DNA of 64,000 bases from Neptuniibacter sp. PT8_73. Lineage in GTDB: Bacteria > Pseudomonadota > Gammaproteobacteria > Pseudomonadales > Balneatricaceae. The notes under the pieces are model-generated. The model was not told the origin of the DNA. It saw only the letters and a program-made list of their open reading frames with translations, and did not search any database. The stretch covers positions 1,649,480-1,713,479 of the forward strand of contig NZ_CP180545.1 of the NCBI RefSeq assembly GCF_047778045.1. Reading direction: 5' to 3'. The position numbers were made by a program, and so were the translations under genes. Positions 1 through 64,000 of the stretch are shown here, one piece after another (within the stretch, counting starts at the first letter, position 1; each line of letters starts with the position of its first letter).

Positions 1-646
1 AGGGATAGATAGTTACCTAAAGTTTAGATCATGACAGAGATAACCCTAACAGAAAAGTGGTGAATGCAGCTTTATCTTATTAAAACCGAAGGTTTTTGAG
101 TGTTCGATCCTAAAGTAACCTTCAGTTTCGACAACTGGTTGTTTTTTATGCGTTTAAAATGGCCTTTTTGTTTGAATTTTGTTCAGGTTGTAGATTTTTA
201 AATTTGAGAACAAGAACTTTTTGGTCAGTCTACTGAATGATTTTGTTACAGCAAAGGTTTATCTTCTAGTGCTCTAATCCCAATTGAAATAAAGATCATC
301 AGTCTCAGAATGTAATAGGAGAATTACGACGTGTTTAGTTATAACTATCTGATAAGTAATGATTATTTATTACCTTTATTTGCAGGGTTAAGTGTCTCTA
401 CAGCTAGGGTGGGTTAAGATTTTTTGGGAAATTACTGAATATTAAAGTTGTGTTATTTTTTGTCATTGAATTATCAGTTATACAGCTATGTTGATATGCT
501 AATGCAGCTTGATCTAAATCAGTAAATTCTTATGTTTTGATGTTGTTTGTATAATCAGAGGCGTAGCATAGGAAGAGAGAGGTGAAAAAAGCTGGTTTAG
601 ATCAGACTTTTTGCCTCATGTGTTCCAAGCAAAAAAGGTCAGAGTA

Positions 647-1300
647 ATGTGCCCAAATGGAAACGCCGATCTAACTAGGAGTTTGATTCTTAATGCTGCA
701 ACTCGCATCATCAGTCAAGATGGATTACAAGCGCTGACGGCGGGCAGGTTAATTGCAGAGGCAGGGGTTAGCAAAGGGGGGCTCTATCATCACTTTCGTA
801 CGATGACGGAAGTTGAACTTGAGGTGCTCCAATTACTTTCCAGTAAGTTGCTCCTAACATTGCAAGGCTACCCAGCTCCACAAACTAAAGAAGAGTTTCT
901 AGATCGAATAGAAACAGAGTTCTTTGATTGCTTGATTAGTCAGGATGAGACGGCACGAGCATTGTTCGGATATGTTTCATCTGCCGCTTATAATCAGCAG
1001 ATACAAGTGTTATTGCGTCAATTGCAGGATGATATCTCTCTGCAACGGTTGCAGCTTCTTCAAAAACTCAGTGTAGGTACGTCTACAGCATCATTGCAGA
1101 ATACGATTCAGATGATTGCCACAATTCAAGCAGGCTTAATGATGCGCTATTACGTTTCAGAAGATCCTGTCAGTGTGAGAAATTACTGGCGAACGTGCCG
1201 ATCATCACTTGATGAACTGTTAGGCATTAAGGATCAATCAGATATGAGTTGGGAAATTGTGCAGGCTCCGCCAACGCCAGTCTCATCTATCTGCTCCTAG
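647..1300 (+). CDS. TetR/AcrR-family transcriptional regulator
   Basis: N-terminal HTH 'LTAGRLIAEAGVSKGGLYHHF' typical of TetR. I place the start at ATG 647, which has AAGG 8 nt upstream. The ORF track's 611 is a TTG further upstream. Confidence 0.6.
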   Translation: MCPNGNADLTRSLILNAATRIISQDGLQALTAGRLIAEAGVSKGGLYHHFRTMTEVELEVLQLLSSKLLLTLQGYPAPQTKEEFLDRIETEFFDCLISQDETARALFGYVSSAAYNQQIQVLLRQLQDDISLQRLQLLQKLSVGTSTASLQNTIQMIATIQAGLMMRYYVSEDPVSVRNYWRTCRSSLDELLGIKDQSDMSWEIVQAPPTPVSSICS

Positions 1301-1375
1301 GTAATATTTCTAATTACTATTCCTAAACTTTAAGAATGACCTTGCAGAGATCTCTGCAAGGTTATTTCTATCGTC

Positions 1376-1849
1376 TTATTGATTTGAAAGTTGATCAGTC
1401 ATTTGCGCTTTCAAAGTCGCAATAAACCTATCGCTGTCTTTAAGTGCTTTGATCATCACTTTATCTTCATCAGTTTTAAGGTAAAGCGTGATGATCTGCA
1501 CCATGTTTTCTTTGTGTTGGTTAATCTCTTCGATCTCGCGAAATGTAATGCGAGTTTCTGTCTCTTCAGAAGGCACCTTTAACAAGATTGATTTAGGTGC
1601 AATCTCTACAGACATATTTTTCATCTGATCTTTGGTTTGTTCTAGGTGGTGTTTGTACCAACTAGCTAGGATCAAACCTATACCGAGTGGTGCGAGTAGA
1701 TAGATCTTGGAAAGGTTCATCATCATCAACATGAGCGCAGCGCCAACAAAACCTAATTGGCAGTTTGTCAGTAGTGATAGTTTTTTCTCAAAGAAATCTT
1801 TGTCCCAGTGATAAATAGAATCTGATTTGTCCACGCTTGTACCCCTCAA
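1376..1849 (-). CDS. hypothetical membrane protein, possibly bacterial PH-domain-like
   Basis: 157-aa ORF with one clear transmembrane segment (LGFVGAALMLMMMNL...LAPLGIGLILASW) followed by a soluble domain. I recognised no catalytic motif. Confidence 0.4.
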   Translation of the reverse strand: MRGTSVDKSDSIYHWDKDFFEKKLSLLTNCQLGFVGAALMLMMMNLSKIYLLAPLGIGLILASWYKHHLEQTKDQMKNMSVEIAPKSILLKVPSEETETRITFREIEEINQHKENMVQIITLYLKTDEDKVMIKALKDSDRFIATLKAQMTDQLSNQ

Positions 1850-1997
1850 TAATCAGGCATGAGTCTCGCTTTAAAGGTAATCTTTTGCAAGTATGAAAAG
1901 CAGGACAAAAGTCGTGTAACTTGATGTACTATCAAATAGTCTTCGAAGCTTAGATAAAAAGCTCAAATCTGCCCTACAAAATGTAAAGGAGTACTGA

Positions 1998-4900
1998 ATG
2001 TCACGTTCTAAATTGCTGGGGTCTGTACTGGTTACCTGCGCGCTGATAGCGGGATGTGATGATAATAAGGAGGTTGCTAATACTGCTAAACAGAATGAGG
2101 CAAGTGATAAGGTCCAAAGCGCCGTTGCAGAAGCCTTAGGTGTTCTCGATATATCAGAACGTGAATATGGTGATGTAAATGCGCTAACACTCCTGTTTAA
2201 TTCTCCTTTAGATCCGGATCAAAAGTTTGAACGACATGTGGTGATTTCACCAGATCTGGGTACGCCGGTGCTAAGTAAAGATGGCCGCTCTCTTCGATTT
2301 ATTGGTCCAGAGCCGCTTCAAAAATATGATATTCAAATTAAACAAGGTCTAAAAAGTGCCACAGGGGCAGTGCTTGAAACAGGTGTAACTAAATCGTTAC
2401 AGGCTAGAGATTTACCTAAACTAGTCGCGTTCGAAACGGATGGTGCTGTAATGATTCCAGGTAAGGTGGAATCCTTACCTTTGATTGCAGTCAATGTGCC
2501 GGAAGCAGAGATCAATATTTATCGGGTAAAGCCGGAAAGTAGCGTTCAATTTTTTGATGAATACCAATCACTTAAAAGTGGCGATCGATGGTATTTCGAC
2601 GAAGACGCGTTAGCACGTTCAGTCGATCACGTTTACACAGCACGTATTCAGATTGGAGAAGATAGAAATAAGCGTAATAGAGCCGGATTTGCCGTTGCCT
2701 CAGTCCCTAGTATTGATCAAGGCGGTGTTTATTTAGCGACGGTTCGAGAGCCCGGTGGGTTTAGTTATCAAGCAACCTGGTTTAGTGTCTCTGCTATTGG
2801 TTTACAAGCCAGAGATTATGGTAAGAGTACTACCTATATCGCCCAAAATGCTGCAACCGGGGATCTGCTTGAAGGTGTAACCCTTAATATTCTTGATCGT
2901 AATAGCAAAGTGATCGCTACGGGTGAAACGGACGAGCAAGGTAGCTGGCAAGTTAATAATAAGTGGCAACGAAAGAGCCCTCGCTTGATTCTAGCGCAAC
3001 ATAATCAACAGGTGAGCGTTCTCAAATACCACGCACCTTCTCTAGATCTGTCCGATTATCCTGTTCACGGTAGGCCGACTAAAGAGGTGGAAATCTTTAC
3101 CTTCGCTCCTCGTGATATCTACCGTCCCGGTGAGGAGCTGGTCTTTGGTTCACTTATGCGTGATCGAGACGGCAACTTACTTTCAGGGCCTTTAAAAATA
3201 GAGTTAATTAAACCCGATGCAGATTCAGCTGGCACTTGGCGAATTGAGCCTTCAAAGCCAGGTTACTATGAGTTCCGATATGATCTTCCAAGTAATGCGA
3301 TCTTAGGCGGTTGGCAGGCTAAAGTATTTAGCCCAGCAAGTAAGAAAAATGCGGCTTATTTTGATTTCAAAGTAGAGGCCTTTTTACCAGAGCGCCTTCG
3401 TCTGGTATTTGATCAAGCAGCATCACCGCTAAGTTTTGATCTGAACGATAAAATCAAAATACCTGTAAAAGGGGAGTACCTGTACGGTGCTGTTGCTGCT
3501 GGAAACCGTCTTGATACACAGGTGACATTAAATGCGTGGGCGGAACCGTTTGAAAACCTAAAAGGTTTTAAGTTTGGCGTTCCTTCTACAGTTGATTGGC
3601 AGCAGTTTAGTCTACCGTCTGTAAATCTGAATGATGCAGGTGAAACCTCAACTGAATTCAATCTATCTCAATATAATCCACAATCTTTTGAAAGCCCGGC
3701 TCGTATTAATGTGCGTTATAGCTTGTTCGAAAGCGGTGGCCGCGCTATTAACCGTTCTCGCTCAGCACTTTTCTGGCCTAAAGATAGTTTTGTCGGTGTG
3801 AAGCCTTCTTTCGAAAATGACCAATCTGGAAAAGATGAGAAGGTTAATTTTGAATTAATTAGAGCTGATAAGCAGGGGCAACTACTGAGCTCTGGAGAGA
3901 TCAGGGCTACGCTCTATCGATTGGAAGAGAAGTATTTCTGGAGTCATACCCCTGAGCGCGGTTGGCACTATCAAATCGAGAAAAATGAATACCCTGTAGC
4001 GACTGACTTTATTCAGTTAGCTTCCGGTCAACCTCAGCAATTGTCTATGCCAGTCGAATGGGGCCCATACCGTTTAGAACTAGATGATATTACTGGTAAG
4101 AGTAAAACTGTCTATACCTTCCAAGCGGGTGAGCCTTGGTATTACAGCTGGCAAACAGCTTCGGATCGTATCCGCCCCGATCTGGTGACTTTGGCTTTAG
4201 ACAAAGAGTCATATGAAGCGGGAGACCGCGTTAAAGTAAAACTGGCTTCGCCAACCGAGGGTAAAGCGGTGGTACTTCTTGAAACCGATCAGGTTCTGCA
4301 TTCCCAAGAAGTTTTGTTAAAGAATCGTGAAGCTGAGGTGGAGATTCCTCTACCTGCAGATCTAAATCGTCACGATGTTTATATCAGTGCCTTTGTCGTA
4401 GCGCCAACAGAGCATAAAGATAAAGTAAGTAAGCGTAGTGTCGGTATTGCGCATCTGCCTTTGGATCGTGCTGATCGTGAACTCGCTGTAACTATTGAAG
4501 TTGCTGAATCACTACTTCCAGAAACCAAAGCTAACTTAACCCTTAAAGTCACTGACAAAGCAGGTAAGCCTGTCGAAGGTGATTACTATATCAGCCTAAC
4601 AGCAGTCGATAGCGGTGTGTTAAGTGTAACGGGCTATAAGCAAGCCGATCCTTTTAATTTTTTCTACGGTCGTCGTGCTTACAACCCGAAAATCAGCGAT
4701 ATGTACAATGATTTAGTTGAGCCTCATATGTATAAGGACGCTCAGATTCGCTGGGGCGGTGATGGTGAGCTAGAGCGTGGTGGTGAAGTGCCTCCGACTG
4801 AAGTGCAAATTTTGAGCCTATACCACTCTCCAATCTCTTTAGAAAATGGAGAAGCGATGGTTGAACTTGATCTGCCTGCATTTGATGGCGAGCTGACGTT

Positions 4901-6857
4901 AACTGCGTTAGCGATGTCTGACAATAACTTTGGTTTAGAGAGTGAAACAACCAAAGTTGCTTCACCCGTTGTAGCTCAGTTATCCATGCCTCGATTCTTA
5001 GCTGTCGGTGATCAAACTACCTTGGTGTTAGATTTAGCCAATGTGTCTGATGATGCTCAAAATGTATCTGTGAAGTTAACTCATCAGGGGGCTGTAAGTA
5101 TAAGGCAAGATAGCTTTGAGCTGTCATTGGATAAAGGCGAGAAACAGGTATTGCCTTTGGTTGCCGATGCAGTTGAGTTGGGTGAAGGGTTAATCATTGC
5201 CGAGATTACGTTCGGTGATGTTCAGTTACACCGTGAATGGGTGCTGGGCGTACGTTCAGCGTATCCGGCGGTTTACGACTCAACTATGCGTGTATTGGCA
5301 GAAGGGGAAAGCATTCAATTTCCTGCCGGAGCTATTCAAGATCTCACCAAGCTACAATCGCAATTGCGTGTGGCGAATACGCCAGATCTGAATGCTCAGC
5401 AACATTTTAAAAGTTTGATGAGTTACCCGTACGGTTGTTTAGAGCAAACTACCAGTAAATCGCAACCTTTAGCGTTGTTATTGGCGGGTGATAAAGCTCC
5501 GGCTTACGCGCGTTCTGTCACTAATCCTCAATTTGAAAATGGTATTAATGCTGCGATCAGTCGATACAGCGAGCTGCAATTAGGTAATGGTGGTTTTGGC
5601 TTATGGGATAAATTCTCGCCAGAAGAGCATTGGTTAACTGCTTATGCGACGGACTTCTTGCTGCATTTAGATCGTTCAGGTTTTGCTGTACCTAATGCCA
5701 TGCTGACTAATTCTGTAGGTCGTCTACGCTCTTACGTACATAACCGCAAAGCGATTTCGGTTAGAACTTGGTCCGATATCCCTTCCCATTATGAAATATC
5801 CTACAAAGCTTATGCTGCTTATGTTTTGGCTAAGCAGGGTGAAGTCACCTTAGGGCCATTGCGCGATCTGGCAGAGCAGCAACTTAACGACTCTCGTGGT
5901 GTGCTGCCGGGGGTGCACTTAGGATTAGCGATTATTGAAACCGGTAGCCTGCAAGAAGGTGCAGCCTTAGTGCAACAGGCTCTATTAACAGAAAGGGCAG
6001 AGGGTTATCTAGGGGATTATGGCTCGGTCATTCGCGATAAAGCGATGGCGATTTATACCATTCTGGAACTGCCTAATGCACGTTCAATACACAAAGTCGC
6101 CTTGCAACAGATCCCCGACCTACTTACTCTTTTGAAGCAGCAGCGTTGGTTAAGTACGCAGGAAAAGGCAGCCCTACTGCACTTGTCGAATGCGCTTAAT
6201 CAAATGGATAAAGAGGGAGAATGGCAGGGGAAATTACTTCAAGGTGAAATTGAGACGTTGCTGGAAGCTACGACCGAGCTAGGTCGTAATCTAGATAGTT
6301 CAGAACTAGCATCTACTGCGTTTACCAATACAAAAGACAAACCGGCTTATGCAAGTTTCCATTGGACGGGTATTCCTAAACAGATGCCTAAGCATGTGAA
6401 TGAAGGGATCAATTTAGATATCGATCAGTTCCGTGTCTTAGATGGTGGTGCGCAATTACTGAAGAAGAATCAGGTATTAAAAACAGGTGATCTACTGTTA
6501 ACACGTGTGAGACTTTATAGTGAAGAACGTGTGCCAGATGGTTTGTTGGTGAGTTTGCTACCTGCTGGGGTAGAGCTGGAAAATCAGAACTTACAGCATG
6601 CGCTTAAGTTAAAGGATATTCGCATTGATGGTGAGACCGTGTCTCAGAAGGCAATGATCTCCTACCAGGCATTTCAAGATGATCGTTATGTTGCCGCCGT
6701 TGATATTCCAGAAAAGCGCGAACAGGTTATCTATTTCTTAAGTCGAGCTGTGACACCAGGGCATTACTTAGTACCGCCTGTACAGGCTGAGTCAATGTAC
6801 AAACCGGCCCATCGGGGTGTTGCTAATAGTATTGAGTACTTAACAGTTATCCCTTAA
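1998..6857 (+). CDS. yfhM: alpha-2-macroglobulin family lipoprotein (YfhM-like)
   Basis: 1619 aa. Signal peptide with lipobox 'LIAGC'. Thioester motif 'GCLEQ' encoded at 5446-5457. Strong RBS AAGGAG before ATG 1998. Immediately followed by pbpC as in E. coli. Confidence 0.85.
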   Translation: MSRSKLLGSVLVTCALIAGCDDNKEVANTAKQNEASDKVQSAVAEALGVLDISEREYGDVNALTLLFNSPLDPDQKFERHVVISPDLGTPVLSKDGRSLRFIGPEPLQKYDIQIKQGLKSATGAVLETGVTKSLQARDLPKLVAFETDGAVMIPGKVESLPLIAVNVPEAEINIYRVKPESSVQFFDEYQSLKSGDRWYFDEDALARSVDHVYTARIQIGEDRNKRNRAGFAVASVPSIDQGGVYLATVREPGGFSYQATWFSVSAIGLQARDYGKSTTYIAQNAATGDLLEGVTLNILDRNSKVIATGETDEQGSWQVNNKWQRKSPRLILAQHNQQVSVLKYHAPSLDLSDYPVHGRPTKEVEIFTFAPRDIYRPGEELVFGSLMRDRDGNLLSGPLKIELIKPDADSAGTWRIEPSKPGYYEFRYDLPSNAILGGWQAKVFSPASKKNAAYFDFKVEAFLPERLRLVFDQAASPLSFDLNDKIKIPVKGEYLYGAVAAGNRLDTQVTLNAWAEPFENLKGFKFGVPSTVDWQQFSLPSVNLNDAGETSTEFNLSQYNPQSFESPARINVRYSLFESGGRAINRSRSALFWPKDSFVGVKPSFENDQSGKDEKVNFELIRADKQGQLLSSGEIRATLYRLEEKYFWSHTPERGWHYQIEKNEYPVATDFIQLASGQPQQLSMPVEWGPYRLELDDITGKSKTVYTFQAGEPWYYSWQTASDRIRPDLVTLALDKESYEAGDRVKVKLASPTEGKAVVLLETDQVLHSQEVLLKNREAEVEIPLPADLNRHDVYISAFVVAPTEHKDKVSKRSVGIAHLPLDRADRELAVTIEVAESLLPETKANLTLKVTDKAGKPVEGDYYISLTAVDSGVLSVTGYKQADPFNFFYGRRAYNPKISDMYNDLVEPHMYKDAQIRWGGDGELERGGEVPPTEVQILSLYHSPISLENGEAMVELDLPAFDGELTLTALAMSDNNFGLESETTKVASPVVAQLSMPRFLAVGDQTTLVLDLANVSDDAQNVSVKLTHQGAVSIRQDSFELSLDKGEKQVLPLVADAVELGEGLIIAEITFGDVQLHREWVLGVRSAYPAVYDSTMRVLAEGESIQFPAGAIQDLTKLQSQLRVANTPDLNAQQHFKSLMSYPYGCLEQTTSKSQPLALLLAGDKAPAYARSVTNPQFENGINAAISRYSELQLGNGGFGLWDKFSPEEHWLTAYATDFLLHLDRSGFAVPNAMLTNSVGRLRSYVHNRKAISVRTWSDIPSHYEISYKAYAAYVLAKQGEVTLGPLRDLAEQQLNDSRGVLPGVHLGLAIIETGSLQEGAALVQQALLTERAEGYLGDYGSVIRDKAMAIYTILELPNARSIHKVALQQIPDLLTLLKQQRWLSTQEKAALLHLSNALNQMDKEGEWQGKLLQGEIETLLEATTELGRNLDSSELASTAFTNTKDKPAYASFHWTGIPKQMPKHVNEGINLDIDQFRVLDGGAQLLKKNQVLKTGDLLLTRVRLYSEERVPDGLLVSLLPAGVELENQNLQHALKLKDIRIDGETVSQKAMISYQAFQDDRYVAAVDIPEKREQVIYFLSRAVTPGHYLVPPVQAESMYKPAHRGVANSIEYLTVIP

Positions 6858-6906
6858 ACGAGTGTACTTTAAATGTGAGTACCTTAAGCGTTTGATGTGA
6901 GGAAAG

Positions 6907-9246
6907 ATGCGATCTGTTGTTAAATTTACCTGTTGTGTGTTTTGTCTTATTGCGGCAGGTTTATGGATAGCAGATCGTGCTTTCCCCTTACATGACAATT
7001 CAGCAGGAGGAGCGGCTACGGTTGTACTTGATCGCAATGGCGAACCCTTGCGAACTTTCGCTGATCACAATGGCGTATGGCGTTACCCCGTCTCCATTGA
7101 TCAAGTCTCGCCGCGCTATATAGAGGCGCTACTGGCTTACGAAGATCGTTATTTTTACCAACACCCCGGCGTCAATCCATTTAGCTTGCTACGTGCAAGT
7201 TGGCAGTGGATTAGAGAGGGCAGGATTATCTCTGGTGGTTCTACGCTGACCATGCAAGTGGCGCGCTTGCACTATCCGAGCCCGCGGAGTGTAAGGGGAA
7301 AGTTGCAGCAGATATTTAGAGCATTGCAGTTGGAATGGCATCTGTCTAAAGATGAAATTCTAACCTTGTATCTCAATAAGGCACCCTTTGGTGGAACCAT
7401 CGAAGGTGTGCAAGCTGCTAGCTTACAATATCTGCAAAAACCAGTTTCGCAACTACGTTTTTCTGAAGCGGCTCTATTAGCTGTGTTACCTCAGGCACCT
7501 TCACGATTGAGGCCGGATAGGCATCCAAAACTAGCACAGCAATATCGAGATAAAGTATTGGATCGTTTGCTTAGTTTTCAAGTTTGGAGTGAAGAAAACG
7601 TCACCCGGGCAAAGCAAGAAAATATCGCGGTATGGCCTTTATCCAATCCGATGCTCGCGCCGCTTTTGAGTCGTCGCTTGAAACAGTCGGAACCCGACAA
7701 AGAAGTTATACGTTCAACGATTGATAGTGGTATCCAGCAGAAGTTCTATGACCAAATAAAGGGTTATGTATCTCGGCAGGCTAAGGGCATTTCGGCGGCG
7801 GCGTTGTTGGTTGATAATCAGAGCCGTCAGGTTATTTCGTATGTGGGATCTGCTGACTTTCTAAATGAACAGCGCTTTGGTCATGTCGATATGGTCACAG
7901 CGATACGCTCTCCCGGCTCAACCCTAAAGCCGTTTTTATATGGGCTGGCGCTGGATGACAGTCTGATTCATAGTGAGTCCCTATTAGCTGATGTGCCTAT
8001 AGTTACTGGGCAATATCGGCCTGGTAATTTCAGCCAAGGATTCTCGGGGCCTGTATCCGCATCCTCTGCATTACAACGCTCACTTAATTTGCCATTTGTT
8101 CAATTGATACAACATTACGATTCTCAGCGTTTTGCTAACAAACTCGATCATGTTGGTGCTTCTCTGCGAATTCCCGGTGGACGCGCTAATCCCGCAATTA
8201 TCTTAGGTGGTGCCGGCAGCTCTTTAGAGTTTTTAGTAACGCTCTACACGAGCTTGGCAAATTCAGGCAGTGTTGCGCCATTAAAGTATTCTGTGGCTGG
8301 TGGAGTTGAAGAAGCTGCTGGTGATAATGAATCTGGGCAAGCAGCGCGGCAATTGATGAGTACAGAAGCCGCATGGATTACTTGGAATACCCTTGCAGAT
8401 ATAGATCCGCCAGATCAATTTATTGATGGCTATTCTTTGGCTCACCTTCCCAAAATTGGTTGGAAGACTGGCACCAGTTGGGACTATCGCGATGTCTGGG
8501 CAGTGGGCGTATCTAAAAGATATACGCTAGGGGTCTGGCTCGGTAGGCCTGATGGTTCGCCAATGGAGAAAACTATGGGGCGTGTTTTGGCAGGTCCTTT
8601 ATTGTTCCAGCTCTATCAATTGCTTGAGTCCGAAGCTGATACAATCACAAAACCTGAGGGTGTTGTGGAACAGTCTATCTGTTGGCCTGATGGTAGGGTT
8701 GTGATGTCTGGTGATCAGGCATGCGATCAAGTTAGAACTGCATTTACGATGGCTCAAAATACCCCGCGGACTTTAGACCCTGAGCCTTTAGGGCAGACTA
8801 AATTTTATAACCCGCGATTAAATTATCTAGTCGATGATCAATCAGGATTAAGGGTGACAAGGGAGTGCAATATTGGTCCTATGAAAAGCCAATCAAACTT
8901 TGTTTGGCCGGCGGCGATGGACCCTTGGATATCTCAAAAATGGCGAAGGGATGAGCGTATTCCTCCTTTTAATAGCCAGTGTAAAACTATCTTACAAACC
9001 AGTGCGCTTTTAAGGCTACATGGCATCAACCATCAACAGGTGTACCACACAAATGGTTTGGAGGCGATAGAAGTAGATGTTAGAGCTGAGGGGAGTGAAG
9101 GACATCTTAATTGGTATCTCAATGGCAAGTTACTTGAAGGGTCGAGCAATAAACAAAAACTGATTCTGCAGGGAAATCAGACTTATCAGCTTTATGTTCA
9201 AAGTATCTCAGGGGCGAGTACTCAAATTGAGTTTAGCGTCCTATAA
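6907..9246 (+). CDS. pbpC: penicillin-binding protein 1C (transglycosylase/transpeptidase)
   Basis: 779 aa. Glycosyltransferase-51 motifs 'EDRYFYQHPGVNP' and 'GGSTLTMQ', then a transpeptidase domain and a C-terminal PBP1C-type domain. Conserved pairing with the macroglobulin gene. Confidence 0.85.
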   Translation: MRSVVKFTCCVFCLIAAGLWIADRAFPLHDNSAGGAATVVLDRNGEPLRTFADHNGVWRYPVSIDQVSPRYIEALLAYEDRYFYQHPGVNPFSLLRASWQWIREGRIISGGSTLTMQVARLHYPSPRSVRGKLQQIFRALQLEWHLSKDEILTLYLNKAPFGGTIEGVQAASLQYLQKPVSQLRFSEAALLAVLPQAPSRLRPDRHPKLAQQYRDKVLDRLLSFQVWSEENVTRAKQENIAVWPLSNPMLAPLLSRRLKQSEPDKEVIRSTIDSGIQQKFYDQIKGYVSRQAKGISAAALLVDNQSRQVISYVGSADFLNEQRFGHVDMVTAIRSPGSTLKPFLYGLALDDSLIHSESLLADVPIVTGQYRPGNFSQGFSGPVSASSALQRSLNLPFVQLIQHYDSQRFANKLDHVGASLRIPGGRANPAIILGGAGSSLEFLVTLYTSLANSGSVAPLKYSVAGGVEEAAGDNESGQAARQLMSTEAAWITWNTLADIDPPDQFIDGYSLAHLPKIGWKTGTSWDYRDVWAVGVSKRYTLGVWLGRPDGSPMEKTMGRVLAGPLLFQLYQLLESEADTITKPEGVVEQSICWPDGRVVMSGDQACDQVRTAFTMAQNTPRTLDPEPLGQTKFYNPRLNYLVDDQSGLRVTRECNIGPMKSQSNFVWPAAMDPWISQKWRRDERIPPFNSQCKTILQTSALLRLHGINHQQVYHTNGLEAIEVDVRAEGSEGHLNWYLNGKLLEGSSNKQKLILQGNQTYQLYVQSISGASTQIEFSVL

Positions 9247-9321
9247 CGACTTGAATAAAATCGTATAGCTCTTCATTTAAGCACCCGATAAAATATGCAG
9301 ACTAACTGTAGAGGCTGTTGA

Positions 9322-9801
9322 ATGAAAAAGTTAATTATTGGTTTTGTTTCCGCTGTTTTATGTATGCCTGTTTTCGCAGCAGACCCGTATTGGGAAGAGG
9401 GTAAAACTGATCAAAGCTATGAGATCGATGTCTACCATAGCCCGACCTGCGGTTGCTGTAAGGAATGGATCACCCATCTCGAGCAACACAATTTCAACGT
9501 GAATAGTATTGAGATGCATGATGTATCGCCAATCAAGCAGCGTTTAGGTGTTCCAGCTCAAGGTGCATCTTGTCATACTGGTGTTGTAAATGGCTTGGTG
9601 GTTGAAGGTCATGTACCGGCGCAAGATATTAAAAAGTTATTGGCTGATAATGCCGATAATATCCGTTTATTAACTGTACCAGGCATGCCATCAGGTGGCC
9701 CAGGTATGGATATGGAAGGCGCTCGAAAAGACGATTTTAAAGTCTATGCTGTATCAGATAAAAACGAAGTCAGCGTTTATTCGGAATATGCGGATTACTA
9801 A
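9322..9801 (+). CDS. DUF411/CopG-like periplasmic metal-binding protein
   Basis: 159 aa. Signal peptide, 'CGCC' motif characteristic of CopG/DUF411. Confidence 0.55.
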   Translation: MKKLIIGFVSAVLCMPVFAADPYWEEGKTDQSYEIDVYHSPTCGCCKEWITHLEQHNFNVNSIEMHDVSPIKQRLGVPAQGASCHTGVVNGLVVEGHVPAQDIKKLLADNADNIRLLTVPGMPSGGPGMDMEGARKDDFKVYAVSDKNEVSVYSEYADY

Positions 9802-9823
9802 ATCCAGTATTAAATATAAAAAA

Positions 9824-9849
9824 GGCGAACTATTGGGTTCGCCTTTTTT
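9824..9849. terminator. bidirectional rho-independent terminator between convergent DUF411 and yceI
   Basis: ggcgaac-tattgg-gttcgcc hairpin flanked by an A-run on the 5' side and a T-run on the 3' side. Confidence 0.6.
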
Positions 9850-9868
9850 GTTTTAGATGAAATCGAAA

Positions 9869-10444
9869 TTACTTCCGAATACCTTCAATATGAAGTTCTA
9901 GGTATACAGTTTCAGCTGCAGGGCCTAGCTGGTAGTTCATGCCAAAATCTTTAGGTTGGATCTCTGTGGTACCTTCGAAGCCTGCACGGTAGCCGCCCCA
10001 AGGGTCTTTGCCTTCACCTACTTTTTTCACGTCGATAGAGATCTCTTTGCTTGTTCCGTAAAGAGTCAGCATGCCTTTCATTACGCCACTGCCATCTTCA
10101 TTTGGTGTGTATGAAGAGCTAACAAAAGACGCTTTAGGGTGTTTGGCTACGTCTAGGTACTCATCACCACGGATATGCTTATCACGCTCAGCGTGGTTAG
10201 AGTCAAACGAGTTAACATCAATATCAACATTTACTTTAGATGCCGCTGGGTTAGCAGCATCGTAGCTGAATTCACCCGAGAATGTGTTGAAACGGCCAGT
10301 TAACCAGCTGGTGCCCAAATGGCTGATGCGGAATTGAATAGATGCGTGCGCACCTTTTGTATCAATAACGTAATCCGCAGCATAAAGAGGGGACGTAGTG
10401 ATTAGAGAGGCTAGCGCCAACCCTTTAATAAATTTAGATTTCAT
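9869..10444 (-). CDS. yceI: YceI-family periplasmic polyisoprenoid-binding protein
   Basis: Signal peptide, YceI-like fold sequence. ATG at 10442-10444 overlaps the TGA of the upstream cytochrome b561 gene by 1 nt. The track start at 10447 is a TTG one codon earlier. Confidence 0.75.
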   Translation of the reverse strand: MKSKFIKGLALASLITTSPLYAADYVIDTKGAHASIQFRISHLGTSWLTGRFNTFSGEFSYDAANPAASKVNVDIDVNSFDSNHAERDKHIRGDEYLDVAKHPKASFVSSSYTPNEDGSGVMKGMLTLYGTSKEISIDVKKVGEGKDPWGGYRAGFEGTTEIQPKDFGMNYQLGPAAETVYLELHIEGIRK

Positions 10445-11010
10445 CAATGTTCCTCGCGTAGCGCTAGCATGCGCTTTAGTGTTGTGTCTTTATCTATGTA
10501 ATGGTGCTTTATTGCAGCGAATGCATGTAATGCTGCTAGCACGATAAGTGTTGTTGCTATCAAAAAGTGAATCTCACCTGCAATATCCTCCTGCTGTTCC
10601 ATTGCGAAGGGTAGTGCTGGAATACTAAACCAAGTAAAAACTTCTATTGCTCGACCGTCAGCGGTAGAAATCAGGTAGCCAGAGCACAAGGTAAGTAGAA
10701 GTAAAACTTCGAGCAATACATGTGTGGCTTTTGCTGCAATTGCCATCTTCTTTGGTTGTGGCAGTGCCTTTGGCGAGCGGTTGAATAAACGCCACAATAT
10801 GCGTGTAATCAATAAGCCTGCTAGCAGGATGCCGATACTTTTATGCCAGATTGGCACTGTCCGGTATTCGGGATCGTAATAACTCAAGCTTTCTATATAT
10901 AAACCGAGGGGATAAAGGCCAATAACCGATAATGCAATGAACCAATGAAGTAGGACTGGGCCCCAGCCATAGCTGTCATTATCATTCAAAATTTTGCGGT
11001 TAAGTGGCAT
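10444..11010 (-). CDS. cytochrome b561 family protein
   Basis: 188 aa, four transmembrane helices with conserved His residues. Operon with yceI as in E. coli yceJ-yceI. Confidence 0.7.
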   Translation of the reverse strand: MPLNRKILNDNDSYGWGPVLLHWFIALSVIGLYPLGLYIESLSYYDPEYRTVPIWHKSIGILLAGLLITRILWRLFNRSPKALPQPKKMAIAAKATHVLLEVLLLLTLCSGYLISTADGRAIEVFTWFSIPALPFAMEQQEDIAGEIHFLIATTLIVLAALHAFAAIKHHYIDKDTTLKRMLALREEH

Positions 11011-11183
11011 CTACTTTTGTCCTCAAATTATCTTAGCTATGCAATCACAAATAACATTGTGCTGCAGTCAAGTTTACGAATCTTTACAAGTTGTAAGCGT
11101 CATCTTTTGGATTTGCTTTTCAAACTTTAATGGCTAATCATAAATGCGTCTAATGCATATTTTATATTTCGGTTATTCGTTTA

Positions 11184-12101
11184 ATGAATTTACGCTCGGT
11201 CGATCTAAATCTCCTCGTTGTGCTACAAGCGTTGTTAGCTGAGCGACATGTTTCTAAAGCTGCTGAGCGTTTGCAGATGAGCCAACCTGCTGTGAGCAGA
11301 GCGTTACAGCGATTACGTCAAACGCTTGATGATCCTCTCCTCGTTAGAACTGGAAATGGCTATGACCTTAGTGCGCGTGCTGTTGATCTGGAAAAGCAGT
11401 TAAAGCCTTTATTACAAGATGTTGCTTCGATTATGCAGCCTGAAGAGTTCAATCCAGAGCTGGCTGAGGGTGTGGTTAAGCTAACAGGCTTGGATTTAGA
11501 GTTAATCCTATTGATGCCAGATGTTGTAAGGATGCTGCGCGAAAAGGCACCGAAATTACGGGTAGAGATTGTTTCTCAACGACCAGAGCATTTCGAATAT
11601 CTTGCAAAAGGTGAAGTGCATTTTACGATCACGGGGCTATCCCCTGATTCTGGCCAGGATCAATTCAGGCGCTTTCCGATAGCGCGCACAGGTCATGTTT
11701 GTGTGATGGATCAAACTAACCCTTTAGCGAGTCAAAGCTCCATCAGTTTGAATGATTATGCGCAGGCTTCCCATGGGCTTGTTTCCATTACAGGTAAGGG
11801 GCCTGGAATGATGGATATCGAATTAGAAAAATTCGGTTTGAATCGGAGGGTGATGCTGAGGCTCGCAAGTTTTATGTCGGTTGCTGAGTTTGGCCAGGGT
11901 TCTGATCTGATTTTTACTCTACCAGAAGTAATGGCCCAGCATTTGGTAAAAAGCAGCAGCTTAGTAATTAAGCCGCTGCCTGAAGAATTTGACCTACCTG
12001 AGGTGGTGCTCTACCTCTATTGGCATGAGCGCTTCCATCAAGATCCAATGTGTCGCTGGGTGAGATCTCAGCTGTTATCAATTTTTCAGCCAGATCTATA
12101 A
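11184..12101 (+). CDS. LysR-family transcriptional regulator
   Basis: N-terminal HTH 'VSKAAERLQMSQPAVSRALQRLRQ' followed by a LysR substrate-binding domain. Confidence 0.75.
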   Translation: MNLRSVDLNLLVVLQALLAERHVSKAAERLQMSQPAVSRALQRLRQTLDDPLLVRTGNGYDLSARAVDLEKQLKPLLQDVASIMQPEEFNPELAEGVVKLTGLDLELILLMPDVVRMLREKAPKLRVEIVSQRPEHFEYLAKGEVHFTITGLSPDSGQDQFRRFPIARTGHVCVMDQTNPLASQSSISLNDYAQASHGLVSITGKGPGMMDIELEKFGLNRRVMLRLASFMSVAEFGQGSDLIFTLPEVMAQHLVKSSSLVIKPLPEEFDLPEVVLYLYWHERFHQDPMCRWVRSQLLSIFQPDL

Positions 12102-13328
12102 ATGAGAGCCTGACATCAGCTGCATGGTCTCATTACTCCAACTCAAGGCGTCATAATAAGCATCGGCATACACTTCTTGAATATGAGGCGGTAGCTTAAA
12201 GGCAGATTGGCCGATCATGTAAAAGTTAACCGCTTGCAGTAAGCGACCGGCAGGGCCTTCGTAACTAGTGACTGCTTCAACAATCTCATCGGAGACAGAC
12301 AGCTGATCTAGCAGTGATTCTTGATCGATCTCTAGGAGCGCGTCTAGCATTGAGATCACGCCAGTAATAAAAGCGAGTTCGGAATCGATCTCTTCGGTAC
12401 GATAAGCGACGGATTCGCACATTCTTGCTGTAATTAGGATCTGACGGATCAGTTCGCTCGGTTTTTCATCATTGCTAGAGAGGGCAAGCAGGGTGGCCCA
12501 CTTGTTAATCTCGTTCATGCCTAAGGCAATGATCGCCTGACTTAAACTCTCAATCTTATTCGGCAGGTTATATTGCGCAGAATTGACGATACGCAACAGT
12601 TTGAAGGTTAGTTGTGGGTCGCGAGATGAGATATCTGCTAGTACAGCAGGGGTAACATCTTGATCCTGAAGCGCCGCTAATAGGTGAATTACAATGGCCT
12701 GATTGGACGTTAATTTTTTACCTTCGACTAGTGTTGGTCTAGACAGAAATGTACCCTGAAAAAGCCTAAACCCTAAGGCATGGCAGCGCTCATATTCATC
12801 ATGAGTTTCAACGTTCTCGGCGAGAGAAACAACTTTGAAAGGGCGCATGCTTTCCAAGTGAGAAACAATCGCTTCGTCACTATGTTTACGAATGTCGACT
12901 CGAACCATATGTGCGAGTTTAAGCAACTCATCATAGTCGCTATTGTAAGTGAAATCGTCTAAAACTAAGCGGTAGCCAGCATCTACGTATTTTTTCAGTG
13001 AGCCAAGTAATTCAGGCGTGATGTTAGGTTGCTGCTTAACATCCAGAACTAAATTGTGTCGCGATAGACTTGGCAGGCTTTCGGTACGAATAAAGCTTTC
13101 AGTGACATTGAGAAACGCGGGTAAGGATTTTAATGTGCCAGAATCATAGATGCTGGTGAAGTTATTGATTAGGACATTACAGGACTCTTGGTCGCCTTTT
13201 AAAAATTTGGCTACAGCTTCACCATGCTCCGACTGGTACAACAGCTCATAGGCCACGACATTAAGTTCGCGGTCAAAAATTGGTTGTCGGGCAAGTCCTA
13301 GCTGGTTTAAATGTTCTTCCATGTGCAT
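12096..13328 (-). CDS. EAL-domain plus HDOD-domain signalling protein (c-di-GMP related)
   Basis: N-terminal EAL-type domain ('QPIFDRELNVVAYELLYQ', with the EAL motif replaced by ELL) and a C-terminal HDOD domain. The stop overlaps the convergent LysR gene by 6 nt. Confidence 0.7.
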   Translation of the reverse strand: MHMEEHLNQLGLARQPIFDRELNVVAYELLYQSEHGEAVAKFLKGDQESCNVLINNFTSIYDSGTLKSLPAFLNVTESFIRTESLPSLSRHNLVLDVKQQPNITPELLGSLKKYVDAGYRLVLDDFTYNSDYDELLKLAHMVRVDIRKHSDEAIVSHLESMRPFKVVSLAENVETHDEYERCHALGFRLFQGTFLSRPTLVEGKKLTSNQAIVIHLLAALQDQDVTPAVLADISSRDPQLTFKLLRIVNSAQYNLPNKIESLSQAIIALGMNEINKWATLLALSSNDEKPSELIRQILITARMCESVAYRTEEIDSELAFITGVISMLDALLEIDQESLLDQLSVSDEIVEAVTSYEGPAGRLLQAVNFYMIGQSAFKLPPHIQEVYADAYYDALSWSNETMQLMSGSHL

Positions 13329-13591
13329 TTATCCTGTTGTTTATTCATACAACAAATCGTAGATCGTTTAACTCTAACAGCAGAGCCACTATAAAAGCCA
13401 TGGTATTAAGAAACCCTTAACAAATTAATCAGTGGTTTTGTTATCTGGTCGTTTAAGTATAGGTTAGATCGCGATTAACGCTGCTAGGAATGAAGAGAAA
13501 TCTCAGGAGTGCTTTAGAGAGCTTGAAGGTAGAGTTATGGGTCTGAATATGAATTTTATTTCTATAAAAACAGAGAGTTAAATAATTGCAT

Positions 13592-13619
13592 TTGCATCTC
13601 AAAAAATCACTGGTATACT
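13592..13619 (+). promoter_or_regulatory. sigma70-type promoter for ffs (TTGCAT, 16 nt, TGgTATACT extended -10)
   Basis: -35 TTGCAT at 13592-13597, extended -10 TGGTATACT at 13611-13619. Lies about 50 nt upstream of the mature 4.5S 5' end, consistent with a processed leader. Confidence 0.45.
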
Positions 13620-13671
13620 GCGCGCCTGTCTTGAGTGATCTCGCTCAGACAAGGCCCTTCAGGCCCGCTAT

Positions 13672-13784
13672 GGTGGCTCTGCTGGTCCTTCCGCAATGAT
13701 AAATCGTGAACCTGGTCAGGCCCGGAAGGGAGCAGCCACAGCGGTGGATTCATGTGCCGGAATGTGGCTGGTGGAGTCATCACC
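13672..13784 (+). ncRNA. ffs: signal recognition particle 4.5S RNA
   Basis: Near-identical to the E. coli 4.5S RNA domain IV core (ACCUGGUCAGGCCCGGAAGGGAGCAGCC). 5' GGUGGCUCUGCUGG pairs with 3' CUGGUGGAGUCAUCACC. No ORF in the region. Confidence 0.85.
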
Positions 13785-14199
13785 AATTTCCCAATTCTTT
13801 GATTACCTTAGCTACGAATATCAATCAGCTATTTCGTAACTTCTTTTACTTATAAGCGTTATGGTCTGCAGCTAAGTAACAGCCAGTTAATTAGGTTTAC
13901 TTAAAATTTGCGGTGTGAAGCGATCTTAACGCGATCTTACTTAGGCGAGATATATTCTTTAGATGCGTTGCTTTTTAATCGATACAACACAAAACAAAGA
14001 ATGCCGAAGGTAATAAGGAATATATAAGGACAATAGATAATCCCAGCGAGGCCGCTGAAACTTGTCACAACGAGTAATAAAATATCTTTTATTTCTTCCA
14101 TGAGATTAGAACGTCCTTAGTTCTTCCCAAAAAATCCAAACGGTCATTTGAATTCTAGCTTAGTTTTGTCCCTGATCAAAGCAAGGTTATTCTATTGGA

Positions 14200-15450
14200 C
14201 TATGTTTTTACGCTAAGAGTACGAGGTCCATTAGCATTTTCTGGTTGTTCGCCGATCTTAATCAGCGCCAGAATTAAGCCTGATCCCACTACCATAACGA
14301 TAGCAGACAGATATAAACCTAGATTGTAATTCCCCAAGTTCTCGGCCAATAATCCGGTTAGAAATGGCGCGAGTATTTGAGCGCAGCCATAAGCAAGGGT
14401 CATCTTGCCCATGAACTTAGACGGGTTGCTAGGGAAGAAGTGACCCGCCATAGTCAGTACGAGGCTTACGCAGGCAACAAAAGTGCCTCCAAACAATATT
14501 GCTGACAAGGCAATTAATGGAAATGCATCGCTTTGTGTGGGGATCATTATGCCAATGATTTGCAGGCTATAAGCACCCAGTAAAGCTTTTAAATAGCCGT
14601 ACTTGCGTGCGACTCTATCCCATAGAACCACAGCTGGAATCGCAGCAAGCCCTATCAATACAAAGGATAAGGCACCTTGACCTTCTAAACCTTCAAGACC
14701 TTCAATGATATCCACGATAAAAGTCGCGCTAACGACATAGCCATAACCTGCACAGAAATATGCCAGTAAGAATAAGCGCGTAAACTTTTTGCTGGGTGGA
14801 TTATCTTTAGGAACTGATTGTGAATGATCAGAATGGTTATTAGGGTGAGGTATCCATAACCATGCCGGCACGGCGATGATCGCAGCTACGGATGAAAAGA
14901 ATAGCCATTGTTGCTGCCAGTTGGCAGAAAATTGTAAAAGAATTTCCACGATGATAGCCGAGATCGCTATGCTTATGCCTATACCCGAAAAGTGGATGCC
15001 GAGCTCACCTCTGTGGCCGTTGTTGACTAGCCATTTTAAGATTAGCCCCGAGGAGATGATTAACCCTCCTGATGCACAGATCCCTGCCACTAAACGCATA
15101 AAGGACCAAGTATAAAGGTCGTTAGATATAACCATTGCGGCGCTTGTCACCACGCTGAGTACCAAATATAGCTTCTGTAACAGGTACTTGTGATGAAGAT
15201 TGTTTAGGCTTGCTGCAATCAGAACACCGATCATATAGCCAATATAGTTAACGGTTGCGAGCCAGCCGCCGCCCGTTTCAGTAAGGCCTGCTTCTGCCTG
15301 CATGATGGGCAATAAAGGTGTGTAGGAAAAACGAGCGACTCCCACTGTGACAACTAAGCTACAGATGCCAGCAAAATAGACCTGACTTTTGGTAAGTGTG
15401 GTGTTCATAAATGATTGTTTGGTTTTATTGTATTTATGTTCAACAACCAT
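14200..15450 (-). CDS. MFS transporter (YbfB-like)
   Basis: 416 aa, about 12 transmembrane segments. Divergent from a LysR regulator. An alternative start at 15408 ('MNTTLTK') is possible. Confidence 0.7.
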   Translation of the reverse strand: MVVEHKYNKTKQSFMNTTLTKSQVYFAGICSLVVTVGVARFSYTPLLPIMQAEAGLTETGGGWLATVNYIGYMIGVLIAASLNNLHHKYLLQKLYLVLSVVTSAAMVISNDLYTWSFMRLVAGICASGGLIISSGLILKWLVNNGHRGELGIHFSGIGISIAISAIIVEILLQFSANWQQQWLFFSSVAAIIAVPAWLWIPHPNNHSDHSQSVPKDNPPSKKFTRLFLLAYFCAGYGYVVSATFIVDIIEGLEGLEGQGALSFVLIGLAAIPAVVLWDRVARKYGYLKALLGAYSLQIIGIMIPTQSDAFPLIALSAILFGGTFVACVSLVLTMAGHFFPSNPSKFMGKMTLAYGCAQILAPFLTGLLAENLGNYNLGLYLSAIVMVVGSGLILALIKIGEQPENANGPRTLSVKT

Positions 15451-15515
15451 AGCGCTTTCTGATAATCTTAAAAAGTGAATCTTTTAGAATTAAAACTTCA
15501 ATAAAAGAGAACTAT

Positions 15516-16358
15516 ATGGAGATTGTAGCGTTACGTACGTTTAAGGCTGTTGTTGAGGAAGAGGGCATTAAAGGTGCCTCTGAAAAGCTTAATACAGTGC
15601 AATCTAATATCACTACTAGAATTCAGAAGTTAGAAGACGAGCTTGGTTCTAAATTATTCGCACGGGTAGGTAGAAAGCTTGAGCTTACAACGACAGGGCA
15701 GCTTTTATATAAATATGCCTCCCAGATTTTGCAGTTGGAGTATCAAGCATCTACCGCAATCTTAAAAAACAAAGGCAACTACGAACTTCGTATAGGCATG
15801 CCCGAAACCTTTGCAGCGGTTCATCTACCCACGACTCTAAAACAACTTAAACGCAAGCATCCCGAAATCCTTCCTCGTATTTATACAGATACAAGCGACC
15901 GATTAGCGCTAGCAATTTTGAACGATAAGTTGGATTGCGCGTTGGTTGGGAATGCTAAGACACATGAGGATCTGCGGATCTTGCCTGTTGTTCATGAGTC
16001 GCTCGTACTTGTCACTCCTGTTGATGAAGAATATGAGCCTGTGCTGTTTGTTAGGGAAGAGGGCTGTGGTTACAGGAAGTGTGCTTTAGCTTGGCAAGAA
16101 TTAGGTGATAGGTTCACTGATGATATGATGGTGATGAGTAGTGCAGATGGAATTCTAGGATGCATTGCCGCTGGATTGGGTTACACCGTCATCGGCGAAA
16201 ATATGGTGACAGGTAGTCGATATGAAAATGCGCTTAAATCAGTACCGGTTACTCAAGGACAACAAAGAATAGAGATCTCGGTTATCTATCGAAAAGGCCA
16301 CCCACTAGAGCAGGGGATTCTGAACTTTGTCGGCCAATTTCCCGAATACAAACAATAA
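15516..16358 (+). CDS. LysR-family transcriptional regulator
   Basis: HTH 'IKGASEKLNTVQSNITTRIQKLE'. Its N-terminus is paralogous to the LysR at 48853. Confidence 0.75.
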   Translation: MEIVALRTFKAVVEEEGIKGASEKLNTVQSNITTRIQKLEDELGSKLFARVGRKLELTTTGQLLYKYASQILQLEYQASTAILKNKGNYELRIGMPETFAAVHLPTTLKQLKRKHPEILPRIYTDTSDRLALAILNDKLDCALVGNAKTHEDLRILPVVHESLVLVTPVDEEYEPVLFVREEGCGYRKCALAWQELGDRFTDDMMVMSSADGILGCIAAGLGYTVIGENMVTGSRYENALKSVPVTQGQQRIEISVIYRKGHPLEQGILNFVGQFPEYKQ

Positions 16359-16625
16359 AACAGTTATAGACTTTTGCGTTTGAATTAAAAACTTTGAGTA
16401 AGTATTTGGCTTTTAAACAATGAAATAACTTTAGAGTTATTGTTTTAATTGTACGTTATTTAATCAGTTTTCCCTCCCGAAATGTATAGATCGTAAGCAG
16501 CCTGAAAATAATCTTAATTTTTGATCGATTATTATTGAAATGGCTGCAAATGATAAATATTATCACCTGCTATTGATTATCCTTTGTATTTAATTCCTTA
16601 ATCCTAATGTAGTAAGTGCAAATAC

Positions 16626-18584
16626 ATGAATAAGCTAAACAGATTTAATTTACGCAGTAAGATCGGTTTGAGTTTCGGTTTTATCTTGTTATTGCTGGTG
16701 GCGGCATCGTTTACAGGTATTAAAGGCTTACATCACGCGGAAGATGGCTTTGTTCAATACCGTGAGTTGGCGCGGGATAGTAATCTTTCAGGGCGCTTAC
16801 AAGCGAATATGCTGAAAGTGCGCATGTCGGTAAAAAACTTTCTTATCAGTCATGACAATCAATCATTAGAGCAATACGAACAACGTATGGCGTTGATGAA
16901 TCAGTTTTTAGAGCAATCCAAGCAAGAAATTAATAATCCAGAGCGTAGCCGTTTAATTATGGAAACTGCAACGCTACTAGATGAGTATAAAACGACTTTT
17001 CAGAAGGTGGTTGGTTTAGTTAAAACTGAGGACGAGTTGTACTACAACACCTTGGCTCAGCAGGGCCCAGTTATGCGCGACAGTATTACTCAGTTAAGAA
17101 AGTTAGCTAATAACCGCGGTGAACCTGAATTGGCATTTTTAGCTTCTAATTTGCAGGAAGATCTGTTGCTAGCAAGGCTATATCTGGTTCGTTTTATGGA
17201 AAAGAACCATCAAGAAGATTTTCAGATTTCGATCAATAAATTGGATGGTGCTCTAACAAAACACCTAGAAAGCCTGAAAAAGGTGTTCCTGCTTGATAAT
17301 GAAATACAGCTGTTAGATCGTTTTGCTAAAGCACGAGATAAATATCTGGCTGCAACTCTAGAAATCCATAAGACAATTGATCAGCGCAATAACTTAGTAA
17401 TTGGGACTCTGGATGTGATCGGCCCCCAAGTTGCGAGTAATGTCGAAAAGGTAAAACTATCAGTTATTGCTGATCAAGATTCTCTAGGGCCAATGCTTCA
17501 GTCACACAATCATCAAGGCCTCGTGTCAGTGATCGTGATCTCTGTTATTGCGGTTATTCTGGGCGTTTTCTTTGCGCTTTGGATCACACGCATGATCACT
17601 CGTCCGATCCTAGAAGCGGTGAGCTATGCGGATACTTTGGCTGAAGGAGACCTTACCCAGGTGCTTGAAACAAACCGTAAAGATGAAGTGGGGAAGTTGC
17701 AGGGTTCTTTGGGGCATACAACTATTAGATTCCGTGAGATGATCACTGAGATCAACCAAGCTGGTTACAACATGAGTATGTCGGCGGAAGAGTTAGCCGC
17801 GCTGACAGAGCAAGCGCGTGCCGGGACAATGCAGCAGCAGGAAGAAACTGATCAGGTAGCATCTGCTGTAACTGAAATGGCGTATACGGCTCAGCATGTT
17901 GCGGATAACGCGTCTAGTGCAGCTTCTTCTGCGGACAGTGCTAACCATCAAGTGATGGAAGGCCGTAACAAAATGCAGATCGCGACAGAGGGGATGAATC
18001 GTCTCTCTTTAAGCTTGGATAAAACCTCTTCGGAAGTGCAACACCTGCAGCAGAAGACTCGTGATATCAATGCGATTCTTGATGTGATTCGTGAGATTGC
18101 AGAACAGACTAACCTTCTTGCCTTGAATGCAGCGATTGAGGCTGCTCGAGCAGGTGAGCAAGGTCGAGGTTTTGCTGTTGTTGCTGACGAGGTGCGCTCC
18201 CTTGCACAACGTACTCAACAGTCTACAGAGATGATTCACAATTTGATCGATGATCTACAAGCCCGTGCTAACTTGACGGTGAATGTGGTTAATCAAGGCA
18301 CGCAAGAAGCTAATCAGTGTATTGAACTGGTTGATCAGGCAGATTCTGCGTTGAATCAGATCAGTATGACAGTTGAGCAGATGAATGAAGTGAACGCTCA
18401 GATTGCTAGTTCTGCTGAACAGCAAAGTGTTGTTGCAGATGAAATTAGCCAGAGCTTGAGTAATGTACGTGTGATTGCTGAACAGAGCCGTGTAGCGGCT
18501 GATGAGACAGCTAATTCCAGTATCGCGCTAAGCGATGTTGCGGCACGTATGCAGGAAATGGTACAGCGCTTTAAAGTAAACTAA
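16626..18584 (+). CDS. methyl-accepting chemotaxis protein
   Basis: 652 aa. Transmembrane segment, roughly 280-aa periplasmic sensor, second transmembrane segment, HAMP, then an MCP signalling domain with a highly conserved hairpin tip ('[35 protein letters not shown]'). Confidence 0.85.
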
Positions 18585-18605
18585 GTTGTAGGCTTAATCG
18601 TGACC

Positions 18606-18631
18606 AAGGGGTGATTTATCACCCCTTTTTT
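18606..18631 (+). terminator. rho-independent terminator after the MCP gene
   Basis: aaggggtgat..atcacccctt stem followed by TTTTTT. Confidence 0.7.
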
Positions 18632-18675
18632 ATACCTAATCTAAAGTAACCTTTTAATATGTAGGTTTTTCGCTA

Positions 18676-19131
18676 TTGTTATCAAAGAATGGATTTTTGC
18701 CCATCTATAAGGGTATCAGGGAGTTAACAGTGGTCGATCAAGCAAACGTAACAAATGCGCCAGTATCTGAGTCTTTAAGTCAATTGATGTCTTTGACTGC
18801 TTTCAATGAGGCGACAGCAATTGCGTTAAAGCTAGATGCTAAATATCTAGAGAATGTTTTTAATCTTTACTGGGAAAGTGCGCAACGCGAGATTAACGAG
18901 ATTGGTCAGGCGTTTGATGACGACGATCAAACACAACTAAGAAAAATCGCGCATTCACTAAAAGGTTCGTCTCGCATGTTAGGGGGCGAAAGGTTGGGTG
19001 CTTTGGCCGGTTTTGTAGAAGAAAAAGCTAAGCAAAATGAGAGTGTTCCAGAGTCTGAGCTTTTGGATTGTTTGAACACTAGTTTAGCGGAGTTTAAAAG
19101 TGCAGTGCTGCAATCCAATTTACTCTCTTAA
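18676..19131 (+). CDS. Hpt (histidine phosphotransfer) domain protein
   Basis: Hpt signature 'HSLKGSS'. Start uncertain: the track's 18676 is a TTG, and a GTG at 18730 with GGGAG upstream is an alternative. Confidence 0.55.
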   Translation: MLSKNGFLPIYKGIRELTVVDQANVTNAPVSESLSQLMSLTAFNEATAIALKLDAKYLENVFNLYWESAQREINEIGQAFDDDDQTQLRKIAHSLKGSSRMLGGERLGALAGFVEEKAKQNESVPESELLDCLNTSLAEFKSAVLQSNLLS

Positions 19132-19138
19132 TTGCTTG

Positions 19139-19945
19139 TTACGATCCGAGTAAATTGAGTACGAGTCCTCGATTGGCATTGGCTTGCGCTTGAAGCGCGA
19201 TGCCCACATCCTGCTGGATAAGGGCACTGGCACGTTCTGAGGCCGTTTGAGCAAAGTTTGTGTCACCAATTGTAGAAGCTGCTGAGGCTTCATTGATATT
19301 GGTTTCGGTAAGTCTATTGATCGTGCTATCTAATCTGTTTTGGCTTGCGCCGATTTCACCTGATACTGTCGCTAAAAACGACTGACTTTGATCGATAATA
19401 TCCAGAGCGCCGGCGTCGCTAATATCTAAAGTGAATAGACCGTTGTTATCCAATTCATCACTAACATTGAAGGTGGTAACGTTTTGAGAGTCTTCTGTGC
19501 CTGGGCCTGTTTGTAGGCGTAGCTGGCCATCCTCGGCTAGTAATGATTGGCCGTTAAAAGTACTTTGTCCAAGGGTATCTTGTATCCCACTTAATAGGGC
19601 ATCTGCTTCACTTTGCAGGGCTGCACGGTCGCTATCGTTGAGAATGCCATTTTGAGCTTGAACGGATAGTTCTCGAATACGTTGCAGTGAATCATTGACT
19701 TGATTTACCCCACCATCAGCAATCTGAAGTGCGGAGACGCCATCAAGACTATTGCGAATGGCTGCACTGTTACCCCTGATTTGTGTCTGAAAATCAATAA
19801 GTACCTGCAGGCCTGCAGGGTCAACTGCCGCATTATTGATTCGTTTACCGGAAGCTAGCTGTTCTTCCGTTTCATTTATCCGGTTTTGGATCTGATTGAA
19901 TTGATAAGAAGGGCTGGTCGATAAACCGGTAGGATTAATTGGCAT
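19139..19945 (-). CDS. short flagellin-family protein (orphan)
   Basis: 268 aa. Flagellin N-terminal ('GKRINNAAVDPAGLQV') and C-terminal ('SQNRLDSTINRLTETNINEAS') helical domains with no central variable domain. Good RBS AGGAG 7 nt before the ATG. Confidence 0.65.
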   Translation of the reverse strand: MPINPTGLSTSPSYQFNQIQNRINETEEQLASGKRINNAAVDPAGLQVLIDFQTQIRGNSAAIRNSLDGVSALQIADGGVNQVNDSLQRIRELSVQAQNGILNDSDRAALQSEADALLSGIQDTLGQSTFNGQSLLAEDGQLRLQTGPGTEDSQNVTTFNVSDELDNNGLFTLDISDAGALDIIDQSQSFLATVSGEIGASQNRLDSTINRLTETNINEASAASTIGDTNFAQTASERASALIQQDVGIALQAQANANRGLVLNLLGS

Positions 19946-20261
19946 AAAACTCTCCTGACTTAACTTAGTCAGTATAGTCTTCTTTCATAGAACTTGAGTT
20001 GATTTCTGTTCACGTGAAATGGATAAAAAAAGGGCGCACAACTGTGCGCCCTGAAATCTTGCAATGGAATAAACACGGACGAGTACAAAACCGTTGTACT
20101 CTTAAACTCTAGGTAAAGAAGCAGCCCTAAAGTAAAACTAATAATAGGTATAAAAATTTGTGGTGCCAATGGTTCCTTAGTGTCCATTAAATAATCAGGG
20201 ACATTTACTCCTTTATGACCACGTATATTTGTTATCGGTGAAAAAAGGTAAATCTAAGAAA

Positions 20262-20294
20262 TGAAATAAATAAAGCTGCTCGAAAGGCAGCTTT
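20262..20294 (-). terminator. terminator downstream of hisC
   Basis: aaagctgc-tcgaaag-gcagcttt hairpin followed on the minus strand by a T-rich tract. Confidence 0.5.
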
Positions 20295-20327
20295 ATCAGA
20301 GTTTTTGCAGCAGTCACATAGCGCTGT

Positions 20328-21410
20328 TTAAGACTCAACAGGCATCTTACAGATATCAGGGTGTTGTTCTAAGGTACTGATTAGTAGTTCCATCTCTTCT
20401 TGAGTGCCAATCGATATACGCAGGTAATTATCGATACCTGGTTTGCTGAAGTAGCGTACCAAAACTTTTTTCGTGCGTAGGAAACCCATTAATTCAGCGG
20501 CTTCTATAAAGCGGTGTGTGCTGAACAGGAAGTTCGTTTTAGATGGCAAGCTGATAAAGCCTAACTCTTCTAAACGATTGACCGTCCACTCACGGGTCTC
20601 GATAATCTTTTTCGTAGTCGCTTCGAAGTAGTCATTATCTTCAACAGCGGCAACGGCTGATTCAATTGCTAGCATATCTAGTGGGTAAGAGTTAAAGCTA
20701 TTTTTAACGCGTTCTAAACCTGCAATCAGATCTTCGTGACCAATCGCGAATCCAACACGCATACCCGCAAGAGAACGAGATTTAGAGAAGGTCTGAATAA
20801 CCAAAAGATGGTCATATTTTTTGGTTAATTCGATAGCACTAGAAGCGCCAAAATCGACATAGGCCTCATCAACCACAATGACGGTTTCAGTATTGCGCTG
20901 AGCCAATGCTTCAATTTCACCCAGCTCGATTGCACGGCTAGTCGGAGCATTCGGGTTAGCGAAAATGATACCGCCATTAGGCTGGTTATAGTCTTCGAGG
21001 TTTAGCTCAAAGTTCTCACCTAGGGGTAACAGCTTGAATTCGATATCAAATAGGTTGCAGTAAACCGGATAGAAGCTGTAAGTGAATTCCGGCATCAGCA
21101 GTGGTTGTTCTTGTTGGAAGAACGCAGCAAAGGTATGAGCAAGTACCTCATCAGAACCGTTACCAACAAAGACATTCTTACGCTCGACTTCAAAGTGGCT
21201 AGCAAGCGAATCTTTTAATTGGGTGCAATCTGGGTCGGAGTAGAGTCGTAACCTAGCTGTATCAAAGTTATTGATCACCGCGGCCGCCTTCGGTGAAGGA
21301 GGATAAGGATTTTCGTTGGTGTTTAACTTGGTGATACCGCTTTCTTTAGGCTGCTCGCCCGGCACGTAAGGTGTTAGACGCTGAATTGCGTCACTCCAAT
21401 ATTTGCTCAT
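20328..21410 (-). CDS. hisC: histidinol-phosphate aminotransferase family (standalone HisC-like)
   Basis: 360 aa. Class-II aminotransferase with the HisC signature 'NTNENPYPPSP'. Not embedded in a his operon within this window, so it could be a paralogue. Confidence 0.75.
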   Translation of the reverse strand: MSKYWSDAIQRLTPYVPGEQPKESGITKLNTNENPYPPSPKAAAVINNFDTARLRLYSDPDCTQLKDSLASHFEVERKNVFVGNGSDEVLAHTFAAFFQQEQPLLMPEFTYSFYPVYCNLFDIEFKLLPLGENFELNLEDYNQPNGGIIFANPNAPTSRAIELGEIEALAQRNTETVIVVDEAYVDFGASSAIELTKKYDHLLVIQTFSKSRSLAGMRVGFAIGHEDLIAGLERVKNSFNSYPLDMLAIESAVAAVEDNDYFEATTKKIIETREWTVNRLEELGFISLPSKTNFLFSTHRFIEAAELMGFLRTKKVLVRYFSKPGIDNYLRISIGTQEEMELLISTLEQHPDICKMPVES

Positions 21411-21652
21411 TATTGATCCGTAATACTCAAGGACAGCGATATGCTGTGTTATTTGGCATGAGTGAATAATTTCGCAGAAGGATAGCAGAATTTGCTTACG
21501 CGTTTAACAACAGACTGGTTTGTTAATCTAAAACAAAAATATTTATACCGTTATCTTGTTTGTGATTTTGTGAGGTTACATTCCACGGTTAACAGCCGAG
21601 TGGGGAGGCTCGACTGTTAGTTAAAATTCGGATTTGTGGTGGCTGATATTAG

Positions 21653-22057
21653 TTAGGCACAATGTCGGCTAATAAACATGGCTGTTACTGTATCCATGGT
21701 ATTTATATGATTTACAAACCAAGGAATAACCGTGTCTTTAAGGTAGCTGTTTAATTCTGCGCGGTCATGGTTTGCTTGCCATTGTTGTTGCGTCTCGCGC
21801 ATCTCTTGTAAAACGCGTTCATGCTCACCTTTGTGGCATGTATAGGGTGGGAAGTTGATTCGTATCATCTGTTCTTCTTCGCGGGCGAAGTGCTCGGCAT
21901 TGTGTTGGTAAAAGCCTGATAAAGCACCATCAACTTCACTGTCATTCCCTGTTTCCAAAGTGTCGAATAACTGATTAAGAAGGGTGATAGCTTCTGCATG
22001 ATCATCATTCATAAAATCAACCGCGACTTGTGGGATATCAGTTACTTCAACTTGCAT
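21653..22057 (-). CDS. hemerythrin-like metal-binding protein
   Basis: 134 aa with His/Glu-rich hemerythrin HHE motifs ('HAEAI', 'HFAREEEQM', 'HKGEHERV'). RBS AGAGGA 7 nt before the ATG. Confidence 0.65.
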   Translation of the reverse strand: MQVEVTDIPQVAVDFMNDDHAEAITLLNQLFDTLETGNDSEVDGALSGFYQHNAEHFAREEEQMIRINFPPYTCHKGEHERVLQEMRETQQQWQANHDRAELNSYLKDTVIPWFVNHINTMDTVTAMFISRHCA

Positions 22058-22397
22058 AGGTAAGTCCTCTCTATTGGAAACGCAAATCCATCTTATCTCT
22101 TCATCGCTTTATGGATATTGATATCAGTCAATAAACATATATATAAAATACATTTAAATGACCTCAAACTTTATAGGTGTTAAGGGATTAACCATTTTAT
22201 CTGGGTGACTGGTTAGTATTTATCCCTCTATACATTTGAATGATTTAATTAACTCGTTGAAATATAAGAGGAATGTTTTTTGGCCCGAACCTTGCCAATA
22301 GATGACTGAACAAAAAAATAAAAATGTTACACGTAGTTATGCATAGCTAATAAAAATGAGGGCATAGCTGTGGTGGCTGGCATTGGCGGAGAGACAT

Positions 22398-23474
22398 ATG
22401 TCACAAATTGAAACCTTCTATGAGGTTATGCGACGTCAGGGTATTACGCGTCGTAGCTTCCTGAAATATTGTAGTTTAACGGCTGCAGCCTTAGGTTTAG
22501 GACCAACATTTGCGCCTAGAATTGCGCATGCAATGGAAACCAAAGAGCGTACACCGGTAATTTGGTTGCATGGTTTAGAGTGTACTTGCTGTTCTGAATC
22601 GTTTATTCGTTCGGCTCACCCATTGGTAAAAGATGTTGTCCTATCCATGATCTCTTTGGATTATGACGACACCTTGATGGCTTCAGCAGGCCACCAAGCG
22701 CAGGAAATCCTTTATGAAACGATGGAAAAATATAAAGGTAAATATATCCTTGCCGTAGAAGGTAATCCGCCACTAAACGAAGATGGCATGTTCTGCATCT
22801 CTGGTGGTAAACCTTTTGTTGAAAAACTGAAGTATGCAGCGAAGGATGCTGCTGCCATCATCGCGTGGGGCTCTTGTGCATCTTGGGGCTGTGTTCAAGC
22901 AGCACGCCCAAATCCAACTCAAGCAGTTCCTATCCATAAAGTTATTACCGATAAACCAATTATCAAAGTACCAGGTTGCCCTCCAATCGCTGAGGTAATG
23001 ACTGGAGTTATTACCTATATGCTGACGTTCGGCAAAATGCCTGAGCTAGATCGTCAAGGTCGTCCAAAAATGTTCTACAGCCAGCGTATTCACGATAAGT
23101 GTTATCGCCGTCCTCACTTTGATGCAGGTCAGTTCGTCGAAGAGTGGGACGATGAAGGCGCACGTAAAGGTTACTGCCTTTATAAAGTGGGGTGTAAAGG
23201 TCCGACTACTTACAACGCTTGTTCTACGGTGCGTTGGAATGAGGGCGTCTCTTTCCCAATTCAGGCAGGCCACGGTTGTATTGGTTGTTCTGAAGATGGT
23301 TTCTGGGACAAAGGCTCGTTCTATAACCGTTTAACCGATATTCACCAGTTTGGTATCGAGAAAAATGCAGATGAGATTGGTATGGCTGTAGCGGGTGGTG
23401 TTGGTGCGGCTGTTGCCGCGCATGCTGCGGTCAGCGCGGTTAAGCGTGCTCAGCATAAAGGAGATCAGGAATAA
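22398..23474 (+). CDS. hyaA: [NiFe] hydrogenase small subunit (Tat-exported)
   Basis: Twin-arginine signal '[18 protein letters not shown]', Fe-S cluster cysteine ligands, C-terminal transmembrane anchor. ATG 22398 with GGAG 6 nt upstream is the likely start. Confidence 0.85.
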
Positions 23475-25282
23475 TGAATAAGCCATTTAATGCGAGTGAT
23501 TTAGATAACAGTGGCCGACGCATTGTTGTGGACCCTGTAACCCGAATTGAAGGGCATATGCGTTGTGAAGTGAATGTTGATGAAAACAACATTATTCGTA
23601 ACGCCGTTTCAACGGGGACAATGTGGCGTGGACTTGAAGTGATCTTAAAAGGTCGTGATCCGCGTGATGCTTGGGCCTTTGTAGAGCGAATCTGTGGCGT
23701 TTGTACAGGTACCCATGCACTGACATCTGTACGAGCGGTAGAAGATGCTCTAGGTATCCAAGTGCCTTTGAATGCACACCTTATCCGTCACATGATGGAT
23801 AAAACCCTACAGATTCACGATCACATCGTACATTTTTATCATCTACATGCGTTGGACTGGGTGAATCCAGTTAATGCCTTGAAAGCTGACCCTAAGGCTA
23901 CGTCTGAGCTTCAGCAGATGGTCTCTCCACATCATTCGAAATCTAGCCCAGGTTATTTTAAGGATGTACAAACACGTCTGAAGAAGTTCGTTGAAAGTGG
24001 CCAGTTAGGTCTGTTTGCTAATGGTTATTGGGATAACCCTGCTTATAAGCTTCCGCCAGAAGCGGACCTGATGGCAGTTGCTCACTACCTTGAAGCACTC
24101 GATTTCCAAAAAGAAGTTGTAAAAATTCATACCATCTTTGGTGGTAAAAACCCGCACCCTAACTACATGGTGGGTGGTGTGCCATGTGCTATTAACTTGG
24201 ATGATGTTGGTGCTTCAGGAGCGCCAATAAATATGACCAGTTTGAACTATGTGTTAGAGCGCATCCGCGAAGCACAAGAGTTTACTAAGAACGTATACAT
24301 CCCTGATGTTATGGCAATTGCTGGTATCTATAAGAATTGGTTGTACGGTGGTGGCTTAGCTTCAGAGAACCTTCTGTCTTACGGTACTTACACGCAAGTG
24401 CCATATGACAAATCTACAGATCTGTTACCCGCAGGTGCGATTGTTAATGGTAACTGGGATGAAGTGCATCCAGTTGATGTACGTGATCCAGAACAGATTA
24501 AAGAGTTTGTTGATCACTCTTGGTACCGTTATGAAGGCGAGAAGCAGGGCTTGCACCCATGGGAAGGTGAGACAGAGCCTAGCTTTGAGCTTGGCCCTAA
24601 TACAAAGGGTACCAAAACAGATATTAAAGAGCTGGATGAATCTGCGAAGTACAGCTGGATTAAGGCACCGCGCTGGCGTGGTCATGCAATGGAAGTAGGG
24701 CCACTGGCACGTTATATCATTGCCTACGCTTCTGGTACGGAGCATGTTCAGGAGCAGGTAGATCGCTCATTATCTGCTTTCAATCAGTCTACGGGGCTAG
24801 ATCTGGGAATTAAGCAGTTCTTACCAAGTACATTAGGCCGTACATTGGCGCGTGCACTTGAGTGTCAGCTTTGTGCAGACACTATGTTGGATGATTGGTA
24901 TCAACTGGTTAACAACATTAAAGCGGGTGATAGCTCGACTGCCAATGTTGAGAAGTGGGATCCAAGTAACTGGCCGAAAGAGGCGATGGGAGTTGGCATT
25001 AACGAAGCTCCTCGTGGCGCTTTGGGTCACTGGATCAAGATCAAAGATGGCAAAATCGAGAACTATCAAGCGATCGTTCCTACAACTTGGAATGGTTCAC
25101 CTCGTGATAGTAAAGGCAATATTGGCGCATTCGAAGCTTCCTTACTGGATACGCCAATGGAGCGTCCTGATGAGCCCGTTGAAATTCTTCGCACCCTGCA
25201 TAGTTTTGACCCATGTCTTGCGTGTTCAACACACGTGATGTCTGAAGATGGTCAAGAGCTGACTAAGGTGAAAATTCGATAA
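23474..25282 (+). CDS. hyaB: [NiFe] hydrogenase large subunit
   Basis: N-terminal 'RIEGH' and CxxC, C-terminal 'DPCLACSTH' Ni-Fe ligands. Start overlaps the hyaA stop by 1 nt. Confidence 0.9.
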
Positions 25283-25330
25283 GAATAGTGGCGTTGTGAA
25301 CGCAGCGCCTAAATTCAGGAGGTTATTTAT

Positions 25331-26089
25331 ATGACTGCATCGGTTAAACCTAACAAGTCAGATAAAGCTCAGGAAGTCGCTTCAGATCAAGTTGTCGGAG
25401 AATCAGTTATTACCCGTAAACAGACTGCTGTTTATGTGTATGAAGCGCCATTACGCTTGTGGCACTGGGTCACGGTCTTTTCGATTATTACCCTTTGTGT
25501 AACTGGCTATTTTATTGGTGTTCCTCTACCAACGATGCCGGGTGAAGCAATCGATAACTATCTGATGGGTTACATCCGCTTTGCGCATTTCACCGCGGGC
25601 TATATCGTAACTATCGGATTTCTTGGCCGTATCTATTGGGCGTTCGTGGGTAACCATCATGCACGTGAACTGTTTGTGCCGCCGTTCTTTAGCGGTAAAT
25701 TCTGGAAAGAAGCATGGCATGAGGTACGCTGGTATCTGTTCTTGGAGAAGACTCCGAAGAAATATATCGGTCACAATCCACTGGCTCAGGTGGGGATGTT
25801 TTTCTTCTTCGTACTCGGCATGTTGTTCATGATTGTCACAGGATTCGCCTTATACAGCGAAGGCCTTGGTCAGGGCAGTTGGGCAGATACGATGTTTGGC
25901 TGGGTTATTCCGCTGATGGGGCAAAGCCAAGATGTACATACATGGCACCGCCTAGGGATGTGGTATCTGATCACGTTTATCTTGATCCATGTTTATGTGG
26001 CGATTCGTGAAGATATTATGTCGCGTCAGAGTTTGATCTCAACCATGATAGGTGGCTGGCGAATGTTTAAGGATGATCGCCCAGATTAA
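25331..26089 (+). CDS. hyaC: hydrogenase b-type cytochrome subunit
   Basis: 252 aa, four transmembrane helices with conserved His residues. RBS AGGAGG before the ATG. Confidence 0.85.
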   Translation: MTASVKPNKSDKAQEVASDQVVGESVITRKQTAVYVYEAPLRLWHWVTVFSIITLCVTGYFIGVPLPTMPGEAIDNYLMGYIRFAHFTAGYIVTIGFLGRIYWAFVGNHHARELFVPPFFSGKFWKEAWHEVRWYLFLEKTPKKYIGHNPLAQVGMFFFFVLGMLFMIVTGFALYSEGLGQGSWADTMFGWVIPLMGQSQDVHTWHRLGMWYLITFILIHVYVAIREDIMSRQSLISTMIGGWRMFKDDRPD

Positions 26090-26111
26090 TATTCTGGTCA
26101 ATGAGTATCTG

Positions 26112-26139
26112 AAAACCGGGCAATAGTCCGGTTTTTTTT
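26112..26139 (+). terminator. rho-independent terminator after hyaC
   Basis: aaaaccgg-gcaatagt-ccggtttttttt. Confidence 0.7.
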
Positions 26140-26225
26140 ATTGTGTTTTTGGAGATTATTTAAACAATTGTTTTAAATTCTGGAATAAGCCAGATTCTTA
26201 TTCCATACTCATTAGTCAAGCAAGG

Positions 26226-27074
26226 ATGATTAAAAGCCAACAGGGAGGTCATATGAATCAGACTGTGCGTACACTCGTTGTACCTTACCTTATCGATGCG
26301 GGTTTTTTACCCGATACTAACTCTAATAACGATGCCAGCGTAGAGCATGCAGTTGTAGCCGCCTTAACGACCAAAACAGGAACATTGAATCACCAATGGC
26401 CGCAATGGTCGTTGCAGCGAATGGAAGTAGCTTATTTACAATCGATTTGCCATCAAAATGGTATTGATGCCGGCGTAATCGATGGTCTTTATGGGCCGCA
26501 AACCGACTACGCTGTAGAGCGTTTAGTGCAATTACAGGACAGAGGGCAGCTAAGGCGCTCCTTTGCCGATATTAGTCCATTGAATTCCAATCCAGATAAC
26601 TTCCCCCAAGAGAATGAATCTGATTTAACCCATTACTATGGAGAACCGGGTCAAGTGCCGCTGATAAAGGTTACTTGTCCTTGGGAACTCAGGCTTGATT
26701 GGAATCTCAACCAAACTACTCGCTCTATCAGCATTCATGAATCACTAGCAGAAAGTTTGGAATCAATTCTGACTCAAGTTCATGATCACTATGGGCCGAC
26801 AGGTATTACAGAATATGGTTTAGATCGCTATGGTGGTAGCTATAATCCTCGTAAAAAACGCGGTAGTGCCAGTGCTTGGTCCACTCATGCTTGGGGTATC
26901 GCGTTAGACTGGTTTCCTTCGCAGAATAAGCTGCGTTGGCGCAGTGATCGCGCGAGTTTAGCCAAAGAGGAATTAGATCCTTGGTGGGAAATTTGGGAAT
27001 CGCACGGTTGGCTTAGTTTAGGACGCTCTGAGGACCGTGATTGGATGCATGTCCAGGCTGCAAAGCGCGGCTAA
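26226..27074 (+). CDS. peptidoglycan-binding domain plus M15-family (VanY/L-Ala-D-Glu-like) peptidase
   Basis: PG_binding_1-like 'GVIDGLYGPQTDYAVERLVQ' and C-terminal M15 motif 'STHAWGIALD'. No obvious signal peptide. Confidence 0.5.
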   Translation: MIKSQQGGHMNQTVRTLVVPYLIDAGFLPDTNSNNDASVEHAVVAALTTKTGTLNHQWPQWSLQRMEVAYLQSICHQNGIDAGVIDGLYGPQTDYAVERLVQLQDRGQLRRSFADISPLNSNPDNFPQENESDLTHYYGEPGQVPLIKVTCPWELRLDWNLNQTTRSISIHESLAESLESILTQVHDHYGPTGITEYGLDRYGGSYNPRKKRGSASAWSTHAWGIALDWFPSQNKLRWRSDRASLAKEELDPWWEIWESHGWLSLGRSEDRDWMHVQAAKRG

Positions 27075-27826
27075 CGCCAGTGAATCCAGTATGTGTATTC
27101 AATTCGGTTTGAAATATTAAGCGTTTGTTGAAAGCTAGGACTGGGGGAGTCTGAACACTGAAAGCCGGTAAATTCAGGTTCGCTCCAGCCAGTCATTCCT
27201 CCCATATAATCTCTGCGATAGCCCCAATGACCACAAGATAAAACAGTATCGAATTGGTTTTCCCTCTCACAGACGGCACAGGTTTCAAACTGTACCTCAA
27301 TATTTTTTCCTTCAATCCCCCAGCTATCGGAAACATAGGGGGTGTCATAAAGCGCAACAGCAGAGTCACGGTACGGCCGACCTTGCCAAGGTTTGTCAGA
27401 ATCGTCTAGGGGTGTTTTATGTAGGCCGTAACCGTGCTCCAGAGGGGCGCTGTCATAAAAAGGGTTGGTAAATTGATCGGGGACATCAATCTGAATGTGT
27501 TTCTCTCCGGGTAGAAGTTTGGCGGTTGTTCTGCGAATTTGTAATAGTCTAAAGCGATCGCAATCAGCTAGATTTAACCCGTCCACCTTACCGGTAAAAT
27601 TGTTTTTTAAATGAATCTCTATGCCTATGCCTGTGGCATTGTCGCTCGCAATGTACTTCGCATTACTTCGACTACTGTGATACCACGGTTTAGAAAGGAT
27701 GAGTGAACCAATCTGTTCATTTTTAAAAGTAACAGGGCAGGTTTGTCCTTCGACCAACTCTGCAGTCGCGAGGGAATTTGAAGTTATTAATATGGTAACT
27801 GTTGTAATAAATACCTTGTATGTCAT
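27071..27826 (-). CDS. secreted Cys-containing hypothetical protein
   Basis: 251 aa. N-terminal signal peptide, several Cys residues. Its stop overlaps the stop of the convergent M15 peptidase gene. Confidence 0.4.
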   Translation of the reverse strand: MTYKVFITTVTILITSNSLATAELVEGQTCPVTFKNEQIGSLILSKPWYHSSRSNAKYIASDNATGIGIEIHLKNNFTGKVDGLNLADCDRFRLLQIRRTTAKLLPGEKHIQIDVPDQFTNPFYDSAPLEHGYGLHKTPLDDSDKPWQGRPYRDSAVALYDTPYVSDSWGIEGKNIEVQFETCAVCERENQFDTVLSCGHWGYRRDYMGGMTGWSEPEFTGFQCSDSPSPSFQQTLNISNRIEYTYWIHWR

Positions 27827-27932
27827 TCTTACTCCAATCAGGTCAGACTGAATTGGTTGCTTTTAACGAAGGTATGTACAAAGCATAGACGCTTTCTGGG
27901 TTTTGCAAGTTTTCAAATCAAGAGGATGTGAA

Positions 27933-28292
27933 ATGAGTTCTGCGCACAATCAAATTAATTATATTGAGTTACCGGCTAATAATTTAGGAAGCACTAAGCG
28001 ATTTTACTCTGATCTTTTTGACTGGAAGTTTACCGACTACGGACCTGAATATTGTGCTTTTGACGGCGCAGGATTAGCGGGTGGTTTTTATAAAGCTGAT
28101 CTGAAATCCAATTCAAGTACTGGTGCTGCACTGGTGGTTTTGTATAGTACAAACCTCGAGGCGAGTCAGGCGCTAATCGAATCAGCTGGTGGTGAGATCA
28201 AAGTACCAATTTTCAGTTTTCCCGGCGGGCGACGTTTTCATTTTCTTGATCCAAATGGCAATGAACTGGCTGTTTGGTCAGATAAAGAATAA
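27933..28292 (+). CDS. glyoxalase/bleomycin-resistance (VOC) family protein
   Basis: VOC fold sequence. ATG 27933 with AGAGGA RBS. The track's 27903 is upstream and in frame. Confidence 0.6.
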   Translation: MSSAHNQINYIELPANNLGSTKRFYSDLFDWKFTDYGPEYCAFDGAGLAGGFYKADLKSNSSTGAALVVLYSTNLEASQALIESAGGEIKVPIFSFPGGRRFHFLDPNGNELAVWSDKE

Positions 28293-28307
28293 AGCCGTGA
28301 TATCAAT

Positions 28308-30056
28308 TTAAAGCTGGTTAGCTTTACGGTAGCGACCTTGGTAATCAAATATTCTCTCTTGTACACGCCAATAGTGCTTTTGCTCGCGTGCGATGACAAA
28401 GTCTGGCGCGACTAAAAGTGCTTCATAAGCGATCGCTTCTTCTATGTTTGAAAAGTTTTGCGGGGCTTGGCTATTCGCAACCCGTCGCCCAAAGATCTCA
28501 TTAAAGCGTTTTAGCTGAGCCGGCTTGGAAAAATCGAAGCTCTCCTTCAGCTCTTCACCTTCCTCACCATGATAAATAACCTGAATCTTGGACTGATTCC
28601 GGATCAACGATAATCCCGCACATCGGATCACCATGGCATCTTTCAGTTTCAGTGCATCTTTTAATTGATCGTCTGGGTCGATAATCGCTTTATTGCACTG
28701 ATGGCATTTGCGGGCAGCGATATCATTTTCAGCATTACAGTGAGGACATTCTTTAAATCGAAAGCGAAAATCACACTGTTCTGATGGGGTATCGCTATCG
28801 TCGCTTTCAAGCAGACCTTTACAGCGTCGACCATGATGTTCAATTACCTTGCCATCGCTGTCAGTTTTGCCCCAAAAGATATTGGCAAAGCCGCAGGAAG
28901 GGCAAAATACTTGTACCGGTTCGGAATCTGGGGAAGGGCGTTTTTCACCCACTTCTGGATGGTGCAAATTATAGTTGTTGCCTGCGTAGTCGATGACTAA
29001 GCAATCTTTCTTTCCAGGCGCGAGTCTAAGACCGCGCCCAACAATCTGCTGATACAGACTAACAGATTCGGTGGGCCTTAAAATTGCTATAAGATCGACA
29101 TGGGGTGCATCAAACCCTGTAGTAAGAACTGATACGTTAACCAGATACTTAATTTTCTTAAGCTTGAAGTCACTGATCAAGCGGTCTCTATCTTCGCTGG
29201 TGGAAGAACCAGTGATCAAAGCTGTTTGGTCCTCGGGAAGGTAAGTGCTGATCTCTTTGGCGTGATCGACTGTTGCTGCAAATATCATCACGCCTTGGCG
29301 ATCTTGAGCTCGTTCGATTACTTGTTCAATGATCGCCCTAGTGACGCGCTTGTATTTTGTGAGCAGGTTATTGATATCTTTTTCAGTATAAGTGCCAAAT
29401 GCAGTTTGATCTAAGGCTGAAAAGTCATATTGCGCGACCGCGGCATCTTCCATTTCTGGGGGCGTTAAGTAGTTACGGCTAATCATGTAACTGAGCGGGA
29501 GTTCGTAGATGCAGTTACGAAATGGTTTTTCCTGCTCGCTTCTAACAAAACCACGATAATGCTGCTGATAGATCCAGCCCATACTCATTCTATAAGGCGT
29601 TGCAGTTAACCCAAGTACTTTGAGGTTGGGATTTATCTCTTGGAGTTTGTCAATGATCCGGCCATATTGGCTATCTTCGTCGTCATTAATACGATGACAT
29701 TCATCGACGATCAGTAAGGAATATTCGTTATTAAAAAGATCAATATTCGCCGCGACAGATTGCACACTGGCGAACGTAACCTGTTTTTCGATCTCTTTGC
29801 GACTCAGGCCCGCTGCAAAGATGCCGCCTTCTAAACCATAGCTTTCATATTTAGCGTGATTTTGCTCAACTAACTCTTTGACATGAGCTAGCACCATAAT
29901 TTTTTTACGTGCTAAGCGAGCAAGCTCTGCTATGACAAGACTTTTTCCGGCACCCGTTGGTAGCACGATGACAGCAGGATCATCAGTTTTGCGAAAGTGC
30001 TGTAATGTCGCATCAACGGCTTCTTGCTGATAGGGACGTAGGGTAAACGCACTCAT
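28308..30056 (-). CDS. radD: SF2 DNA repair helicase RadD (YejH-like)
   Basis: Walker A 'LPTGAGKS', DEAH-like 'VDECH', helicase motifs, C-terminal Cys4 zinc ribbon ('CPSCG...CPHC...CHQC'). Confidence 0.7.
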
Positions 30057-30304
30057 ATAGGGTTCAGATCCAATAGAAACAGCTAAAACAGAGTGATTCT
30101 AACCTATGAAAGTTCGAAGTCCCATTCAATGGTGATTCTTGATGTTTCTAATGATTAGGCAATTAGTATTTGAGAATGAATACTATTTATTTAGTTAAGC
30201 GTATTGATCATTCATAAAAACAAACATACACTCGATTAAAAGCAGTTTATGACAAAGGAAAGCACAAGGTTTAGTGCGTTAGTCATAATAGATAGGACTC
30301 ATTT

Positions 30305-30922
30305 ATGGAATTTCTCTTAGGGTTTTTCTCATTCCCACTGGCCGTTACGGCAATCCCTTTTCTATTTTTATTTTCCCTTATGCTGATCTCAGTATTGACG
30401 GGTTTTGTTGATGATATCCCATTTCTTAGCACTGAAACTGATTTGGAGATTGAGGTTGATGCGGAAGTGCCTGGGGGTACTTTATTGCCTGTTGGAATCA
30501 CCAAGGTTCCACTGATTATTAGCCTAACCACTGTTAGTTTCGTCGCTACAATACTGGTTTATTACATCGATACTTTCATACTGAGTGATATGAGCGGCGC
30601 GGTTTTTTATGGTGCTGCTTCGGGTTCAATCTTGGCCAGCTTATTTGTCAGCCTCTATATCGCGGCTTTTCTACTAAAGCCCCTGCAGCCATTGTTTGAT
30701 CATGAAAAGAGCTTTGCTGCGATTAACTATGTTGGCATGAACGCTATAGTTCGCTCCAATTCAGTTAACCAGACATTTGGCGAAGCTGTGGTTACAAAGG
30801 GTAGCTTGGAAAACCAGCTGGATATTTATAGTGACAGTGACACCCCAATTTCTTATGGCGATGAAGTGCTCATCGTTTCATTAAATCCTGAAAATCAACG
30901 ATACCTCGTTATCAAAAAATAA
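30305..30922 (+). CDS. NfeD/YqiJ-like membrane protein (flotillin partner)
   Basis: 205 aa. N-terminal transmembrane helices, C-terminal NfeD OB-barrel ('VVTKGSLENQLDIYSD...EVLIVSLNPENQRYLVIKK'). Confidence 0.65.
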   Translation: MEFLLGFFSFPLAVTAIPFLFLFSLMLISVLTGFVDDIPFLSTETDLEIEVDAEVPGGTLLPVGITKVPLIISLTTVSFVATILVYYIDTFILSDMSGAVFYGAASGSILASLFVSLYIAAFLLKPLQPLFDHEKSFAAINYVGMNAIVRSNSVNQTFGEAVVTKGSLENQLDIYSDSDTPISYGDEVLIVSLNPENQRYLVIKK

Positions 30923-30940
30923 CTCTTTTTGGAGAACAGC

Positions 30941-33061
30941 ATGGACGCAGGAGCTTCTGTATTCTTTGTTTCGACCACGGGCGTTGTCGCGCTTGTCCTT
31001 ATCATGTTTTTAACCTCGCGCTACAAAAAAGTACGCCGTGAAGGTGAAGCAATGATTGTAAACGGTACACGAGGTACGCGTGCCTCTCTAACAGGAACGT
31101 TTGTATGGCCTGTAGTTAACCGCTATGAATATATGGATATTACCCGTAAAAATATCTCAGTGACTCGTAGCGGTAGTAGAGATCAGGAGGGTGAGGAATA
31201 CGAAGGTCTTCACTGCAAAGATAATATCCGAGCTGACCTCAAGGTTGATTTTTATATTGGTGTAAATCACGAAGAGCAGGACATTGTTCGTGTCGCTAAA
31301 CTATTTACGACGCAAGGTGCTTCCGATCCAATGGGTCTTCGAGATCACTTCCAGCCAAAATTCTCTGAAGCGTTGAAAACAGCGGTAAAACAATTTGAGT
31401 TTGAAGAACTGCTAACTAACCGTCGCGCTTTCCGTGATGCTGTGGTGGAGGTGATTGGCAGCGAAATGGATGGTTTTAAAATCTATGACGTTGTAATCGA
31501 TAAAGTGGATCAAACAGCTTTCGATGCCCATAACCCGCAAAATATTTTGGATGTAGAGGGTATTCGTAAGATAGCCTCAATCACTTCTACCAAAAATATC
31601 GAAACCAATGCGATCCGTCAGGATGAGCAAACCAATATCAAACAGAAAAACGTTGAAGCGGAAGCTAACCGTAAACAACTTGATAAGCAGCATGCTGAAA
31701 ACGAAGCCCGCGTACAGCGTGAAATCGAGATCATTGAATCACAGGAACAAGCTCTTACAGAAGAAAAGCGTCAAGAGTATGAGCGTCTTGTTGAGGTCGC
31801 TAAGCTAGAAACTGAAGAAGAAGTTGAGAAAAAACGCGAAACAGTTCAATTGGAAGTAGAACTCACAAAAGTAGCAAATGAACGTCAGCTTGCAATTCAG
31901 CAAGAAGAAGTGAATCGGGCACGTGAAACAGAACGGGTTCGTACCGAGAAAGAGATCTCCCAGCAAGAGATGGAGAAAGAAGCTGCCATCGAAGAATCTA
32001 AGAAGTCTGTAGTTGAAACACGTTCCCAGCGTGTAGAGATCGAACGTAAGATCGCTCGTGAAGAGGAAGAGACCAAGAACCTACGTGCTTTCGAAACAGT
32101 GGAACGTAGCAAGAAAGTCCAAGTAATTGAAGCGGAAGCAGAAGCTGAGGCCGAAGGTATTAAGGCTATTGCCCATGCTCGTGCAGAGAAAGAAGCTGAA
32201 GCGGAACTGGCTGAGAAAAGCCTGATTCGTAATGAGGCCGAACTGAAAATTAAGAACCGTGAAGCTGAGAACGATCTAAATGTTAAAACGCGTAACGCTG
32301 AAGCTGAACTGATTGCACAGACTAAAGCCGCTGAAGCCAAAGAGCGCATGGCGAAAGCAACGCGTGAAGAAATTCAGGTTGAAGGTTTGGCTGAAGTTGA
32401 AGTTGAGCGTCAACGAGCTGATGCGATTCGTGAAAAAGGTATTGCCGAAGCAGAAAGCTTACGTGCGATTGGTACTGCAGAAGCGGAAACTATGCAGGCT
32501 AAAGGTAGCGCGGATGCTGACGCTAAGCAGGCAATTGGTTTTGCTGAGGCTGAAGCACTACAAGCGAAAGGCTTGGCGGAAGCTAAAGCTCAGACTGCTC
32601 GTTTTGAAGCTGCTCAAGCACACGATGAGCAGACCCGTGAATACGATAAGTGGGTTGTTGAACTACAGAAAGATAAAGAGCTCGAACTGGCTCGTATCGA
32701 AGCACAGCGCCACATGTCTGTTGATAATGCTAAGGCATTGGCTTCTGCGCTTGCTGAAGCTGATATCAAACTATTCGGTGGCCAAGGTATGGAAGAACTA
32801 CGCCGTACAGTAATGGATTCTGCGCGAATCGATACGCGCTTTACCAACTCCGAAGTTCTTAACCCATTGGTACGTGAGTACGTTGAAAATGACCGCAGTT
32901 TGCCTGATGACGTCCGTGCGATTCTTGAAAAGTGCAATGTAAATACTGGCGATATGAGCAATATCGCGCTGGCTGGCTTGGCTAACAAGCTAACTAGCAA
33001 TTCCGATGTACTTTCATCACTTAAAGAATTGGTTACTGGTACTGATAAATCAGAATCTTAA
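30941..33061 (+). CDS. SPFH/band-7 flotillin-like protein (YqiK-like) with long Ala/Glu-rich coiled coil
   Basis: N-terminal transmembrane segment, SPFH domain, then about 350 aa of EA-rich heptads (AEAEAEAEGIKAIAHARAEKEAEAELAEK...). ATG 30941 with GGAG RBS. The track's 30929 is a TTG. Confidence 0.8.
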   Translation: MDAGASVFFVSTTGVVALVLIMFLTSRYKKVRREGEAMIVNGTRGTRASLTGTFVWPVVNRYEYMDITRKNISVTRSGSRDQEGEEYEGLHCKDNIRADLKVDFYIGVNHEEQDIVRVAKLFTTQGASDPMGLRDHFQPKFSEALKTAVKQFEFEELLTNRRAFRDAVVEVIGSEMDGFKIYDVVIDKVDQTAFDAHNPQNILDVEGIRKIASITSTKNIETNAIRQDEQTNIKQKNVEAEANRKQLDKQHAENEARVQREIEIIESQEQALTEEKRQEYERLVEVAKLETEEEVEKKRETVQLEVELTKVANERQLAIQQEEVNRARETERVRTEKEISQQEMEKEAAIEESKKSVVETRSQRVEIERKIAREEEETKNLRAFETVERSKKVQVIEAEAEAEAEGIKAIAHARAEKEAEAELAEKSLIRNEAELKIKNREAENDLNVKTRNAEAELIAQTKAAEAKERMAKATREEIQVEGLAEVEVERQRADAIREKGIAEAESLRAIGTAEAETMQAKGSADADAKQAIGFAEAEALQAKGLAEAKAQTARFEAAQAHDEQTREYDKWVVELQKDKELELARIEAQRHMSVDNAKALASALAEADIKLFGGQGMEELRRTVMDSARIDTRFTNSEVLNPLVREYVENDRSLPDDVRAILEKCNVNTGDMSNIALAGLANKLTSNSDVLSSLKELVTGTDKSES

Positions 33062-33087
33062 TCGCTTAGGAACTCCAAAGTAACTTT

Positions 33088-33120
33088 AGCCTCCTTATCA
33101 CCTGGGAGGCTTTGTTCTTT
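33088..33120 (+). terminator. hairpin plus T-tract between flotillin and the giant ATPase gene (possible attenuator or partial terminator)
   Basis: agcctcc-ttatcacctg-ggaggct followed by ttgttcttt. Confidence 0.4.
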
Positions 33121-33149
33121 GGACTAGAGGTCACTGTAGGGAAAGTTTG

Positions 33150-36100
33150 ATGGATCAGAATCAGGACGTTTTGAACCAGGCCGTTGAATCGGGCGGTGCT
33201 TATGAAATCTTAAAAGCGCGCTTAGCCAGCCAAGGGGCTGAACTAAAAGGGTTAGTTGATCAATTAAATAAGGCTCGTCAGGAGGCATTTGGTGCGTCCA
33301 GTACTGAGTTGGTTGGCAAGGTTAATGTTCATACCCAAAATAACTGTCTTCCTGTCGATATGGCACAGGTCAACGATCAGTTACTCTTTGGCTATCAAGT
33401 ATTTGTTGGGCTTAAAGCAGCGCCTGAAGTCAAAGATGTTCTAGGCCTATATCGTCTATCAGAAACTGATAATCAGTTTCGGATTGATAGTGAGCCTTTA
33501 GCAGATTCTTTTCTTGATGATCCTCGCTTTGTTCATTCTTTTAACGAACTTTTTCGTTACTACAGTGACGCTAAACTGGTTCAAATTAGCCGCAGGGATT
33601 TCTGGCTATGTGTCGTTTTCCAAATTGGTAGTCGCCCAGAAGATCGTAAGGTTTATCGTTGGCAGCTTAAAGATAGTGGTGCGATCGAATATATAGACGA
33701 TCAAGGCCATAAAGAGCTGGATGGAGTCGGCAATCAGCTTGATGTTGATTGGCGTGAAACCGGGCGTAAGAATCATATAACCGGTGATTACCCTCATGTA
33801 TCGATTAATGATCGTATCTTTGTTGAGTGTGTTGGCGGTGATCTGACTGTAAAGCTTGAGAACAATACTCAAGAAGGGCGAGGGATCTATTCTGAGCCTG
33901 TCGAAGATCCTCATCAAACCGTTGCTGATGCAGAGATAAGTTACGCAGAAGTATCTAGTTTTATTCTGCTACGTATCAGACCAAACCGTGAGAAAGATTA
34001 CCGATATTTTGTTTACGACAGCCTGACTGAAAAGGTGCAACGGGTCGACTCCCTAGGCCAATGCTGTAAGTTACTACCTGAGGATCACGGTCTGTTATTT
34101 GCCAATGGTTACGCTTTGGCGAATGGAGAATTAAAACTCTTCCAAGATGATTGGAGTGGGATGCAATTCTTCCATGATATTCACGCCCCTAATGGTGAAG
34201 ATGCGTTTTACATTTTCTTCGATCCACAACACGGCGCTTACCTACAATATCAATATAACCTGATAGAAAAGACGGTATCTCCACCTGTATATAGTCATGG
34301 TTACAGTTTATATCCTGACGGACGCATGCTGGTTTTCCGTGTCAGTGATAATGCTGAAGCCAGTAAAACCCACCCTATGCGTATTTGGCAGACGCCTTTC
34401 ATGAGTGCCGATCTTTATGAAGCATCGCGACAAGAGGGTGGTGAAGGTTTTTATCGCAATTTAGGGAATGCCGAGTTAGTGAAAGGTATTTCTGAATTGA
34501 ATTCGGTCATTCAAATGACCAAAACGACAGAAATTAGTCAAACGCTTTATGAAGCTTTGGTAACTCACTGTGATGCAGCAGTCGATCAATATCATTGGTT
34601 AACGGATACAGAAACTCAGGGTGTTGACCAAAAACTATCTGAATTAGCGACAACGGCTGAACAGATCATTGATGAGTTCGCTAAAGTCCGAACTCTGCAG
34701 AAACAAGCGAAACAACAAACCGAAGAGCAAGCTCAGAAGCAGCATGATCTGCTAGGTAGAATTAAGTTAGTTCCGTCAGATAGCACAACAGATCTAATTG
34801 AATTGTTAGACGAGACTAAATCGCAGCTTGGCCACGTAATTAGCCTGCGTGAAATGCGTTATGTTAACGCTAGCCAGCTCGATGAAATGGAAGCTGCGTT
34901 AGATGAAGCTCGAAGTGGCTTGAACGCTAAATTACTAGAGCTTTTACAACAAGAGAAAGCTTACCAACCTTATCTAAAGCGCATCGATGCATTGGATTTG
35001 GCGCTTCCAGAAACAGAGAAAACAGCTGCGCTAGACCATTTGGCTGAAGATGCCGGCAAGATCCGTAGAGATCTAAATCTGGTCAATCAAGAAGTTTCAG
35101 ATATTGAAACTGATGATCCTACTAGCACGACAAAAATCCTCGATCTAACAACTGAGGTGATGGCGCGGTTAAACGCTACCGAAGCGCGTTTACGTAATCG
35201 TCGTTCTGAATTAAGAGATGGCGAAGCTAAAGCTGAATTTGCATCACAGCTTAAGCTCCTTACTCAGGCGATGACATCTGCTCTCGGTCAAGTTGATACA
35301 CCGGAAGCCTGTGATGATCAGCTTGCGCGCTTAATGGGGATCGTAGATAAGCTTGAAAGTCGATTTGCTGAATTCGATCAGTACCTAGCTGAGATCTACA
35401 ACAGACGGGACGAAGTTCAAGCAGCCTTTGAAGCGCAGAAGCAGCAGCTTTTATCTGCTCGACAAAAGCGAGTTGAAAATATTAGCCAAGCAGCTCAAAT
35501 CACGCTGAAAAGTATCGAAAAGCGTGTAGGAAAATTCGCTGAGCTTGACGACCTGAATAGCTATTTTGCAGCAGATGCGATGGTGCAGAAGTATCGCCAA
35601 TTGTGTAAAAACGTTCAGGAGCTTGGAGATAGCGTCAAAGCTGATGAATTAAGTGGCCGTATCAAAGCGCTGCAGGACCAATCTCTACGTTCACTCCGAG
35701 ATAATCAAGATATCTTTGAGCAGGGCGGCGATATTTTACGACTTGGCCGACACAAATTTAGCGTCAATCAACAGCCCTTAGAGCTTACCTTAGTCGATCG
35801 AGATGATGGTCTTAATTTACACCTAACGGGGACTGATTTTTACCAATCGGTTGTTGATGATGAGTTTCTGCGTTTACGTAAATACGCCGCGATGGATGTT
35901 AGCTCGGAAAGTAATGAAGTCTACCGAGCGGAGTATCTGGCTTATCTTATTTTAACATCGGCAGAATCAAAGCAATCTGGCTTGTCACTTGATCTCTTAG
36001 TTAAAGCCGCAAGTGAAAATGAACTGCAGCCTTTAGTTGATAAGTTTGCAGCTCCTCGTTATCGAGAGGGCTATGTAAAAGGTGTACATGACAAAGATGC

Positions 36101-38063
36101 AGGGACATTACTCAAGGCTATTATGCCGGTGTACGCCGATGCTGGTTTATTAAGGTTTAGTCAGAAAATACGTACAACGGGTTTGCTGTTTATCGCAGGG
36201 CTAGATAACAGTGCAGCTGATGCACTTAAGAAACAATGCCGTTCAGCTTTGCTAATGCAAAAAGAGTTGGGTTCAGATAGTGCATTTGATGTGCTGTTAG
36301 ACAATTACCAAACTCAAGTTTGTGAATGTCCAATACTAGCGAAACAAGCGCTTGAATATTTGATGTATCAGTTTGGCTTAGATCAGCAGGTCTCTGTTAG
36401 CCGTGATGCAGCCGAACTTGCAGAAAATTACTTAGCATTTAGGCATGGATTAGATTGGCGTAAAAACCAAGAAAGTCTGGCAGAACAATATCAGGATCAC
36501 TTGCTTTGGGTTGAAGCCTACTGTGAACATCATAAACAAGGTATAGAGTTCGTCACAGAGGCCGCTTTAATTGCAGCCTTATCTGACAGTAGCATCCATC
36601 TAACCCCTGTCGATTTCTCTTTGAGTATCAAGGTAAACGGCTTGTTAGGTGAGCACCTTCGTGTTGATGAGGGCAAGTGGAGCGAGACTATCAATGATTG
36701 GTTAGATCGCTGCCGTCACCACATTGAAACGGTCGTACCTGCGTACGAAAAATACCTTTCTCAACGTCAAGAGATGTTAGAAAAGCAAAGAGAGACGATG
36801 CGCATACAAGAGTTTGTCGCTAGGCCGCTAACCTCTTTTGTGCGTAATAAGTTGATCAGTGAATCCTATCTAAAATTGATGGGCGATAACTTTGCTAAGC
36901 AGATGGGTACAACCGGCGATGATCGTCGAACTGACCAGATGGGGATGTTACTGCTTATATCTCCTCCGGGTTACGGTAAAACGACCTTGATCGAATATAT
37001 CGCAGGTAAGTTGGGCTTGGTATTTATGAAGATCAATTGCCCCTCTTTAGGCCATGATGTTGTATCGCTTGATCCAAATGATGCGCCAAACGCGACCGCT
37101 GCTAATGAAGTTAATAAAATTAACCTCGCACTAGAAATGGGTAACAACGTGATGCTGTATCTTGATGATATTCAGCATACCAATCCTGAATTTTTGCAGA
37201 AATTTATCTCCCTAAGTGACGGTACTCGCCGCATTGACGGTGTTTGGAATGGTGTCACTAAAACTTACGACATGCGTGGTCGAAAGTTCTCCATCGTTAT
37301 GGCGGGTAACCCTTATACAGAATCAGGGGATGTGTTCAAAATACCAGACATGCTAGCTAACCGAGCAGATATTTATAACCTCGGTGATATGCTCTCTGAT
37401 CAGCGTGATGCATTCGAGCTTTCATATATTGAAAACTCTTTAACCTCTAACAGAGTGTTGGCTCCGCTGGCAAATAGAAATCTACAAGACCTCTACAAAC
37501 TCGTAGATATGGCACGTGGGCAAAATATCCCGCTTTCTGATTTAGAGCATAGTTACTCTTCAGCAGAAGCCTCCGAAATTGTAGCTGTGCTAGAGAAGAT
37601 GATTAAGGTTCAGCAAGTTGTGCTCGCTGTAAACCAGCAATATATCGCTTCAGCTGCAACCGCTGAACAGTACCGTACAGAACCCCCTTTCAAGCTTCAG
37701 GGTAGTTACCGAAATATGAACAAGCTTGCTGAAAAGGTGGTGTCGGTCATGACCGATGATGAGCTGGAGACGCTTATCAATGATCACTACATTGGTGAGG
37801 CGCAAACCCTAACCCATGGCGCTGAAGAAAACCTGCTTAAATTGGCTGAACTGAGAGGCGCTTTAGATGACGAGTCTGAAGAGCGTTGGGAAACCATTAA
37901 GCAGCGCTTTACTCGATCCTTAGAGGCGGGTGAGGGAGAAGATGCCGGCGATCGAATGGTCAACCAGATGGTTGATGTGAATAGGAACATTCGCCTGATC
38001 GCTTGGGCAATGATGCGTGCAACTAAGGAAATTGAAGCCGCAGAGGAGCTGGAGGAAATATGA
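33150..38063 (+). CDS. giant (1637 aa) coiled-coil protein with C-terminal MoxR/AAA_5-type AAA+ ATPase domain
   Basis: Beta-rich N-terminal 450 aa, about 450 aa of coiled coil, a helical region, then an AAA+ domain: Walker A 'ISPPGYGKTT' (DNA 36969-36986), Walker B 'VMLYLDD', sensor-1 'MAGNP'. ATG 33150 with GGGAAAG RBS. Confidence 0.6.
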   Translation: MDQNQDVLNQAVESGGAYEILKARLASQGAELKGLVDQLNKARQEAFGASSTELVGKVNVHTQNNCLPVDMAQVNDQLLFGYQVFVGLKAAPEVKDVLGLYRLSETDNQFRIDSEPLADSFLDDPRFVHSFNELFRYYSDAKLVQISRRDFWLCVVFQIGSRPEDRKVYRWQLKDSGAIEYIDDQGHKELDGVGNQLDVDWRETGRKNHITGDYPHVSINDRIFVECVGGDLTVKLENNTQEGRGIYSEPVEDPHQTVADAEISYAEVSSFILLRIRPNREKDYRYFVYDSLTEKVQRVDSLGQCCKLLPEDHGLLFANGYALANGELKLFQDDWSGMQFFHDIHAPNGEDAFYIFFDPQHGAYLQYQYNLIEKTVSPPVYSHGYSLYPDGRMLVFRVSDNAEASKTHPMRIWQTPFMSADLYEASRQEGGEGFYRNLGNAELVKGISELNSVIQMTKTTEISQTLYEALVTHCDAAVDQYHWLTDTETQGVDQKLSELATTAEQIIDEFAKVRTLQKQAKQQTEEQAQKQHDLLGRIKLVPSDSTTDLIELLDETKSQLGHVISLREMRYVNASQLDEMEAALDEARSGLNAKLLELLQQEKAYQPYLKRIDALDLALPETEKTAALDHLAEDAGKIRRDLNLVNQEVSDIETDDPTSTTKILDLTTEVMARLNATEARLRNRRSELRDGEAKAEFASQLKLLTQAMTSALGQVDTPEACDDQLARLMGIVDKLESRFAEFDQYLAEIYNRRDEVQAAFEAQKQQLLSARQKRVENISQAAQITLKSIEKRVGKFAELDDLNSYFAADAMVQKYRQLCKNVQELGDSVKADELSGRIKALQDQSLRSLRDNQDIFEQGGDILRLGRHKFSVNQQPLELTLVDRDDGLNLHLTGTDFYQSVVDDEFLRLRKYAAMDVSSESNEVYRAEYLAYLILTSAESKQSGLSLDLLVKAASENELQPLVDKFAAPRYREGYVKGVHDKDAGTLLKAIMPVYADAGLLRFSQKIRTTGLLFIAGLDNSAADALKKQCRSALLMQKELGSDSAFDVLLDNYQTQVCECPILAKQALEYLMYQFGLDQQVSVSRDAAELAENYLAFRHGLDWRKNQESLAEQYQDHLLWVEAYCEHHKQGIEFVTEAALIAALSDSSIHLTPVDFSLSIKVNGLLGEHLRVDEGKWSETINDWLDRCRHHIETVVPAYEKYLSQRQEMLEKQRETMRIQEFVARPLTSFVRNKLISESYLKLMGDNFAKQMGTTGDDRRTDQMGMLLLISPPGYGKTTLIEYIAGKLGLVFMKINCPSLGHDVVSLDPNDAPNATAANEVNKINLALEMGNNVMLYLDDIQHTNPEFLQKFISLSDGTRRIDGVWNGVTKTYDMRGRKFSIVMAGNPYTESGDVFKIPDMLANRADIYNLGDMLSDQRDAFELSYIENSLTSNRVLAPLANRNLQDLYKLVDMARGQNIPLSDLEHSYSSAEASEIVAVLEKMIKVQQVVLAVNQQYIASAATAEQYRTEPPFKLQGSYRNMNKLAEKVVSVMTDDELETLINDHYIGEAQTLTHGAEENLLKLAELRGALDDESEERWETIKQRFTRSLEAGEGEDAGDRMVNQMVDVNRNIRLIAWAMMRATKEIEAAEELEEI

Positions 38064-38776
38064 TTACTCAAATGGATATTGAGAAAATGTTGGTCGAGAG
38101 CTTTGAGGATCAACGTCTCTCCTCAGACGAAAGAGTGGAGCTTCGAGAGTTGATTGAGCAACTCGCAGCTCAACCTGAACTGCAATCTTTCGCGCGTAAT
38201 AAAGCTTTTTCAATTGCCAAGAATTCTGCTGAAAATGGCTTGATTGAGATCGCTTCTCTGAATTGGTTGGACAAGGTTGTTAAGACATTAGACAACACGG
38301 GTAAATCAGCGCCTATCAGAACTCAGTCAGCTTTTTCGCCGGGAGAAGATTGTAGATCTCTGATTCAACAGGAGATAAAACGTAGTCAGAAATCTATAGA
38401 TATCTGCGTTTTTACAATCACCGATCAGCCGCTACGCGACGCTATTCTAGCCGCACATAATCGAGGAATTAAGGTTCGTATCCTCACAGATCAGGATAAA
38501 GCGAACGATTTAGGTAGCGATATCGACTATCTAATGCATAAAGGAGTTGATGTGCTTTTGGATACGAGCCCATGGCACATGCATCATAAATTTGCTCTGT
38601 TTGACGGGGTGAGATTATTGAATGGAAGTTTTAATTGGACACGCTCAGCAAGTGATCGTAATCAAGAGAACCTTACGCTGACGGATAATCAAGAAATCGT
38701 ATCGGCATTTGCCGCTGAATTTGAAGCATTATGGACTCGCCACAGCAGTGTGCGGGTGGAGAGGGAGCCAGCATGA
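38060..38776 (+). CDS. phospholipase D superfamily single-HKD protein (Nuc-like)
   Basis: HKD motif 'HMHHKFALFDG...LNGSFNWT' near the C-terminus. ATG overlaps the TGA of the ATPase gene (ATGA at 38060-38063). GGAGG RBS. Confidence 0.7.
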   Translation: MITQMDIEKMLVESFEDQRLSSDERVELRELIEQLAAQPELQSFARNKAFSIAKNSAENGLIEIASLNWLDKVVKTLDNTGKSAPIRTQSAFSPGEDCRSLIQQEIKRSQKSIDICVFTITDQPLRDAILAAHNRGIKVRILTDQDKANDLGSDIDYLMHKGVDVLLDTSPWHMHHKFALFDGVRLLNGSFNWTRSASDRNQENLTLTDNQEIVSAFAAEFEALWTRHSSVRVEREPA

Positions 38777-39846
38777 CACAGGAAATAAGCACTCAAATCG
38801 AGAAGTTTGAACCGAGTCAAATGACTGAAGAGCAGCAGCAACGTGCGGTTGCCATTTCGCAGGATTATGACCCGTTGGACTCTATGGCGACAATCACCTT
38901 TGGTAAAGAGGCGATGGAAAGCATCACTGCTTTTTCAGATCAGGTGTTGGAGCAAGTCCGTACTAAAGATACTGGGGAAGCGGGGGATATCCTAGAAGCG
39001 ATGGTGACTCAGATGAAGAGCTCGCGCTTTGAAGATATTAAACCTGATTCCTTCCTCTCGCGTTTGCCTCTTATCGGTGAGCTTTTCCAAACATTTGGTA
39101 AGTTTGTAAAAGGATTTGATTCGGTTAAAGGCCGTTTAGATGAATTAGAGCAAAAATTAAATGCCCAAGGTCATCGTCTAGAGAAAGATATTGTCCAGTT
39201 AGATGGTTTGTATGATGAAAACTTAAACTTGCTGCAACAATTAGATATCTACTTAGAAGCGGGTCAAATCACGCTTGATCGCCTGAATAACGAGCAGATT
39301 CCTGAGCTAAGTAAGTTGGCTGAGTCCAGTGGTGATCCAGTAGATAGTCAAAAATTACGAGATCTACAGCAAGCGACAGGTCGCCTAGAAAAACGCCTAC
39401 ATAATTTAAAACAAGCGCGTTTAGCTGCGCTGCAAACTGCACCTCAAATCCGTTTGTCTCAAGAGGGTAACAAAATGTTAATGGAAGATATCCAAGATAT
39501 CATCCATAACACTATCCCTCTATGGAAGCGCCAGTTCCTTATTGCGATCTCTAACTATGAGAAAGAAAAAGCGCTTAAGGTGACACGTACGGTTAAGGAT
39601 TACACTAACCAGCAGTACCTACAAAATGCTCAAAAGCTACAAAGCCTAGAAGAGCAGATAGCGGAAAACTACCAGCGTGGTATTTTGGATCTGGATACCT
39701 TAAAAGAGGTGAACCAAATCACTATCGATACGCTAAACAATACGCTTAAGCACTACGAAGAAGGTCGTCGTATGCGTCAAGAAGCTGAGAAGGCTATTAC
39801 TCAAGCTGAGGAAGAGCTAAAACAAGCTCTGATGCAGACAGTATAA
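38773..39846 (+). CDS. TelA/KlaA-like toxic-anion-resistance family protein
   Basis: 357 aa helical protein whose N-terminal region resembles TelA ('DPLDSMATITFGKEAMESI...'). ATG 38773 overlaps the PLD TGA (ATGA). RBS GAGGGAG. Confidence 0.55.
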   Translation: MTQEISTQIEKFEPSQMTEEQQQRAVAISQDYDPLDSMATITFGKEAMESITAFSDQVLEQVRTKDTGEAGDILEAMVTQMKSSRFEDIKPDSFLSRLPLIGELFQTFGKFVKGFDSVKGRLDELEQKLNAQGHRLEKDIVQLDGLYDENLNLLQQLDIYLEAGQITLDRLNNEQIPELSKLAESSGDPVDSQKLRDLQQATGRLEKRLHNLKQARLAALQTAPQIRLSQEGNKMLMEDIQDIIHNTIPLWKRQFLIAISNYEKEKALKVTRTVKDYTNQQYLQNAQKLQSLEEQIAENYQRGILDLDTLKEVNQITIDTLNNTLKHYEEGRRMRQEAEKAITQAEEELKQALMQTV

Positions 39847-39916
39847 AAAGATTAAACATCTTGTTATTTGATAAAGGTTAATGTCGTTCATTAGCCTTTT
39901 TTATTTTTAAGCGTAT

Positions 39917-39946
39917 AAAAAAACCGGCCTAAGTAGGCCGGTTTAA
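39917..39946. terminator. bidirectional rho-independent terminator
   Basis: aaaccggcct-aagt-aggccggttt flanked by A/T runs, between the convergent TelA-like and acidic-protein genes. Confidence 0.7.
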
Positions 39947-39972
39947 AGTATCGCAGCGATTAAGAAGGGGGG

Positions 39973-41157
39973 TTAATCGTCTGCGTCGTCCTGATCAAAC
40001 CGGGTCATAAGGTCACGCAAAAGACCGAAGTTATCATCCAGTTTGCTCTGGGATTCTTCATCAGCATCTTTGTAGCGGATATCTTGATGAATCAAGCTGT
40101 CCAATAGATCTACCCCGAATAATGAACTGTCTTCTAGGAACGCCATGGCTGGGTTAGCAACCAAGTTATCGAAGTTGTTCATCATCTGGCCTAAGTGACG
40201 GCCATTATTGCCTAATGGGTTGTCTAGTTGTTGAACTTGCTCATAAGCAGCTACCGCTGAGTAACTTGCTGATTGAGTCATAGTTACATTCAAGTTCATC
40301 AACTCGGATTTGTCCATTTCAAATTCAGCTGCTTGTTCAAAAGCGTCTTGAACATCACCGCTGAAGAAGTCTTCGGCAATAAGGTTGATATCCTGAATTA
40401 GGGTTGTCAGCGCGTCTAACTCGTCTTCGTTAAGATCGCCTTCAACGCTAAAGCTATAGCTACTGCTGGCGCTACGTTCAAGGCCGAAAGATACAGCGCT
40501 ACTGTTACCATCAGAGTAAGCGCCTAAAGAGGCTGTTTGACTTGCCTCGCTGTTGAAACGTATTGAAACTTTGTCCCCTTCCTGTGTCATGACATCAAGG
40601 GAGAAAGACTCAGCTTTTGAGTAACGTTCAGCAGCAGAGATAGAAGTCTGGCGTGTGGACGCTGTTTCGTTGGTAGGCGCAAGGCCGGCCAGCGCTTCGA
40701 ACGTCAGATCTTTGGTTTGCTCGATTGTCGCGGAGATATCAGGGGTTAGCATGTTGAGATCTTCTAGAATCTCAGTTGCTTCTTTAAAGCCTTTTTCTAC
40801 GCCTGAAACGGCCGCTTTATACATACGGTCTAGGTCGGCATCAGACGCACCGCGGGCACGGGCTTGTTCAAGACCTTGTGCTACAAAATCAGAGATACGT
40901 GATGCAACTTTTTCCGGAGAGTAGTCATTTGCGTCGAGACTTTTCATCTCTGACACGCTCATGCCCGGAATGTTTTCTGCTAGTTTGGCTACTAACTTAT
41001 CTGCCGCAGATGCAGAACGACCGTTGCTATCTTTACCATCAGCAAACCCGCCCGTAACCAGTGTTTCCTGGCGAACCTGAGAGTAGGCTGCTTGGCTGCT
41101 TAATAGAACTTGCACGGTGTTTTCCTCCACAGACAAAAAAGGATCAAATGATCCCAT
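39973..41157 (-). CDS. highly acidic cytoplasmic hypothetical protein
   Basis: 394 aa, Asp/Glu-rich with a C-terminal 'DQDDADD'. No transmembrane segment or signal peptide. No recognisable motif. Confidence 0.4.
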   Translation of the reverse strand: MGSFDPFLSVEENTVQVLLSSQAAYSQVRQETLVTGGFADGKDSNGRSASAADKLVAKLAENIPGMSVSEMKSLDANDYSPEKVASRISDFVAQGLEQARARGASDADLDRMYKAAVSGVEKGFKEATEILEDLNMLTPDISATIEQTKDLTFEALAGLAPTNETASTRQTSISAAERYSKAESFSLDVMTQEGDKVSIRFNSEASQTASLGAYSDGNSSAVSFGLERSASSSYSFSVEGDLNEDELDALTTLIQDINLIAEDFFSGDVQDAFEQAAEFEMDKSELMNLNVTMTQSASYSAVAAYEQVQQLDNPLGNNGRHLGQMMNNFDNLVANPAMAFLEDSSLFGVDLLDSLIHQDIRYKDADEESQSKLDDNFGLLRDLMTRFDQDDADD

Positions 41158-41273
41158 TGTTTTAGTTGTACTACTAAATATAAGAGGGTTATCGACGTTT
41201 TGTTGAGAGACTTTAATAAAAAGCGTATCTGATGAAATTGTTTCATCTAAAGGTTAGAGGGAAGAAGTAAAAA

Positions 41274-43259
41274 CTATTTCCCATCTAGGATGATCGATTC
41301 AGCAATTTCAATCTTATCGTTAGGTCCTTGAAGGATGATGATATCGCCCTGTTGGATATGAGTGTCACCACTTGGACTGTGTTCAGATTGATCTCCGCGG
41401 CGGATCATTGCAACAGAGACTTGGTGCTTTGATAAAGGTATATCCCGTAAAGTTTTGCCTATCGACTTGCAGTTATTTTCAATTTGAACGGGATGAAGTA
41501 TCTCTTTCATTCGGCCTTTACTATCAATTTTTTCGGAATGCTGGCCGTGATAGTAGCCATGTAGGAGGTTGTACCTTTCTGCGCGCACTTGATTGATTTG
41601 TTGTTCAATCTGTTGATGGTTGATACCCAGCATTGATAACACATGGGACACCATCATTAAGCTGCCTTCCAATGCTTCTGGGATAATTTCGGTTGCTCCA
41701 GCATTTTGAAATGCTTCGATCTGAGAATCATCACGTGTTCTGACTAAAATGGGCAGTGTTAAAAAGCGGGTGCGGATATGCTTGAGTGCTTGCATTGCTG
41801 TCTCCGCTTCCGGAAAGCTGAGGATCAACATGCGGGCACGATCAGCGCCAACAGCGGCCATCACATCATCACGTTTGGCATCGCCAAAACATATGTGTTC
41901 ACCTGCTGTTGCGGCTTCCATAACCCTTACCGGGTCATTATCTACGACAATGTAAGGGATGTTTGCTTGGTCTAAGAAGCGCGCGATGATCTGACCCACA
42001 CGGCCAAAGCCACAGATAATCACATGTTTATCTAAACTATGCGGATTTAGTTGGCTGGCATCAGGCAATTTCTGTTGTGGCGATTCAATTGGATCATCTT
42101 TGTGCAACCAACGACTCAGACTATAAGTGTGGTTCATCAAAATTGGTGTGACGATCATGCTGATAATGATCGTGGAAACAACAATAGTGTTGATATCAGG
42201 CTCGATCAGATTATTACCTAAGGCTAAGGCCAATAAGGCAAACCCAAATTCACCACCTTGGCTAAGACTGAGGCCAGCTCTTAAGGCATTTACCGGGTCT
42301 TTATGCAGTAGCGTACCGAGCAGGGTAATAATAAAAGTTTTTAATAGGATTAAGCTGACACTGAACAGGATAATCCAATACCAGCTATCGATCAGCGCAG
42401 ACAGATCTAATTGCATTCCTACAGAGACAAAGAATAGTCCCAATAGTACATCTCTGAATGGGCGTATATCGGCTTCTAATTGATATCTGTAACGGCTCTC
42501 ACCCAACATCATGCCTGCTAAGAATCCACCGAGAGCCATCGATAAACCTGCAGCGTGAGTAATCCAAGCGGCCAAAAGGGCAGCCGCCAGTGTAGTAAGA
42601 ACAAACACATCGCTGGAGCCGCTACGTGCGGATTCATGGAACAGCAATGGCATCACAATATGGCCAACCAGCAATAGGATAATGAGTAGTGTTGAGCCCT
42701 CAAGTAGCATCAAGGCTACTTCGGCACTGTCTATCTCTGTTGCAGAACTACTCAGTGTCGGGACAACAATCAGGAAGAATACAGCCGCTAAATCTTGGAA
42801 AATTAATGTGCCGACTGAAAGCTGGCCATGAGGACTATTGAGTTCGTCACGCTGAATCAGCTCGCGGCTTACAATCGCTGTAGAGGATAAGGCAAGCGCA
42901 CCGGCGATAACTAAAGAGGTGGTTTGCGGAAGGCCAAAAAGATGGCAGATTGCCATCAAACAGGCAGCGGTGATAATGACCTGCAAACTACCCAGACCAA
43001 ATACAGCCTTGCGCATGGCAAACATACGCGAGACCGAGAACTCTAAGCCGAGCATAAAGAGTAAAAATACAACCCCTAGTTCACTGAGTAGCTCAATGCT
43101 ATGGGTGTCTTTGATGACCCCTAAACTATAAGGGCCTACGATAGCGCCAACACTTAAGTAGGCTAGGAGAGGTGGGAGCTTGATGCGCCGAAACAGGGTT
43201 GTGGCAACAACGGCACAACATAAAATGACCAAAAATTGCTCGAAAAAACCCTGTGACAT
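41274..43259 (-). CDS. CPA2-family K+/H+ antiporter with TrkA-N/TrkA-C (KefB/YbaL-like)
   Basis: 661 aa. Na_H exchanger membrane domain, Rossmann 'VIICGFGRVGQ', C-terminal TrkA-C. Confidence 0.8.
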   Translation of the reverse strand: MSQGFFEQFLVILCCAVVATTLFRRIKLPPLLAYLSVGAIVGPYSLGVIKDTHSIELLSELGVVFLLFMLGLEFSVSRMFAMRKAVFGLGSLQVIITAACLMAICHLFGLPQTTSLVIAGALALSSTAIVSRELIQRDELNSPHGQLSVGTLIFQDLAAVFFLIVVPTLSSSATEIDSAEVALMLLEGSTLLIILLLVGHIVMPLLFHESARSGSSDVFVLTTLAAALLAAWITHAAGLSMALGGFLAGMMLGESRYRYQLEADIRPFRDVLLGLFFVSVGMQLDLSALIDSWYWIILFSVSLILLKTFIITLLGTLLHKDPVNALRAGLSLSQGGEFGFALLALALGNNLIEPDINTIVVSTIIISMIVTPILMNHTYSLSRWLHKDDPIESPQQKLPDASQLNPHSLDKHVIICGFGRVGQIIARFLDQANIPYIVVDNDPVRVMEAATAGEHICFGDAKRDDVMAAVGADRARMLILSFPEAETAMQALKHIRTRFLTLPILVRTRDDSQIEAFQNAGATEIIPEALEGSLMMVSHVLSMLGINHQQIEQQINQVRAERYNLLHGYYHGQHSEKIDSKGRMKEILHPVQIENNCKSIGKTLRDIPLSKHQVSVAMIRRGDQSEHSPSGDTHIQQGDIIILQGPNDKIEIAESIILDGK

Positions 43260-43300
43260 GCGTTTCCCTTACTACATGAAGACGCTTTTGATGTTCTGAG

Positions 43301-43858
43301 TTACCACATCAGGTCGTCTGGAATCTTATAATCCGCGTACGGATCATCTTCTTCTGGTTCTTCTTCCGGCTGAACGCGGATAACGTAATTAGGCAGACGT
43401 TGTTCAATTTTCTCTGCAAATTTATCCGGGATCAGATAAAACTTCTCATCTAACACCGCGATCGCTACTTGACCGCGGAATAGTTGTCCTTGAATCAGCG
43501 AAGTTACGTACATAGTTTTAACTTTATTATCGTATACAAAGTTGTAACTAACTTCGGCATCTTCTGGCAGCTCGATCCGTTGCTGTATGATCATCTGACG
43601 GCACTGCGCTTCAATCTCTTTGTTGCGGCGCTCTTCGTCTCGTTGACGATTTAGTTCACGATCATGCGCTTGCTTAGCTTTACGCTGCTCTTCTAGCGCC
43701 TGCTTTTTCTCAGCTTGCGTATCAACAACTTGCTGGCCCGATTTACGTGCCTTTTTAGCTTTTTTGTTTTGCTTACGCTTTTCAGTATCTGCTTGCTTCG
43801 CTTTTTTCTGGTCAACCAGTCCCATATTTAGCAACTGATCTTTAAGTGAACCTGCCAT
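43301..43858 (-). CDS. DUF2058 (YaiL-like) family protein
   Basis: 185 aa, N-terminal 'MAGSLKDQLLNMGLVD', Lys/Arg/Glu-rich middle region. Confidence 0.5.
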   Translation of the reverse strand: MAGSLKDQLLNMGLVDQKKAKQADTEKRKQNKKAKKARKSGQQVVDTQAEKKQALEEQRKAKQAHDRELNRQRDEERRNKEIEAQCRQMIIQQRIELPEDAEVSYNFVYDNKVKTMYVTSLIQGQLFRGQVAIAVLDEKFYLIPDKFAEKIEQRLPNYVIRVQPEEEPEEDDPYADYKIPDDLMW

Positions 43859-43890
43859 AACTTACTCGTAATACTCCTGTGGGTTATTTA

Positions 43891-44153
43891 GAAACCTGCG
43901 AATAAGTCTCATACTTTCTCAGTGGGCTATAAAACGACCAGATACGCGAAAGTCAGTGCAGCGAAATGTCTGGCCCTTTTCAAGCTGACTGACAAAGTAG
44001 ATGGTCGTTTTAGAGCTCACGCTACGGGGCTTACAGAGCAACCGAATCACTTTGTTAATGATTTTCGACAGGCAACCAGCATGCCTGTAATCATTGCCTC
44101 GTGCTTCGATTGCTCTGTAAGCCTGAGTCGTATATGACTTATTCGCAGGTTCC
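43891..44153. repeat. 24-bp imperfect inverted repeats (21/24) bracketing about 215 bp. Candidate MITE or structured RNA.
   Basis: GAAACCTGCGAATAAGTCTCATAC at 43891-43914 and its reverse complement GTATATGACTTATTCGCAGGTTCC at 44130-44153. There are internal sub-palindromes (aaaacgacca / tggtcgtttt). Confidence 0.35.
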
Positions 44154-44291
44154 TGAGGAAACTATAACAAAAGTTCACGCTACTATTTAAAAAATAACGG
44201 AAAATAGGACAAATCTATTAGGAATATCACTTGTTCACCTATGGGCTAAAGCGTACCCTGCACCTGCAATCATTTTATAGCTGGATTTTTT

Positions 44292-45284
44292 ATGTCTGAA
44301 CATGACCTAACACACCCTTTTGAACGGTTAACGCCATCTTTTTTGATGGATGCGGTTGAGAGCCAAGGGCATTGGTGTGATGGTCGTACGTTTCCTCTGA
44401 ATAGTTACGAGAACCGTGTTTATCAGGTGGGGATAGAAGATCAAGAGCCGATGATTGCCAAGTTCTATCGCCCTCAACGTTGGAGTCGAGAGCAGATTCT
44501 AGAAGAGCATGAGTTTAGTTTCGATTTAGCGGAGCAATCTCTGCCTGCTGTGACCCCTTGGCGTAATGAAAAGGGGGAAACCCTGTTTGATTATGAAGGG
44601 TTTATGTTCGCTTTGTTTCCTCGCAGAGGAGGGCATGCTCCTGAACTCGATAACCTTGATAATCTTTTTACGCTAGGCCGTTTATTGGGCCGCATGCATC
44701 TGGTGGGCGCTTCGAAAAAGTTTGATCACCGACCGACTTTGACCAGCCAAACGTTTGGTCATGACAGCGTTGCATTCTTAAGTGATCGCTTTATTCCGGC
44801 TGAACTTAAACCCGCCTATGATTCTGTTGCTAGAGATTTACTGCAGGGTGTAGATGAGATTTTAAAAGCTTGTGGTGAGATAGAACATATTCGTGTCCAT
44901 GGTGATTGTCACTCTGGCAACATGCTATGGCGTGATGATGCTCCTCACTTTGTCGATTTCGATGATGCCCGGATGGCACCAGCGATGCAGGATATTTGGA
45001 TGCTGCTTTCTGGTGATCGTAACGAACAGACGCTGCAGTTATCTGAAATAGTTGATGGCTACAATGAGTTTTACGATTTTAAACTCAAAGAACTACGCTT
45101 GATCGAAGTCCTTCGCAGTTTGCGAATTTTGCACTACAGCGCATGGCTTGGCCGCCGCTGGGAAGATCCAGCATTTCCTCATAGCTTTAGTTGGTTTAAT
45201 ACGGAGCGTTATTGGGGTGAGCATATTTTGCAACTGCGTGAGCAATTGGCGTTGCTAGATGAAGAGCCTTTAAAGCTTCTATAA
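44292..45284 (+). CDS. srkA: stress-response Ser/Thr kinase SrkA (RdoA/YihE)
   Basis: Strong similarity to E. coli YihE throughout ('LNSYENRVYQ', 'HGDCHSGNMLWRD', 'PAFPHSFSWF'). Confidence 0.8.
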   Translation: MSEHDLTHPFERLTPSFLMDAVESQGHWCDGRTFPLNSYENRVYQVGIEDQEPMIAKFYRPQRWSREQILEEHEFSFDLAEQSLPAVTPWRNEKGETLFDYEGFMFALFPRRGGHAPELDNLDNLFTLGRLLGRMHLVGASKKFDHRPTLTSQTFGHDSVAFLSDRFIPAELKPAYDSVARDLLQGVDEILKACGEIEHIRVHGDCHSGNMLWRDDAPHFVDFDDARMAPAMQDIWMLLSGDRNEQTLQLSEIVDGYNEFYDFKLKELRLIEVLRSLRILHYSAWLGRRWEDPAFPHSFSWFNTERYWGEHILQLREQLALLDEEPLKLL

Positions 45285-45301
45285 AAGTGGATCTGAAAGT
45301 A

Positions 45302-46708
45302 CTAAAGCTGCTTAGCGGTAACGACTATATTTCGACCGCGGTCTTTAGCTAAGAAAAGGGCATCGTCGGCACCACTAACAAGTTGGTCGTAATTGGCGTA
45401 TTGAGCATCCAAAGTTGCACAGCCTAAGCTTGCTGAAAGAGCATAGTATGAGCTGCGAAGCTTTACTTTTGTATTTAGTGCTTTTCTAATTCTTTCTGCA
45501 CAAACTTGAGTGTCAGCCTCGTCGCTATGAGGTAACAAAACAATAAACTCTTCGCCACCATAACGTGCTGCAATATCTCCAACTCTTAACATTGATTCGA
45601 TTATCTTGGCCGACTTTTGAAGCACATAATCACCTGCTTGATGCCCATAGTTATCATTAATCTGCTTAAAAAAATCTAAGTCGATCATGATGATCGATAA
45701 AGGTAGTTGATATCTTTGTGCTCGATGTATTTCTGTATCTGCTAGTTCTCTGAAATGCTGCCTATTAAAGAGTGATGTAAGGGGGTCACTAATCGAGCGT
45801 TGATAAGTTTTGTTTAATAGGCTGCACGTAAAACCGCTGAGTAAACCGAGAATCAGAGAGCCTAGGGTTGCCCAACCAGTTAAATATGACATCGGTATGC
45901 CATGCACATGCTCATCATTATCAAGTCGCGCTGAAAGTTGCCAAAAACCACCGGGTACCTCTATGAAGCCGCTAAGGTATTCATCTTCAAATACTGATGT
46001 AGAACCGAAAAAGACGTCCCCTTGCTTGCCTTTGGCGTCACTTCCACGGATAGCATAAGTTGCAAGTTCATCGCTTAAAGCTAACCCAGTCTCTTTGAAT
46101 ATTCGATCTAAATCTATGATGAGGGTAATGAACCCCCAGAATTTAGTTTCTGTATCTTCTCGGTTGTAAAGGGGTTGTCTGGCAATGACTCCTCTTCCTC
46201 CTTGAATTAGATCTAATGGACCTGCCATGATCATCTCTTTCATTGCTATAGATCGCTCGACGACTTCTCTTTGTTCGGGGATTTTTCGTAGGTTTAATCC
46301 AATCACTTTATTGCCATCAATGATGGGGTAAATGTGCTTAACGATTGCATCGGGAGCCAATTGAGCTTGTCGAATGGTTGTTCTAGTGGACAAAAACCGT
46401 GTGGCCAAAACCTGAAAGTCGTTTTCATCTATATCGTTTTGTAGCAAAAGTAGTGATTCCAAAGCTTCGATAATGATGAGGTTGTCATCCAGCGCGAGCT
46501 GAATGCGCGAAGTGAGATAATTGATTCTAGCTTCAACCTGCGCTTTATCTTGTTGATCATGGATATTGTGATCTAATTTAACCAGCCATCCAGTAGTAAC
46601 AAATGCACATGCGGTGACGATTAGACCGACCAGCCAAGGTAAACAAAATCGAAGTGTAAATTTCCGCATGCTCTGAACACACCACTGCAAATTTCGGTGA
46701 ATATACAT
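45302..46708 (-). CDS. diguanylate cyclase (periplasmic sensor plus GGDEF)
   Basis: Two transmembrane segments flanking a periplasmic domain. C-terminal GGDEF with an intact 'RYGGEEF' active site. Confidence 0.8.
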   Translation of the reverse strand: MYIHRNLQWCVQSMRKFTLRFCLPWLVGLIVTACAFVTTGWLVKLDHNIHDQQDKAQVEARINYLTSRIQLALDDNLIIIEALESLLLLQNDIDENDFQVLATRFLSTRTTIRQAQLAPDAIVKHIYPIIDGNKVIGLNLRKIPEQREVVERSIAMKEMIMAGPLDLIQGGRGVIARQPLYNREDTETKFWGFITLIIDLDRIFKETGLALSDELATYAIRGSDAKGKQGDVFFGSTSVFEDEYLSGFIEVPGGFWQLSARLDNDEHVHGIPMSYLTGWATLGSLILGLLSGFTCSLLNKTYQRSISDPLTSLFNRQHFRELADTEIHRAQRYQLPLSIIMIDLDFFKQINDNYGHQAGDYVLQKSAKIIESMLRVGDIAARYGGEEFIVLLPHSDEADTQVCAERIRKALNTKVKLRSSYYALSASLGCATLDAQYANYDQLVSGADDALFLAKDRGRNIVVTAKQL

Positions 46709-46785
46709 AAGCGTAGCTGTTTTTTCTGGAATGACAGGAGTGTTTAGATTACTCTTAAGCTGTTTTTATATACAGTACTTTGAGT

Positions 46786-48711
46786 ATGCGTTTATTCATA
46801 GCCGAAAAGCCAAGTTTAGGTAGGGCCATTGCAGATGTGTTGCCTAAGCCATTAAAAAAAGAAGATGGTTGTATTCGTGCCGCAAATGGTGATGTGGTTA
46901 GTTGGTGTTTTGGTCATCTTTTGGAGTTAGCTGAGCCAAGTGAATATGACCCTCGCTTTAAACAATGGAATCTGCAACACCTTCCCATTATCCCTTCTGA
47001 ATGGAAGATGCAGGCTAAGCCAAAAACGCGTAAGCAGATAGCGTTACTAAGAAAACTCTGTAAAGAGGCTGAAGAGCTTGTTCATGCAGGCGATCCTGAT
47101 CGTGAAGGGCAACTGCTGGTTGATGAAGTAATCGACTTTCTGAAACTGCCCCAGTATAAGCGCCAAAGCATGAAACGCTGCCTGATCAGCGACCTCAACC
47201 CAAGTGCTGTGAAAAAAGCGATTGCGCAGTTAAGAGATAACCGTGAGTTTATTCCTCTTTCTGTATCAGCTTTGGCGCGGAGTCGAGCAGATTGGCTTTA
47301 CGGTATTAATCTAACTCGTGCATATACGTTGCAAGGGCAATCAGCAGGCTATCAAGGGGTTTTATCAGTTGGAAGGGTGCAGACACCGGTACTGGGATTG
47401 GTGGTAAGACGTGATCAGGCGATCGATGACTTCAAAGCAAAACCATTTTATGAAGTTCTAGCTCATCTCAAGACAGATACCGAAGATAGATTTAAAGCTA
47501 AATGGCAGCCGAGTGAAGCTTGTCAAAAATGGCAAGATGAAGAGGGGCGAGTTCTCTCTAGACCATTAGCGGAAAACGTTGCTGGGCGCATTACAGCTAA
47601 ACCCGGTGAAGTAACTGCTTTAGATAAAAAGCCTAAAAAGGCTGGAGCACCACTTCCTTACAATTTATCTGCATTGCAGATTGATGCGAACAAGCGTTTT
47701 GCTTTAAATGCTCAGCAAGTTCTGGATACCTGCCAAAGTTTGTATGAAAAACACAAACTGATTACTTATCCGCGTTCGGACTGTCGCTACTTGCCCCATG
47801 GGCATTTTGCTGAGGCTACAAAAGTGTCTTCAGCAATTTTTAATCATTGCCCGCAATTTCAGCAGCATCAGAGCCAGATTGATTTAAGCAAAAAAGGGAA
47901 GGCTTGGAACGATCGTAAAGTTGAAGCCCATCATGCGATTATTCCGACCAGCAAAACCGTAGACTTTTCTCGTCTTAATAAAACTGAGCAGCAAGTGTAT
48001 GAGCTGGTGGCTAGACAGTATCTGATCCAGTTTATGCCAGATCATCGCTATTCAGAAACACGAGTCGAGGTGTTGATTGAAGGCGGTAGGTTTACTGCTT
48101 CCGCTAAACAAGTACTAGATGTCGGCTGGAAGGTCCTGTTTGGTAAAAAAGAGGGCGAAGACGATCAAGCACAACTACCGAATCTCACTGTGGGGCAGAT
48201 GCTTTATTGTGAGCAAGGTGAGATATTAGATAAAGAAACCCAGCCACCTAAACCTTTTACCGACGCTACGCTTTTAGCAGCCATGACAGGTATTGCGCGA
48301 TTTGTTGAAGATGCAGATGTTAAAAAGGTGCTTAAGGAAACCGATGGCTTAGGTACTGAAGCGACAAGAGCAGGCATCATTGAATTACTGTTTAAACGTG
48401 GTTTCTTGCAGCGACAGGGTAAAACCATTCGCAGCACCGAAGCAGGCAGAGCGCTAATAAATAGTCTCCCAGATAACACGAGTAAGCCTGATATGACTGC
48501 CCGTTGGGAGGCTTCATTGAATGATATCAGTGAGCAGAAGTTAAATTATCAAACATTTATGCAGCCTTTAACTGATGAGATCTCTTTGATGATTCAGAAG
48601 GCGAGTAGTATGGATGTGCAACTGCTACGTAATATCAAACAACAGCCGAAACCTGCTTATAAGAAAACACGTAGAAGGAAGGCCAAACCCAAGGCTAAAT
48701 CCAAAGCTTAA
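46786..48711 (+). CDS. topB: DNA topoisomerase III
   Basis: 'MRLFIAEKPSLGRAIADVLP' matches the E. coli TopB N-terminus. Toprim and Topo IA domains. Lys-rich C-terminus. The track start 46780 is a TTG two codons earlier. Confidence 0.85.
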   Translation: MRLFIAEKPSLGRAIADVLPKPLKKEDGCIRAANGDVVSWCFGHLLELAEPSEYDPRFKQWNLQHLPIIPSEWKMQAKPKTRKQIALLRKLCKEAEELVHAGDPDREGQLLVDEVIDFLKLPQYKRQSMKRCLISDLNPSAVKKAIAQLRDNREFIPLSVSALARSRADWLYGINLTRAYTLQGQSAGYQGVLSVGRVQTPVLGLVVRRDQAIDDFKAKPFYEVLAHLKTDTEDRFKAKWQPSEACQKWQDEEGRVLSRPLAENVAGRITAKPGEVTALDKKPKKAGAPLPYNLSALQIDANKRFALNAQQVLDTCQSLYEKHKLITYPRSDCRYLPHGHFAEATKVSSAIFNHCPQFQQHQSQIDLSKKGKAWNDRKVEAHHAIIPTSKTVDFSRLNKTEQQVYELVARQYLIQFMPDHRYSETRVEVLIEGGRFTASAKQVLDVGWKVLFGKKEGEDDQAQLPNLTVGQMLYCEQGEILDKETQPPKPFTDATLLAAMTGIARFVEDADVKKVLKETDGLGTEATRAGIIELLFKRGFLQRQGKTIRSTEAGRALINSLPDNTSKPDMTARWEASLNDISEQKLNYQTFMQPLTDEISLMIQKASSMDVQLLRNIKQQPKPAYKKTRRRKAKPKAKSKA

Positions 48712-48852
48712 GGTGAATAAAGCTATCTAGTTGGCAGTTAATCTATTTAGGGTTTATCTCAATATCTTGTGCTCGATATATCTCATATAATGACGCTTTT
48801 ATGTAAGTCATTCACTTCTGATGAACTAAGTATTGGAAGCGCAGGGTAATAT

Positions 48853-49716
48853 ATGGAACTTCTCTCACTCAAAACCTTTAAATACGTAGTTGAATTCGGT
48901 GGCGTTCAAGCGGCATCGAAAGAGCTACATACTGTTCAATCTAACGTCACCGCACGGATTAAAAGATTGGAAGAAGAGATAGGTTCGCCCCTGTTTTATC
49001 GTAAAGGGCGCAAACTTGAGCTGACTCCAACCGGTTATACCTTGATGGATTACGCCAACCAATTGCTACAGCTGGAGCATCAGGCGAGTATCGCGGTTAA
49101 GCAAGTAGGTGAAGCGACAGGGGAGATTCGGATTGGATCTATGGAATCTTTTGCCGCGGTTCGTATGCCTGGCTTGATCCAATCTCTACGAAAAAAACAC
49201 CCTAATCTGTTACCTAGGGTGCAAACAGAAACCAGTGGTCAATTGATAGAATCTGTTCTTAATTACAAACTTGATTGTGCCTTTGTCGGTGGGCCTGTAC
49301 AGCACAAGGATCTTGTTTGTCGTCAGGTGTTGATGGAAGAGCTGGTTTTGGCCACTGCGAAAGGAGTGGATGTTCCAGACTCGTTAATCATGTTCAGACA
49401 AGGCTGTGCGTACAGAGATAAGGCTCTAAATTGGCTACGTGATAACGGCAGATTAGACACTGAGGTGTTAGATATGGGAACTCAAGAAGGGATCTTGGGT
49501 TGTGTGGCTGTAGGTTTAGGTTTTACCTTAGTGCCTAGGAAAGTTGCAGAAGAGTCGAGGTATGCAAAAGATTTAAACCTCGAGGTGCTTGATGATCAGT
49601 TTAGCCAGATACCTACAATTATGATTACGCATAAAAACGCAATTGATATGGTAGGTATAGATACCTTGCTAGCGCTGTTTGATGGTAAACCACCTGAGTG
49701 GGAATCAGCTGCTTAA
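48853..49716 (+). CDS. LysR-family transcriptional regulator
   Basis: HTH 'VQAASKELHTVQSNVTARIKRLE', paralogous to the LysR gene at 15516. Confidence 0.7.
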   Translation: MELLSLKTFKYVVEFGGVQAASKELHTVQSNVTARIKRLEEEIGSPLFYRKGRKLELTPTGYTLMDYANQLLQLEHQASIAVKQVGEATGEIRIGSMESFAAVRMPGLIQSLRKKHPNLLPRVQTETSGQLIESVLNYKLDCAFVGGPVQHKDLVCRQVLMEELVLATAKGVDVPDSLIMFRQGCAYRDKALNWLRDNGRLDTEVLDMGTQEGILGCVAVGLGFTLVPRKVAEESRYAKDLNLEVLDDQFSQIPTIMITHKNAIDMVGIDTLLALFDGKPPEWESAA

Positions 49717-49724
49717 TTAAGTTG

Positions 49725-50615
49725 CTATTTAAGCCAAGGATGGGCTTTTAGATTTTCAACAACATGGTCTAGGAATAAACGGACCTTAGGATTAAGGTTT
49801 TTGCGGCTAGGGTAGAGCGCATGGATACCTACAGTAGGTACCTTATAATCGGCTAATACTTCTTTTATCTCACCCGACTCCAGTTCATCAATACAGAATG
49901 CTTTCGGTAAGCGAGCAATGCCAAGGTTGCGTTTAAGCATCTCCAGGCTGAAGCTCAAGCTATTCGCACGTAAACGGAAGTTAATGGAAATTGCTTTACC
50001 TTCATTCCAGTTTTCAAAGACCCATTCATTGGAGTTTAGATGAGTACCGATACATTGATGTTCTTTTAAATCGTCCGGAGTTAGTGGTTCACCAAAGCGA
50101 TCGATATAGGCTTGGCTGGCATATAACTTAGAAGACGCATTGGCGATCTTACGCCCTACGAGACTCGAGTCATCTAAATTTCCTACACGCAGTGCTAAGT
50201 CGATACCTTCTTGGACTAGATCGACGACACGAGGGCTGAGCTCTATATCGATCTGAATGAGCGGGTACTTCTCCATAAAGCTGGAAATCAGGTCATTCAT
50301 AATGAATATCCCAATTTCAGGCGGCATGGTAATACGTAACCGACCCTTGGGCTCACCTTGAGTGGAAGTTACGTGATTCTCGATATCTTCTAGTTCAGAA
50401 AAAAGGGGCAGGCAGCGTTCGTAGAAGTTTTGGCCGTCAGCCGTGAGGTTTAACTTACGAGTCGTACGTTGTAAAAGTCTTAAACCTAAGTCATCTTCAA
50501 GCTGGGTGATACGTCGGCTTATGGTCGATTTTTGAATGCCTAATTTATCCGCAGCTGCGGTAAATCCATTGTGCTCAATAACCTGAATAAACAAACGGAC
50601 ATCGTTAAGATTCAT
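49725..50615 (-). CDS. LysR-family transcriptional regulator
   Basis: HTH 'FTAAADKLGIQKSTISRRITQLE' followed by a LysR substrate-binding domain. Confidence 0.75.
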   Translation of the reverse strand: MNLNDVRLFIQVIEHNGFTAAADKLGIQKSTISRRITQLEDDLGLRLLQRTTRKLNLTADGQNFYERCLPLFSELEDIENHVTSTQGEPKGRLRITMPPEIGIFIMNDLISSFMEKYPLIQIDIELSPRVVDLVQEGIDLALRVGNLDDSSLVGRKIANASSKLYASQAYIDRFGEPLTPDDLKEHQCIGTHLNSNEWVFENWNEGKAISINFRLRANSLSFSLEMLKRNLGIARLPKAFCIDELESGEIKEVLADYKVPTVGIHALYPSRKNLNPKVRLFLDHVVENLKAHPWLK

Positions 50616-50669
50616 AGACAGCTACAACTACGTAAGATTACTTGAGGTCAGTTTGATATAACTCAGAAT

Positions 50670-51071
50670 TTAGGAACAGCTACCTTGGGTTGTCAGTACA
50701 ACAGAAGGTGTTGTGGTCTTAACACTCTGGAAGCTCATATCTGATTTATTAATGGTCAAGTTGGTTGTGTCCATACCACCCATAACTGGGTCTTTAGCTG
50801 TTCGACTTAACTTGATCTGTTCATCAGACTGTTCAACGCTAAAGCCTGCAACACCGTTTACAACAGCAGAGCCATTTTTGATTACGACAGAATAACTGCA
50901 GCGACCTTGCGGGCAGTTGCGTGTCTTCGGTGCTTTCATAAATGGAGCGGTGTAACTGGCATGTGTGTAGGAGCACGTATATTGCTTATCTTCGGCAACA
51001 GCAGTTAATGGCGTTGCGATACCTGCAGTCAAAGCAATACTCGCGACAAGTAGATTAATTTTGGTGTTCAT
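50670..51071 (-). CDS. small secreted Cys-containing hypothetical protein
   Basis: 133 aa, signal peptide 'MNTKINLLVASIALTAGIATPLTAVA', several Cys residues. Confidence 0.4.
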   Translation of the reverse strand: MNTKINLLVASIALTAGIATPLTAVAEDKQYTCSYTHASYTAPFMKAPKTRNCPQGRCSYSVVIKNGSAVVNGVAGFSVEQSDEQIKLSRTAKDPVMGGMDTTNLTINKSDMSFQSVKTTTPSVVLTTQGSCS

Positions 51072-51196
51072 AATCCTTCCCCGTAGTTTCCTTTAGTAAG
51101 TCTAGGGTAAATTTTCAATCCCTGAAAGCCTAAGTCTTAGTTTAACCCTGATAGCTTCCTGTTTTTTCAAATAAATTACCTAATTTATTGAAAAAA

Positions 51197-52810
51197 TTAA
51201 GGACTGTTAGTGCCTATTACTTCGAGTGATTCATCAACTAAGGCATACAACAGTAGCTCTCCACTATCATCTGTTTTGAACATGCCGTATTTTGCCGCTT
51301 CATATCTTTCCGCTGTACCTTCTTGGAAGAAAAAAGCATTGGTTGCAAATTGTACTCGGCTATTGCGAATACGGTATTGAAGAATAGCTTGGTTCGATGC
51401 GAGTTCTATATCCTTTTCTGAACGGGTTAAAAGCTGCAAAAAACTAGCCTTATGATTGTCATCTAACTTAACTAAAAGAAAGCCATCAGCAGGGACGTCC
51501 TTAAGTGAACGACTAAATGCTTTATTGGTGATTTGGAATCTAAGTCGCATGTAATCACCTTGCATCAAGGACCGAGGGTCTACAGGCGCAAGCTCTAATA
51601 AAACGGTTTTACCTTCAGCCAATAAGGTCTCTTTTTGGTAGATATTAATATTTACCGCTATTAGCAAGAGCAATGCAGTGAGTAATGCGCCCCATTTAGC
51701 TCGGTTCATTTGGGCAACATGGCTAAGGCCTATTTTCTTCTTTGGTAGATAGATCTTGCTCAGGAGAAGGTAACTGGCTAACGCAACCGTGCCTAAACCC
51801 ACTAAATAGATTGATTTAACCAGTAAGGTTTCCTGAAGGTTGTAGTAATACCAAGATACAAAACTAATTAATGCAACTAGACCCAAGCCGAGCAGGGCGC
51901 GTTGCTGTCTATGAAAGCCGACTAACAGTAACAAGAGTGCAGCAGGTAAACCGGCAATCGTAAATGAGGTTGCGGCCATGATAATAATTAGAGCTACATA
52001 GCCAGCAATGTTTTTACTGTCTTTTGTAACTTGTTGCTCTTTGAATATATAAGCTAGTAGAAATGCGAAAGTGGCTATTTGTGCAATCGAGCCTATCAGA
52101 GGGCCGTTAAGTTGCAGAAAGCCAACATCACTGATCTTGTAGAGAAATGAGAGTTCATTTTGTAACAGCGAATGACCACTAAACTGTAATAGCGAGATGG
52201 CCATACCGTAGCTGATAGGAATCAGAAACTTATGCCACTTTAGCCATTGCTGTTCTTTACACCAGATCAAGGTAAAAGCGAGGGCGGCTACAGCACTATC
52301 TAGCCCATGTATACCTTGGCGGTTTAAACCCCAGAATAGAGCGATCATGGCAAACCAACTCGAGATGACTCTATGTAGGAAGCTCGGCATTACAAGGGCT
52401 AGGACCGCTTGGTAGATCGCTAGCGCCAGAAAAACCGTAACTTCATTATCTCCCAGAAATTCAAATAAACCCCAGCCAAACATAAATTGGCCGCAAATAC
52501 TGATTGCTAAAGCTAATTGATTGTAGAAAGGGGACTCGCCACTGTGACGATAGATGGTATAGGCGCCAATGGAACATCCGAGTCCAGCGACCATCAGTAG
52601 AATATGGTTATCATAACGGAATAACCAACCGAATATACTGCCCACAAAGCCAAGCATAAACAAAGCTGCTAACCAGCCAGAGAAACCTTGCATCAGATGG
52701 ATAAACCAAGCTGATTGGCTGGGGTGCTCTTCTGGTTGATCCGCAGTGACTATCCCTTCGGTTTGTAGTTTCTGCCAAAGTGCTCGATCTGAATTAGTCA
52801 TCTTGAGCAC
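51197..52810 (-). CDS. membrane protein, DUF4401-like multi-transmembrane region fused to a GDYXXLXY domain
   Basis: 537 aa, about 10 transmembrane segments, then a soluble domain with the 'GDYMRLRF' motif of the GDYXXLXY family. Confidence 0.55.
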   Translation of the reverse strand: MLKMTNSDRALWQKLQTEGIVTADQPEEHPSQSAWFIHLMQGFSGWLAALFMLGFVGSIFGWLFRYDNHILLMVAGLGCSIGAYTIYRHSGESPFYNQLALAISICGQFMFGWGLFEFLGDNEVTVFLALAIYQAVLALVMPSFLHRVISSWFAMIALFWGLNRQGIHGLDSAVAALAFTLIWCKEQQWLKWHKFLIPISYGMAISLLQFSGHSLLQNELSFLYKISDVGFLQLNGPLIGSIAQIATFAFLLAYIFKEQQVTKDSKNIAGYVALIIIMAATSFTIAGLPAALLLLLVGFHRQQRALLGLGLVALISFVSWYYYNLQETLLVKSIYLVGLGTVALASYLLLSKIYLPKKKIGLSHVAQMNRAKWGALLTALLLLIAVNINIYQKETLLAEGKTVLLELAPVDPRSLMQGDYMRLRFQITNKAFSRSLKDVPADGFLLVKLDDNHKASFLQLLTRSEKDIELASNQAILQYRIRNSRVQFATNAFFFQEGTAERYEAAKYGMFKTDDSGELLLYALVDESLEVIGTNSP

Positions 52811-53795
52811 TCCTTTGCTGTTTTTGAACTTGGTATAGATTCTTTAGCCAAATTCCTGCCGCCGTGGACATGCCGATAATTGCCAAACTGATAACCAAAA
52901 ATGCACCGCCATCGAATGCATCGCCGAAGGTTTTAATCAGCAAGGAGCTTGCAGTGATAATAAGGCTGGTGGCTACACCGGAGAGAACAAATAGATCTAG
53001 TTGGCAGTGGCGATAGTAGTAGAAAGCGATAGATATCCAGATCAGATAGAAGAGTCCGCCCCAATGAAAATCATCAAAATCAAAGATGGACCACATTGCT
53101 AACCAAGTTGCCAGCGACCCTGTGAAGAAGAGGGTAATTTGAATAGCAAAGCGATTCTTAATAAAACACTGCTTAAATCTGTATCCGAACTCCAAAATCA
53201 AAATAAACGCGGTATTGATGGCTAAAAAGATACTGGTCAGATCTTCACTTCTAAACAAGAAGCCAAATAGTCCACGGAAGGTTTCGGAATAGAGGTAGAG
53301 TGCGAGATTGACCAAGGTGATAAAGATCATCCAGACCGTGCTTGCGCGATGAATAATAGCCCAGGGAAGAGTGAATATTGCCCAGATAGCAAAAAGCTGC
53401 CAAGGGTCGGCACTGGTTTGATATATTTGACCTACAAGAGCCAGTAGCGCTCCAGTTAATAAAGTAATCAGCGTGATACAGCTGATACCAGAAATGCTGT
53501 GATGGTCTAATCGTGAATAGACTATGCCTGCAAGCACAATAGTGCTTTGAAGTGTTGCAAACTTGGTGAAATTAGAAATAGATTGCCAGTTGAAGGCAAA
53601 AAAGAAAATTACGCCCGCAGCAAGTGCTACAGCACTAAGCCAGAGAAGTAACTTCGCTGTGAAAGCCAACCATTGATTGTTGCTTGGAGAGGCTTGGGTC
53701 AGCGCTAAAGCACGCTCTACATCGTCTGGTTTGATATGGCCTTGTTTGGCCCAATTCAGAATAGTATGTCGTTCTGGTGTTTGCCCTGAAAGCAT
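52794..53795 (-). CDS. DUF2157-like integral membrane protein
   Basis: 333 aa polytopic membrane protein. Overlaps the downstream GDYXXLXY gene by 17 nt, which fits the usual DUF2157/DUF4401/GDYXXLXY operon. Confidence 0.5.
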   Translation of the reverse strand: MLSGQTPERHTILNWAKQGHIKPDDVERALALTQASPSNNQWLAFTAKLLLWLSAVALAAGVIFFFAFNWQSISNFTKFATLQSTIVLAGIVYSRLDHHSISGISCITLITLLTGALLALVGQIYQTSADPWQLFAIWAIFTLPWAIIHRASTVWMIFITLVNLALYLYSETFRGLFGFLFRSEDLTSIFLAINTAFILILEFGYRFKQCFIKNRFAIQITLFFTGSLATWLAMWSIFDFDDFHWGGLFYLIWISIAFYYYRHCQLDLFVLSGVATSLIITASSLLIKTFGDAFDGGAFLVISLAIIGMSTAAGIWLKNLYQVQKQQRSAQDD

Positions 53796-53865
53796 AGTTT
53801 GGCATCCAGCCTTTGAAAAAGTGAGTGACTCGTATTATCTACTATCACTCACCTTTCTATGCCTG

Positions 53866-54120
53866 TCAAAAACCGCAGCCACCACTTGGACAGCCGCCAC
53901 CACTCATGCATGGAGGCGCTTCAGGGTTTTTGAGCGTCGAACTTTTAACAACTCCTGCGGTTGATAAAAGTTTTGTAACTTCCGAGTCTTCAGGGATCCC
54001 TTGTGGGTCTAGATTAGCGAGAATACATAGCTCACCCCAAGTCTTAGGGGTTAGAGCCATAGTGTGCTTCACTTCAACCACATCGCCTGTCGCTTCAATG
54101 CGATAATCGTATGTAGGCAT
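53866..54120 (-). CDS. small conserved hypothetical protein (FmdB-like N-terminus, Cys/Gly-rich C-terminus)
   Basis: 84 aa, 'MPTYDYR...' then 'CMSGGGCPSGGCGF'. Lies 2 nt downstream of the MazG-like gene. Confidence 0.4.
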   Translation of the reverse strand: MPTYDYRIEATGDVVEVKHTMALTPKTWGELCILANLDPQGIPEDSEVTKLLSTAGVVKSSTLKNPEAPPCMSGGGCPSGGCGF

Positions 54121-54122
54121 AA

Positions 54123-54593
54123 TTAGTCCAGTTTAGGTTCATGCCAGTTGATAGATTTTAGGAATTTGTGAGCTGGGTAGAATTTACCGTCGCTGCCTTC
54201 CTGATCCTTGGAGGATTTGATGTAGGCTTCAGGTAGTTCACCGCCTACGTATACATCCAGTTGCTTTTCATTCTGGTAAAAAGCCAATGTTTGGTCAACT
54301 TCGTCCTGCGTCTTACACAGCTTAGATAGGTTGCTTGCTTGAACAGCAGCCATATCTTTGTCGGCATCAATACCCATGATGTGGGCCATACCGTAAGTCA
54401 CAACAAGGATATCTGCTACAGCATCACGAATTTCAGAGGTATCTTTGTTTTCGAGTCCTTCAACTAATTCAGCTAGCTCTTCTTTGATTAGGTGTAATTG
54501 CTTGCCAGCTTTTTCCCAATTTGGGTTCTCAAGGTTGCCTTGTTCATTACCAAATACGGTGTTTAGGTAAGAAACGTCAGTAAAGTTGCTCAT
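54123..54593 (-). CDS. MazG-like nucleotide pyrophosphohydrolase domain protein
   Basis: 'LIKEELAELVEGLE...IRDAVADILVVTYGMAHIMGID' resembles the EExxE/D-containing helices of the MazG/NTP-PPase family. Confidence 0.4.
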   Translation of the reverse strand: MSNFTDVSYLNTVFGNEQGNLENPNWEKAGKQLHLIKEELAELVEGLENKDTSEIRDAVADILVVTYGMAHIMGIDADKDMAAVQASNLSKLCKTQDEVDQTLAFYQNEKQLDVYVGGELPEAYIKSSKDQEGSDGKFYPAHKFLKSINWHEPKLD

Positions 54594-54620
54594 TGTTGCT
54601 CCAAAAGGAATTCAGTTGTC

Positions 54621-56267
54621 TTAGTTTGCTTGTTGGGCAAACTGATAAATTTTGTCGATGACAGCACGCAGTCCGTTACCACGTGATGGGCTTAGATGAC
54701 GATCAAGTTCTAGTTGCTTAAACAAACCGTCGAGATCAAAAGCACAGATCTGATCCGCTGTTTTATGGTTGAAAGCGGTTTCAACCAATACCAGTAATCC
54801 ACGAATAATACGGGCATCTGAGTCAGTAGCAAAGGTTAACGTGTCGTTGGGCTCTTTATTAATGACCAGCCAAGTATTACTTTCACAGCCTTTAACGAGG
54901 TGTTCGTCTGTCTTTAACTGTTGGGGAAGGCCTTTAGCAGATTTCCCAAGCAGCATTATTTCTCTGTAGCGAGCATTCCAGCCTGAGATACCTTTAAGCT
55001 TATCGATCAAGGATTCTGGCGATGAGTTTGATTCAACAGCCACAGCCGTAGGGCGAGTAATCGAATCCAGTGTCTGAATGAAATGGTTCACTTCCGCTTC
55101 AGTATTATAAAAAGCGAAAGATGCTCGTGTCGTACCCGGTAAGCCCAGCCTTTGCATTAGAGGCATTGCGCAGTGATGGCCTGTACGTACAGCAATACCT
55201 TGTTGATCTAAGAGCAAACCAATATCTTGCTGATGTTGATCGATCAGTGTGAAAGATACCAAGCTGACACATTCAGATGCTGAGCCAATACGATTAAACC
55301 CTTTGATTTGAGAGCAGCCATCGATAGCTGTTTTAAGCAAATGTTGTTCGTGTTGTTCCAGCAATGATCGATCAAAACCAGATAACCAGTTCAGCGCGGT
55401 TGCTAAACCGATGGTGGCACTGATATTCGGTGTGCCTGCTTCAAACTTGAAAGGCAGATCGTTATAAGTCGTTTGATCAAAACTCACGTGTTTGATCATC
55501 TCTCCCCCGCCTTGCCAAGGGGGCATAGCAGATAAAAGATCTTCTTTGCCGTATAAAACACCAATACCTGTTGGAGCAAAAATCTTATGCCCCGAGAACA
55601 GGTAAAAATCTGCATCGAGATCTTGAAGGTCAACCTGAAGGTGAGGTAAAGCTTGGGCGCCATCGATAAGCACTAGCGCGCCAGCCTGATGAGCTAATTC
55701 TACAATGCGTTTTACGGGATTGATTGTGCCCAGCGCATTGGATGCATGAGTTACCGCAACTAAGCGGGTTTTATTGGAAAGTAATTTTTCAAATTGCTCT
55801 AGATCTAACTCTCCATTGTCTAAGAGCGGAATGATTTTTAGAGCAACGCTATTTCGCTGAGCAAGCATCTGCCAAGGAACGATATTAGCGTGATGTTCAA
55901 GTGTACTTAAGATGATCTCGTCGCCAGCTTTTAACTGCTGCCCCCAGCTGTTGGCAACTAGGTTGATCCCTTCAGTTGTACCCCGTGTCCAGATGATCTC
56001 TTTTTCACTACGGGCATTCAGATAGCGAGCAACGGTGCTGCGAGCAGACTCAAAAAGCAGTGTCGCATCCGCACTAAGCGCATGACTTGCGCGGTGAACA
56101 TTAGCGTTGCTCTGCTGATAATAATCAGAGACAGAATCTATGACACATTGCGGCTTTTGAGTTGTGGCGGCATTGTCTAAATAGATTAAAGAGTTTCCAT
56201 TAACTGTTTGATCTAAAATGGGAAACTGCTTTCTTATGCCCTGTAATAAAGTCTTAGGATCTCGCAT
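54621..56267 (-). CDS. cysteine desulfurase (class V aminotransferase, CsdA/SufS-like) fused to a SufE/CsdE-like sulfur-acceptor domain
   Basis: PLP-lysine region 'FSGHKIFAPTGIGVLYG', catalytic Cys 'GHHCAMPL'. C-terminal roughly 140 aa carry the SufE motif 'VKGCESNTWLV'. Confidence 0.75.
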   Translation of the reverse strand: MRDPKTLLQGIRKQFPILDQTVNGNSLIYLDNAATTQKPQCVIDSVSDYYQQSNANVHRASHALSADATLLFESARSTVARYLNARSEKEIIWTRGTTEGINLVANSWGQQLKAGDEIILSTLEHHANIVPWQMLAQRNSVALKIIPLLDNGELDLEQFEKLLSNKTRLVAVTHASNALGTINPVKRIVELAHQAGALVLIDGAQALPHLQVDLQDLDADFYLFSGHKIFAPTGIGVLYGKEDLLSAMPPWQGGGEMIKHVSFDQTTYNDLPFKFEAGTPNISATIGLATALNWLSGFDRSLLEQHEQHLLKTAIDGCSQIKGFNRIGSASECVSLVSFTLIDQHQQDIGLLLDQQGIAVRTGHHCAMPLMQRLGLPGTTRASFAFYNTEAEVNHFIQTLDSITRPTAVAVESNSSPESLIDKLKGISGWNARYREIMLLGKSAKGLPQQLKTDEHLVKGCESNTWLVINKEPNDTLTFATDSDARIIRGLLVLVETAFNHKTADQICAFDLDGLFKQLELDRHLSPSRGNGLRAVIDKIYQFAQQAN

Positions 56268-56275
56268 GCTTTGGC

Positions 56276-56716
56276 TTAGCTATCCTTAGATGCTTCATCT
56301 TTATCTGCAGCTTGTTCAGCCCAGTGAGCCAGCTGTTTGTTATAGCGCGCACGCCAGCGTGTATACATCATAGCGCTGGTGAAAAGCGTACCTACAAGTA
56401 AGGAATAGCCAATGCCATAGATAGCTGTATTTGGATTAGTCGCAGCTAATACCGCCTGCATAAACAGCAGCAGAAGTACGAAGCAAAGCCATGCGTGTCC
56501 ACGAGGATTACCTTTAATAATCACCCCTGCAAATGCTAGCAGTGGAGCCATATGAATAAGCCAAATAACCCAAGGTTTTCCGGTTGGAACAGGAATAAGG
56601 AAAAGGTGCCAAAGCGTAAACCAACCAAGCAAACCTAGGTAGCTTCCTACACAAAGGATACGCCCTAATTTAGCTTTGCTTTGATAATCGTGATCATCAG
56701 GAATATATGCTTTCAA
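56276..56716 (-). CDS. DUF2069-like small membrane protein
   Basis: 146 aa, four predicted transmembrane helices. Confidence 0.45.
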   Translation of the reverse strand: MKAYIPDDHDYQSKAKLGRILCVGSYLGLLGWFTLWHLFLIPVPTGKPWVIWLIHMAPLLAFAGVIIKGNPRGHAWLCFVLLLLFMQAVLAATNPNTAIYGIGYSLLVGTLFTSAMMYTRWRARYNKQLAHWAEQAADKDEASKDS

Positions 56717-56753
56717 CTGCTTGTACTCTCGTGGTTTTACTAGGCGTTTAAAA

Positions 56754-57708
<955 letters not shown>

Positions 57709-57839
57709 TGTGCTATACCGTACTAAGGGATCAAGGTGAAATGATCCGTTCATTGTGTTGGATTATGCGATATTGTATACGCCTGTGTTGCAGATTTCAT
57801 GAAGGAACTGCATTTTAGGCCAGTGCTTAGCTGATTATT

Positions 57840-59105
57840 ATGAGGATGGAAATGGCTTCGCTGTTAAATCACCGCGTTACACTGTTTATTCGTTATCTAT
57901 TTCGACAGTTTCTGCAGAACCAAGGGATTCTTAATGCGGCGGCATTAACTTATACCACGCTGTTTGCTGTAGTCCCATTGATGACTGTGTCTTACGCGAT
58001 GTTGGCGGCAGTTCCGTCTTTTCAAGGAGTGGGACAGGAACTACAAGGATGGGTATTTGATAATTTCGTGCCTGCCACCGGCGCCGTAGTACAGGATTAC
58101 CTCAACGATTTCTCTTCTCAAGCACGTAAATTAACCGCAGTAGGTATCGCACTGCTGGCCATCACATCGATTATGATGATGAAAAATATAGAGGCTGCAT
58201 TTAACCGTATCTGGCGAGTTAATGAGCCTCGTAAAGGACTATCAAGCTTTCTGCTTTATTGGGCTATTTTGAGCCTCGGGCCAATTTTGATCGGTTTAGG
58301 CTTGGTTTTAACTTCTTATATCGCAAGTTTACCGTTTATCAGTGAGGCGACAGAAGCGGTGGGTCGTGCGCGCTTATTGTCAGCATTACCTACAATCTTG
58401 TCAGCTACCGCTTTTACTTTGATGTATGTCGCTGTGCCAAACTGCCCAGTACCCTTTAAAAGTGCGCTATTAGGCGGTATCGGCGTAGCTCTGTTATTCG
58501 AAACGGCAAAAAGAGGTTTCACCGCGTTTGTTACCCAGTTCCCATCGTACGAGTTGATCTACGGTGCTTTCGCAGCCGTACCTTTATTTTTACTTTGGAT
58601 CTTTATCAGTTGGGTCATTATTTTGATGGGGGCAGAGCTAACGCGCTGTATTACCGTTTATCGGCCTACTGAGCGGGCTAATGATCTTCCACATCTCTAT
58701 TCGGTTGTGGCGGTGTTACATCGTTTATGGAAGGCGCAACAGCAGGGAGAATCAATCTCGGATCACAAGCTTCTACAAGAGGTGGATGCTTTGGATCAGG
58801 GGCGTTGGGATAGCTATCTAAAGATTCTGTTGGAAGGAGGCATTGTTAAGCGCAGTGATCAAGGTGAATACCTATTAAGCCGTGATCTAGGCAGCTTAAC
58901 GTTATATCAACTTAACCAACTACTTCCTTGGCCTACACCTTTACCGGTAACTACTAGCAGCTTAGTGGAGTGGGAGAGAGTACTTAACGAAAAACTTGTG
59001 AAAACTTCAGAACAGGAGCAGCAGGCTTTTTCTCTGACTTTAGAATCATTGTTTTCTGACAAAGATGAAAACAGTATTAGCACTACAAAACAAATAAACG
59101 GTTAA
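57840..59105 (+). CDS. YihY/BrkB-family membrane protein
   Basis: Six transmembrane segments with YihY-family conserved regions, plus a C-terminal soluble extension. Confidence 0.7.
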   Translation: MRMEMASLLNHRVTLFIRYLFRQFLQNQGILNAAALTYTTLFAVVPLMTVSYAMLAAVPSFQGVGQELQGWVFDNFVPATGAVVQDYLNDFSSQARKLTAVGIALLAITSIMMMKNIEAAFNRIWRVNEPRKGLSSFLLYWAILSLGPILIGLGLVLTSYIASLPFISEATEAVGRARLLSALPTILSATAFTLMYVAVPNCPVPFKSALLGGIGVALLFETAKRGFTAFVTQFPSYELIYGAFAAVPLFLLWIFISWVIILMGAELTRCITVYRPTERANDLPHLYSVVAVLHRLWKAQQQGESISDHKLLQEVDALDQGRWDSYLKILLEGGIVKRSDQGEYLLSRDLGSLTLYQLNQLLPWPTPLPVTTSSLVEWERVLNEKLVKTSEQEQQAFSLTLESLFSDKDENSISTTKQING

Positions 59106-59117
59106 ATTTTTAGGTTT

Positions 59118-59399
59118 TTGAAAGTGGCAGATTTATCTATTCATGCATTTGTCAGTGGCCGAGTCCAAGGTGTTTGGTTTAGACAATCAACTAAAGAAAA
59201 GGCGCTATCTTTAGGTGTCCAGGGTTGGGTTAGAAACTTAAATGATGGACGGGTCGAACTCATGGCAACGGGTGAAGAGCAGGCTGTGCTTCAGCTCGAA
59301 GCTTGGCTTAGCCAAGGGCCTGAGCTTGCGAATGTCGCTGAAGTTATTAGTGAAAGAGTTGATAACATTGATGCGCCTCAAACCTTCGAAGTGCGTTAA
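59118..59399 (+). CDS. acyP: acylphosphatase
   Basis: 'VSGRVQGVWFRQSTKEKA...GWVRNLNDGRVE' acylphosphatase signature. Confidence 0.75.
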   Translation: MKVADLSIHAFVSGRVQGVWFRQSTKEKALSLGVQGWVRNLNDGRVELMATGEEQAVLQLEAWLSQGPELANVAEVISERVDNIDAPQTFEVR

Positions 59400-59432
59400 T
59401 CGACTACACTGCAATTGATGTCTTAACAGTCT

Positions 59433-60476
59433 TTGGAGTGGACTATGTTTGCCAAATTAAAATCTATCTTTGGCTTTAGTACGGACAGCTCAGCGAATAA
59501 GAGCAAACAGGATTCAGCAATTGCAGTGGAAGGCCCTCAAGTAGCTGAAACAGCAGAATCAGACGCTTCCCCGCAATCAGTAGAGCATTCACGTGAATTA
59601 ACTCTCTCATTTATAAGTAACTTATTGGGTGTGCGCGCTGTTGCGACAGAGGCAACACTCAAGCAGGAAGAGCTGCTGCGCGCTGCGCTAGATGAAGAGA
59701 TGGTCGGCTTAAGCGAAGAGTCGATACCTAAGCTATCCAAAAACGCGCTTTCGTTGATGAGTGACCTGGTTGATCCTGATACACCTCAATCAAAAATTGT
59801 AGTGGCTATCAAAGAAGACCCAGCGCTTGCTGGTAAAGTTATCTCCATTGCCAATTCACCAATGTTTATTGGTTCCGGCATGGAGATTAAAGATTTGGAG
59901 CATGCGCTAAGCATGTTGGGCCAGCAACGATTAAAAGATGTTGTTCTATCCTCGTTGGTGGCTGATAAATTTGAGATAGATAGTTTTTACTTCGAAGCGT
60001 TTGGAAAGGCACTGTGGGGGCACTCTTCAGAAGTGGCAAACAATGCTAAAAAGATCTCTGAAGCGCTTGGTGGAAATCCAAATCTCGCTTACTTTGTTGG
60101 CCTAGTTCACGATGTTGGTAAGCTGATTATCTTTAAAAAGCTTATTCAGCTACATGCCGATGAAAAACAGGAGCCTCATCCGCAAGTTTTCAGTAACTTG
60201 TTAGGTGATTATTCTCATGCACTGACCAGACGTGCTTGTGAAGTGTGGGAGCTTCCAGAAACTTGGTATAAGCCTATTCTCGAATTTCAGATGGAAACCC
60301 AAGGTGATTTCCGTCAGCCTGAATCGGTAGCGTTGTTCTTGGCTAATGCGTACGCAGAATTGCATGCCTTATTTTGTGAAGGCGAAATCACTGAGTTTGA
60401 GTTGGTTTGGCGTCTACAGCAGGCAGGTTCGACCCTTGAGGATTACAGGCAGCTGTATCCAGCTGAAGAGGGTTAA
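59433..60476 (+). CDS. HDOD-domain signalling protein
   Basis: HDOD-like region ('LVHDVGKLIIFK...'). No attached output domain. Confidence 0.6.
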   Translation: MEWTMFAKLKSIFGFSTDSSANKSKQDSAIAVEGPQVAETAESDASPQSVEHSRELTLSFISNLLGVRAVATEATLKQEELLRAALDEEMVGLSEESIPKLSKNALSLMSDLVDPDTPQSKIVVAIKEDPALAGKVISIANSPMFIGSGMEIKDLEHALSMLGQQRLKDVVLSSLVADKFEIDSFYFEAFGKALWGHSSEVANNAKKISEALGGNPNLAYFVGLVHDVGKLIIFKKLIQLHADEKQEPHPQVFSNLLGDYSHALTRRACEVWELPETWYKPILEFQMETQGDFRQPESVALFLANAYAELHALFCEGEITEFELVWRLQQAGSTLEDYRQLYPAEEG

Positions 60477-60486
60477 AAAACATAAA

Positions 60487-60517
60487 TAAAAAAACGGGCG
60501 TAAAGCCCGTTTTTTTA
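60487..60517. terminator. bidirectional rho-independent terminator (HDOD gene / proS)
   Basis: aaaaaaacgggc-gtaaa-gcccgttttttt. Confidence 0.75.
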
Positions 60518-60541
60518 TGAAGTTCTAATCTGAAGTAAAGC

Positions 60542-62266
60542 TTACAGATTAATACGCTCAGCTAGTAGCGGTAGTACACCGTCTACTGCAACGTCTTGTT
60601 TCTCGTCGTCGCGACGGCCTTTGTATTCCAAAGTACCCGCTTCGATACCTCGAGGGGAGATAACAACGCGGTGTGGGATACCCATAAGGTCAGAGTCAGC
60701 AAACTTAACGCCAGGGCTAGTCTTCTTATCACGGTCATCCATGATTACATCGTAACCTGCCTGCTGTAGTTCATTGTACAGCTTGTCAGTTAGCTCGCGT
60801 ACTTCATCAGACTTATCGTATTGAAGCGGAATTAGTGCAACGTGGAATGGAGCGATCGCTTCTGGCCAGATAATACCGCCGTCATCGTGGTTTTGCTCAA
60901 TCGCAGCTGCAATTACGCGGGTAACACCGATACCGTAACAGCCCATATCCATTACTACAGACTTACCATTTTGATCCAATACTTCCGCACTTAGGGCTTT
61001 AGAGTATTTCTGACCAAGCTGGAAGATATGACCCACTTCGATACCGCGTTTGATTTCGATAGTGCCTTCACCACATGGGCTCGGATCACCTTCAACAACG
61101 TTACGAAGATCTGCGACTTCTGGTAGATCAACATCACGATTCCAGTTGATACCAAATAGATGCTTACCGTCGATGTTAGCGCCAGCACTGAAGTCAGATG
61201 TTTTAGCAACCGTACGGTCAACAATCACTGGGATGTTTAAGCCAACAGGGCCAAGGGAACCAGGGCCTGCACCGATTAGATCACGGATCTGCTCTTCTGT
61301 AGCAAATTCTAGTGGCTCAGCAACTTGTGCAAGTTTCTCTGCCTTGATTTCGTTTAACTCGTGATCACCACGAACCAATAGAGCAACAAAATCTGCTTCG
61401 CACTCTTCAGATGCTGCAACGATCAACGTTTTAACTGTTTTCTCAATTGGTTGATCAAACTGTTCAACCAATTCATCAATTGTTTTCGCATTTGGCGTAT
61501 CTACTGTCGTCATCTCAACAGATGGCGCTGCTAGATCGCCTTCAGGAGATAGTGCTTCAGCTAATTCTACGTTTGCTGCGTAATCGCTAACATTAGAGAA
61601 TGCGATGTCATCTTCACCAGAGTCAGCAAGTACGTGGAACTCGTGAGAAGTAGCACCACCGATTGAACCTGTGTCCGCAAGTACAGGACGGAAATCCAAG
61701 CCTAGGCGGTTAAAGATGTTGGTGTAAGTTTGGTGCATTACATCGTAAGTCTGTTGAAGAGATTCCTGACCTACGTGGAAAGAGTATGCGTCTTTCATGA
61801 TAAATTCACGGGAGCGCATTACGCCAAAGCGAGGGCGAATTTCGTCACGGAATTTCGTTTGGATCTGGTAAAAGTTTGCAGGAAGCTGCTTGTAGCTTTT
61901 GATCTCACGACGGATAAGGTCAGTGATTACCTCTTCGTGCGTAGGACCTACACAGAATTCACGGTTGTGACGATCATTAACGCGCAGTAGCTCAGGACCG
62001 TAAAGCTCCCAACGGCCAGACTCTTCCCAAAGCTCAGCAGGCTGAATTGCTGGCATTAGAACTTCCATCGCACCGGATTTGTCCATCTCTTCACGAACGA
62101 TACGCTCAACTTTGCGAAGCGTGCGAAGGCCAAGCGGCAACCAGTTATAAAGACCTGAAGCAACTTTACGAATAAGGCCTGCTCGAAGCATCAACTGGTG
62201 GCTGATGACTTCTGCATCGGATGGCGTTTCCTTAACGGTGGATATGAGATACTGGCTAGTGCGCAT
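60542..62266 (-). CDS. proS: proline--tRNA ligase
   Basis: '[30 protein letters not shown]' matches the E. coli ProS N-terminus. Class II motifs and editing domain. The track start 62278 is an upstream TTG. Confidence 0.9.
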
Positions 62267-62344
62267 ACTTTTACTCAATCAATTTTAAATTCGTTTCAAA
62301 TCGCCACATTGTAGGTGGCTGCAGTGGTGCTGCCAAGGAAAAAA

Positions 62345-63190
62345 CTACTCAGCAGCTGCATTTTTCAATGTAACTTCCCGTTGAGGGAATGGAATTTCTA
62401 TATCAGCGGTTTGAAGTGCTTTAAATACAGCTAAATTCACTTGATATTGCACTTCAAAATAGCGGTCTGTTGGCACCCAATAACGGTAAGCAATATTTAT
62501 AGAAGAATCGGCAAAGGCTTCGATGCCAACTTGTGGCGGTGATTCTTGCGAGAGTTCATCAAACTGGGCTAAAGATCGTTTGATTACTTGAATCGCAACT
62601 TCTGGATCTGCACTGTAGCTAATACCAACAGAGGCTTCGACAACTTTATTAGCGAATGAATTGGTGATCACTTCGCCGACGATGTGCTTGTTTGGAATTG
62701 TAATGATCTCGCCGTCTTCTGTGGCCAGTAGGGTATGTGCGAGCTTAATCTCTGTTACGACACCAGAAATATCGTTAATCGTAATTGTATTACCGACGAC
62801 AAAAGGGCGGGTCAAGATAATGGTGAAACCTGCACCATAATTGGAGAACACGCCTTGTAGAGCTAGTCCAGCGCTTAGAGATACGGCACCGATTGCTGCC
62901 ACAAAAGGCGCAACGCTGATACCAAATTTACCTAAACAAATCACCAATACCATCGCTACGATTAGCAGCTTTACGGTACTGGCTATAAATAAGCTTAAGG
63001 TGATATCAACGCTATTCTTTTCACATAGCTTAAGAGCGAACTTACCTATTGATCGAGCGACAATCAGACCGATCAAAAAAATGATGATCGCGCCAATTAC
63101 CTGAAAACTGTAATTGACGAAAAAATCTATGACCATATTTGTTAAACGAGTTATGGTTTCTAGCTCGTTTTGAATCTCTTGCTCCATCAA
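62345..63190 (-). CDS. small-conductance mechanosensitive channel (MscS family)
   Basis: 281 aa. Transmembrane helices, then the MscS beta-domain ('GNTITINDISGVVTEIKLAHTLLATEDGEIITIPN'). Confidence 0.75.
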   Translation of the reverse strand: MMEQEIQNELETITRLTNMVIDFFVNYSFQVIGAIIIFLIGLIVARSIGKFALKLCEKNSVDITLSLFIASTVKLLIVAMVLVICLGKFGISVAPFVAAIGAVSLSAGLALQGVFSNYGAGFTIILTRPFVVGNTITINDISGVVTEIKLAHTLLATEDGEIITIPNKHIVGEVITNSFANKVVEASVGISYSADPEVAIQVIKRSLAQFDELSQESPPQVGIEAFADSSINIAYRYWVPTDRYFEVQYQVNLAVFKALQTADIEIPFPQREVTLKNAAAE

Positions 63191-63212
63191 TAGGCCTCTT
63201 AACTAATTCGTT

Positions 63213-63692
63213 TCAGGCCGTCATCCTTTCAGAATCTTCGATAAAAGCAAAGAGTTCAGGCAGTTCTTTTTCACTGAATACAGGTATGCCGTTACGCATT
63301 AATTCAGCTGCGGCTACACCTGAGCCTTCAACGAGGTTGCCGGAAAAATTACCGTCATAGATACGTTTGTTGCCGCAAGAAGGACTTTTAGCCTTCATAA
63401 GCGCGCAAGCGACACCTTCGCGTTTGGCAATTTCTAAGGTTCTTTCAGCACCTGATAAAAACTCAGGCGTAACGTCGTTGCCATCTTGTGTCGTGATTAA
63501 AATAGGGAATTTGCACTGAGTTTCTGCTGGTGGGCGCGGTGTGCTTAAGCCACCAGCGACTTCAGGGCAGATAGGGACAAAGCGGCCTTCCTTGTGCCAA
63601 CGCTGCAATGTTGGGTGGTCAATTAAGTGATGGCCGCCATCATAGCGTACGCGATCACCTAGCATGCAGGCGCTAATTAAAATCTTCTTCAT
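63213..63692 (-). CDS. DUF523 family protein
   Basis: 159 aa, 'MKKILISACMLGDRVRYDGG' is the typical DUF523 N-terminus. Confidence 0.55.
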   Translation of the reverse strand: MKKILISACMLGDRVRYDGGHHLIDHPTLQRWHKEGRFVPICPEVAGGLSTPRPPAETQCKFPILITTQDGNDVTPEFLSGAERTLEIAKREGVACALMKAKSPSCGNKRIYDGNFSGNLVEGSGVAAAELMRNGIPVFSEKELPELFAFIEDSERMTA

Positions 63693-63876
63693 GGTAGTCC
63701 ATTTTTGTTGTTATTTTTTTGCTGGCACATTCTACTCATGGGTAGAAGGATCGCAATCGACTAAAGTCTAGAATTTAATCAATTCTATTGATAAGGATCA
63801 TGAAAATTAGGAAGGAGTGATAAATGTGGGGTAGGAGGCGCTAGCTTAGATAAAGCTAGCGCATAGGAAGAGGAAA

Positions 63877-64000
63877 TTAAGCTTCTTTCTTATCAACCAT
63901 AAAGGTTGCTGTACCTGTAGCAACAACTTTATCGCCTACAGTTACGTCTGTTTTGCACTTTACGCGTCTGCGGCGTGTATCAATCTCTTCAACTGTTAGT
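63877..64000 (-). CDS. 3' end of a hotdog-fold dehydratase-like gene (partial, runs off the window)
   Basis: C-terminal translation '...LTVEEIDTRRRRVKCKTDVTVGDKVVATGTATFMVDKKEA*' resembles FabZ/MaoC-like C-termini. Only 40 codons are visible. Confidence 0.3.
   Translation of the reverse strand, partial: LTVEEIDTRRRRVKCKTDVTVGDKVVATGTATFMVDKKEA

Follow-up and report, generated by a model that had tools for sequence, protein, structure and literature searches.

A YqiJ-flotillin-AAA+ ATPase gene block with PLD and TelA genes in Neptuniibacter, a candidate membrane-stress module

Introduction

Bacterial flotillins, ESCRT-III proteins of the PspA type and TelA are all tied to envelope stress. The closest described relative of the gene block reported here is an in silico prediction by Ravi, Anantharaman, Aravind, Gennaro et al. 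(mSystems 2024, PMC11237479), an operon in which a band-7/flotillin gene, a YqiJ/YuaF gene and an AAA+ ATPase gene are linked to PspA. These authors noted that a PLD (HKD) hydrolase is also present "in some Proteobacteria" and that "abbreviated" operons without PspA are widespread, and they gave an envelope-stress, ESCRT-like interpretation, with which ours agrees. TelA occurs nowhere in the text or supplement of that paper. According to a 2025 review (PMC7619361), a Vps4-like partner of PspA "appears absent in bacteria".

Here we analyse a block of five genes in a stretch of 64,000 nucleotides from the chromosome of Neptuniibacter sp. PT8_73, referred to below as the window. A sequence-only reading had proposed the block as an undescribed module. 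Its composition indeed matches no experimentally characterised system, but the core was predicted by Ravi et al., and thus only the TelA-bearing layout looks new.

Results

The five-gene block is real: open reading frame (ORF) calls and the sequence itself confirm genes g1 to g5, two ATGA overlaps and the terminal hairpins in the Neptuniibacter chromosome. The gene content was described correctly by the sequence-only reading, as ORF calls, Pfam matches and motifs return five ORFs, a g3 product of 1637 residues, a g4 product with a single HKD motif and a TelA protein encoded by g5. The features of the locus are as follows.

30305-30922, plus strand: g1, YqiJ/NfeD-like inner-membrane protein, 205 aa (ORF call)
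30941-33061, plus strand: g2, divergent flotillin, a YqiK-like SPFH protein, 706 aa (ORF call)
33074-33123, plus strand: terminator-like hairpin between g2 and g3, core stem 33088-33111 (terminator scan and fold)
33150-38063, plus strand: g3, giant soluble AAA+ ATPase, 1637 aa (ORF call, Pfam, AF2)
36960-37178, plus strand: Walker A through Walker B of g3 (motif positions aa 1271-1279 to 1336-1343)
38060-38776, plus strand: g4, single-HKD PLD-superfamily enzyme of the PLD6 (MitoPLD/Zucchini)/Nuc clade, 238 aa (Pfam, PDB)
38582-38605, plus strand: HKD motif of g4 (H175, K177, D182)
38624-38641, plus strand: GSFNWT motif of g4 (aa 189-194)
38773-39846, plus strand: g5, TelA-family protein, 357 aa (Pfam)
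39873-39944, strand unassigned: two 3' hairpins (terminator scan, sequence, folds)

g1 sits directly upstream of g2, the ATG of which (30941) is preceded by a GGAGAA ribosome-binding site; an alternative start is the TTG at 30929. The start of g4 overlaps the stop of g3 in an ATGA at 38060-38063, and g5 overlaps g4 in the same way at 38773-38776; both overlaps, already pointed out in the sequence-only reading, can be read directly from the sequence. A hydrophobicity scan found no transmembrane (TM) segment in g3, g4 or g5. The surroundings in the window are those of an ordinary chromosome, where neighbouring genes encode a RadD-like helicase, a Kef-type antiporter, hydrogenase, topoisomerase III and ProRS. 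The Ter genes TerB, TerC and TerD were not found in the flanks of the module, and no PspA or DUF2170 cluster member lies within positions 23150-48063 of the window.

The hairpin between g2 and g3, which the sequence-only reading had overlooked, folds at -25 kcal/mol (z = -4.2; 0 of 200 shuffles fold as well) and has a U-rich tail. A GC-rich hairpin immediately after the flotillin stop codon is found at most gammaproteobacterial loci with a spacer of 57-150 nt (exemplified by L001, L003, L004, L007, L008, L009, L016, L064 and L077), and its sequence is not conserved. We infer that the hairpin is a candidate partial terminator or attenuator. Stoichiometric co-expression had been deduced from the ATGA overlaps; these are genuine, but with a hairpin between g2 and g3 a single five-gene transcript of fixed stoichiometry is not assured. 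At the 3' end of the block, a strong bidirectional terminator had been assigned to 39917-39946. A hairpin is indeed present there (39921-39944), with a GC-rich stem of 10 bp and an A-run on one side, but its U7 tail is on the minus strand, so that it best terminates the convergent gene at 39973-41157; a separate hairpin on the plus strand, at 39873-39899, has a U-rich tail. Folded jointly, the two reach -35.7 kcal/mol (z = -6.1; a further fold gave z = -4.9). Between them, the two hairpins close both the module and the convergent gene.

Neither g1 nor g2 has a Pfam match, even at E <= 5, and 37 orthologues of g1 likewise match nothing in Pfam. According to Kyte-Doolittle analysis, g1 has TM segments at residues 12-30, 70-88 and 109-127, followed by a soluble domain at the C-terminus. 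A profile of the g1 family aligns to Escherichia coli YqiJ with 94% probability (hhalign, E = 1.2e-7) over a region that includes the C-terminal part; the match to the soluble domain of YuaF (2k14) is weak (E = 0.25). The g2 family profile matches E. coli YqiK with 99.9% probability (hhalign, E = 1.5e-35), and g2 itself finds YqiK by BLASTP (E = 8e-24, 26% identity, SPFH region included) and human flotillin-1 at E = 5e-4. These profile comparisons support the NfeD/YqiJ and flotillin labels that the sequence-only reading gave to the two proteins, despite the missing Pfam matches. g2 consists of an N-terminal TM segment (residues 7-25), an SPFH domain, a Glu/Ala-rich coiled coil of ~350 aa (the fraction of E, A, K, R and Q in residues 251-600 is 0.56-0.70) and a conserved C-terminal domain. 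Against Pfam Band_7 (PF01145) it fails the gathering score; because homology to YqiK is nevertheless clear, we regard g2 as a divergent SPFH member. Its orthologues behave similarly, with Band_7 matched by 5 of 42 and Flot by 1 of 42. As judged from these comparisons, the g2 family is a distinct flotillin subfamily, most members of which fail the Band_7 model.

The giant protein g3 had been described as a coiled coil followed by a C-terminal ATPase. Pfam confirms the ATPase (AAA, E = 8e-8; AAA_5, E = 2e-5), but the strongest match by far is to an N-terminal β-rich domain that had been missed, DUF3686 (E = 1e-163); DUF7902 is matched at E = 2e-16. The domain organisation of g3 is as follows.

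Residues 1-50: N-terminal helix
Residues 53-414: DUF3686 domain, β-rich and propeller-like
Residues 420-519: helical bundle
Residues ~520-860: long coiled coil, including DUF7902 (603-687)
Residues ~880-1220: all-helical middle domain
Residues 1267-1394: AAA+ core (AAA/AAA_5), then a helical lid and the C-terminal region

The AF2 model of residues 1-520 has a pLDDT of 87 and a pTM of 0.83, and that of residues 861-1637 a pLDDT of 77. Walker A (SPPGYGKTT, 1271-1279) and Walker B (LYLDDIQH, 1336-1343) are invariant across 12-20 homologues; further motifs are a sensor-1 MAGNP (1384-1388), LANRAD (1402-1407) and QGSYRN (1517-1522). In all homologues compared, Asp takes the place of Glu as the second acidic residue of Walker B. 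With Asp at this catalytic position, ATP hydrolysis by g3 may be slow or regulatory.

g4 matches Pfam PLDc_2 (E = 1e-31) and contains a single intact motif, H175-x-K177-x4-D182...GSFNWT; the protein has an N-terminal helical extension of ~95 aa. Its closest relative of solved structure is PLD6/MitoPLD (E = 3e-26, with 138 residues aligned gap-free); Nuc is matched at E = 6e-13. PLD6 is a mitochondrial cardiolipin hydrolase, and by analogy the most likely substrate of g4 would be a phospholipid such as cardiolipin, with nucleic acid as the alternative. PLD6, Zucchini and Nuc are also nucleases, which argues against taking a lipid substrate for granted.

g5 is a TelA protein along its entire length: the Pfam family (PF05816) is matched at E = 2e-78 over residues 28-354 of 357, with 264 bits against a cutoff of 30, and the PHROG family "tellurite resistance" at E = 9e-51. 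The protein is 100% identical to a Neptuniibacter sp. PT8_73/SY11_33 database entry, and its length of 357 aa agrees with that of database orthologues. TelA and PspA profiles share no sequence similarity (hhalign probability 0.35%).

Relatives of g3 were found at no fewer than 584 loci in a collection with one genome per species, and all synteny counts given here refer to the best 80 of these. The 80 loci come from Gammaproteobacteria, Betaproteobacteria, Zetaproteobacteria, Myxococcota, Actinomycetota, Planctomycetota, Eremiobacterota, Longimicrobium and a Clostridia MAG; plasmid matches add Deinococcus and Hymenobacter. A g2 homologue adjoins g3 at 76 of the 80 loci, or 76 of the 77 informative ones, as three of the four loci without g2 lack upstream sequence. 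A g1 homologue lies upstream of g2 at 59 or more of the 80 loci. In Actinomycetota and Myxococcota, the spacer between g2 and g3 measures only 0-36 nt. PLD genes orthologous to g4 (41-56% identity) are found directly downstream of the core at 15 of the 80 loci, and in three of four further sampled genomes. TelA genes are present at 12 of the 80 loci. As far as homology and gene order tell, the conserved core is therefore g1-g3, that is a YqiJ/NfeD-like 3-TM protein, a YqiK-like flotillin and a DUF3686 AAA+ ATPase, to which the PLD and TelA genes are accessory. The sequence-only reading had drawn this unit differently, as a known NfeD-flotillin pair followed by a new ATPase-PLD-TelA trio. Synteny in other genomes does exist, but it is flotillin and ATPase that are almost inseparable, and among the 80 loci only those of Vibrionaceae type have the complete trio.

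Other genes accompany the core. The pair PspA/IM30 and DUF2170 (YjfI) lies upstream at ~29 of the 80 loci, a rhomboid protease gene is present at eight, and a zinc-ribbon protein gene is another accessory. On plasmid pQBR103, the core is fused to a polyamine/PspA operon of the yjfJKLMC type. Of these, PspA/YjfI and the rhomboid protease are associated with the envelope, and the zinc-ribbon protein is not; with TelA and PLD counted in, envelope-related genes have been added to the core repeatedly. The membrane theme of the sequence-only reading is correct.

Three gene orders connect TelA with the core: g3-PLD-TelA in Vibrionaceae and the window, g3-coiled-coil gene-TelA in Xanthomonadales, and TelA-g1-g2-g3 at locus L087. 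In a neighbour-joining tree, the core-linked TelA proteins come from two TelA clades, with XpaC-linked TelA proteins between them. The closest TelA proteins outside the module (38% identity) are encoded in XpaC-TelA pairs with no flotillin or ATPase gene nearby.

Discussion

On balance, we lean towards a joint reading in which the block is a membrane module, encoded on the chromosome and spread horizontally, that may work as an ATP-driven flotillin/TelA membrane-stress machine. On the cytoplasmic side of the inner membrane, the flotillin and the YqiJ-like protein would form an SPFH cage or microdomain anchored in the membrane. g3 would bind this scaffold by way of its propeller and coiled coil. 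With the energy of ATP it would build up, remodel or take apart both the scaffold and the partner proteins that coat the membrane, which may be TelA in the window module and PspA in many other genomes. The PLD enzyme would work at the same membrane site, most likely on phospholipid or alternatively on nucleic acid, and the outcome would be a membrane that is protected or repaired when the envelope is stressed. The hairpin behind the flotillin gene may keep the scaffold protein in excess over ATPase, PLD and TelA. Points against this reading are the Asp at the catalytic Walker B position, the nuclease activity known from PLD6, Zucchini and Nuc, the patchy distribution across phyla and on megaplasmids, which would also suit an accessory defence function, and the lack of a PspA gene beside the module in the window. 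One of the two functions suggested in the sequence-only reading, a membrane remodelling or repair machine, agrees with the comparative genomics.

The other suggestion, a defence system, is in our view unlikely, yet the most probable of the alternatives. It can be phrased as membrane-anchored anti-phage abortive infection, in which flotillin/YqiJ or TelA senses membrane perturbation as phage enter or lyse the cell, g3 transduces the signal and the PLD enzyme, as a nuclease of the Nuc/Zucchini type, degrades phage or host nucleic acid. Large ATPases combined with nucleases are a frequent layout of defence systems, g4 has relatives in the nucleases Nuc and NucT and weaker ones in the defence PLDs DrmC, MkoB/C and DpdK, and the module is distributed sporadically across phyla, including on megaplasmids. 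Ter/TelA and Psp have historically been linked to phage and colicin resistance (PMC7824862), and a few defence-like genes flank the module elsewhere (a Csx1/CARF protein; a type I restriction-modification system near L092). PADLOC-DB 2.0, however, has no model for g1, g2, g3 or g5, and g4 gives only weak matches at the general PLD level (DrmC, MkoB/C and DpdK; best E = 7e-10), with the partner genes of those systems absent. This was the negative control proposed in the sequence-only reading, and no named system emerged from it. Enrichment in defence islands had been proposed as a check as well, but 129 flanking proteins from 30 loci are mostly housekeeping proteins with no recurrent defence family, the neighbourhood in the window is equally unremarkable, and relatives of g3 were found in no phage genome. 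These checks thus gave the defence reading no positive support. The PLD gene is moreover missing from ~80% of loci and therefore is not an essential effector of the core, and the partners that recur (PspA, rhomboid, polyamine genes) belong to envelope stress and are not nucleic-acid sensors.

That the block consists of two independent units lying side by side, a yqiJK-type pair with its own terminator and an ATPase-PLD-TelA operon, much as the sequence-only reading had it, we hold to be improbable. A terminator-like hairpin does part g2 from g3, ATGA coupling is limited to g3, g4 and g5, and E. coli yqiJK has no ATPase gene, but the near-constant adjacency of g2 and g3 across many phyla, the minimal spacers in Actinomycetota and Myxococcota, the distinctness of the g2 subfamily and the narrow distribution of the trio all speak against a split. 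Least probable, and by our estimate very much so, is that g3 is a DNA-repair or chromosome-organising ATPase with the PLD enzyme as its nuclease. The idea comes from database names: the protein nearest to g3 is a Neptuniibacter "DNA repair ATPase" (98% identical), and "Smc" and "ATPase involved in DNA repair" are attached to homologues and to Pfam DUF3686. g3 also combines a long coiled coil with an ATPase and has weak RuvB-type matches over its Walker A region. DUF3686 was not found by name in the searchable literature, and the name "DNA repair ATPase" therefore appears to be an automatic label. Pfam and NCBIfam show an AAA+ P-loop and no ABC head of the SMC/RecN/Rad50 type, SMC hinge, DNA-binding or nuclease domain in g3; its PDB profile matches, those to RuvB among them, are confined to ~40 residues around Walker A; and g3 invariably occurs with genes for membrane proteins rather than for DNA repair. 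We conclude that the database name is misleading, and the present analysis corrects it.

Returning to the membrane-stress machine, a more specific version is speculative and rather doubtful. TelA could be a membrane-coating client or partner of a flotillin-anchored AAA+ remodeller, taking the operon position of PspA; the DUF3686 ATPase could be a bacterial counterpart of Vps4 for flotillin, PspA and TelA; and g4 could convert cardiolipin to phosphatidic acid where the membrane is damaged, as a parallel to mitochondrial PLD6. Whatever the fate of these details, a dedicated AAA+ ATPase of 1,600-2,000 residues adjoins flotillin in hundreds of species. The core with its lineage-specific PspA, TelA, rhomboid or PLD6-like hydrolase is a genetically tractable candidate for ATP-driven membrane maintenance, and its hosts include culturable bacteria (Vibrio, Pseudomonas, Stenotrophomonas, Proteus, Myxococcus). 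The three gene orders in which TelA joins the core give a new way into the function of TelA.

Among known systems, the operon of Ravi et al. shares most with the window: a flotillin protein with TM segment, band-7 domain and coiled coil, a 3-TM neighbour of the YqiJ/YuaF type, an AAA+ ATPase and an optional HKD PLD. The full operon contains a CesT/Tir (YjfI, DUF2170)-PspA pair, which the window copy lacks while having TelA in addition. By its gene content, the window copy thus appears as the "abbreviated" PspA-less form of that operon, extended by two dedicated and translationally coupled accessories, PLD and TelA. The study of Ravi et al., which is purely computational, does not describe the hairpin between g2 and g3 or the three TelA arrangements. 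The pairs YqiJ-YqiK of E. coli and YuaF-FloT of Bacillus subtilis resemble g1-g2 in placing a small multi-TM protein first and the flotillin second, but those operons stop after the flotillin gene, where here the giant ATPase follows, and g2 is longer than YqiK (706 versus 553 aa), with an additional C-terminal region. In HflK/C-FtsH, an SPFH cage encloses an AAA+ machine. Given the shared combination of SPFH scaffold and AAA+ ATPase, we take this complex as a working analogy of how a cage might position or regulate an ATPase, but FtsH is a membrane-anchored protease of the classical AAA clade, whereas g3 is soluble, has no protease domain and appears closest to AAA+ proteins of the MoxR type. 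ESCRT-III/Vps4 and PspA-PspF supply the proposed logic of a polymer-remodelling ATPase, and the core is joined to a PspA gene at about a third of loci; g3, however, has no MIT domain and falls outside the Vps4 clade, and the window locus has no PspA gene. PLD6 (MitoPLD/Zucchini), Salmonella Nuc and Helicobacter NucT have the HxKx4D...GSxN motif in common with g4, in which the helical extension replaces the membrane anchor of PLD6 or the signal peptide of Nuc. With the TelA/YaaN-XpaC pairs and the Ter clusters, finally, the block shares a full-length TelA protein, which is here joined to the flotillin and ATPase genes that XpaC-TelA pairs lack.

Gene organisation of the module

The module consists of five plus-strand ORFs, as the sequence-only reading had proposed, and both ATGA stop/start overlaps that it described (g3-g4 and g4-g5) were found at their positions. 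The features are as follows.

30305-30922, plus strand: g1, YqiJ/NfeD-like protein, 205 aa ORF
30941-33061, plus strand: g2, YqiK-like flotillin, 706 aa counted from the ATG after a GGAGAA ribosome-binding site
33074-33123, plus strand: terminator-like hairpin between g2 and g3, core stem 33088-33111
33150-38063, plus strand: g3, giant DUF3686 AAA+ ATPase, 1637 aa ORF
37155-37178: Walker B motif of g3, LYLDDIQH, aa 1336-1343
38060-38776, plus strand: g4, PLD-superfamily enzyme, 238 aa ORF
38773-39846, plus strand: g5, TelA-family protein, 357 aa ORF
39873-39899, plus strand: 3' hairpin of the module, U-rich tail on the plus strand
39921-39944: GC-rich hairpin 3' of g5, U7 tail on the minus strand

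The nearest database proteins come from Neptuniibacter strains and are 97-100% identical, which makes the window part of a Neptuniibacter (Oceanospirillales) chromosome. A sigma-70 scan revealed no promoter-like site in the spacer upstream of g1 (30057-30304), in which inverted repeats are weak, and Rfam gave no RNA family match in 29900-40200. The two hairpins 3' of g5, folded together, have a z of -6.1. The bidirectional terminator proposed for this position is present as hairpins, but the GC-rich one chiefly terminates the convergent gene at 39973-41157, because its U7 tail lies on the minus strand.

The hairpin between g2 and g3, which had been missed in the earlier reading, consists of the core stem and a UUUGUUCUUUG tail and folds with -25 kcal/mol (z = -4.2). 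Most gammaproteobacterial loci whose g2-g3 spacer measures 57-150 nt carry a strong GC-rich hairpin just after the flotillin stop codon, in the same position and often with a U-rich tail, without conservation of sequence; examples are L001, L003, L004, L007, L008, L009, L016, L064 and L077, numbered loci in other genomes. The gap is only 0-36 nt in loci of Actinomycetota and Myxococcota, which have no hairpin. The element would act as a partial terminator or mRNA-stabilising structure, holding the scaffold protein in excess, and may be an intra-operon attenuator setting the scaffold-to-ATPase ratio. Its presence weakens the idea of a single five-gene transcript with fixed stoichiometry.

The conserved core and its accessory genes

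Relatives of g3 were collected from one genome per species by a pattern-plus-tblastn scan, which yielded at least 584 loci; the synteny counts refer to the best 80 of these. The best 80 come from Gammaproteobacteria, Betaproteobacteria, Zetaproteobacteria, Myxococcota, Actinomycetota, Planctomycetota, Eremiobacterota, Longimicrobium and a Clostridia MAG, and plasmid and chromid matches add Deinococcus, Hymenobacter, Streptomyces and the Pseudomonas megaplasmid pQBR103. A separate HMMER scan with the single 520-aa head domain of g3 returned 665 clusters at 50% identity; complete family members have 1,590-2,036 aa, and the head domain is always N-terminal.

Of the best 80 loci, 76 encode a g2 homologue just 5' of g3. 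Three of the four remaining loci are contigs that end before the g2 position, and g2 is truly absent from only one, Sorangium L053; the linkage of flotillin and ATPase is obligate. For g1, a homologue could be recognised in at least 59 of the same 80 loci. The PLD is found in only 15 of the 80 and TelA in 12, and therefore the conserved unit is g1-g2-g3 and not the ATGA-coupled trio g3-g4-g5; PLD and TelA are accessory. Other genes joined to the core in the best 80 loci include a DUF2170(YjfI)-PspA/IM30 pair upstream (about 29) and a rhomboid protease (8). Also recurrent are a TFIIB-type zinc-ribbon protein and an additional coiled-coil gene, the latter in Xanthomonadales. Apart from the zinc-ribbon protein, every recurrent partner is envelope-related. 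On pQBR103 the core is fused to a PspA-rhomboid-DUF2491-DUF350-DUF1190-glutathionylspermidine-synthase block.

In pQBR103 of Pseudomonas fluorescens SBW25 (L086, record 85112-97641), the accessory block is followed by genes for a YqiJ-like protein, an SPFH protein and a protein annotated as 'DNA repair ATPase'; the string unites the two PspA operon classes that Ravi et al. describe, and the strain is tractable. The Veronia nyctiphanis core (L070, 7846-14829) appears to have been disrupted by insertion or rearrangement: its flotillin gene matches residues 1-358 of g2 only, its ATPase gene matches g3 only from residue 437, and two unrelated ORFs lie in between.

The YqiJ-like, flotillin and ATPase proteins

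Neither g1 nor g2 gives a Pfam match, even at E ≤ 5, so their labels had to be tested; YqiJ and YqiK of E. coli MG1655 served as references. The g2 family profile matches YqiK with 99.9% probability (E = 1.5e-35), and BLASTP of g2 against YqiK gives E = 8e-24 with the SPFH region included. The g1 family profile matches YqiJ with 94% probability (E = 1.2e-7). The labels YqiJ-like for g1 and flotillin for g2 hold. Only five of 42 g2 orthologues reach the Pfam Band_7 model, and g2 is, judged by its sequence, a member of a divergent flotillin subfamily. g1 (three hydrophobic segments) and g2 (one, N-terminal) are membrane proteins, and g3, g4 and g5, which have none, are soluble.

Pfam assigns DUF3686 to residues 31-482 of g3 (E = 1e-163), DUF7902 to residues 603-687 and an AAA/AAA_5 core to residues 1267-1394. 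Five motifs are invariant in the homologues: Walker A SPPGYGKTT, Walker B LYLDDIQH, sensor-1 MAGNP, LANRAD and QGSYRN. The Walker B pair is Asp-Asp, not Asp-Glu, in all aligned homologues, and this replacement of the usual catalytic Glu may make ATP hydrolysis slow or regulated. In an AlphaFold2 model covering residues 1-520 (pLDDT 87, pTM 0.83), an N-terminal helix precedes a domain of ~28 strands (53-414), which is followed by a helical bundle. In the model of residues 861-1637 (pLDDT 77), the confident all-helical middle domain has no counterpart in the PDB, and the best matches of the AAA+ module are the MoxR-type proteins CbbQ and NorQ, and dynein modules, all weak. A sequence search for solved relatives of g3 gave only P-loop-level matches, and a literature search for 'DUF3686' found no paper. 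The database name 'DNA repair ATPase' is unsupported by domain content or context.

The PLD and TelA proteins

g4 belongs to the PLD superfamily as a single-HKD enzyme (PLDc_2, E = 1e-31), and its motif, H175-x-K177-x4-D182...GSFNWT, is intact. Its nearest solved relative is PLD6/MitoPLD, the mitochondrial cardiolipin hydrolase (E = 3e-26, 138-residue gap-free alignment), and the solved nuclease Nuc is also close (E = 6e-13); any substrate named for the PLD is putative. A helical N-terminal extension of ~95 residues contains no recognisable domain; a TerB-like domain was considered here and rejected, as Pfam on residues 1-95 gave noise only. g4 orthologues are 41-56% identical, extension included, and lie 3' of the core in the orders g3-PLD, g3-rhomboid-PLD, g3-rhomboid-ZnR-PLD and g3-PLD-TelA. 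Three of four further close homologues sampled also lie in such core-linked loci. These orthologues mark the PLD as a dedicated subfamily.

g5 is a full-length TelA (Pfam E = 2e-78), and no solved structure matches it by sequence. A sequence-level relationship to PspA/ESCRT-III-like proteins was rejected, as hhalign of a TelA profile against the profile of module-linked PspA gave 0.35% probability.

TelA is joined to the core in three gene orders. The first is g3-PLD-TelA, in Vibrionaceae and the window (62-67% identity to g5); the second is g3-coiled-coil gene-TelA(-PLD), in Xanthomonadales (27-31%); and the third is TelA-g1-g2-g3, in L087, whose TelA is 44% identical to g5 and whose g1 and g2 homologues are 36% and 46% identical. 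In a crude neighbour-joining tree, the TelA proteins of Vibrionaceae-type modules lie nearer to XpaC-linked TelA proteins, which lack a flotillin or ATPase gene in their vicinity, than to those of the Xanthomonadales modules. Together, tree and gene orders argue that TelA has been recruited repeatedly, which in turn argues for its functional connection with the flotillin-ATPase core. A literature search that did not extend to Anantharaman, Iyer and Aravind 2012 (Ter/TelA systems) found no paper tying TelA to SPFH or flotillin operons.

L087 (9656-19058 of a 33% GC metagenome contig, logan:SRR28998481) reads 109-aa ORF, TelA, g1-like, g2-like, DUF3686 ATPase, with TelA in the position taken by PspA in other genomes. 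The Xanthomonadales coiled-coil protein (cluster C28, ~235 aa, without Pfam match) is always encoded between the giant ATPase and TelA genes (~15340-16050 in L019, L026, L027, L033, L043, L045, L047 and L059). The vault shoulder domain is SPFH-like, and the TelA-flotillin gene linkage may bear on an older claim that appears in the reference list of PMC3762200.

Genomic context and the question of defence

The module is surrounded in the window by ordinary chromosome: besides the genes listed below, there are genes for a glyoxalase, an M15 peptidase, DUF5610 and DUF2058 proteins, a Kef-type antiporter, an APH kinase, a GGDEF-CHASE protein, NiFe hydrogenase, topoisomerase III, SufS-SufE and ProRS.

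1998-9246, plus strand: bacterial alpha-2-macroglobulin (1619 aa, bMG domains), then PBP1C-type transglycosylase/transpeptidase (779 aa); the known YfhM-PbpC periplasmic defence pair
28308-30056, minus strand: RadD-like helicase (582 aa, ResIII/Helicase_C, C-terminal zinc ribbon)
51197-53795, minus strand: DUF4401+GDYXXLXY membrane protein (537 aa), its start overlapping a 333-aa ORF; a conserved pair

The helicase gene is divergent from g1 and shares a 248-nt upstream spacer with it; the pairing is probably coincidental, because other loci do not keep it. Almost every locus has different flanks, and the module therefore moves as a unit.

The reading of the module with the best support is that of an ATP-driven machine for membrane maintenance. 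In it, a flotillin/YqiJ scaffold would sit on the inner membrane, the giant, putatively MoxR-like AAA+ protein would dock on it and could drive remodelling, and lineage-specific effectors or clients would join: TelA and the PLD6-like hydrolase here; PspA, rhomboid or polyamine genes elsewhere. A membrane-anchored abortive-infection system is a real rival, if an unlikely one; in its favour are the kinship of the PLD with nucleases and the patchiness of the module's distribution. PADLOC reported nothing for g1, g2, g3 and g5 and only generic PLD-level matches for g4. The 129 flanking proteins of 30 low-GC related loci are heterogeneous housekeeping products, among which no defence family recurs and PADLOC matches are scattered. 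No g3 relative was found in phage genomes, and a literature search gave no paper tying flotillin plus AAA+ to phage defence.

Comparison with known systems

The membrane-maintenance reading agrees with earlier work. The module had been put forward as an undescribed system; the operon type was in fact already predicted by Ravi et al. (mSystems 2024, PMC11237479; bioRxiv 2020), who described exactly this neighbourhood, with a 3-TM YqiJ/YuaF protein and, 'in some Proteobacteria', a PLD (HKD) hydrolase. They noted that abbreviated operons without PspA are 'more widely distributed' and proposed ESCRT-like sub-membrane assembly and remodelling. According to a 2025 review (PMC7619361), a Vps4-like ATPase for PspA 'appears absent in bacteria'. 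TelA is mentioned in neither the text nor the supplement of Ravi et al. The finding is real, and the sequence-only reading had identified its genes correctly; the module is a TelA-bearing variant of their predicted operon type.

Follow-up and report, generated by a model that had tools for sequence, protein, structure and literature searches.

The locus examined here, which lies in a window of 64,000 nucleotides from Neptuniibacter sp. PT8_73 (contig NZ_CP180545.1), raises the question of what is done by a 1637-residue protein ending in a single AAA+ module, and with which partners it works. NCBI labels its family 'DNA repair ATPase' and Pfam names it 'ATPase involved in DNA repair'. Literature searches found no experimental work on any family member, and no publication on DUF3686 or on a 'DNA repair ATPase' together with flotillin. 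Comparisons of sequence, structural models and gene order suggest that the protein probably works, driven by ATP, alongside membrane-scaffold and stress proteins and is not a DNA repair enzyme; nothing in the evidence assembled here supports the DNA repair label, which probably leads annotation astray.

Architecture of the ATPase

The gene is a single open frame on the + strand that starts at 33147 (TTG) or 33150 (ATG) and ends at 38063. A AGGGAAAG motif lies 6 nt 5' of the ATG, and this start yields the same 1637 residues as a 98%-identical Neptuniibacter protein, P0001. Pfam DUF3686 (PF12458) covers residues 31–482 over its entire profile (1–448 of 448; 545.3 bits versus a cut-off of 25, E 1e-163), DUF7902 (PF25472) covers residues 603–687 (window 34956–35210; 60.2 bits versus a cut-off of 26, E 2.2e-16), and AAA and AAA_5 match at residues 1267–1394. 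The same Pfam set and similar lengths (~1600–1900 aa) are shared by the 120 homologues listed, and at least 756 full-length homologues have this architecture. Together with motifs that are invariant in 121 sequences, these numbers place the homology far beyond chance, and by its profile matches the protein is a member of a DUF3686 + DUF7902 + C-terminal AAA+ family. The open frame and AAA+ motifs quoted in the preliminary description are both borne out, the motifs across the whole family. From N to C terminus the protein comprises a helix, a propeller-like beta domain, a ~375-residue helical stalk, a middle domain and a single AAA+ module with an enlarged lid (Table 1). A hydropathy scan predicts no transmembrane segment, and the ATPase is therefore predicted to be cytoplasmic.

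Table 1. Features of the ATPase and of its operon, in window positions (residue numbers refer to the ATPase).
Feature	Position	Strand	Basis
YqiJ-like (DUF1449-type) membrane protein, 205 aa, first gene of triad	30305..30922	+	Hydropathy, hhalign
YqiK-type flotillin (SPFH), 706-710 aa	30929..33061	+	hhalign, TM scan
Terminator-like hairpin (8-bp stem, 5 G-C pairs), then TTGTTCTTTG	33088..33111	+	Consensus scan
ATPase (DUF3686 / DUF7902 / AAA+), 1637 aa	33150..38063, including stop codon	+	ORF, Pfam, homologues
N-terminal long helix, residues 3-47, heptad-like; located with helices after the beta domain	33156..33290	+	AF2 model
All-beta, propeller-like domain (residues 53-414) forming the DUF3686 core (Pfam match 31-482)	33306..34391	+	
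Central helical, charged, heptad-like stalk, residues 483-858; contains DUF7902 (603-687)	34596..35723	+	Composition, heptads, periodicity
Middle region, residues 859-1190	35724..36719	+	Conservation profile, invariant columns
AAA+ alpha/beta core, residues 1256-1412	36915..37385	+	Motifs, AF2 model
Walker A SPPGYGKTT, residues 1271-1279	36960-36986	+	
Walker B LDDIQH 1338-1343, within residues 1334-1343	37149-37178	+	
Pre-sensor-1 beta hairpin (predicted), residues 1361-1374	37230-37271	+	
Sensor-1 N1387 in MAGNPYTE.G	37308-37310	+	
Candidate Arg finger R1405 (LANRAD)	37362-37364	+	
Enlarged helical lid and C-terminal helices, residues 1413-1637	37386..38060	+	AF2, invariant columns, heptads
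Candidate sensor 2 R1521 (QGSYR)	37710-37712	+	Inferred from motif position
Single-HKD PLD-superfamily protein, 238 aa	38060..38776	+	PLDc_2 E 1.4e-31
TelA-family protein	38773..39846	+	PF05816 E 2.2e-78
Two facing terminator-like hairpins	39873-39899; 39944-39921	+; -	Consensus scan only

The N-terminal domain had been described as beta-rich and free of enzymatic motifs, and both points stand. The AlphaFold2 model of residues 1–490 (pLDDT 90.9, pTM 0.88) contains ~30 strands within residues 53–414, with helices 3–47 and 420–485 on either side, and the sole Pfam match in the domain is DUF3686. The fold is predicted to be a divergent propeller-like one; no closely related solved structure was found, and a PDB profile search with this domain returned no match. 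Among 1.84 billion proteins the domain (637 representatives) is almost confined to the N terminus of 1600–2000-aa proteins. By its Pfam match it is DUF3686 and not an orphan. A match of this region to a well-characterised family would have counted against the preliminary description; as DUF3686 is uncharacterised, that case does not arise.

The central region had been read as a coiled coil of about 450 residues reaching residue 930. Sequence statistics bear this out in part: the region is charged and heptad-like and probably helical, over ~375 residues and with Pro/Gly interruptions, and residues 860–930 instead form part of a separate conserved domain. Residues 483–860 are 41% charged and contain 4.8% Pro/Gly. 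Segments 486–523, 622–656, 719–762 and 806–835 exceed the 99th percentile of shuffles in heptad character, and hydrophobicity averaged over the family shows periodicity peaks of 3.5–3.6 residues at 456–560 and 701–805, both by custom-made scores and not a standard coiled-coil predictor; 'coiled coil' is thus used here as a term for sequence statistics only. Conserved Pro/Gly columns break the stalk at 540, 561, 607, 689, 718 and 859/860. The middle region begins with a conserved beta-rich stretch, continues into a poorly conserved helical part, and contains the invariant motif Y..GY.KG[IV]HD.DA; it has no Pfam match in 41 family members and no PDB sequence match. Across 40 loci from different phyla, the combined length of stalk and middle domain is held to 699–772 aa.

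The AAA+ module

Conservation along the protein is highest in the AAA+ core. Walker A, Walker B with its DD, the sensor-1 Asn, R1405 and R1521 do not vary among 121 homologues, some of them as little as 44% identical, and the motifs SPPGYGKTT, LDDIQH, MAGNPYTE.G, LANRAD and QGSYRNMN are also invariant in alignments of 25 to 79 sequences. The candidate catalytic residues are K1277, D1339/D1340, N1387, R1405 and R1521. An arginine finger and a sensor 2, which the preliminary description had proposed to look for, therefore have invariant candidates, and because they are present the domain does not appear degenerate, the circumstance under which that description would have withdrawn its view. In the lid, the AF2 model places an extra long helix (1471–1503) ahead of an invariant YRTEPPFKLQGSYRNMNK motif. 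Heptad segments lie at 1482–1511 and 1601–1636, and the C-terminal tail is acidic and heptad-like. Walker B reads DD in all 121 sequences, departing from the hhhhDE form of the MoxR family. Relative to a DEINR-type sequence, LDDIQH combines E-to-D with N-to-Q and R-to-H, a pattern that suggests a co-adapted active site as opposed to decay. A DD Walker B in every member could also mean slow hydrolysis and a role more like that of a switch than of a motor.

Assignment to a MoxR/dynein-like AAA_5 clade, made earlier from the motifs, holds for the fold and the AAA_5 match and fails on the other marks of MoxR membership that were examined. For the AF2 model of residues 1150–1637 the nearest structures are those of CbbQ and NorQ, both MoxR proteins, followed by dynein and midasin, and the modelled core has the pre-sensor-1 hairpin and the insertion before sensor 2 that are found in MoxR, dynein and midasin. 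AAA_5 (PF07728) matches the window protein at 24.8–25.3 bits versus a cut-off of 22 (profile 2–127 of 139), and exceeds the cut-off in 41 of 41 family members (best E 8.4e-9). The MoxR-specific models AAA_3 (PF07726) and CbbQ_C match none of these 41 with a cut-off of E 0.01, and MoxR proteins are absent from a PDB profile search extended to E 1. Each protein has one P-loop and one AAA match, so that concatenated AAA+ modules are absent, and the marks of the classical AAA clade (a PF00004 match over its full length that takes in the second region of homology, with the pre-sensor-1 hairpin missing) are not seen. The PDB profile search, made with residues 860–1637, returned only P-loop-region matches to p97, NVL and RuvB, and a PDB search with the single sequence only P-loop matches and a spurious decarboxylase match.

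Comparison with the nearest relatives brings out what is particular to the module. CbbQ and NorQ (PDB 6l1q, 9qh4) share a DEINR-like Walker B region, the NP...G...P....R pattern after sensor 1 and the pre-sensor-1 hairpin; however, they are only 12–17% identical in sequence, carry DE in Walker B where the ATPase has DD, and lack its 1250-residue N-terminal extension and enlarged lid. Unlike them, the ATPase is accompanied by a flotillin and not by an enzyme, and has no neighbouring vWA partner. The absence of a vWA gene, already remarked upon in the preliminary description, extends to the nine genes scanned around the ATPase and to the neighbours conserved across 80 loci. Dynein heavy chain and midasin/Rea1 likewise match AAA_5 and are very large proteins in which an AAA+ motor is joined to an extended helical element and to a binding domain at a distance. 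In contrast to these, the ATPase has one AAA+ module per chain instead of six concatenated ones and no MIDAS domain, and its helical region is N-terminal to the AAA+ module and not inserted within it.

A flotillin operon with variable partners

Of the points made in the preliminary description, the flotillin link has the best support. A YqiJ-like gene and a YqiK-type flotillin gene stand directly ahead of the ATPase gene in every one of the 71 related loci whose upstream flank is long enough (at least 3.2 kb), and these loci span Proteobacteria, Myxococcota, Actinomycetota, Planctomycetota and one Clostridia metagenome-assembled genome. Judged by this synteny, the ATPase is the third, obligate gene of a yqiJ-like/yqiK-type flotillin operon. 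The YqiJ-like protein has three predicted TM segments and a small C-terminal soluble domain, and its family profile aligns with E. coli YqiJ (hhalign 93.8%, E 1.7e-7). The flotillin has an N-terminal TM anchor (6–31), an SPFH-like domain, a long coiled coil rich in Glu and Ala, and a C-terminal region specific to the family; its likely start is an ATG at 30941 that a GGAGAA motif precedes. Its family profile matches E. coli YqiK over residues 19–500 (hhalign 99.9%, E 4.4e-34), and Pfam returns no match to it. A weak NCBIfam FloT match (E 0.0045) and a PDB profile match to QmcA (0.002, coiled coil only) were also seen. Homologues of both upstream genes occur in identical order in E. coli yqiJ-yqiK, although the flotillin here is ~150 residues longer, with the conserved family-specific C-terminal region, and in E. 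coli K-12 no ATPase, PLD or TelA gene follows yqiK. It follows that the ATPase depends on flotillin and not the reverse. Physical contact between the two proteins may be supposed from gene order alone.

Downstream, ATGA start/stop overlaps link the ATPase, PLD and TelA genes, and by this arrangement the three are shown to be translationally coupled. The PLD ATG overlaps the ATPase stop codon. The mechanical TelA reading frame begins at 38731; the ATG of its conserved Met15, at 38773, overlaps the PLD stop and follows GGAGAGGGA, and this methionine is invariant in the TelA alignment. The PLD protein has a ~90-aa N-terminal region and an intact HxK(x)4D...GSxN motif (HHKFALFD...GSFN). The two facing hairpins close the operon ahead of a convergent DUF5610 gene. 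A further terminator-like hairpin sits in the 88-nt gap between the flotillin and ATPase genes and may be an attenuator; it is only a lead because the number of such sites in the region, 9 versus 8.6 expected, is not above chance.

These downstream genes are not constant. PLD is found downstream in 15 of 66 loci, TelA in 10 and a rhomboid gene in 8, whereas PspA (PF04012) with DUF2170 is present in 29 of 70 loci, making PspA the most frequent partner. It had been proposed that the ATPase bridges flotillin to PLD and TelA; since both are only occasional, such bridging is not its core function. None of PspA, TelA, PLD or rhomboid occurs in 22 of the 61 loci with both flanks, and the substrate may therefore be flotillin itself or encoded elsewhere. 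PLD, TelA, PspA with DUF2170, and rhomboid would then be variable, lineage-specific accessory or effector genes. A possible kinship of TelA with PspA and ESCRT-III was rejected at an hhalign probability of 0.2%.

Independently of the present analysis, comparative genomics has already noted a flotillin-linked AAA-ATPase operon: Ravi et al. (mSystems 2024, PMC11237479) describe CesT/Tir - PspA, YqiJ/YuaF, Band-7+coiled-coil+flotillin and 'beta-propeller + coiled-coil + AAA-ATPase', report PLD in some Proteobacteria operons (section 19, supplementary table), and also describe abbreviated operons without PspA. The domain order, the upstream YqiJ-like and flotillin genes and the optional PLD agree with the locus analysed here. 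The present locus differs in having no PspA/CesT-like (DUF2170) pair, as a DUF2170 query matched none of the window ORFs, and in having TelA, coupled to PLD, instead; TelA has 0 occurrences in that paper. Nor does it give an AAA+ clade for the ATPase, whereas here the module is placed next to MoxR, dynein and midasin. A paper on P. aeruginosa SPFH proteins does not cover the operon of the ATPase.

Possible roles of the ATPase

There are precedents for AAA+ machines acting with SPFH proteins, namely FtsH with HflK/C and the m-AAA protease with prohibitin, and AAA+ ATPases remodel ESCRT-III/PspA-type polymers. The role of bacterial flotillins is not settled, nor is the question whether their assemblies undergo active remodelling. 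With somewhat better than even confidence, we favor the interpretation that the ATPase, obligate in its flotillin operon, is an ATP-driven remodeller of flotillin/PspA-type membrane assemblies. It would oligomerise through the AAA+ module, while the propeller domain, the stalk or both would dock on the cytoplasmic face of a flotillin-YqiJ assembly, the propeller taking the adaptor role that a vWA protein holds for ordinary MoxR ATPases. ATP use would then drive assembly, disassembly or protein extraction at flotillin-organised or PspA/TelA-type membrane-stress assemblies, the substrate and direction of remodelling being conjectural. Vps4 acting on ESCRT-III offers a parallel, as does FtsH in its pairing with HflK/C, which are SPFH proteins. 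As in HflK/C-FtsH, prohibitin-m-AAA and ESCRT-III/PspA-Vps4, an SPFH or PspA membrane scaffold is genetically coupled to an AAA+ protein; yet those partners are classical-clade AAA proteins, and the ATPase has neither a protease nor a MIT domain. The analogy is one of function only. A mechanochemical or scaffolding role, as suggested in the preliminary description, is likewise conjectural.

A more specific version is tentative, and we hold it possible at rather less than even chances. The ATPase would be the dedicated motor of a class of bacterial flotillins, a MoxR/dynein-like ring on a length-constrained stalk, whose propeller, in place of a vWA adaptor, grips the flotillin cage or PspA/TelA polymers and assembles, opens or recycles them during membrane damage. 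If true, no earlier component of a bacterial flotillin microdomain would be known to consume energy, and the ATPase would be the bacterial equivalent of Vps4/ESCRT-III logic, built on an AAA+ clade unrelated to that of Vps4. Among AAA+ proteins, it would represent a MoxR-type module with a fused propeller for a vWA adaptor and Walker B changed to DD. A large conserved ATPase that never occurs without the flotillin/YqiJ pair in the sampled loci offers a concrete handle on the flotillin question, with flotillin, the YqiJ-like protein, PspA, TelA and the PLD protein as candidate partners.

The most probable rival, though still unlikely, is a conflict module for anti-phage defence or abortive infection, in which the flotillin/YqiJ pair would report membrane perturbation on infection and the AAA+ protein would act as a nucleotide-dependent switch licensing HKD nuclease/phospholipase or rhomboid effectors. 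Family members are found in at least 596 of 185,579 species genomes, sporadically and across phyla, yet those of Actinomycetota and Gammaproteobacteria are ~42% identical, which suggests horizontal transfer, and some lie on megaplasmids; such a distribution fits an accessory module and is equally typical of conflict systems. The best, albeit weak, matches of the PLD protein are the defence-associated HKD proteins DrmC, DpdK, NucT and Mokosh MkoB/MkoC, and STAND NTPases, which are switch-like, often have DD in Walker B. However, the ATPase, flotillin, YqiJ-like and TelA proteins have no match in PADLOC-DB v2.0 (models to 2023), where the HKD protein matches only weakly (DrmC, MkoB, MkoC, DpdK), no homologues occur in 50,697 phage records, and searches for literature joining SPFH proteins to anti-phage activity found nothing relevant. 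The putative effectors are as infrequent as stated above, many loci have no accessory gene at all, the commonest partner, PspA, is a membrane-repair protein, and the neighbours in the window are of housekeeping type (RadD, glyoxalase, KefC-like transporter) with unremarkable GC content. Less probable again is a structural scaffold or slow nucleotide-gated tether, which would bind ATP, hydrolyse it poorly owing to the DD, and use the stalk to space partners from a flotillin platform. The invariance of DD, the narrow length range of the stalk and middle region and the large non-catalytic mass ahead of a single AAA+ module would suit it; but sensor 1 is invariant, as are the candidates for Arg finger and sensor 2, and conservation peaks in the AAA+ core, the pattern expected of an ATP-turnover enzyme, and LDDIQH appears co-adapted rather than decayed.

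Two readings are very improbable. That the protein is a DNA repair ATPase, possibly SMC/Rad50-like and working with a divergent RadD helicase next door, draws on the database names, on one UniRef entry in the family that carries the name Smc, on radD lying immediately upstream of the YqiJ-like gene on the opposite strand, and on the HKD protein, which could be a nuclease. But radD adjacency is found in 0 of 80 related loci, the conserved neighbours are all membrane or membrane-stress proteins, and no publication backing the name was found. Domain searches detect no DNA-binding, nuclease or SMC/ABC domain in the ATPase, and PDB searches gave no SMC or Rad50 match; both Walker motifs lie within residues 1271–1343 of one C-terminal module and are not split by a coiled coil as in SMC and Rad50. 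An SMC/Rad50-type assignment was accordingly rejected, as neither a split ABC head nor a DNA-related context is seen. Just as improbable is an ordinary MoxR chaperone that matures a metal-containing enzyme with a vWA/MIDAS partner encoded elsewhere, as the CbbQ/CbbO and NorQ/NorD pairs of MoxR and vWA/MIDAS proteins do. CbbQ and NorQ are the nearest solved structures, but the missing vWA gene and the lack of AAA_3 and CbbQ_C matches count against this reading, as do a size ~five times that of MoxR proteins, the ATPase's own N-terminal propeller and synteny with flotillin in place of an enzyme.

Cultured hosts of the operon include Vibrio campbellii, Stenotrophomonas maltophilia and Pseudomonas fluorescens SBW25 (pQBR103). 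On pQBR103 the genes form a same-strand run of PspA, rhomboid, DUF2491, DUF350, DUF1190, a glutathionylspermidine-synthase-like protein, an SPFH protein and the ATPase, and a 654-bp hypothetical gene occupies the YqiJ-like position in the run.

A family tied to a flotillin/YqiJ pair

The two same-strand genes that lie 5' of the ATPase gene have no Pfam match. One codes for a 205-aa protein with three transmembrane segments and a small C-terminal domain. The other codes for a 710-aa protein that combines a single N-terminal transmembrane segment with an alpha/beta region and a long stretch rich in Glu and Ala. In comparisons of profiles from related loci, the 710-aa protein matches E. coli YqiK of the flotillin family (99.9% probability, E 4e-34) and the 205-aa protein matches E. 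coli YqiJ (93.8%, E 2e-7). Eighty loci were examined, from Gamma-, Beta- and Zetaproteobacteria, Myxococcota, Actinomycetota, Planctomycetota and one Clostridia MAG; all 71 whose upstream sequence covers 3.2 kb or more have the YqiJ-like and flotillin genes directly before the ATPase gene. The ATPase is genetically inseparable from this pair, and the flotillin link drawn in the preliminary description holds. E. coli K-12 carries yqiJK without an ATPase gene, so the dependence is one-way, of the ATPase on the pair.

ATPase-linked flotillins exceed E. coli YqiK in length by ~150 residues and share a conserved C-terminal block (residues ~570–700) outside the YqiK-aligned region. This block, with the consensus ...HEEFRL.LE...IDIVGGDG.FFD.F.KA.S.GKAVDG..., may be where the ATPase docks. 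A hairpin in the 88 nt that separate the flotillin and ATPase genes could lower expression of the ATPase relative to the flotillin; terminator-like sites in the region number 9 versus 8.6 expected by chance, and thus show no excess.

The ATPase adds a new member to a family that is already catalogued and has been treated briefly in the literature. Its nearest database protein, from Neptuniibacter sp., is 98% identical, likewise 1637 aa long, and labelled 'DNA repair ATPase'. The same Pfam content recurs in at least 756 homologues, and at least 596 species carry the gene in a scan that took one genome for each species. Homologues occur in 13 of 72,556 plasmid records, mostly megaplasmids or secondary chromosomes, and none was found in phages. 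GC content over the ATPase gene (0.44–0.45) is the same as in its surroundings. Ravi et al. (mSystems 2024; PMC11237479) give the operon a paragraph of text and a row in a supplementary table. They report that certain Proteobacteria have a PLD gene and that shortened forms lack PspA, and they suggest that the operon helps, in a chaperone-like way, to assemble membrane complexes; TelA is not mentioned. Literature searches on DUF3686 or 'DNA repair ATPase' with flotillin found no experimental work on the family, and PADLOC models do not match the core proteins.

Features of the locus (window positions unless a residue, locus or accession is named; residues are those of the ATPase unless marked)
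Feature	Position	Strand	Remarks
Glyoxalase/bleomycin-resistance-family gene	27903–28292	+	upstream of operon
RadD (YejH) helicase gene	28308–30056	-	full length, divergent from operon; NCBIfam 950 bits, cut-off 720
Flotillin gene	30929–33061	+	
Hairpin	33088–33111	+	8-bp stem (5 G-C pairs), then TTGTTCTTTG
ATPase gene	33150–38063	+	ATG start, uninterrupted frame of 1637 residues; TTG at 33147
DUF3686 (PF12458, 'ATPase involved in DNA repair')	residues 31–482		Pfam, E 1e-163
DUF7902	residues 603–687		Pfam
AAA, AAA_5, AAA_22 (weak)	residues 1263–1394		Pfam
Walker A GYGKTT	residues 1274–1279		
Walker B VMLYLDD	residues 1334–1340		
MAGNP	residues 1384–1388		
ATPase stop/PLD start	38060–38063		ATGA overlap
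PLD N-terminal helical region	38060–38340		PLD residues 1–95; no Pfam match
TelA ORF, mechanical start	38731		probably wrong
TelA, likely start	38773		conserved Met15, after GGAGAGGGA
PLD stop/TelA Met15 start	38773–38776		ATGA overlap
DUF5610 gene	39973–41157	-	394 aa; convergent
KefB/KefC-like CPA2 K+ efflux gene	41274–43259	-	TrkA-N + TrkA-C; below equivalog cut-offs
PLD gene of related locus L029	15145–15840		
Rhomboid gene of related locus L016	13229–13795		188 aa
Related locus L082 (pQBR103), carrying the ATPase module	NC_009444.1 85407–104329		425-kb plasmid

Architecture of the ATPase

The ATPase is a very large protein, predicted to be cytoplasmic and to have no transmembrane segment, that ends in a conserved AAA+ module of MoxR/dynein type; judged by its motifs, the module looks catalytically intact. 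All three motifs quoted in the preliminary description (GYGKTT, VMLYLDD and MAGNP) are found in that form. The longer stretches SPPGYGKTT, LDDIQH, MAGNPYTE.G and IPDMLANRAD, and later QGSYRNMN, are invariant in 121 aligned homologues down to 44% identity, and the AAA+ core is the most conserved part of the protein; strong purifying selection thus acts on the ATPase. Its unusual DD Walker B is a fixed trait of the family, not decay. A candidate arginine finger (R1405) and a candidate sensor 2 (R1521), two features that the preliminary description had proposed to look for, are likewise invariant.

The predicted structure of residues 1150–1637 (pLDDT 85.4) has the expected strand order, a beta hairpin (1361–1374) as pre-sensor-1 insertion between Walker B and sensor 1, and a large helical region after strand 5, with an extra long helix (1471–1503) ahead of the invariant GSYR1521 motif. 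Foldseek searches of the PDB place CbbQ (a MoxR ATPase) and NorQ at the top, with E-values near those of MCM and RuvB. All 41 family members tested match Pfam AAA_5 over the stretch that runs from Walker A to sensor 1; the PF00004 match extends only to Walker B. The MoxR/dynein-like clade originally assigned therefore holds for the fold. LDDIQH aligns with the DEINR-type motif found in MoxR, dynein and McrB, from which it differs by three conservative substitutions (E to D, N to Q, R to H), and NPYTESG..F.IPDMLANR aligns with the NP...G...LP....DR motif of the same group. Membership of the MoxR family itself fails: the MoxR-specific AAA_3 model matched 0 of the 41 members, and the ATPase differs from MoxR in its DD Walker B, its lack of a neighbouring vWA partner gene and its size.

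Residues 483–860 are 41% charged with 4.8% Pro/Gly, four heptad-like segments exceed the 99th percentile of shuffled sequences, and the 3.5–3.6-residue periodicity of family-averaged hydrophobicity is strong at 456–560 and 701–805. Conserved Pro/Gly columns at 540, 561, 607, 689, 718 and 859/860 interrupt this region. These features argue for a segmented helical stalk of ~375 residues, not the continuous coiled coil of ~450 residues first described; the heptad-like helical character stands, its extent and continuity do not, and the description was otherwise correct. Residues 859–1190 form a separate region, for which neither Pfam nor the PDB gave a match. The 483–1195 stretch is 699–772 residues long in 40 loci of different phyla, a constancy that suggests a structural ruler.

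Accessory genes and possible functions

PspA, TelA, a rhomboid or a PLD-superfamily protein often joins the ATPase and its flotillin/YqiJ pair. A DUF2170 and PspA/IM30 pair lies upstream of the ATPase in 29 of 70 loci, a single-HKD PLD protein lies downstream in 15 of 66, and TelA and rhomboid genes occur in 10 and 8 of 66; 22 of 61 loci have none of these. PLD and TelA, between which and flotillin the preliminary description suggested a bridge, are accessory, not core, partners, and its interpretation is partly supported. In the window, two ATGA overlaps indicate translational coupling of ATPase with PLD and of PLD with TelA, and terminator-like hairpins follow the TelA gene. The ~90-residue N-terminal region of the PLD protein is conserved in the PLD proteins of related loci, such as L029, and contains the stretch FEDQRLSSDERVELRELIEQL, which to us resembles TerB-type motifs. 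In the eight rhomboid loci, mostly Pseudomonas-type (L016, L005, L007, L014, L018, L020, L028, L030), a 188-aa rhomboid-family intramembrane protease gene immediately follows or overlaps the ATPase gene end, ahead of the PLD gene; this suggests that the module also acts through proteolysis in the membrane. On pQBR103, a plasmid of P. fluorescens SBW25, a same-strand run of nine genes begins with PspA, rhomboid, DUF2491, DUF350 and DUF1190 and continues with a glutathionylspermidine-synthase-like gene, a hypothetical gene at the YqiJ-like position, SPFH and, last, the ATPase. A yjf-type PspA cluster and the flotillin module are joined in this run.

We lean, with some reserve, towards ATP-driven remodelling of flotillin or PspA/TelA-type structures. 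The ATPase would oligomerise and dock through its propeller and stalk on a cytoplasmic flotillin assembly, the fused propeller standing in for the vWA adaptor that ordinary MoxR systems use. During membrane stress, ATP could then drive assembly, opening or recycling of these structures, or alternatively the extraction of client proteins. Precedents are known: among SPFH proteins, HflK/C works with the AAA+ machine FtsH and prohibitins work with m-AAA, and ESCRT-III/PspA proteins likewise pair with AAA+ ATPases. The likeness to the ATPase operon is one of function alone.

The main rival is a conflict or abortive-infection module, with the ATPase as switch and the HKD protein as effector. A distribution that is sporadic and horizontally spread speaks for it, as does the weak resemblance of the PLD protein to HKD proteins of defence systems, but the PLD gene is rare, defence models find no match among the core proteins and the context is rich in PspA; we consider it unlikely. 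That the ATPase is slow, switch-like or scaffolding, as the DD Walker B might imply, is still less probable. A conventional MoxR–vWA chaperone is highly improbable. Equally hard to credit is the database name 'DNA repair ATPase': a radD gene is adjacent to the operon in 0 of 80 related loci, and its presence in the window lends the name no support. The family does not represent a new kind of system, yet it offers a well-defined, testable entry point to the role of bacterial flotillins.

Neighbouring genes

In four Stenotrophomonas loci (L019, L023, L038, L047), a close homologue (E ~1e-34) of the upstream glyoxalase-family gene lies ~1.5–2 kb 5' of the YqiJ-like gene, which may be coincidence or a loose association. 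Downstream, the convergent DUF5610 and Kef-like genes appear unrelated to the operon.

Follow-up and report, generated by a model that had tools for sequence, protein, structure and literature searches.

A MitoPLD/Zucchini-like single-HKD protein in a flotillin-ATPase-TelA operon of Neptuniibacter

The 64,000-nucleotide stretch of Neptuniibacter sp. PT8_73 DNA analysed here (the window) encodes a small PLD-superfamily protein that, judged from its residues, appears to be a catalytically intact single-HKD phosphodiesterase, and the characterised protein closest to it in sequence is MitoPLD/Zucchini (PLD6). Sequence comparison and the predicted structure both place it in the small single-HKD Nuc/Zuc/NucT class. 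Gene order makes it the orthologue of Pseudomonas aeruginosa BacF, the product of the last gene of bacABCDEF, and its gene is an optional add-on to a far commoner three-gene core. From sequence alone the substrate could be nucleic acid or lipid; the preferred reading, weakly held and given slightly less than an even chance, is a membrane-proximal endonuclease acting on single-stranded nucleic acid. An earlier sequence-only reading of this DNA had asked whether the protein is a nuclease or a phospholipase, a well-posed question, and the literature contains the same dispute over MitoPLD/Zucchini (PMC3708527).

Catalytic motif and domain organization

The PLD open reading frame (38060-38776, plus strand) starts with ATG and encodes 238 aa. 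A regular expression run over the whole protein found exactly one HxK(x)4D, which extends to the full HxK(x)4D(x)6G[ST]xN; the single match to HxK(x)4D(x)6GSxN runs from H175 to N192 (HHKFALFDGVRLLNGSFN; residues 175-192, 38582-38635, plus strand), within the longer string HMHHKF...GSFNWT at residues 173-194 (38576-38641). One canonical motif had been placed at about 38576-38640 in a protein of this length, and the coordinates proved exact. The motif is not a chance resemblance, because PLDc_2 (PF13091) matches residues 103-225 with E=1.4e-31 (109.5 bits against a Pfam cut-off of 27) and because the catalytic residues are invariant in homologues: H175, K177, D182, G189, S190 and N192, together with E203, are unchanged in an alignment of 31 homologues sharing 43-81% identity. 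E203 is presumably the counterpart of the His-orienting Glu122 in Nuc. A degenerate fold, or a misplaced lysine or aspartate, had been named as a result that would speak against an enzyme; the catalytic residues are instead all present on a Nuc/Zuc-type fold. The putative MitoPLD/Zucchini-like catalytic domain as a whole occupies residues 88-238 (38321..38776, plus strand) and is supported by the PLDc_2, PLD6 and fold matches. It is mildly acidic by a sequence proxy, with a net charge of -5 and a pI of 5.6, against a family median of -3 and a charge of 0 over the stretch of PLD6 aligned to it.

The AlphaFold model of the protein (mean pLDDT 88.9) has four N-terminal helices followed by the PLD fold. 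The N-terminal four-helix domain (residues 1-87, 38060..38320, plus strand; helices at 4-15, 22-35, 39-55 and 64-81, pLDDT 84-95) is acidic, with a pI of about 4.8-5.1, and is conserved in all 31 aligned homologues, Pseudomonas included, with L11, D17, E24, R46, N47, F50, W69 and L70 invariant. A profile search with this domain found no Pfam family above threshold, and phmmer against 1.84 billion representatives returned 26 matches, all of them N-termini of proteins of at most 253 aa; the domain is exclusive to the PLD family. Thirteen of the first 30 residues of the protein are charged, and a full-length Kyte-Doolittle scan gave no transmembrane (TM) segment or signal peptide, because the highest 19-residue mean reaches only 0.91. 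The first ~100 aa had been described as charged and helical without a signal peptide; the charge, the helices and the lack of a signal peptide stand, but the helical part is shorter, about 85-90 aa. The cytoplasmic location proposed earlier is borne out as a prediction.

Relationship to MitoPLD/Zucchini, Nuc and NucT

In a PDB sequence search the protein matched human PLD6 at 3e-26, with 50 of 135 residues identical (37%) and no gaps. The family profile scored 141 bits against PLD6 (3.7e-40), compared with 76 bits for Nuc and 55 bits for NucT, PLD6 being the top PDB match for both the protein and the profile, some 65 bits above Nuc in this one-way search. The best Foldseek matches were mouse Zucchini (TM 0.80, rmsd 2.1 A), Nuc (TM 0.83) and NucT (TM 0.81); the protein thus has the Nuc fold (TM 0.80-0.83 to 4ggj, 1byr and 6ehi), with a single HKD in each chain and a core of ~150 aa. 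The sequence-only reading had pointed to a Nuc/BfiI-like enzyme: the small single-HKD class holds by Foldseek, but the nearest relative is MitoPLD/Zucchini (141 versus 76 bits), and BfiI is absent among the matches listed.

The bacterial protein and MitoPLD/Zucchini have in common the HMHHKF...GS.NWT core, and the animal enzyme works at a membrane surface. They differ in that the animal enzyme is held at the mitochondrial outer membrane by an N-terminal TM anchor, whereas the bacterial protein, predicted to be cytoplasmic and associated with other partners, carries a soluble acidic four-helix domain in its place. Five acidic or basic residues near the catalytic motif, D122, K147, D150, D154 and R195, are invariant in the bacterial family only and are missing from PLD6. 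The insertion of fly Zucchini is absent, and the alignment to 4h4a breaks in two.

Nuc (pKM101) and NucT (H. pylori) resemble the protein in fold, catalytic motif and size of the catalytic core, but both match it much more weakly in sequence than PLD6 does, and both are without the four-helix domain and the flotillin operon context. Nuc is an exported protein, with a signal peptide or a periplasmic location. Export, by a signal peptide or to the periplasm, is also described for NucT (PMC5714352), whereas the PLD protein has no signal peptide. Identity as a NucT equivalog (NCBIfam) was rejected, with scores of 29-53 against cut-offs of 211-351.

Operon context in the window

Gene 1 of the operon encodes a YqiJ/YuaF-like multi-TM protein of 205 aa (30305..30922, plus strand), assigned from its hydrophobic N-terminus and synteny; it has no Pfam match, its Hymenobacter counterpart is annotated DUF1449, and the YqiJ/YuaF component is termed a 3TM protein in the literature (PMC11237479). 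It is followed by a flotillin-like protein of 706 aa with TM, SPFH/band-7 and coiled-coil regions (30941..33061, plus strand), for which the listed reading frame starts at a TTG (30929) and the ATG at 30941 gives the length at which Neptuniibacter homologues are called. This protein too has no Pfam match, but it weakly matches PDB flotillin-1 (E=5e-4), and its homologues are annotated as SPFH or flotillin family. The gap before the ATPase gene holds a terminator-like hairpin (33088..33111, plus strand; 8-bp stem with 5 GC pairs), a possible attenuator found in a consensus scan in which terminator-like sites in the region were no more numerous than the shuffled expectation.

The ATPase (1637 aa, 33150..38063, plus strand) comprises DUF3686, DUF7902 and a C-terminal AAA+ domain (Pfam 1.1e-163, 2.2e-16 and, for AAA, 7.7e-8). 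Its Walker A motif SPPGYGKTT and Walker B-like motif DDIQH are kept across Proteobacteria, Deinococcus, Bacteroidota and Actinomycetota, and a sequence search found no PDB relative. An ATGA at 38060-38063 combines the ATPase stop with the PLD start, and the PLD stop overlaps, in an ATGA at 38773-38776, the start of a TelA-family protein of 357 aa (38773..39846, plus strand; Pfam TelA 2.2e-78), a start backed by 357-aa homologues at 100% identity. A second terminator-like hairpin from the consensus scan (39873..39899, plus strand; 11-bp stem, then a T-run) lies 3' of TelA and is the probable end of the operon, and the next gene past it is on the opposite strand. RadD is encoded divergently upstream. 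No sigma-54 site (TGGCAC-N5-TTGCW, up to two mismatches) was found in 30057-30304, and window-wide counts equal chance expectation.

Conservation and accessory status of the PLD gene

A census of 66 species/loci was drawn from the 80 best-matching loci among at least 591. Within this set the order YqiJ-flotillin-ATPase-PLD on one strand was found in 55 loci, with a flotillin-like gene in 55 and a YqiJ-like gene upstream of it in 54; a rhomboid protease is among the partners in 28, TelA follows the PLD gene in 11 further loci, and 11, about one in six, have no conserved partner. Among ATPase loci of other lineages that have the YqiJ-flotillin-ATPase core, a PLD of this family is absent from all eight, and in the six for which the reading extended downstream the ATPase gene has no neighbour at the PLD position. 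Because the core occurs without it in these loci, the PLD is accessory and does not define the system, contrary to the earlier suggestion that its substrate decides what the whole system does.

In Vibrionaceae, Pseudomonas and Lysobacteraceae the operon lies on the chromosome and is conserved by vertical descent. In the window it is flanked by housekeeping genes for RadD, a K+/H+ antiporter, topoisomerase I and a GGDEF protein, and the synteny of these flanks holds in three Neptuniibacter genomes. The locus is a housekeeping envelope-stress module and not a defence island.

Comparison with published operons

The P. aeruginosa bacABCDEF genes, named the 'biofilm-associated cluster' and also a Psp-like operon, form one transcript by RT-PCR, and in a bacA mutant BacE and BacF increase along with BacB-D (PMC10948618). 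Equating BacF (PA3727 / PA14_16200) with the PLD protein relies on gene order at locus L054 rather than on a PAO1 or PA14 record. The P. paraeruginosa copy belongs to the same family, is 47% identical over residues 7-238 and directly follows a DUF3686 AAA+ ATPase (BacE), itself preceded by the flotillin-like BacD and the YqiJ-like BacC. Operons combining CesT/Tir-PspA, band-7/flotillin, AAA+ and YqiJ/YuaF components have been described with a PLD (HKD) hydrolase 'in some Proteobacteria' (Ravi et al. 2024, PMC11237479), that is, with the same core and an optional PLD.

The window operon differs from both. The published bac operon has CesT-PspA and a sigma-54 promoter, whereas neither was found for the window operon, tblastn giving no homologue of BacA (CesT/DUF2170) or BacB (PspA) in the 64 kb; it has TelA after the PLD gene, and TelA has 0 occurrences in PMC11237479. 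The same combination, TelA present and CesT-PspA not detected, recurs at loci L096, L097 and L083. TelA occupies in the window the place of CesT-PspA in Pseudomonas. The operon type, PLD included, is already published (PMC10948618, PMC11237479), and the window operon is a variant of it. The literature searched reports no biochemical function for BacF and no activity assay of its PLD family.

Substrate and proposed mechanism

The lean towards a nuclease is due to the fold class and to a recurrent adjacent gene for an SF1 helicase-nuclease. Nuc, NucT, Zucchini and BfiI are small single-HKD proteins, classed as endonucleases, that act on nucleic acid (PMC5714352), and the biochemistry of purified Zucchini favours a nuclease over a phospholipase (PMC3708527). 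The SF1 helicase-nuclease gene adjoins the PLD gene in three lineages. In Motilimonas and at about nine Pseudomonas/Ectopseudomonas loci the gene directly after the PLD encodes a 900-930-aa SF1 helicase (AAA_11/AAA_12); at locus L012 the PLD reading frame ends, and that of the helicase starts, at 10675. The Pseudomonas-type and Motilimonas helicases are 37% identical over 923 aa, and the C-terminus matches REase_MTES_1575 in the Motilimonas copy only, below the curated cut-off. The gene just 5' of the PLD gene in Pleionea encodes a DUF4011-SF1-MTES_1575 protein. The 64-kb window contains no homologue of the helicase.

By analogy with Nuc and Zucchini, the protein would act as a homodimer in which two HKD motifs form one active site, and cleavage of the phosphodiester would be metal-free, with a phosphohistidine intermediate formed on H175. 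The N-terminal domain may dock the PLD on an ATPase/flotillin/TelA assembly at the inner membrane face, or gate it through that assembly. Single strands would be cut as Zucchini cuts them on the mitochondrial surface, and induction of the envelope-stress module, which phage infection or membrane damage might cause, would call the enzyme into action.

Several observations run counter to a nuclease. The common partners (YqiJ, flotillin, PspA/TelA and rhomboid) are all membrane proteins, which by guilt by association suggests lipid. An elongated, positively charged substrate groove is a criterion for the single-HKD nuclease clade (PMC5714352); by the sequence proxy of net charge, the mild acidity of the catalytic domain would not be expected of a generic nucleic-acid binder. 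Nuc and NucT are exported, and an unregulated, non-specific cytoplasmic nuclease would be toxic, yet BacF is six-fold up in a viable bacA mutant (PMC10948618).

Alternative readings

The alternative that survives best, though less likely than the nuclease, is a phospholipid hydrolase acting at inner-leaflet, flotillin-organised domains rich in cardiolipin and PG, where it would convert cardiolipin, PG or PE to phosphatidic acid (PA), the change in curvature and charge aiding membrane repair or remodelling by PspA/TelA. Membrane-associated partners (YqiJ, TM-flotillin, PspA/TelA, rhomboid) occur in 55 of the 66 loci taken from the best 80 of at least 591, and the flotillin component has been proposed to be recruited to cardiolipin-rich membrane and to interface with PspA (PMC11237479). 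At locus L092 a distant TelA homologue overlaps a gene for a PAP2-type lipid phosphatase, with a CDP-alcohol phosphatidyltransferase and an MGDG synthase adjoining. For MitoPLD, hydrolysis of cardiolipin with PA as the product has been reported (Choi 2006; Huang 2011; both cited in PMC3708527), and a precedent for dual activity exists because PLD3 and PLD4 have been described as both exonucleases and lipid (BMP) synthases; the mildly acidic catalytic domain also sits badly with a generic nucleic-acid binder. Set against it are the nuclease-type best structural matches, the nuclease lean of purified Zucchini, the helicase-nuclease neighbours in three lineages and an acidic N-terminal domain unlikely to bind an anionic membrane directly. 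A lipid-cleaving enzyme here would be a bacterial counterpart of the MitoPLD activity reported in mitochondrial fusion.

Less probable still is a phosphodiesterase for some other substrate, such as a lipid- or nucleotide-linked envelope precursor, polyphosphate, a signalling nucleotide or a protein-phosphodiester adduct arising from envelope stress. The PLD superfamily does span many phosphoryl-transfer chemistries (PMC5714352), the family-specific residues near the motif are missing in PLD6, and 11 of the 66 loci (best 80 of at least 591) have no conserved partner. However, no particular alternative substrate has positive evidence, and a substrate class like that of PLD6 is suggested by the 37% identity without gaps.

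The defence framing of the earlier reading, in its strongest form a toxic DNase effector of a dedicated anti-phage system with the ATPase as sensor/activator and flotillin and TelA as accessories, is very unlikely. The P. aeruginosa operon is induced by phage infection (PA3728-PA3732; PMC12041424), and PADLOC/NCBIfam searches gave weak similarity to DrmC, DpdK, MkoB and MkoC. These are generic PLD matches: DISARM DrmC and Dpd DpdK identity was rejected, the scores lying far under the NCBIfam equivalog cut-offs (35.2 versus 133 and 31.6 versus 100), MkoC (5.6e-8) and MkoB (6.2e-8) reached only about 29-30 bits in PADLOC, and the partner genes have no PADLOC match. Mokosh, an anti-phage pairing or fusion of SF1 RNA helicase and PLD nuclease, comes closest in relatives such as L012 and L013, where a Mokosh-like SF1 helicase directly follows the PLD; the L012 helicase, the sole one scanned, has the MkoC helicase region as its best PADLOC match (4.8e-43). 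In those relatives, however, the order is PLD then helicase inside a Psp/flotillin operon, and Mokosh membership was rejected for the window, which has no SF1 helicase paired or fused with the PLD and lies outside a defence island. The housekeeping flanks, the strain-to-strain synteny, the vertical chromosomal inheritance and the occurrence of the core without PLD across phyla all argue against a defence system.

A non-catalytic scaffold like the FAM83/SACK1 domains, which to our knowledge are without catalytic HKD-type residues, is scarcely credible: Pfam SACK1 reaches 32.5 bits for the full-length protein without a discrete matching segment and FAM83B is among the Foldseek fold matches, but the invariance of the catalytic residues and E203 in the 31 homologues is the pattern of an active enzyme and rules out a degenerate HKD site.

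Implications

A broader form of the nuclease reading, improbable but consequential, would make this family the closest prokaryotic relative of MitoPLD/Zucchini and, together with the SF1 helicase-nuclease that accompanies it in some relatives, an ancient arrangement of membrane platform, endonuclease and Upf1-like helicase licensed by membrane perturbation. The flotillin/AAA+/PspA-or-TelA machine would sense the perturbation, caused for instance by phage or DNA entry, and would license a tethered single-strand nuclease at the perturbed site. If true, the operon would be a bacterial precursor of the way Zucchini and Armitage are arranged on mitochondria, and would represent a new form of membrane-coupled nucleic-acid surveillance.

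A single-HKD enzyme related to MitoPLD

The 238-aa protein encoded at 38060-38776 (+) is very probably a BacF-type enzyme resembling MitoPLD (the animal mitochondrial single-HKD enzyme, also known as PLD6 or Zucchini), apparently catalytically intact and part of a flotillin/YqiJ/AAA+ module. Its open reading frame, starting with ATG, lies exactly where the sequence-only reading had placed it and, as that reading held, contains one HxK(x)4D motif, which a regular-expression scan shows to be part of a complete HxK(x)4D(x)6G[ST]xN at residues 175-192 (HHKFALFDGVRLLNGSFN; DNA 38582-38635). The Pfam model PLDc_2 covers residues 103-225 with E = 1.4e-31 and a score of 109.5 bits, the cut-off being 27. 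Across 31 aligned homologues with 43-81% identity, residues H175, K177, D182, G189, S190, N192, and E203 are invariant, and we take E203 to be the counterpart of the His-orienting Glu122 in the bacterial single-HKD nuclease Nuc.

The N-terminus had been described as charged, helical, and devoid of a signal peptide, and this description is upheld by 13 charged residues among the first 30, four N-terminal helices, and a maximum 19-residue Kyte-Doolittle mean of 0.91; the same scan of the whole protein found no hydrophobic segment. The predicted location is cytoplasmic. An alignment-based AlphaFold2 model (mean pLDDT 88.9) places helices at residues 4-15, 22-35, 39-55, and 64-81, followed by the PLD fold. 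The N-terminal domain matched no Pfam family and has invariant residues of its own across the 31 homologues (L11, D17, E24, R46, N47, F50, W69, and L70). Elsewhere, a phmmer search of 1.84 billion representatives returned 26 weak matches to it, all N-terminal in proteins of at most 253 aa with the same architecture.

Among proteins of solved structure, the closest in sequence are human and mouse MitoPLD/PLD6 (3e-26 and 4.5e-23), followed by fly Zucchini, Nuc (6e-13), and the bacterial nuclease NucT (8.5e-8), and a family profile widens the gap (PLD6 141 bits, Nuc 76, NucT 55). Alignment with residues 41-175 of human PLD6 is gapless, with 50/135 positions identical (37%). Searches with the predicted fold are led by mouse Zucchini (TM 0.80, rmsd 2.1 Å), Nuc (0.83), and NucT (0.81), the next matches being the pseudo-enzyme FAM83, the exonucleases PLD3 and PLD4, and phosphatidylserine synthase. 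Because its scores against the curated NucT, DrmC, and DpdK models fall far below the cut-offs, the protein belongs to none of these three families.

The operon and its published counterpart

The PLD gene sits in a five-gene plus-strand operon encoding a YqiJ/YuaF-like membrane protein (30305-30922), a flotillin-like protein with TM, SPFH, and coiled-coil regions (30941-33061), a 1637-aa DUF3686 + DUF7902 + AAA+ ATPase (33150-38063), PLD itself, and TelA (38773-39846; Pfam 2.2e-78). ATGA overlaps join the ATPase stop to the PLD start and the PLD stop to the TelA start, and a terminator-like hairpin lies 3′ of TelA (39873-39899). No sigma-54 promoter was found upstream of the operon. A consensus scan places another terminator-like hairpin (33088-33111) within the 85 nt that separate the flotillin-like gene from the ATPase gene, where it could attenuate the distal genes for the ATPase, PLD, and TelA.

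The nearest PLD relatives are from Neptuniibacter (97% identity), and synteny of the locus is kept in three Neptuniibacter assemblies. Housekeeping genes flank the operon and encode RadD, a Kef-type antiporter, a GGDEF protein, and topoisomerase I. The gene for the DNA-repair helicase RadD (YejH; 28308-30056, minus strand; NCBIfam equivalog, 950 bits) lies divergently upstream, an adjacency that is probably coincidental because it is confined to Neptuniibacter and missing at the other 80 loci compared. Converging on the operon end is a gene for an acidic 394-aa DUF5610 protein (39973-41157, minus strand), which is kept in Neptuniibacter strains and elsewhere is not found beside the operon.

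The Pseudomonas version of the operon is the bac cluster of Pseudomonas aeruginosa. Its genes PA3732-PA3729 were tied to biofilm formation and virulence in 2008, and in a 2024 study RT-PCR showed bacA to bacF, six genes in all, to belong to a single operon, for which a sigma-54 promoter was proposed (PMC10948618). Loss of bacA raises BacB-D, PA14_16190 (BacE), and PA14_16200 (BacF) 6- to 13-fold (PMC10948618), and phage infection up-regulates PA3728-PA3732 (PMC12041424). The gene order in P. paraeruginosa (DUF2170, PspA, 213 aa, 688 aa, 1746 aa, and a 235-aa PLD) identifies BacF as the PLD, by order rather than from the PAO1 record. Comparative genomics of CesT/Tir-PspA operons described three further components, including a YqiJ/YuaF protein with three transmembrane segments, and found abbreviated operons without PspA to be more widespread; that survey makes no mention of TelA (PMC11237479). 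The PLD protein of the window is a variant of an operon component that is already published and uncharacterised.

Distribution of the module and its accessories

When one genome per GTDB species was scanned, PLD relatives turned up at 591 or more loci, the best 80 of which were analysed, with partners classified by tblastn alone using the window proteins and their Pseudomonas counterparts as queries; the 10-kb flanks cut off some CesT and PspA genes. Among these best 80 of at least 591 loci, 66 have at least 7 kb of sequence upstream of PLD, and 55 of the 66 carry the same-strand order YqiJ-like, flotillin-like, ATPase, PLD. One version, with the order ATPase-PLD-TelA, occurs in Vibrionaceae, Oceanimonas, Oceanisphaera, and Neptuniibacter (11 loci plus the window), and another, in Pseudomonas, Lysobacteraceae, and Cellvibrio, opens with genes for a CesT-like DUF2170 protein and PspA. 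In a neighbour-joining tree, star-like at depth and without support values, operon-linked PLDs cluster by taxon. The remaining 11 of the 66 loci encode PLD without the module. No common partner was found among the neighbours examined at these loci, which include an HDOD protein, a beta-propeller protein, a LuxR-type regulator with a kinase, and a PDC-S37/Hhe helicase.

Among the best 80 of at least 591 loci, 28 have a gene for a rhomboid intramembrane protease inserted between those for the ATPase and PLD, and such genes were located at 9419-9973 in L012, 6926-7504 in L051, and 472-1026 in L084 (loci from other replicons). In L051 the rhomboid is paired with PLD without the ATPase, and on plasmid pQBR103 (L084) it adjoins PspA. 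The rhomboid seems to be a further optional accessory of this module.

PLD is itself an accessory rather than part of the core. A tblastn search of a plasmid collection with the ATPase gave 13 records, including plasmids of Pseudomonas (pQBR103), Deinococcus, Hymenobacter, Streptomyces, Nonomuraea, Halomonas, and Proteus, and eight loci were analysed. All eight encode the flotillin-like protein with the ATPase, six have a detectable YqiJ-like gene, and none has a BacF-type PLD within 7 kb. In the six loci with a downstream read, no gene of any kind, for a lipase or a nuclease, adjoins the ATPase where PLD would be; this result bears on the accessory status of PLD and not on its substrate. The claim that the PLD substrate decides the function of the whole system therefore fails: since the core occurs without PLD in 8/8 ATPase loci, the substrate alone will not define the core system and decides instead what an optional enzyme adds.

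On the P. fluorescens megaplasmid pQBR103 (85407-104329), a separate PspA-rhomboid-polyamine module (DUF2491, DUF350, DUF1190, and a glutathionylspermidine synthase-like protein) is followed by the YqiJ-SPFH-ATPase core without PLD. Carriage of the core on this large plasmid indicates that the module is mobile. The AAA+ part of the ATPase (about residues 1265-1350 of the listed frame) is strongly conserved from Proteobacteria to Deinococcus, Bacteroidota, and Actinomycetota, with the Walker A sequence SPPGYGKTT and with DDIQH replacing the usual DE of Walker B. Sequence searches found no PDB relative of the ATPase, literature searches found no papers on "DUF3686", and no support was found for the Pfam name "ATPase involved in DNA repair".

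TelA in the place of PspA

TelA is found with the module in three or more arrangements, some including PLD and others not: after PLD, as in the window; in the gap between ATPase and PLD, as in one Lysobacteraceae genome (L083, about 9000-9998); and at the operon head. In the last case, homologues with 44-45% identity precede YqiJ-flotillin-ATPase operons in the position held by CesT-PspA in Pseudomonas. Locus L096 has TelA (8001-9101), a 212-aa protein, a 650-aa protein, and the ATPase, and locus L097 has two TelA genes (8001-10418), a 201-aa protein, a Band_7 protein, and the ATPase. CesT-PspA was not detected in any TelA locus. This distribution suggests that TelA may stand in functionally for PspA.

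The predicted TelA structure is poor (mean pLDDT 63.9), with only a long helical hairpin at about 120-240 modelled confidently. A Foldseek search for a PspA/ESCRT-III analogue gave nothing at E ≤ 0.001 and otherwise just non-specific coiled-coil, ClyA-type, and BAR-type matches (TM ≤ 0.37). Distant homologues belong to the usual Firmicute XpaC-TelA pair. In one distant locus (L092, 9285-11856), genes for an XpaC-like protein (PF10112), TelA, and a PAP2-type lipid phosphatase follow one another, the phosphatase start overlapping the TelA stop. Adjoining them are genes for CDP-alcohol phosphatidyltransferase and MGDG synthase, a single case of TelA coupled with a lipid head-group enzyme.

Nucleic acid or lipid as the substrate

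Whether PLD is a nuclease or acts on lipid was the right question for the sequence-only reading to raise. The evidence points both ways. Single-stranded nucleic acid is tentatively preferred. The small single-HKD endonucleases Nuc, NucT, Zucchini, and BfiI act on nucleic acid, while lipid-acting PLDs have a deep hydrophobic pocket beneath flexible loops (PMC5714352), and the biochemistry of Zucchini favours nuclease over phospholipase activity (PMC3708527). Genomic context contributes a gene for a 900-930-aa SF1 helicase (AAA_11/AAA_12), which directly follows PLD in Motilimonas and at about nine loci of Pseudomonas/Ectopseudomonas. Helicase genes adjoin PLD in three lineages (L012, 10675-13386; L013, from Motilimonas, 11049-13853; L027, 5326-9549), and in L012 the frame begins at 10675, the last base of the PLD frame. 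The Pseudomonas-type and Motilimonas helicases share 37% identity over 923 residues. A C-terminal REase_MTES_1575 match is strong in the L027 protein, named PDC-S37/Hhe by PADLOC, weak and below the curated cut-off in L013, and undetected in L012, whose helicase has the helicase part of Mokosh MkoC as its best PADLOC match (4.8e-43). In Pleionea, a DUF4011-SF1-MTES_1575 protein (PADLOC PDC-S37/Hhe) is encoded just upstream of PLD. The pairing of PLD with an Upf1-like helicase is reminiscent of both Mokosh and the Zucchini-Armitage pair.

A membrane phospholipid is a possible substrate of somewhat lower likelihood. All common partners of PLD are membrane proteins (YqiJ, flotillin, PspA or TelA, and rhomboid), and the overlap of a distant TelA gene with a PAP2 phosphatase gene beside lipid-synthesis genes points the same way. 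A sequence proxy gives the catalytic domain a mildly acidic character, with a net charge of -5 and a family median of -3, against 0 for the corresponding PLD6 region. Nuc is an exported protein. Known bacterial single-HKD nucleases are exported (NucT: PMC5714352), and a non-specific nuclease would be expected to be toxic if free in the cytoplasm, yet the viable bacA mutant has BacF raised six-fold (PMC10948618). MitoPLD reportedly turns cardiolipin into phosphatidic acid (cited in PMC3708527), and recruitment of flotillin to cardiolipin-rich membrane, interfacing with PspA, has been proposed (PMC11237479). PLD3 and PLD4 have been described as both exonucleases and lipid synthases, so nuclease and lipase activities need not exclude each other.

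Action on another phosphodiester is improbable, and a role as a dedicated defence effector is more doubtful still. The defence setting suggested earlier does not hold, as the housekeeping flanks, PADLOC and NCBIfam scores far below thresholds, and partners without a match do not describe a defence island. PADLOC gave weak generic PLD matches for the protein and none for its operon partners, and assignment to a defence system was rejected. A non-catalytic scaffold is hardly credible.

Proposed mechanism and significance

Two PLD subunits would assemble the active site as a homodimer, in which H175 would form a phosphohistidine intermediate without metal. The N-terminal domain may tether or gate the enzyme on an ATPase/flotillin/TelA assembly under the membrane, so that PLD would act locally upon induction of the module. 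The analysis itself shows an intact HKD site, a Nuc/Zucchini fold, a predicted cytoplasmic location, reading frames overlapping the ATPase and TelA genes, and a conserved private N-terminal domain.

Debate over whether enzymes of the MitoPLD/Zucchini type act as lipases, as nucleases, or as both goes back to 2006-2012, and the PLD family offers a bacterial model that is 37% identical to PLD6, soluble, and genetically tractable, with defined membrane partners. Its activity could reveal the ancestral activity of the MitoPLD/Zucchini branch. Its substrate would show what the enzyme contributes to a widespread, uncharacterised flotillin/YqiJ/AAA+/PspA module that in P. aeruginosa affects biofilm formation and virulence (PMC10948618) and is phage-induced (PMC12041424). 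The recurrence of TelA in the place of PspA offers a testable way into the function of the TelA family, which is poorly understood. The finding is valuable chiefly because it supplies a bacterial relative of MitoPLD/Zucchini that is tractable and has a defined membrane setting, and secondarily for the exchange of TelA for PspA and the recurrent helicase partner.
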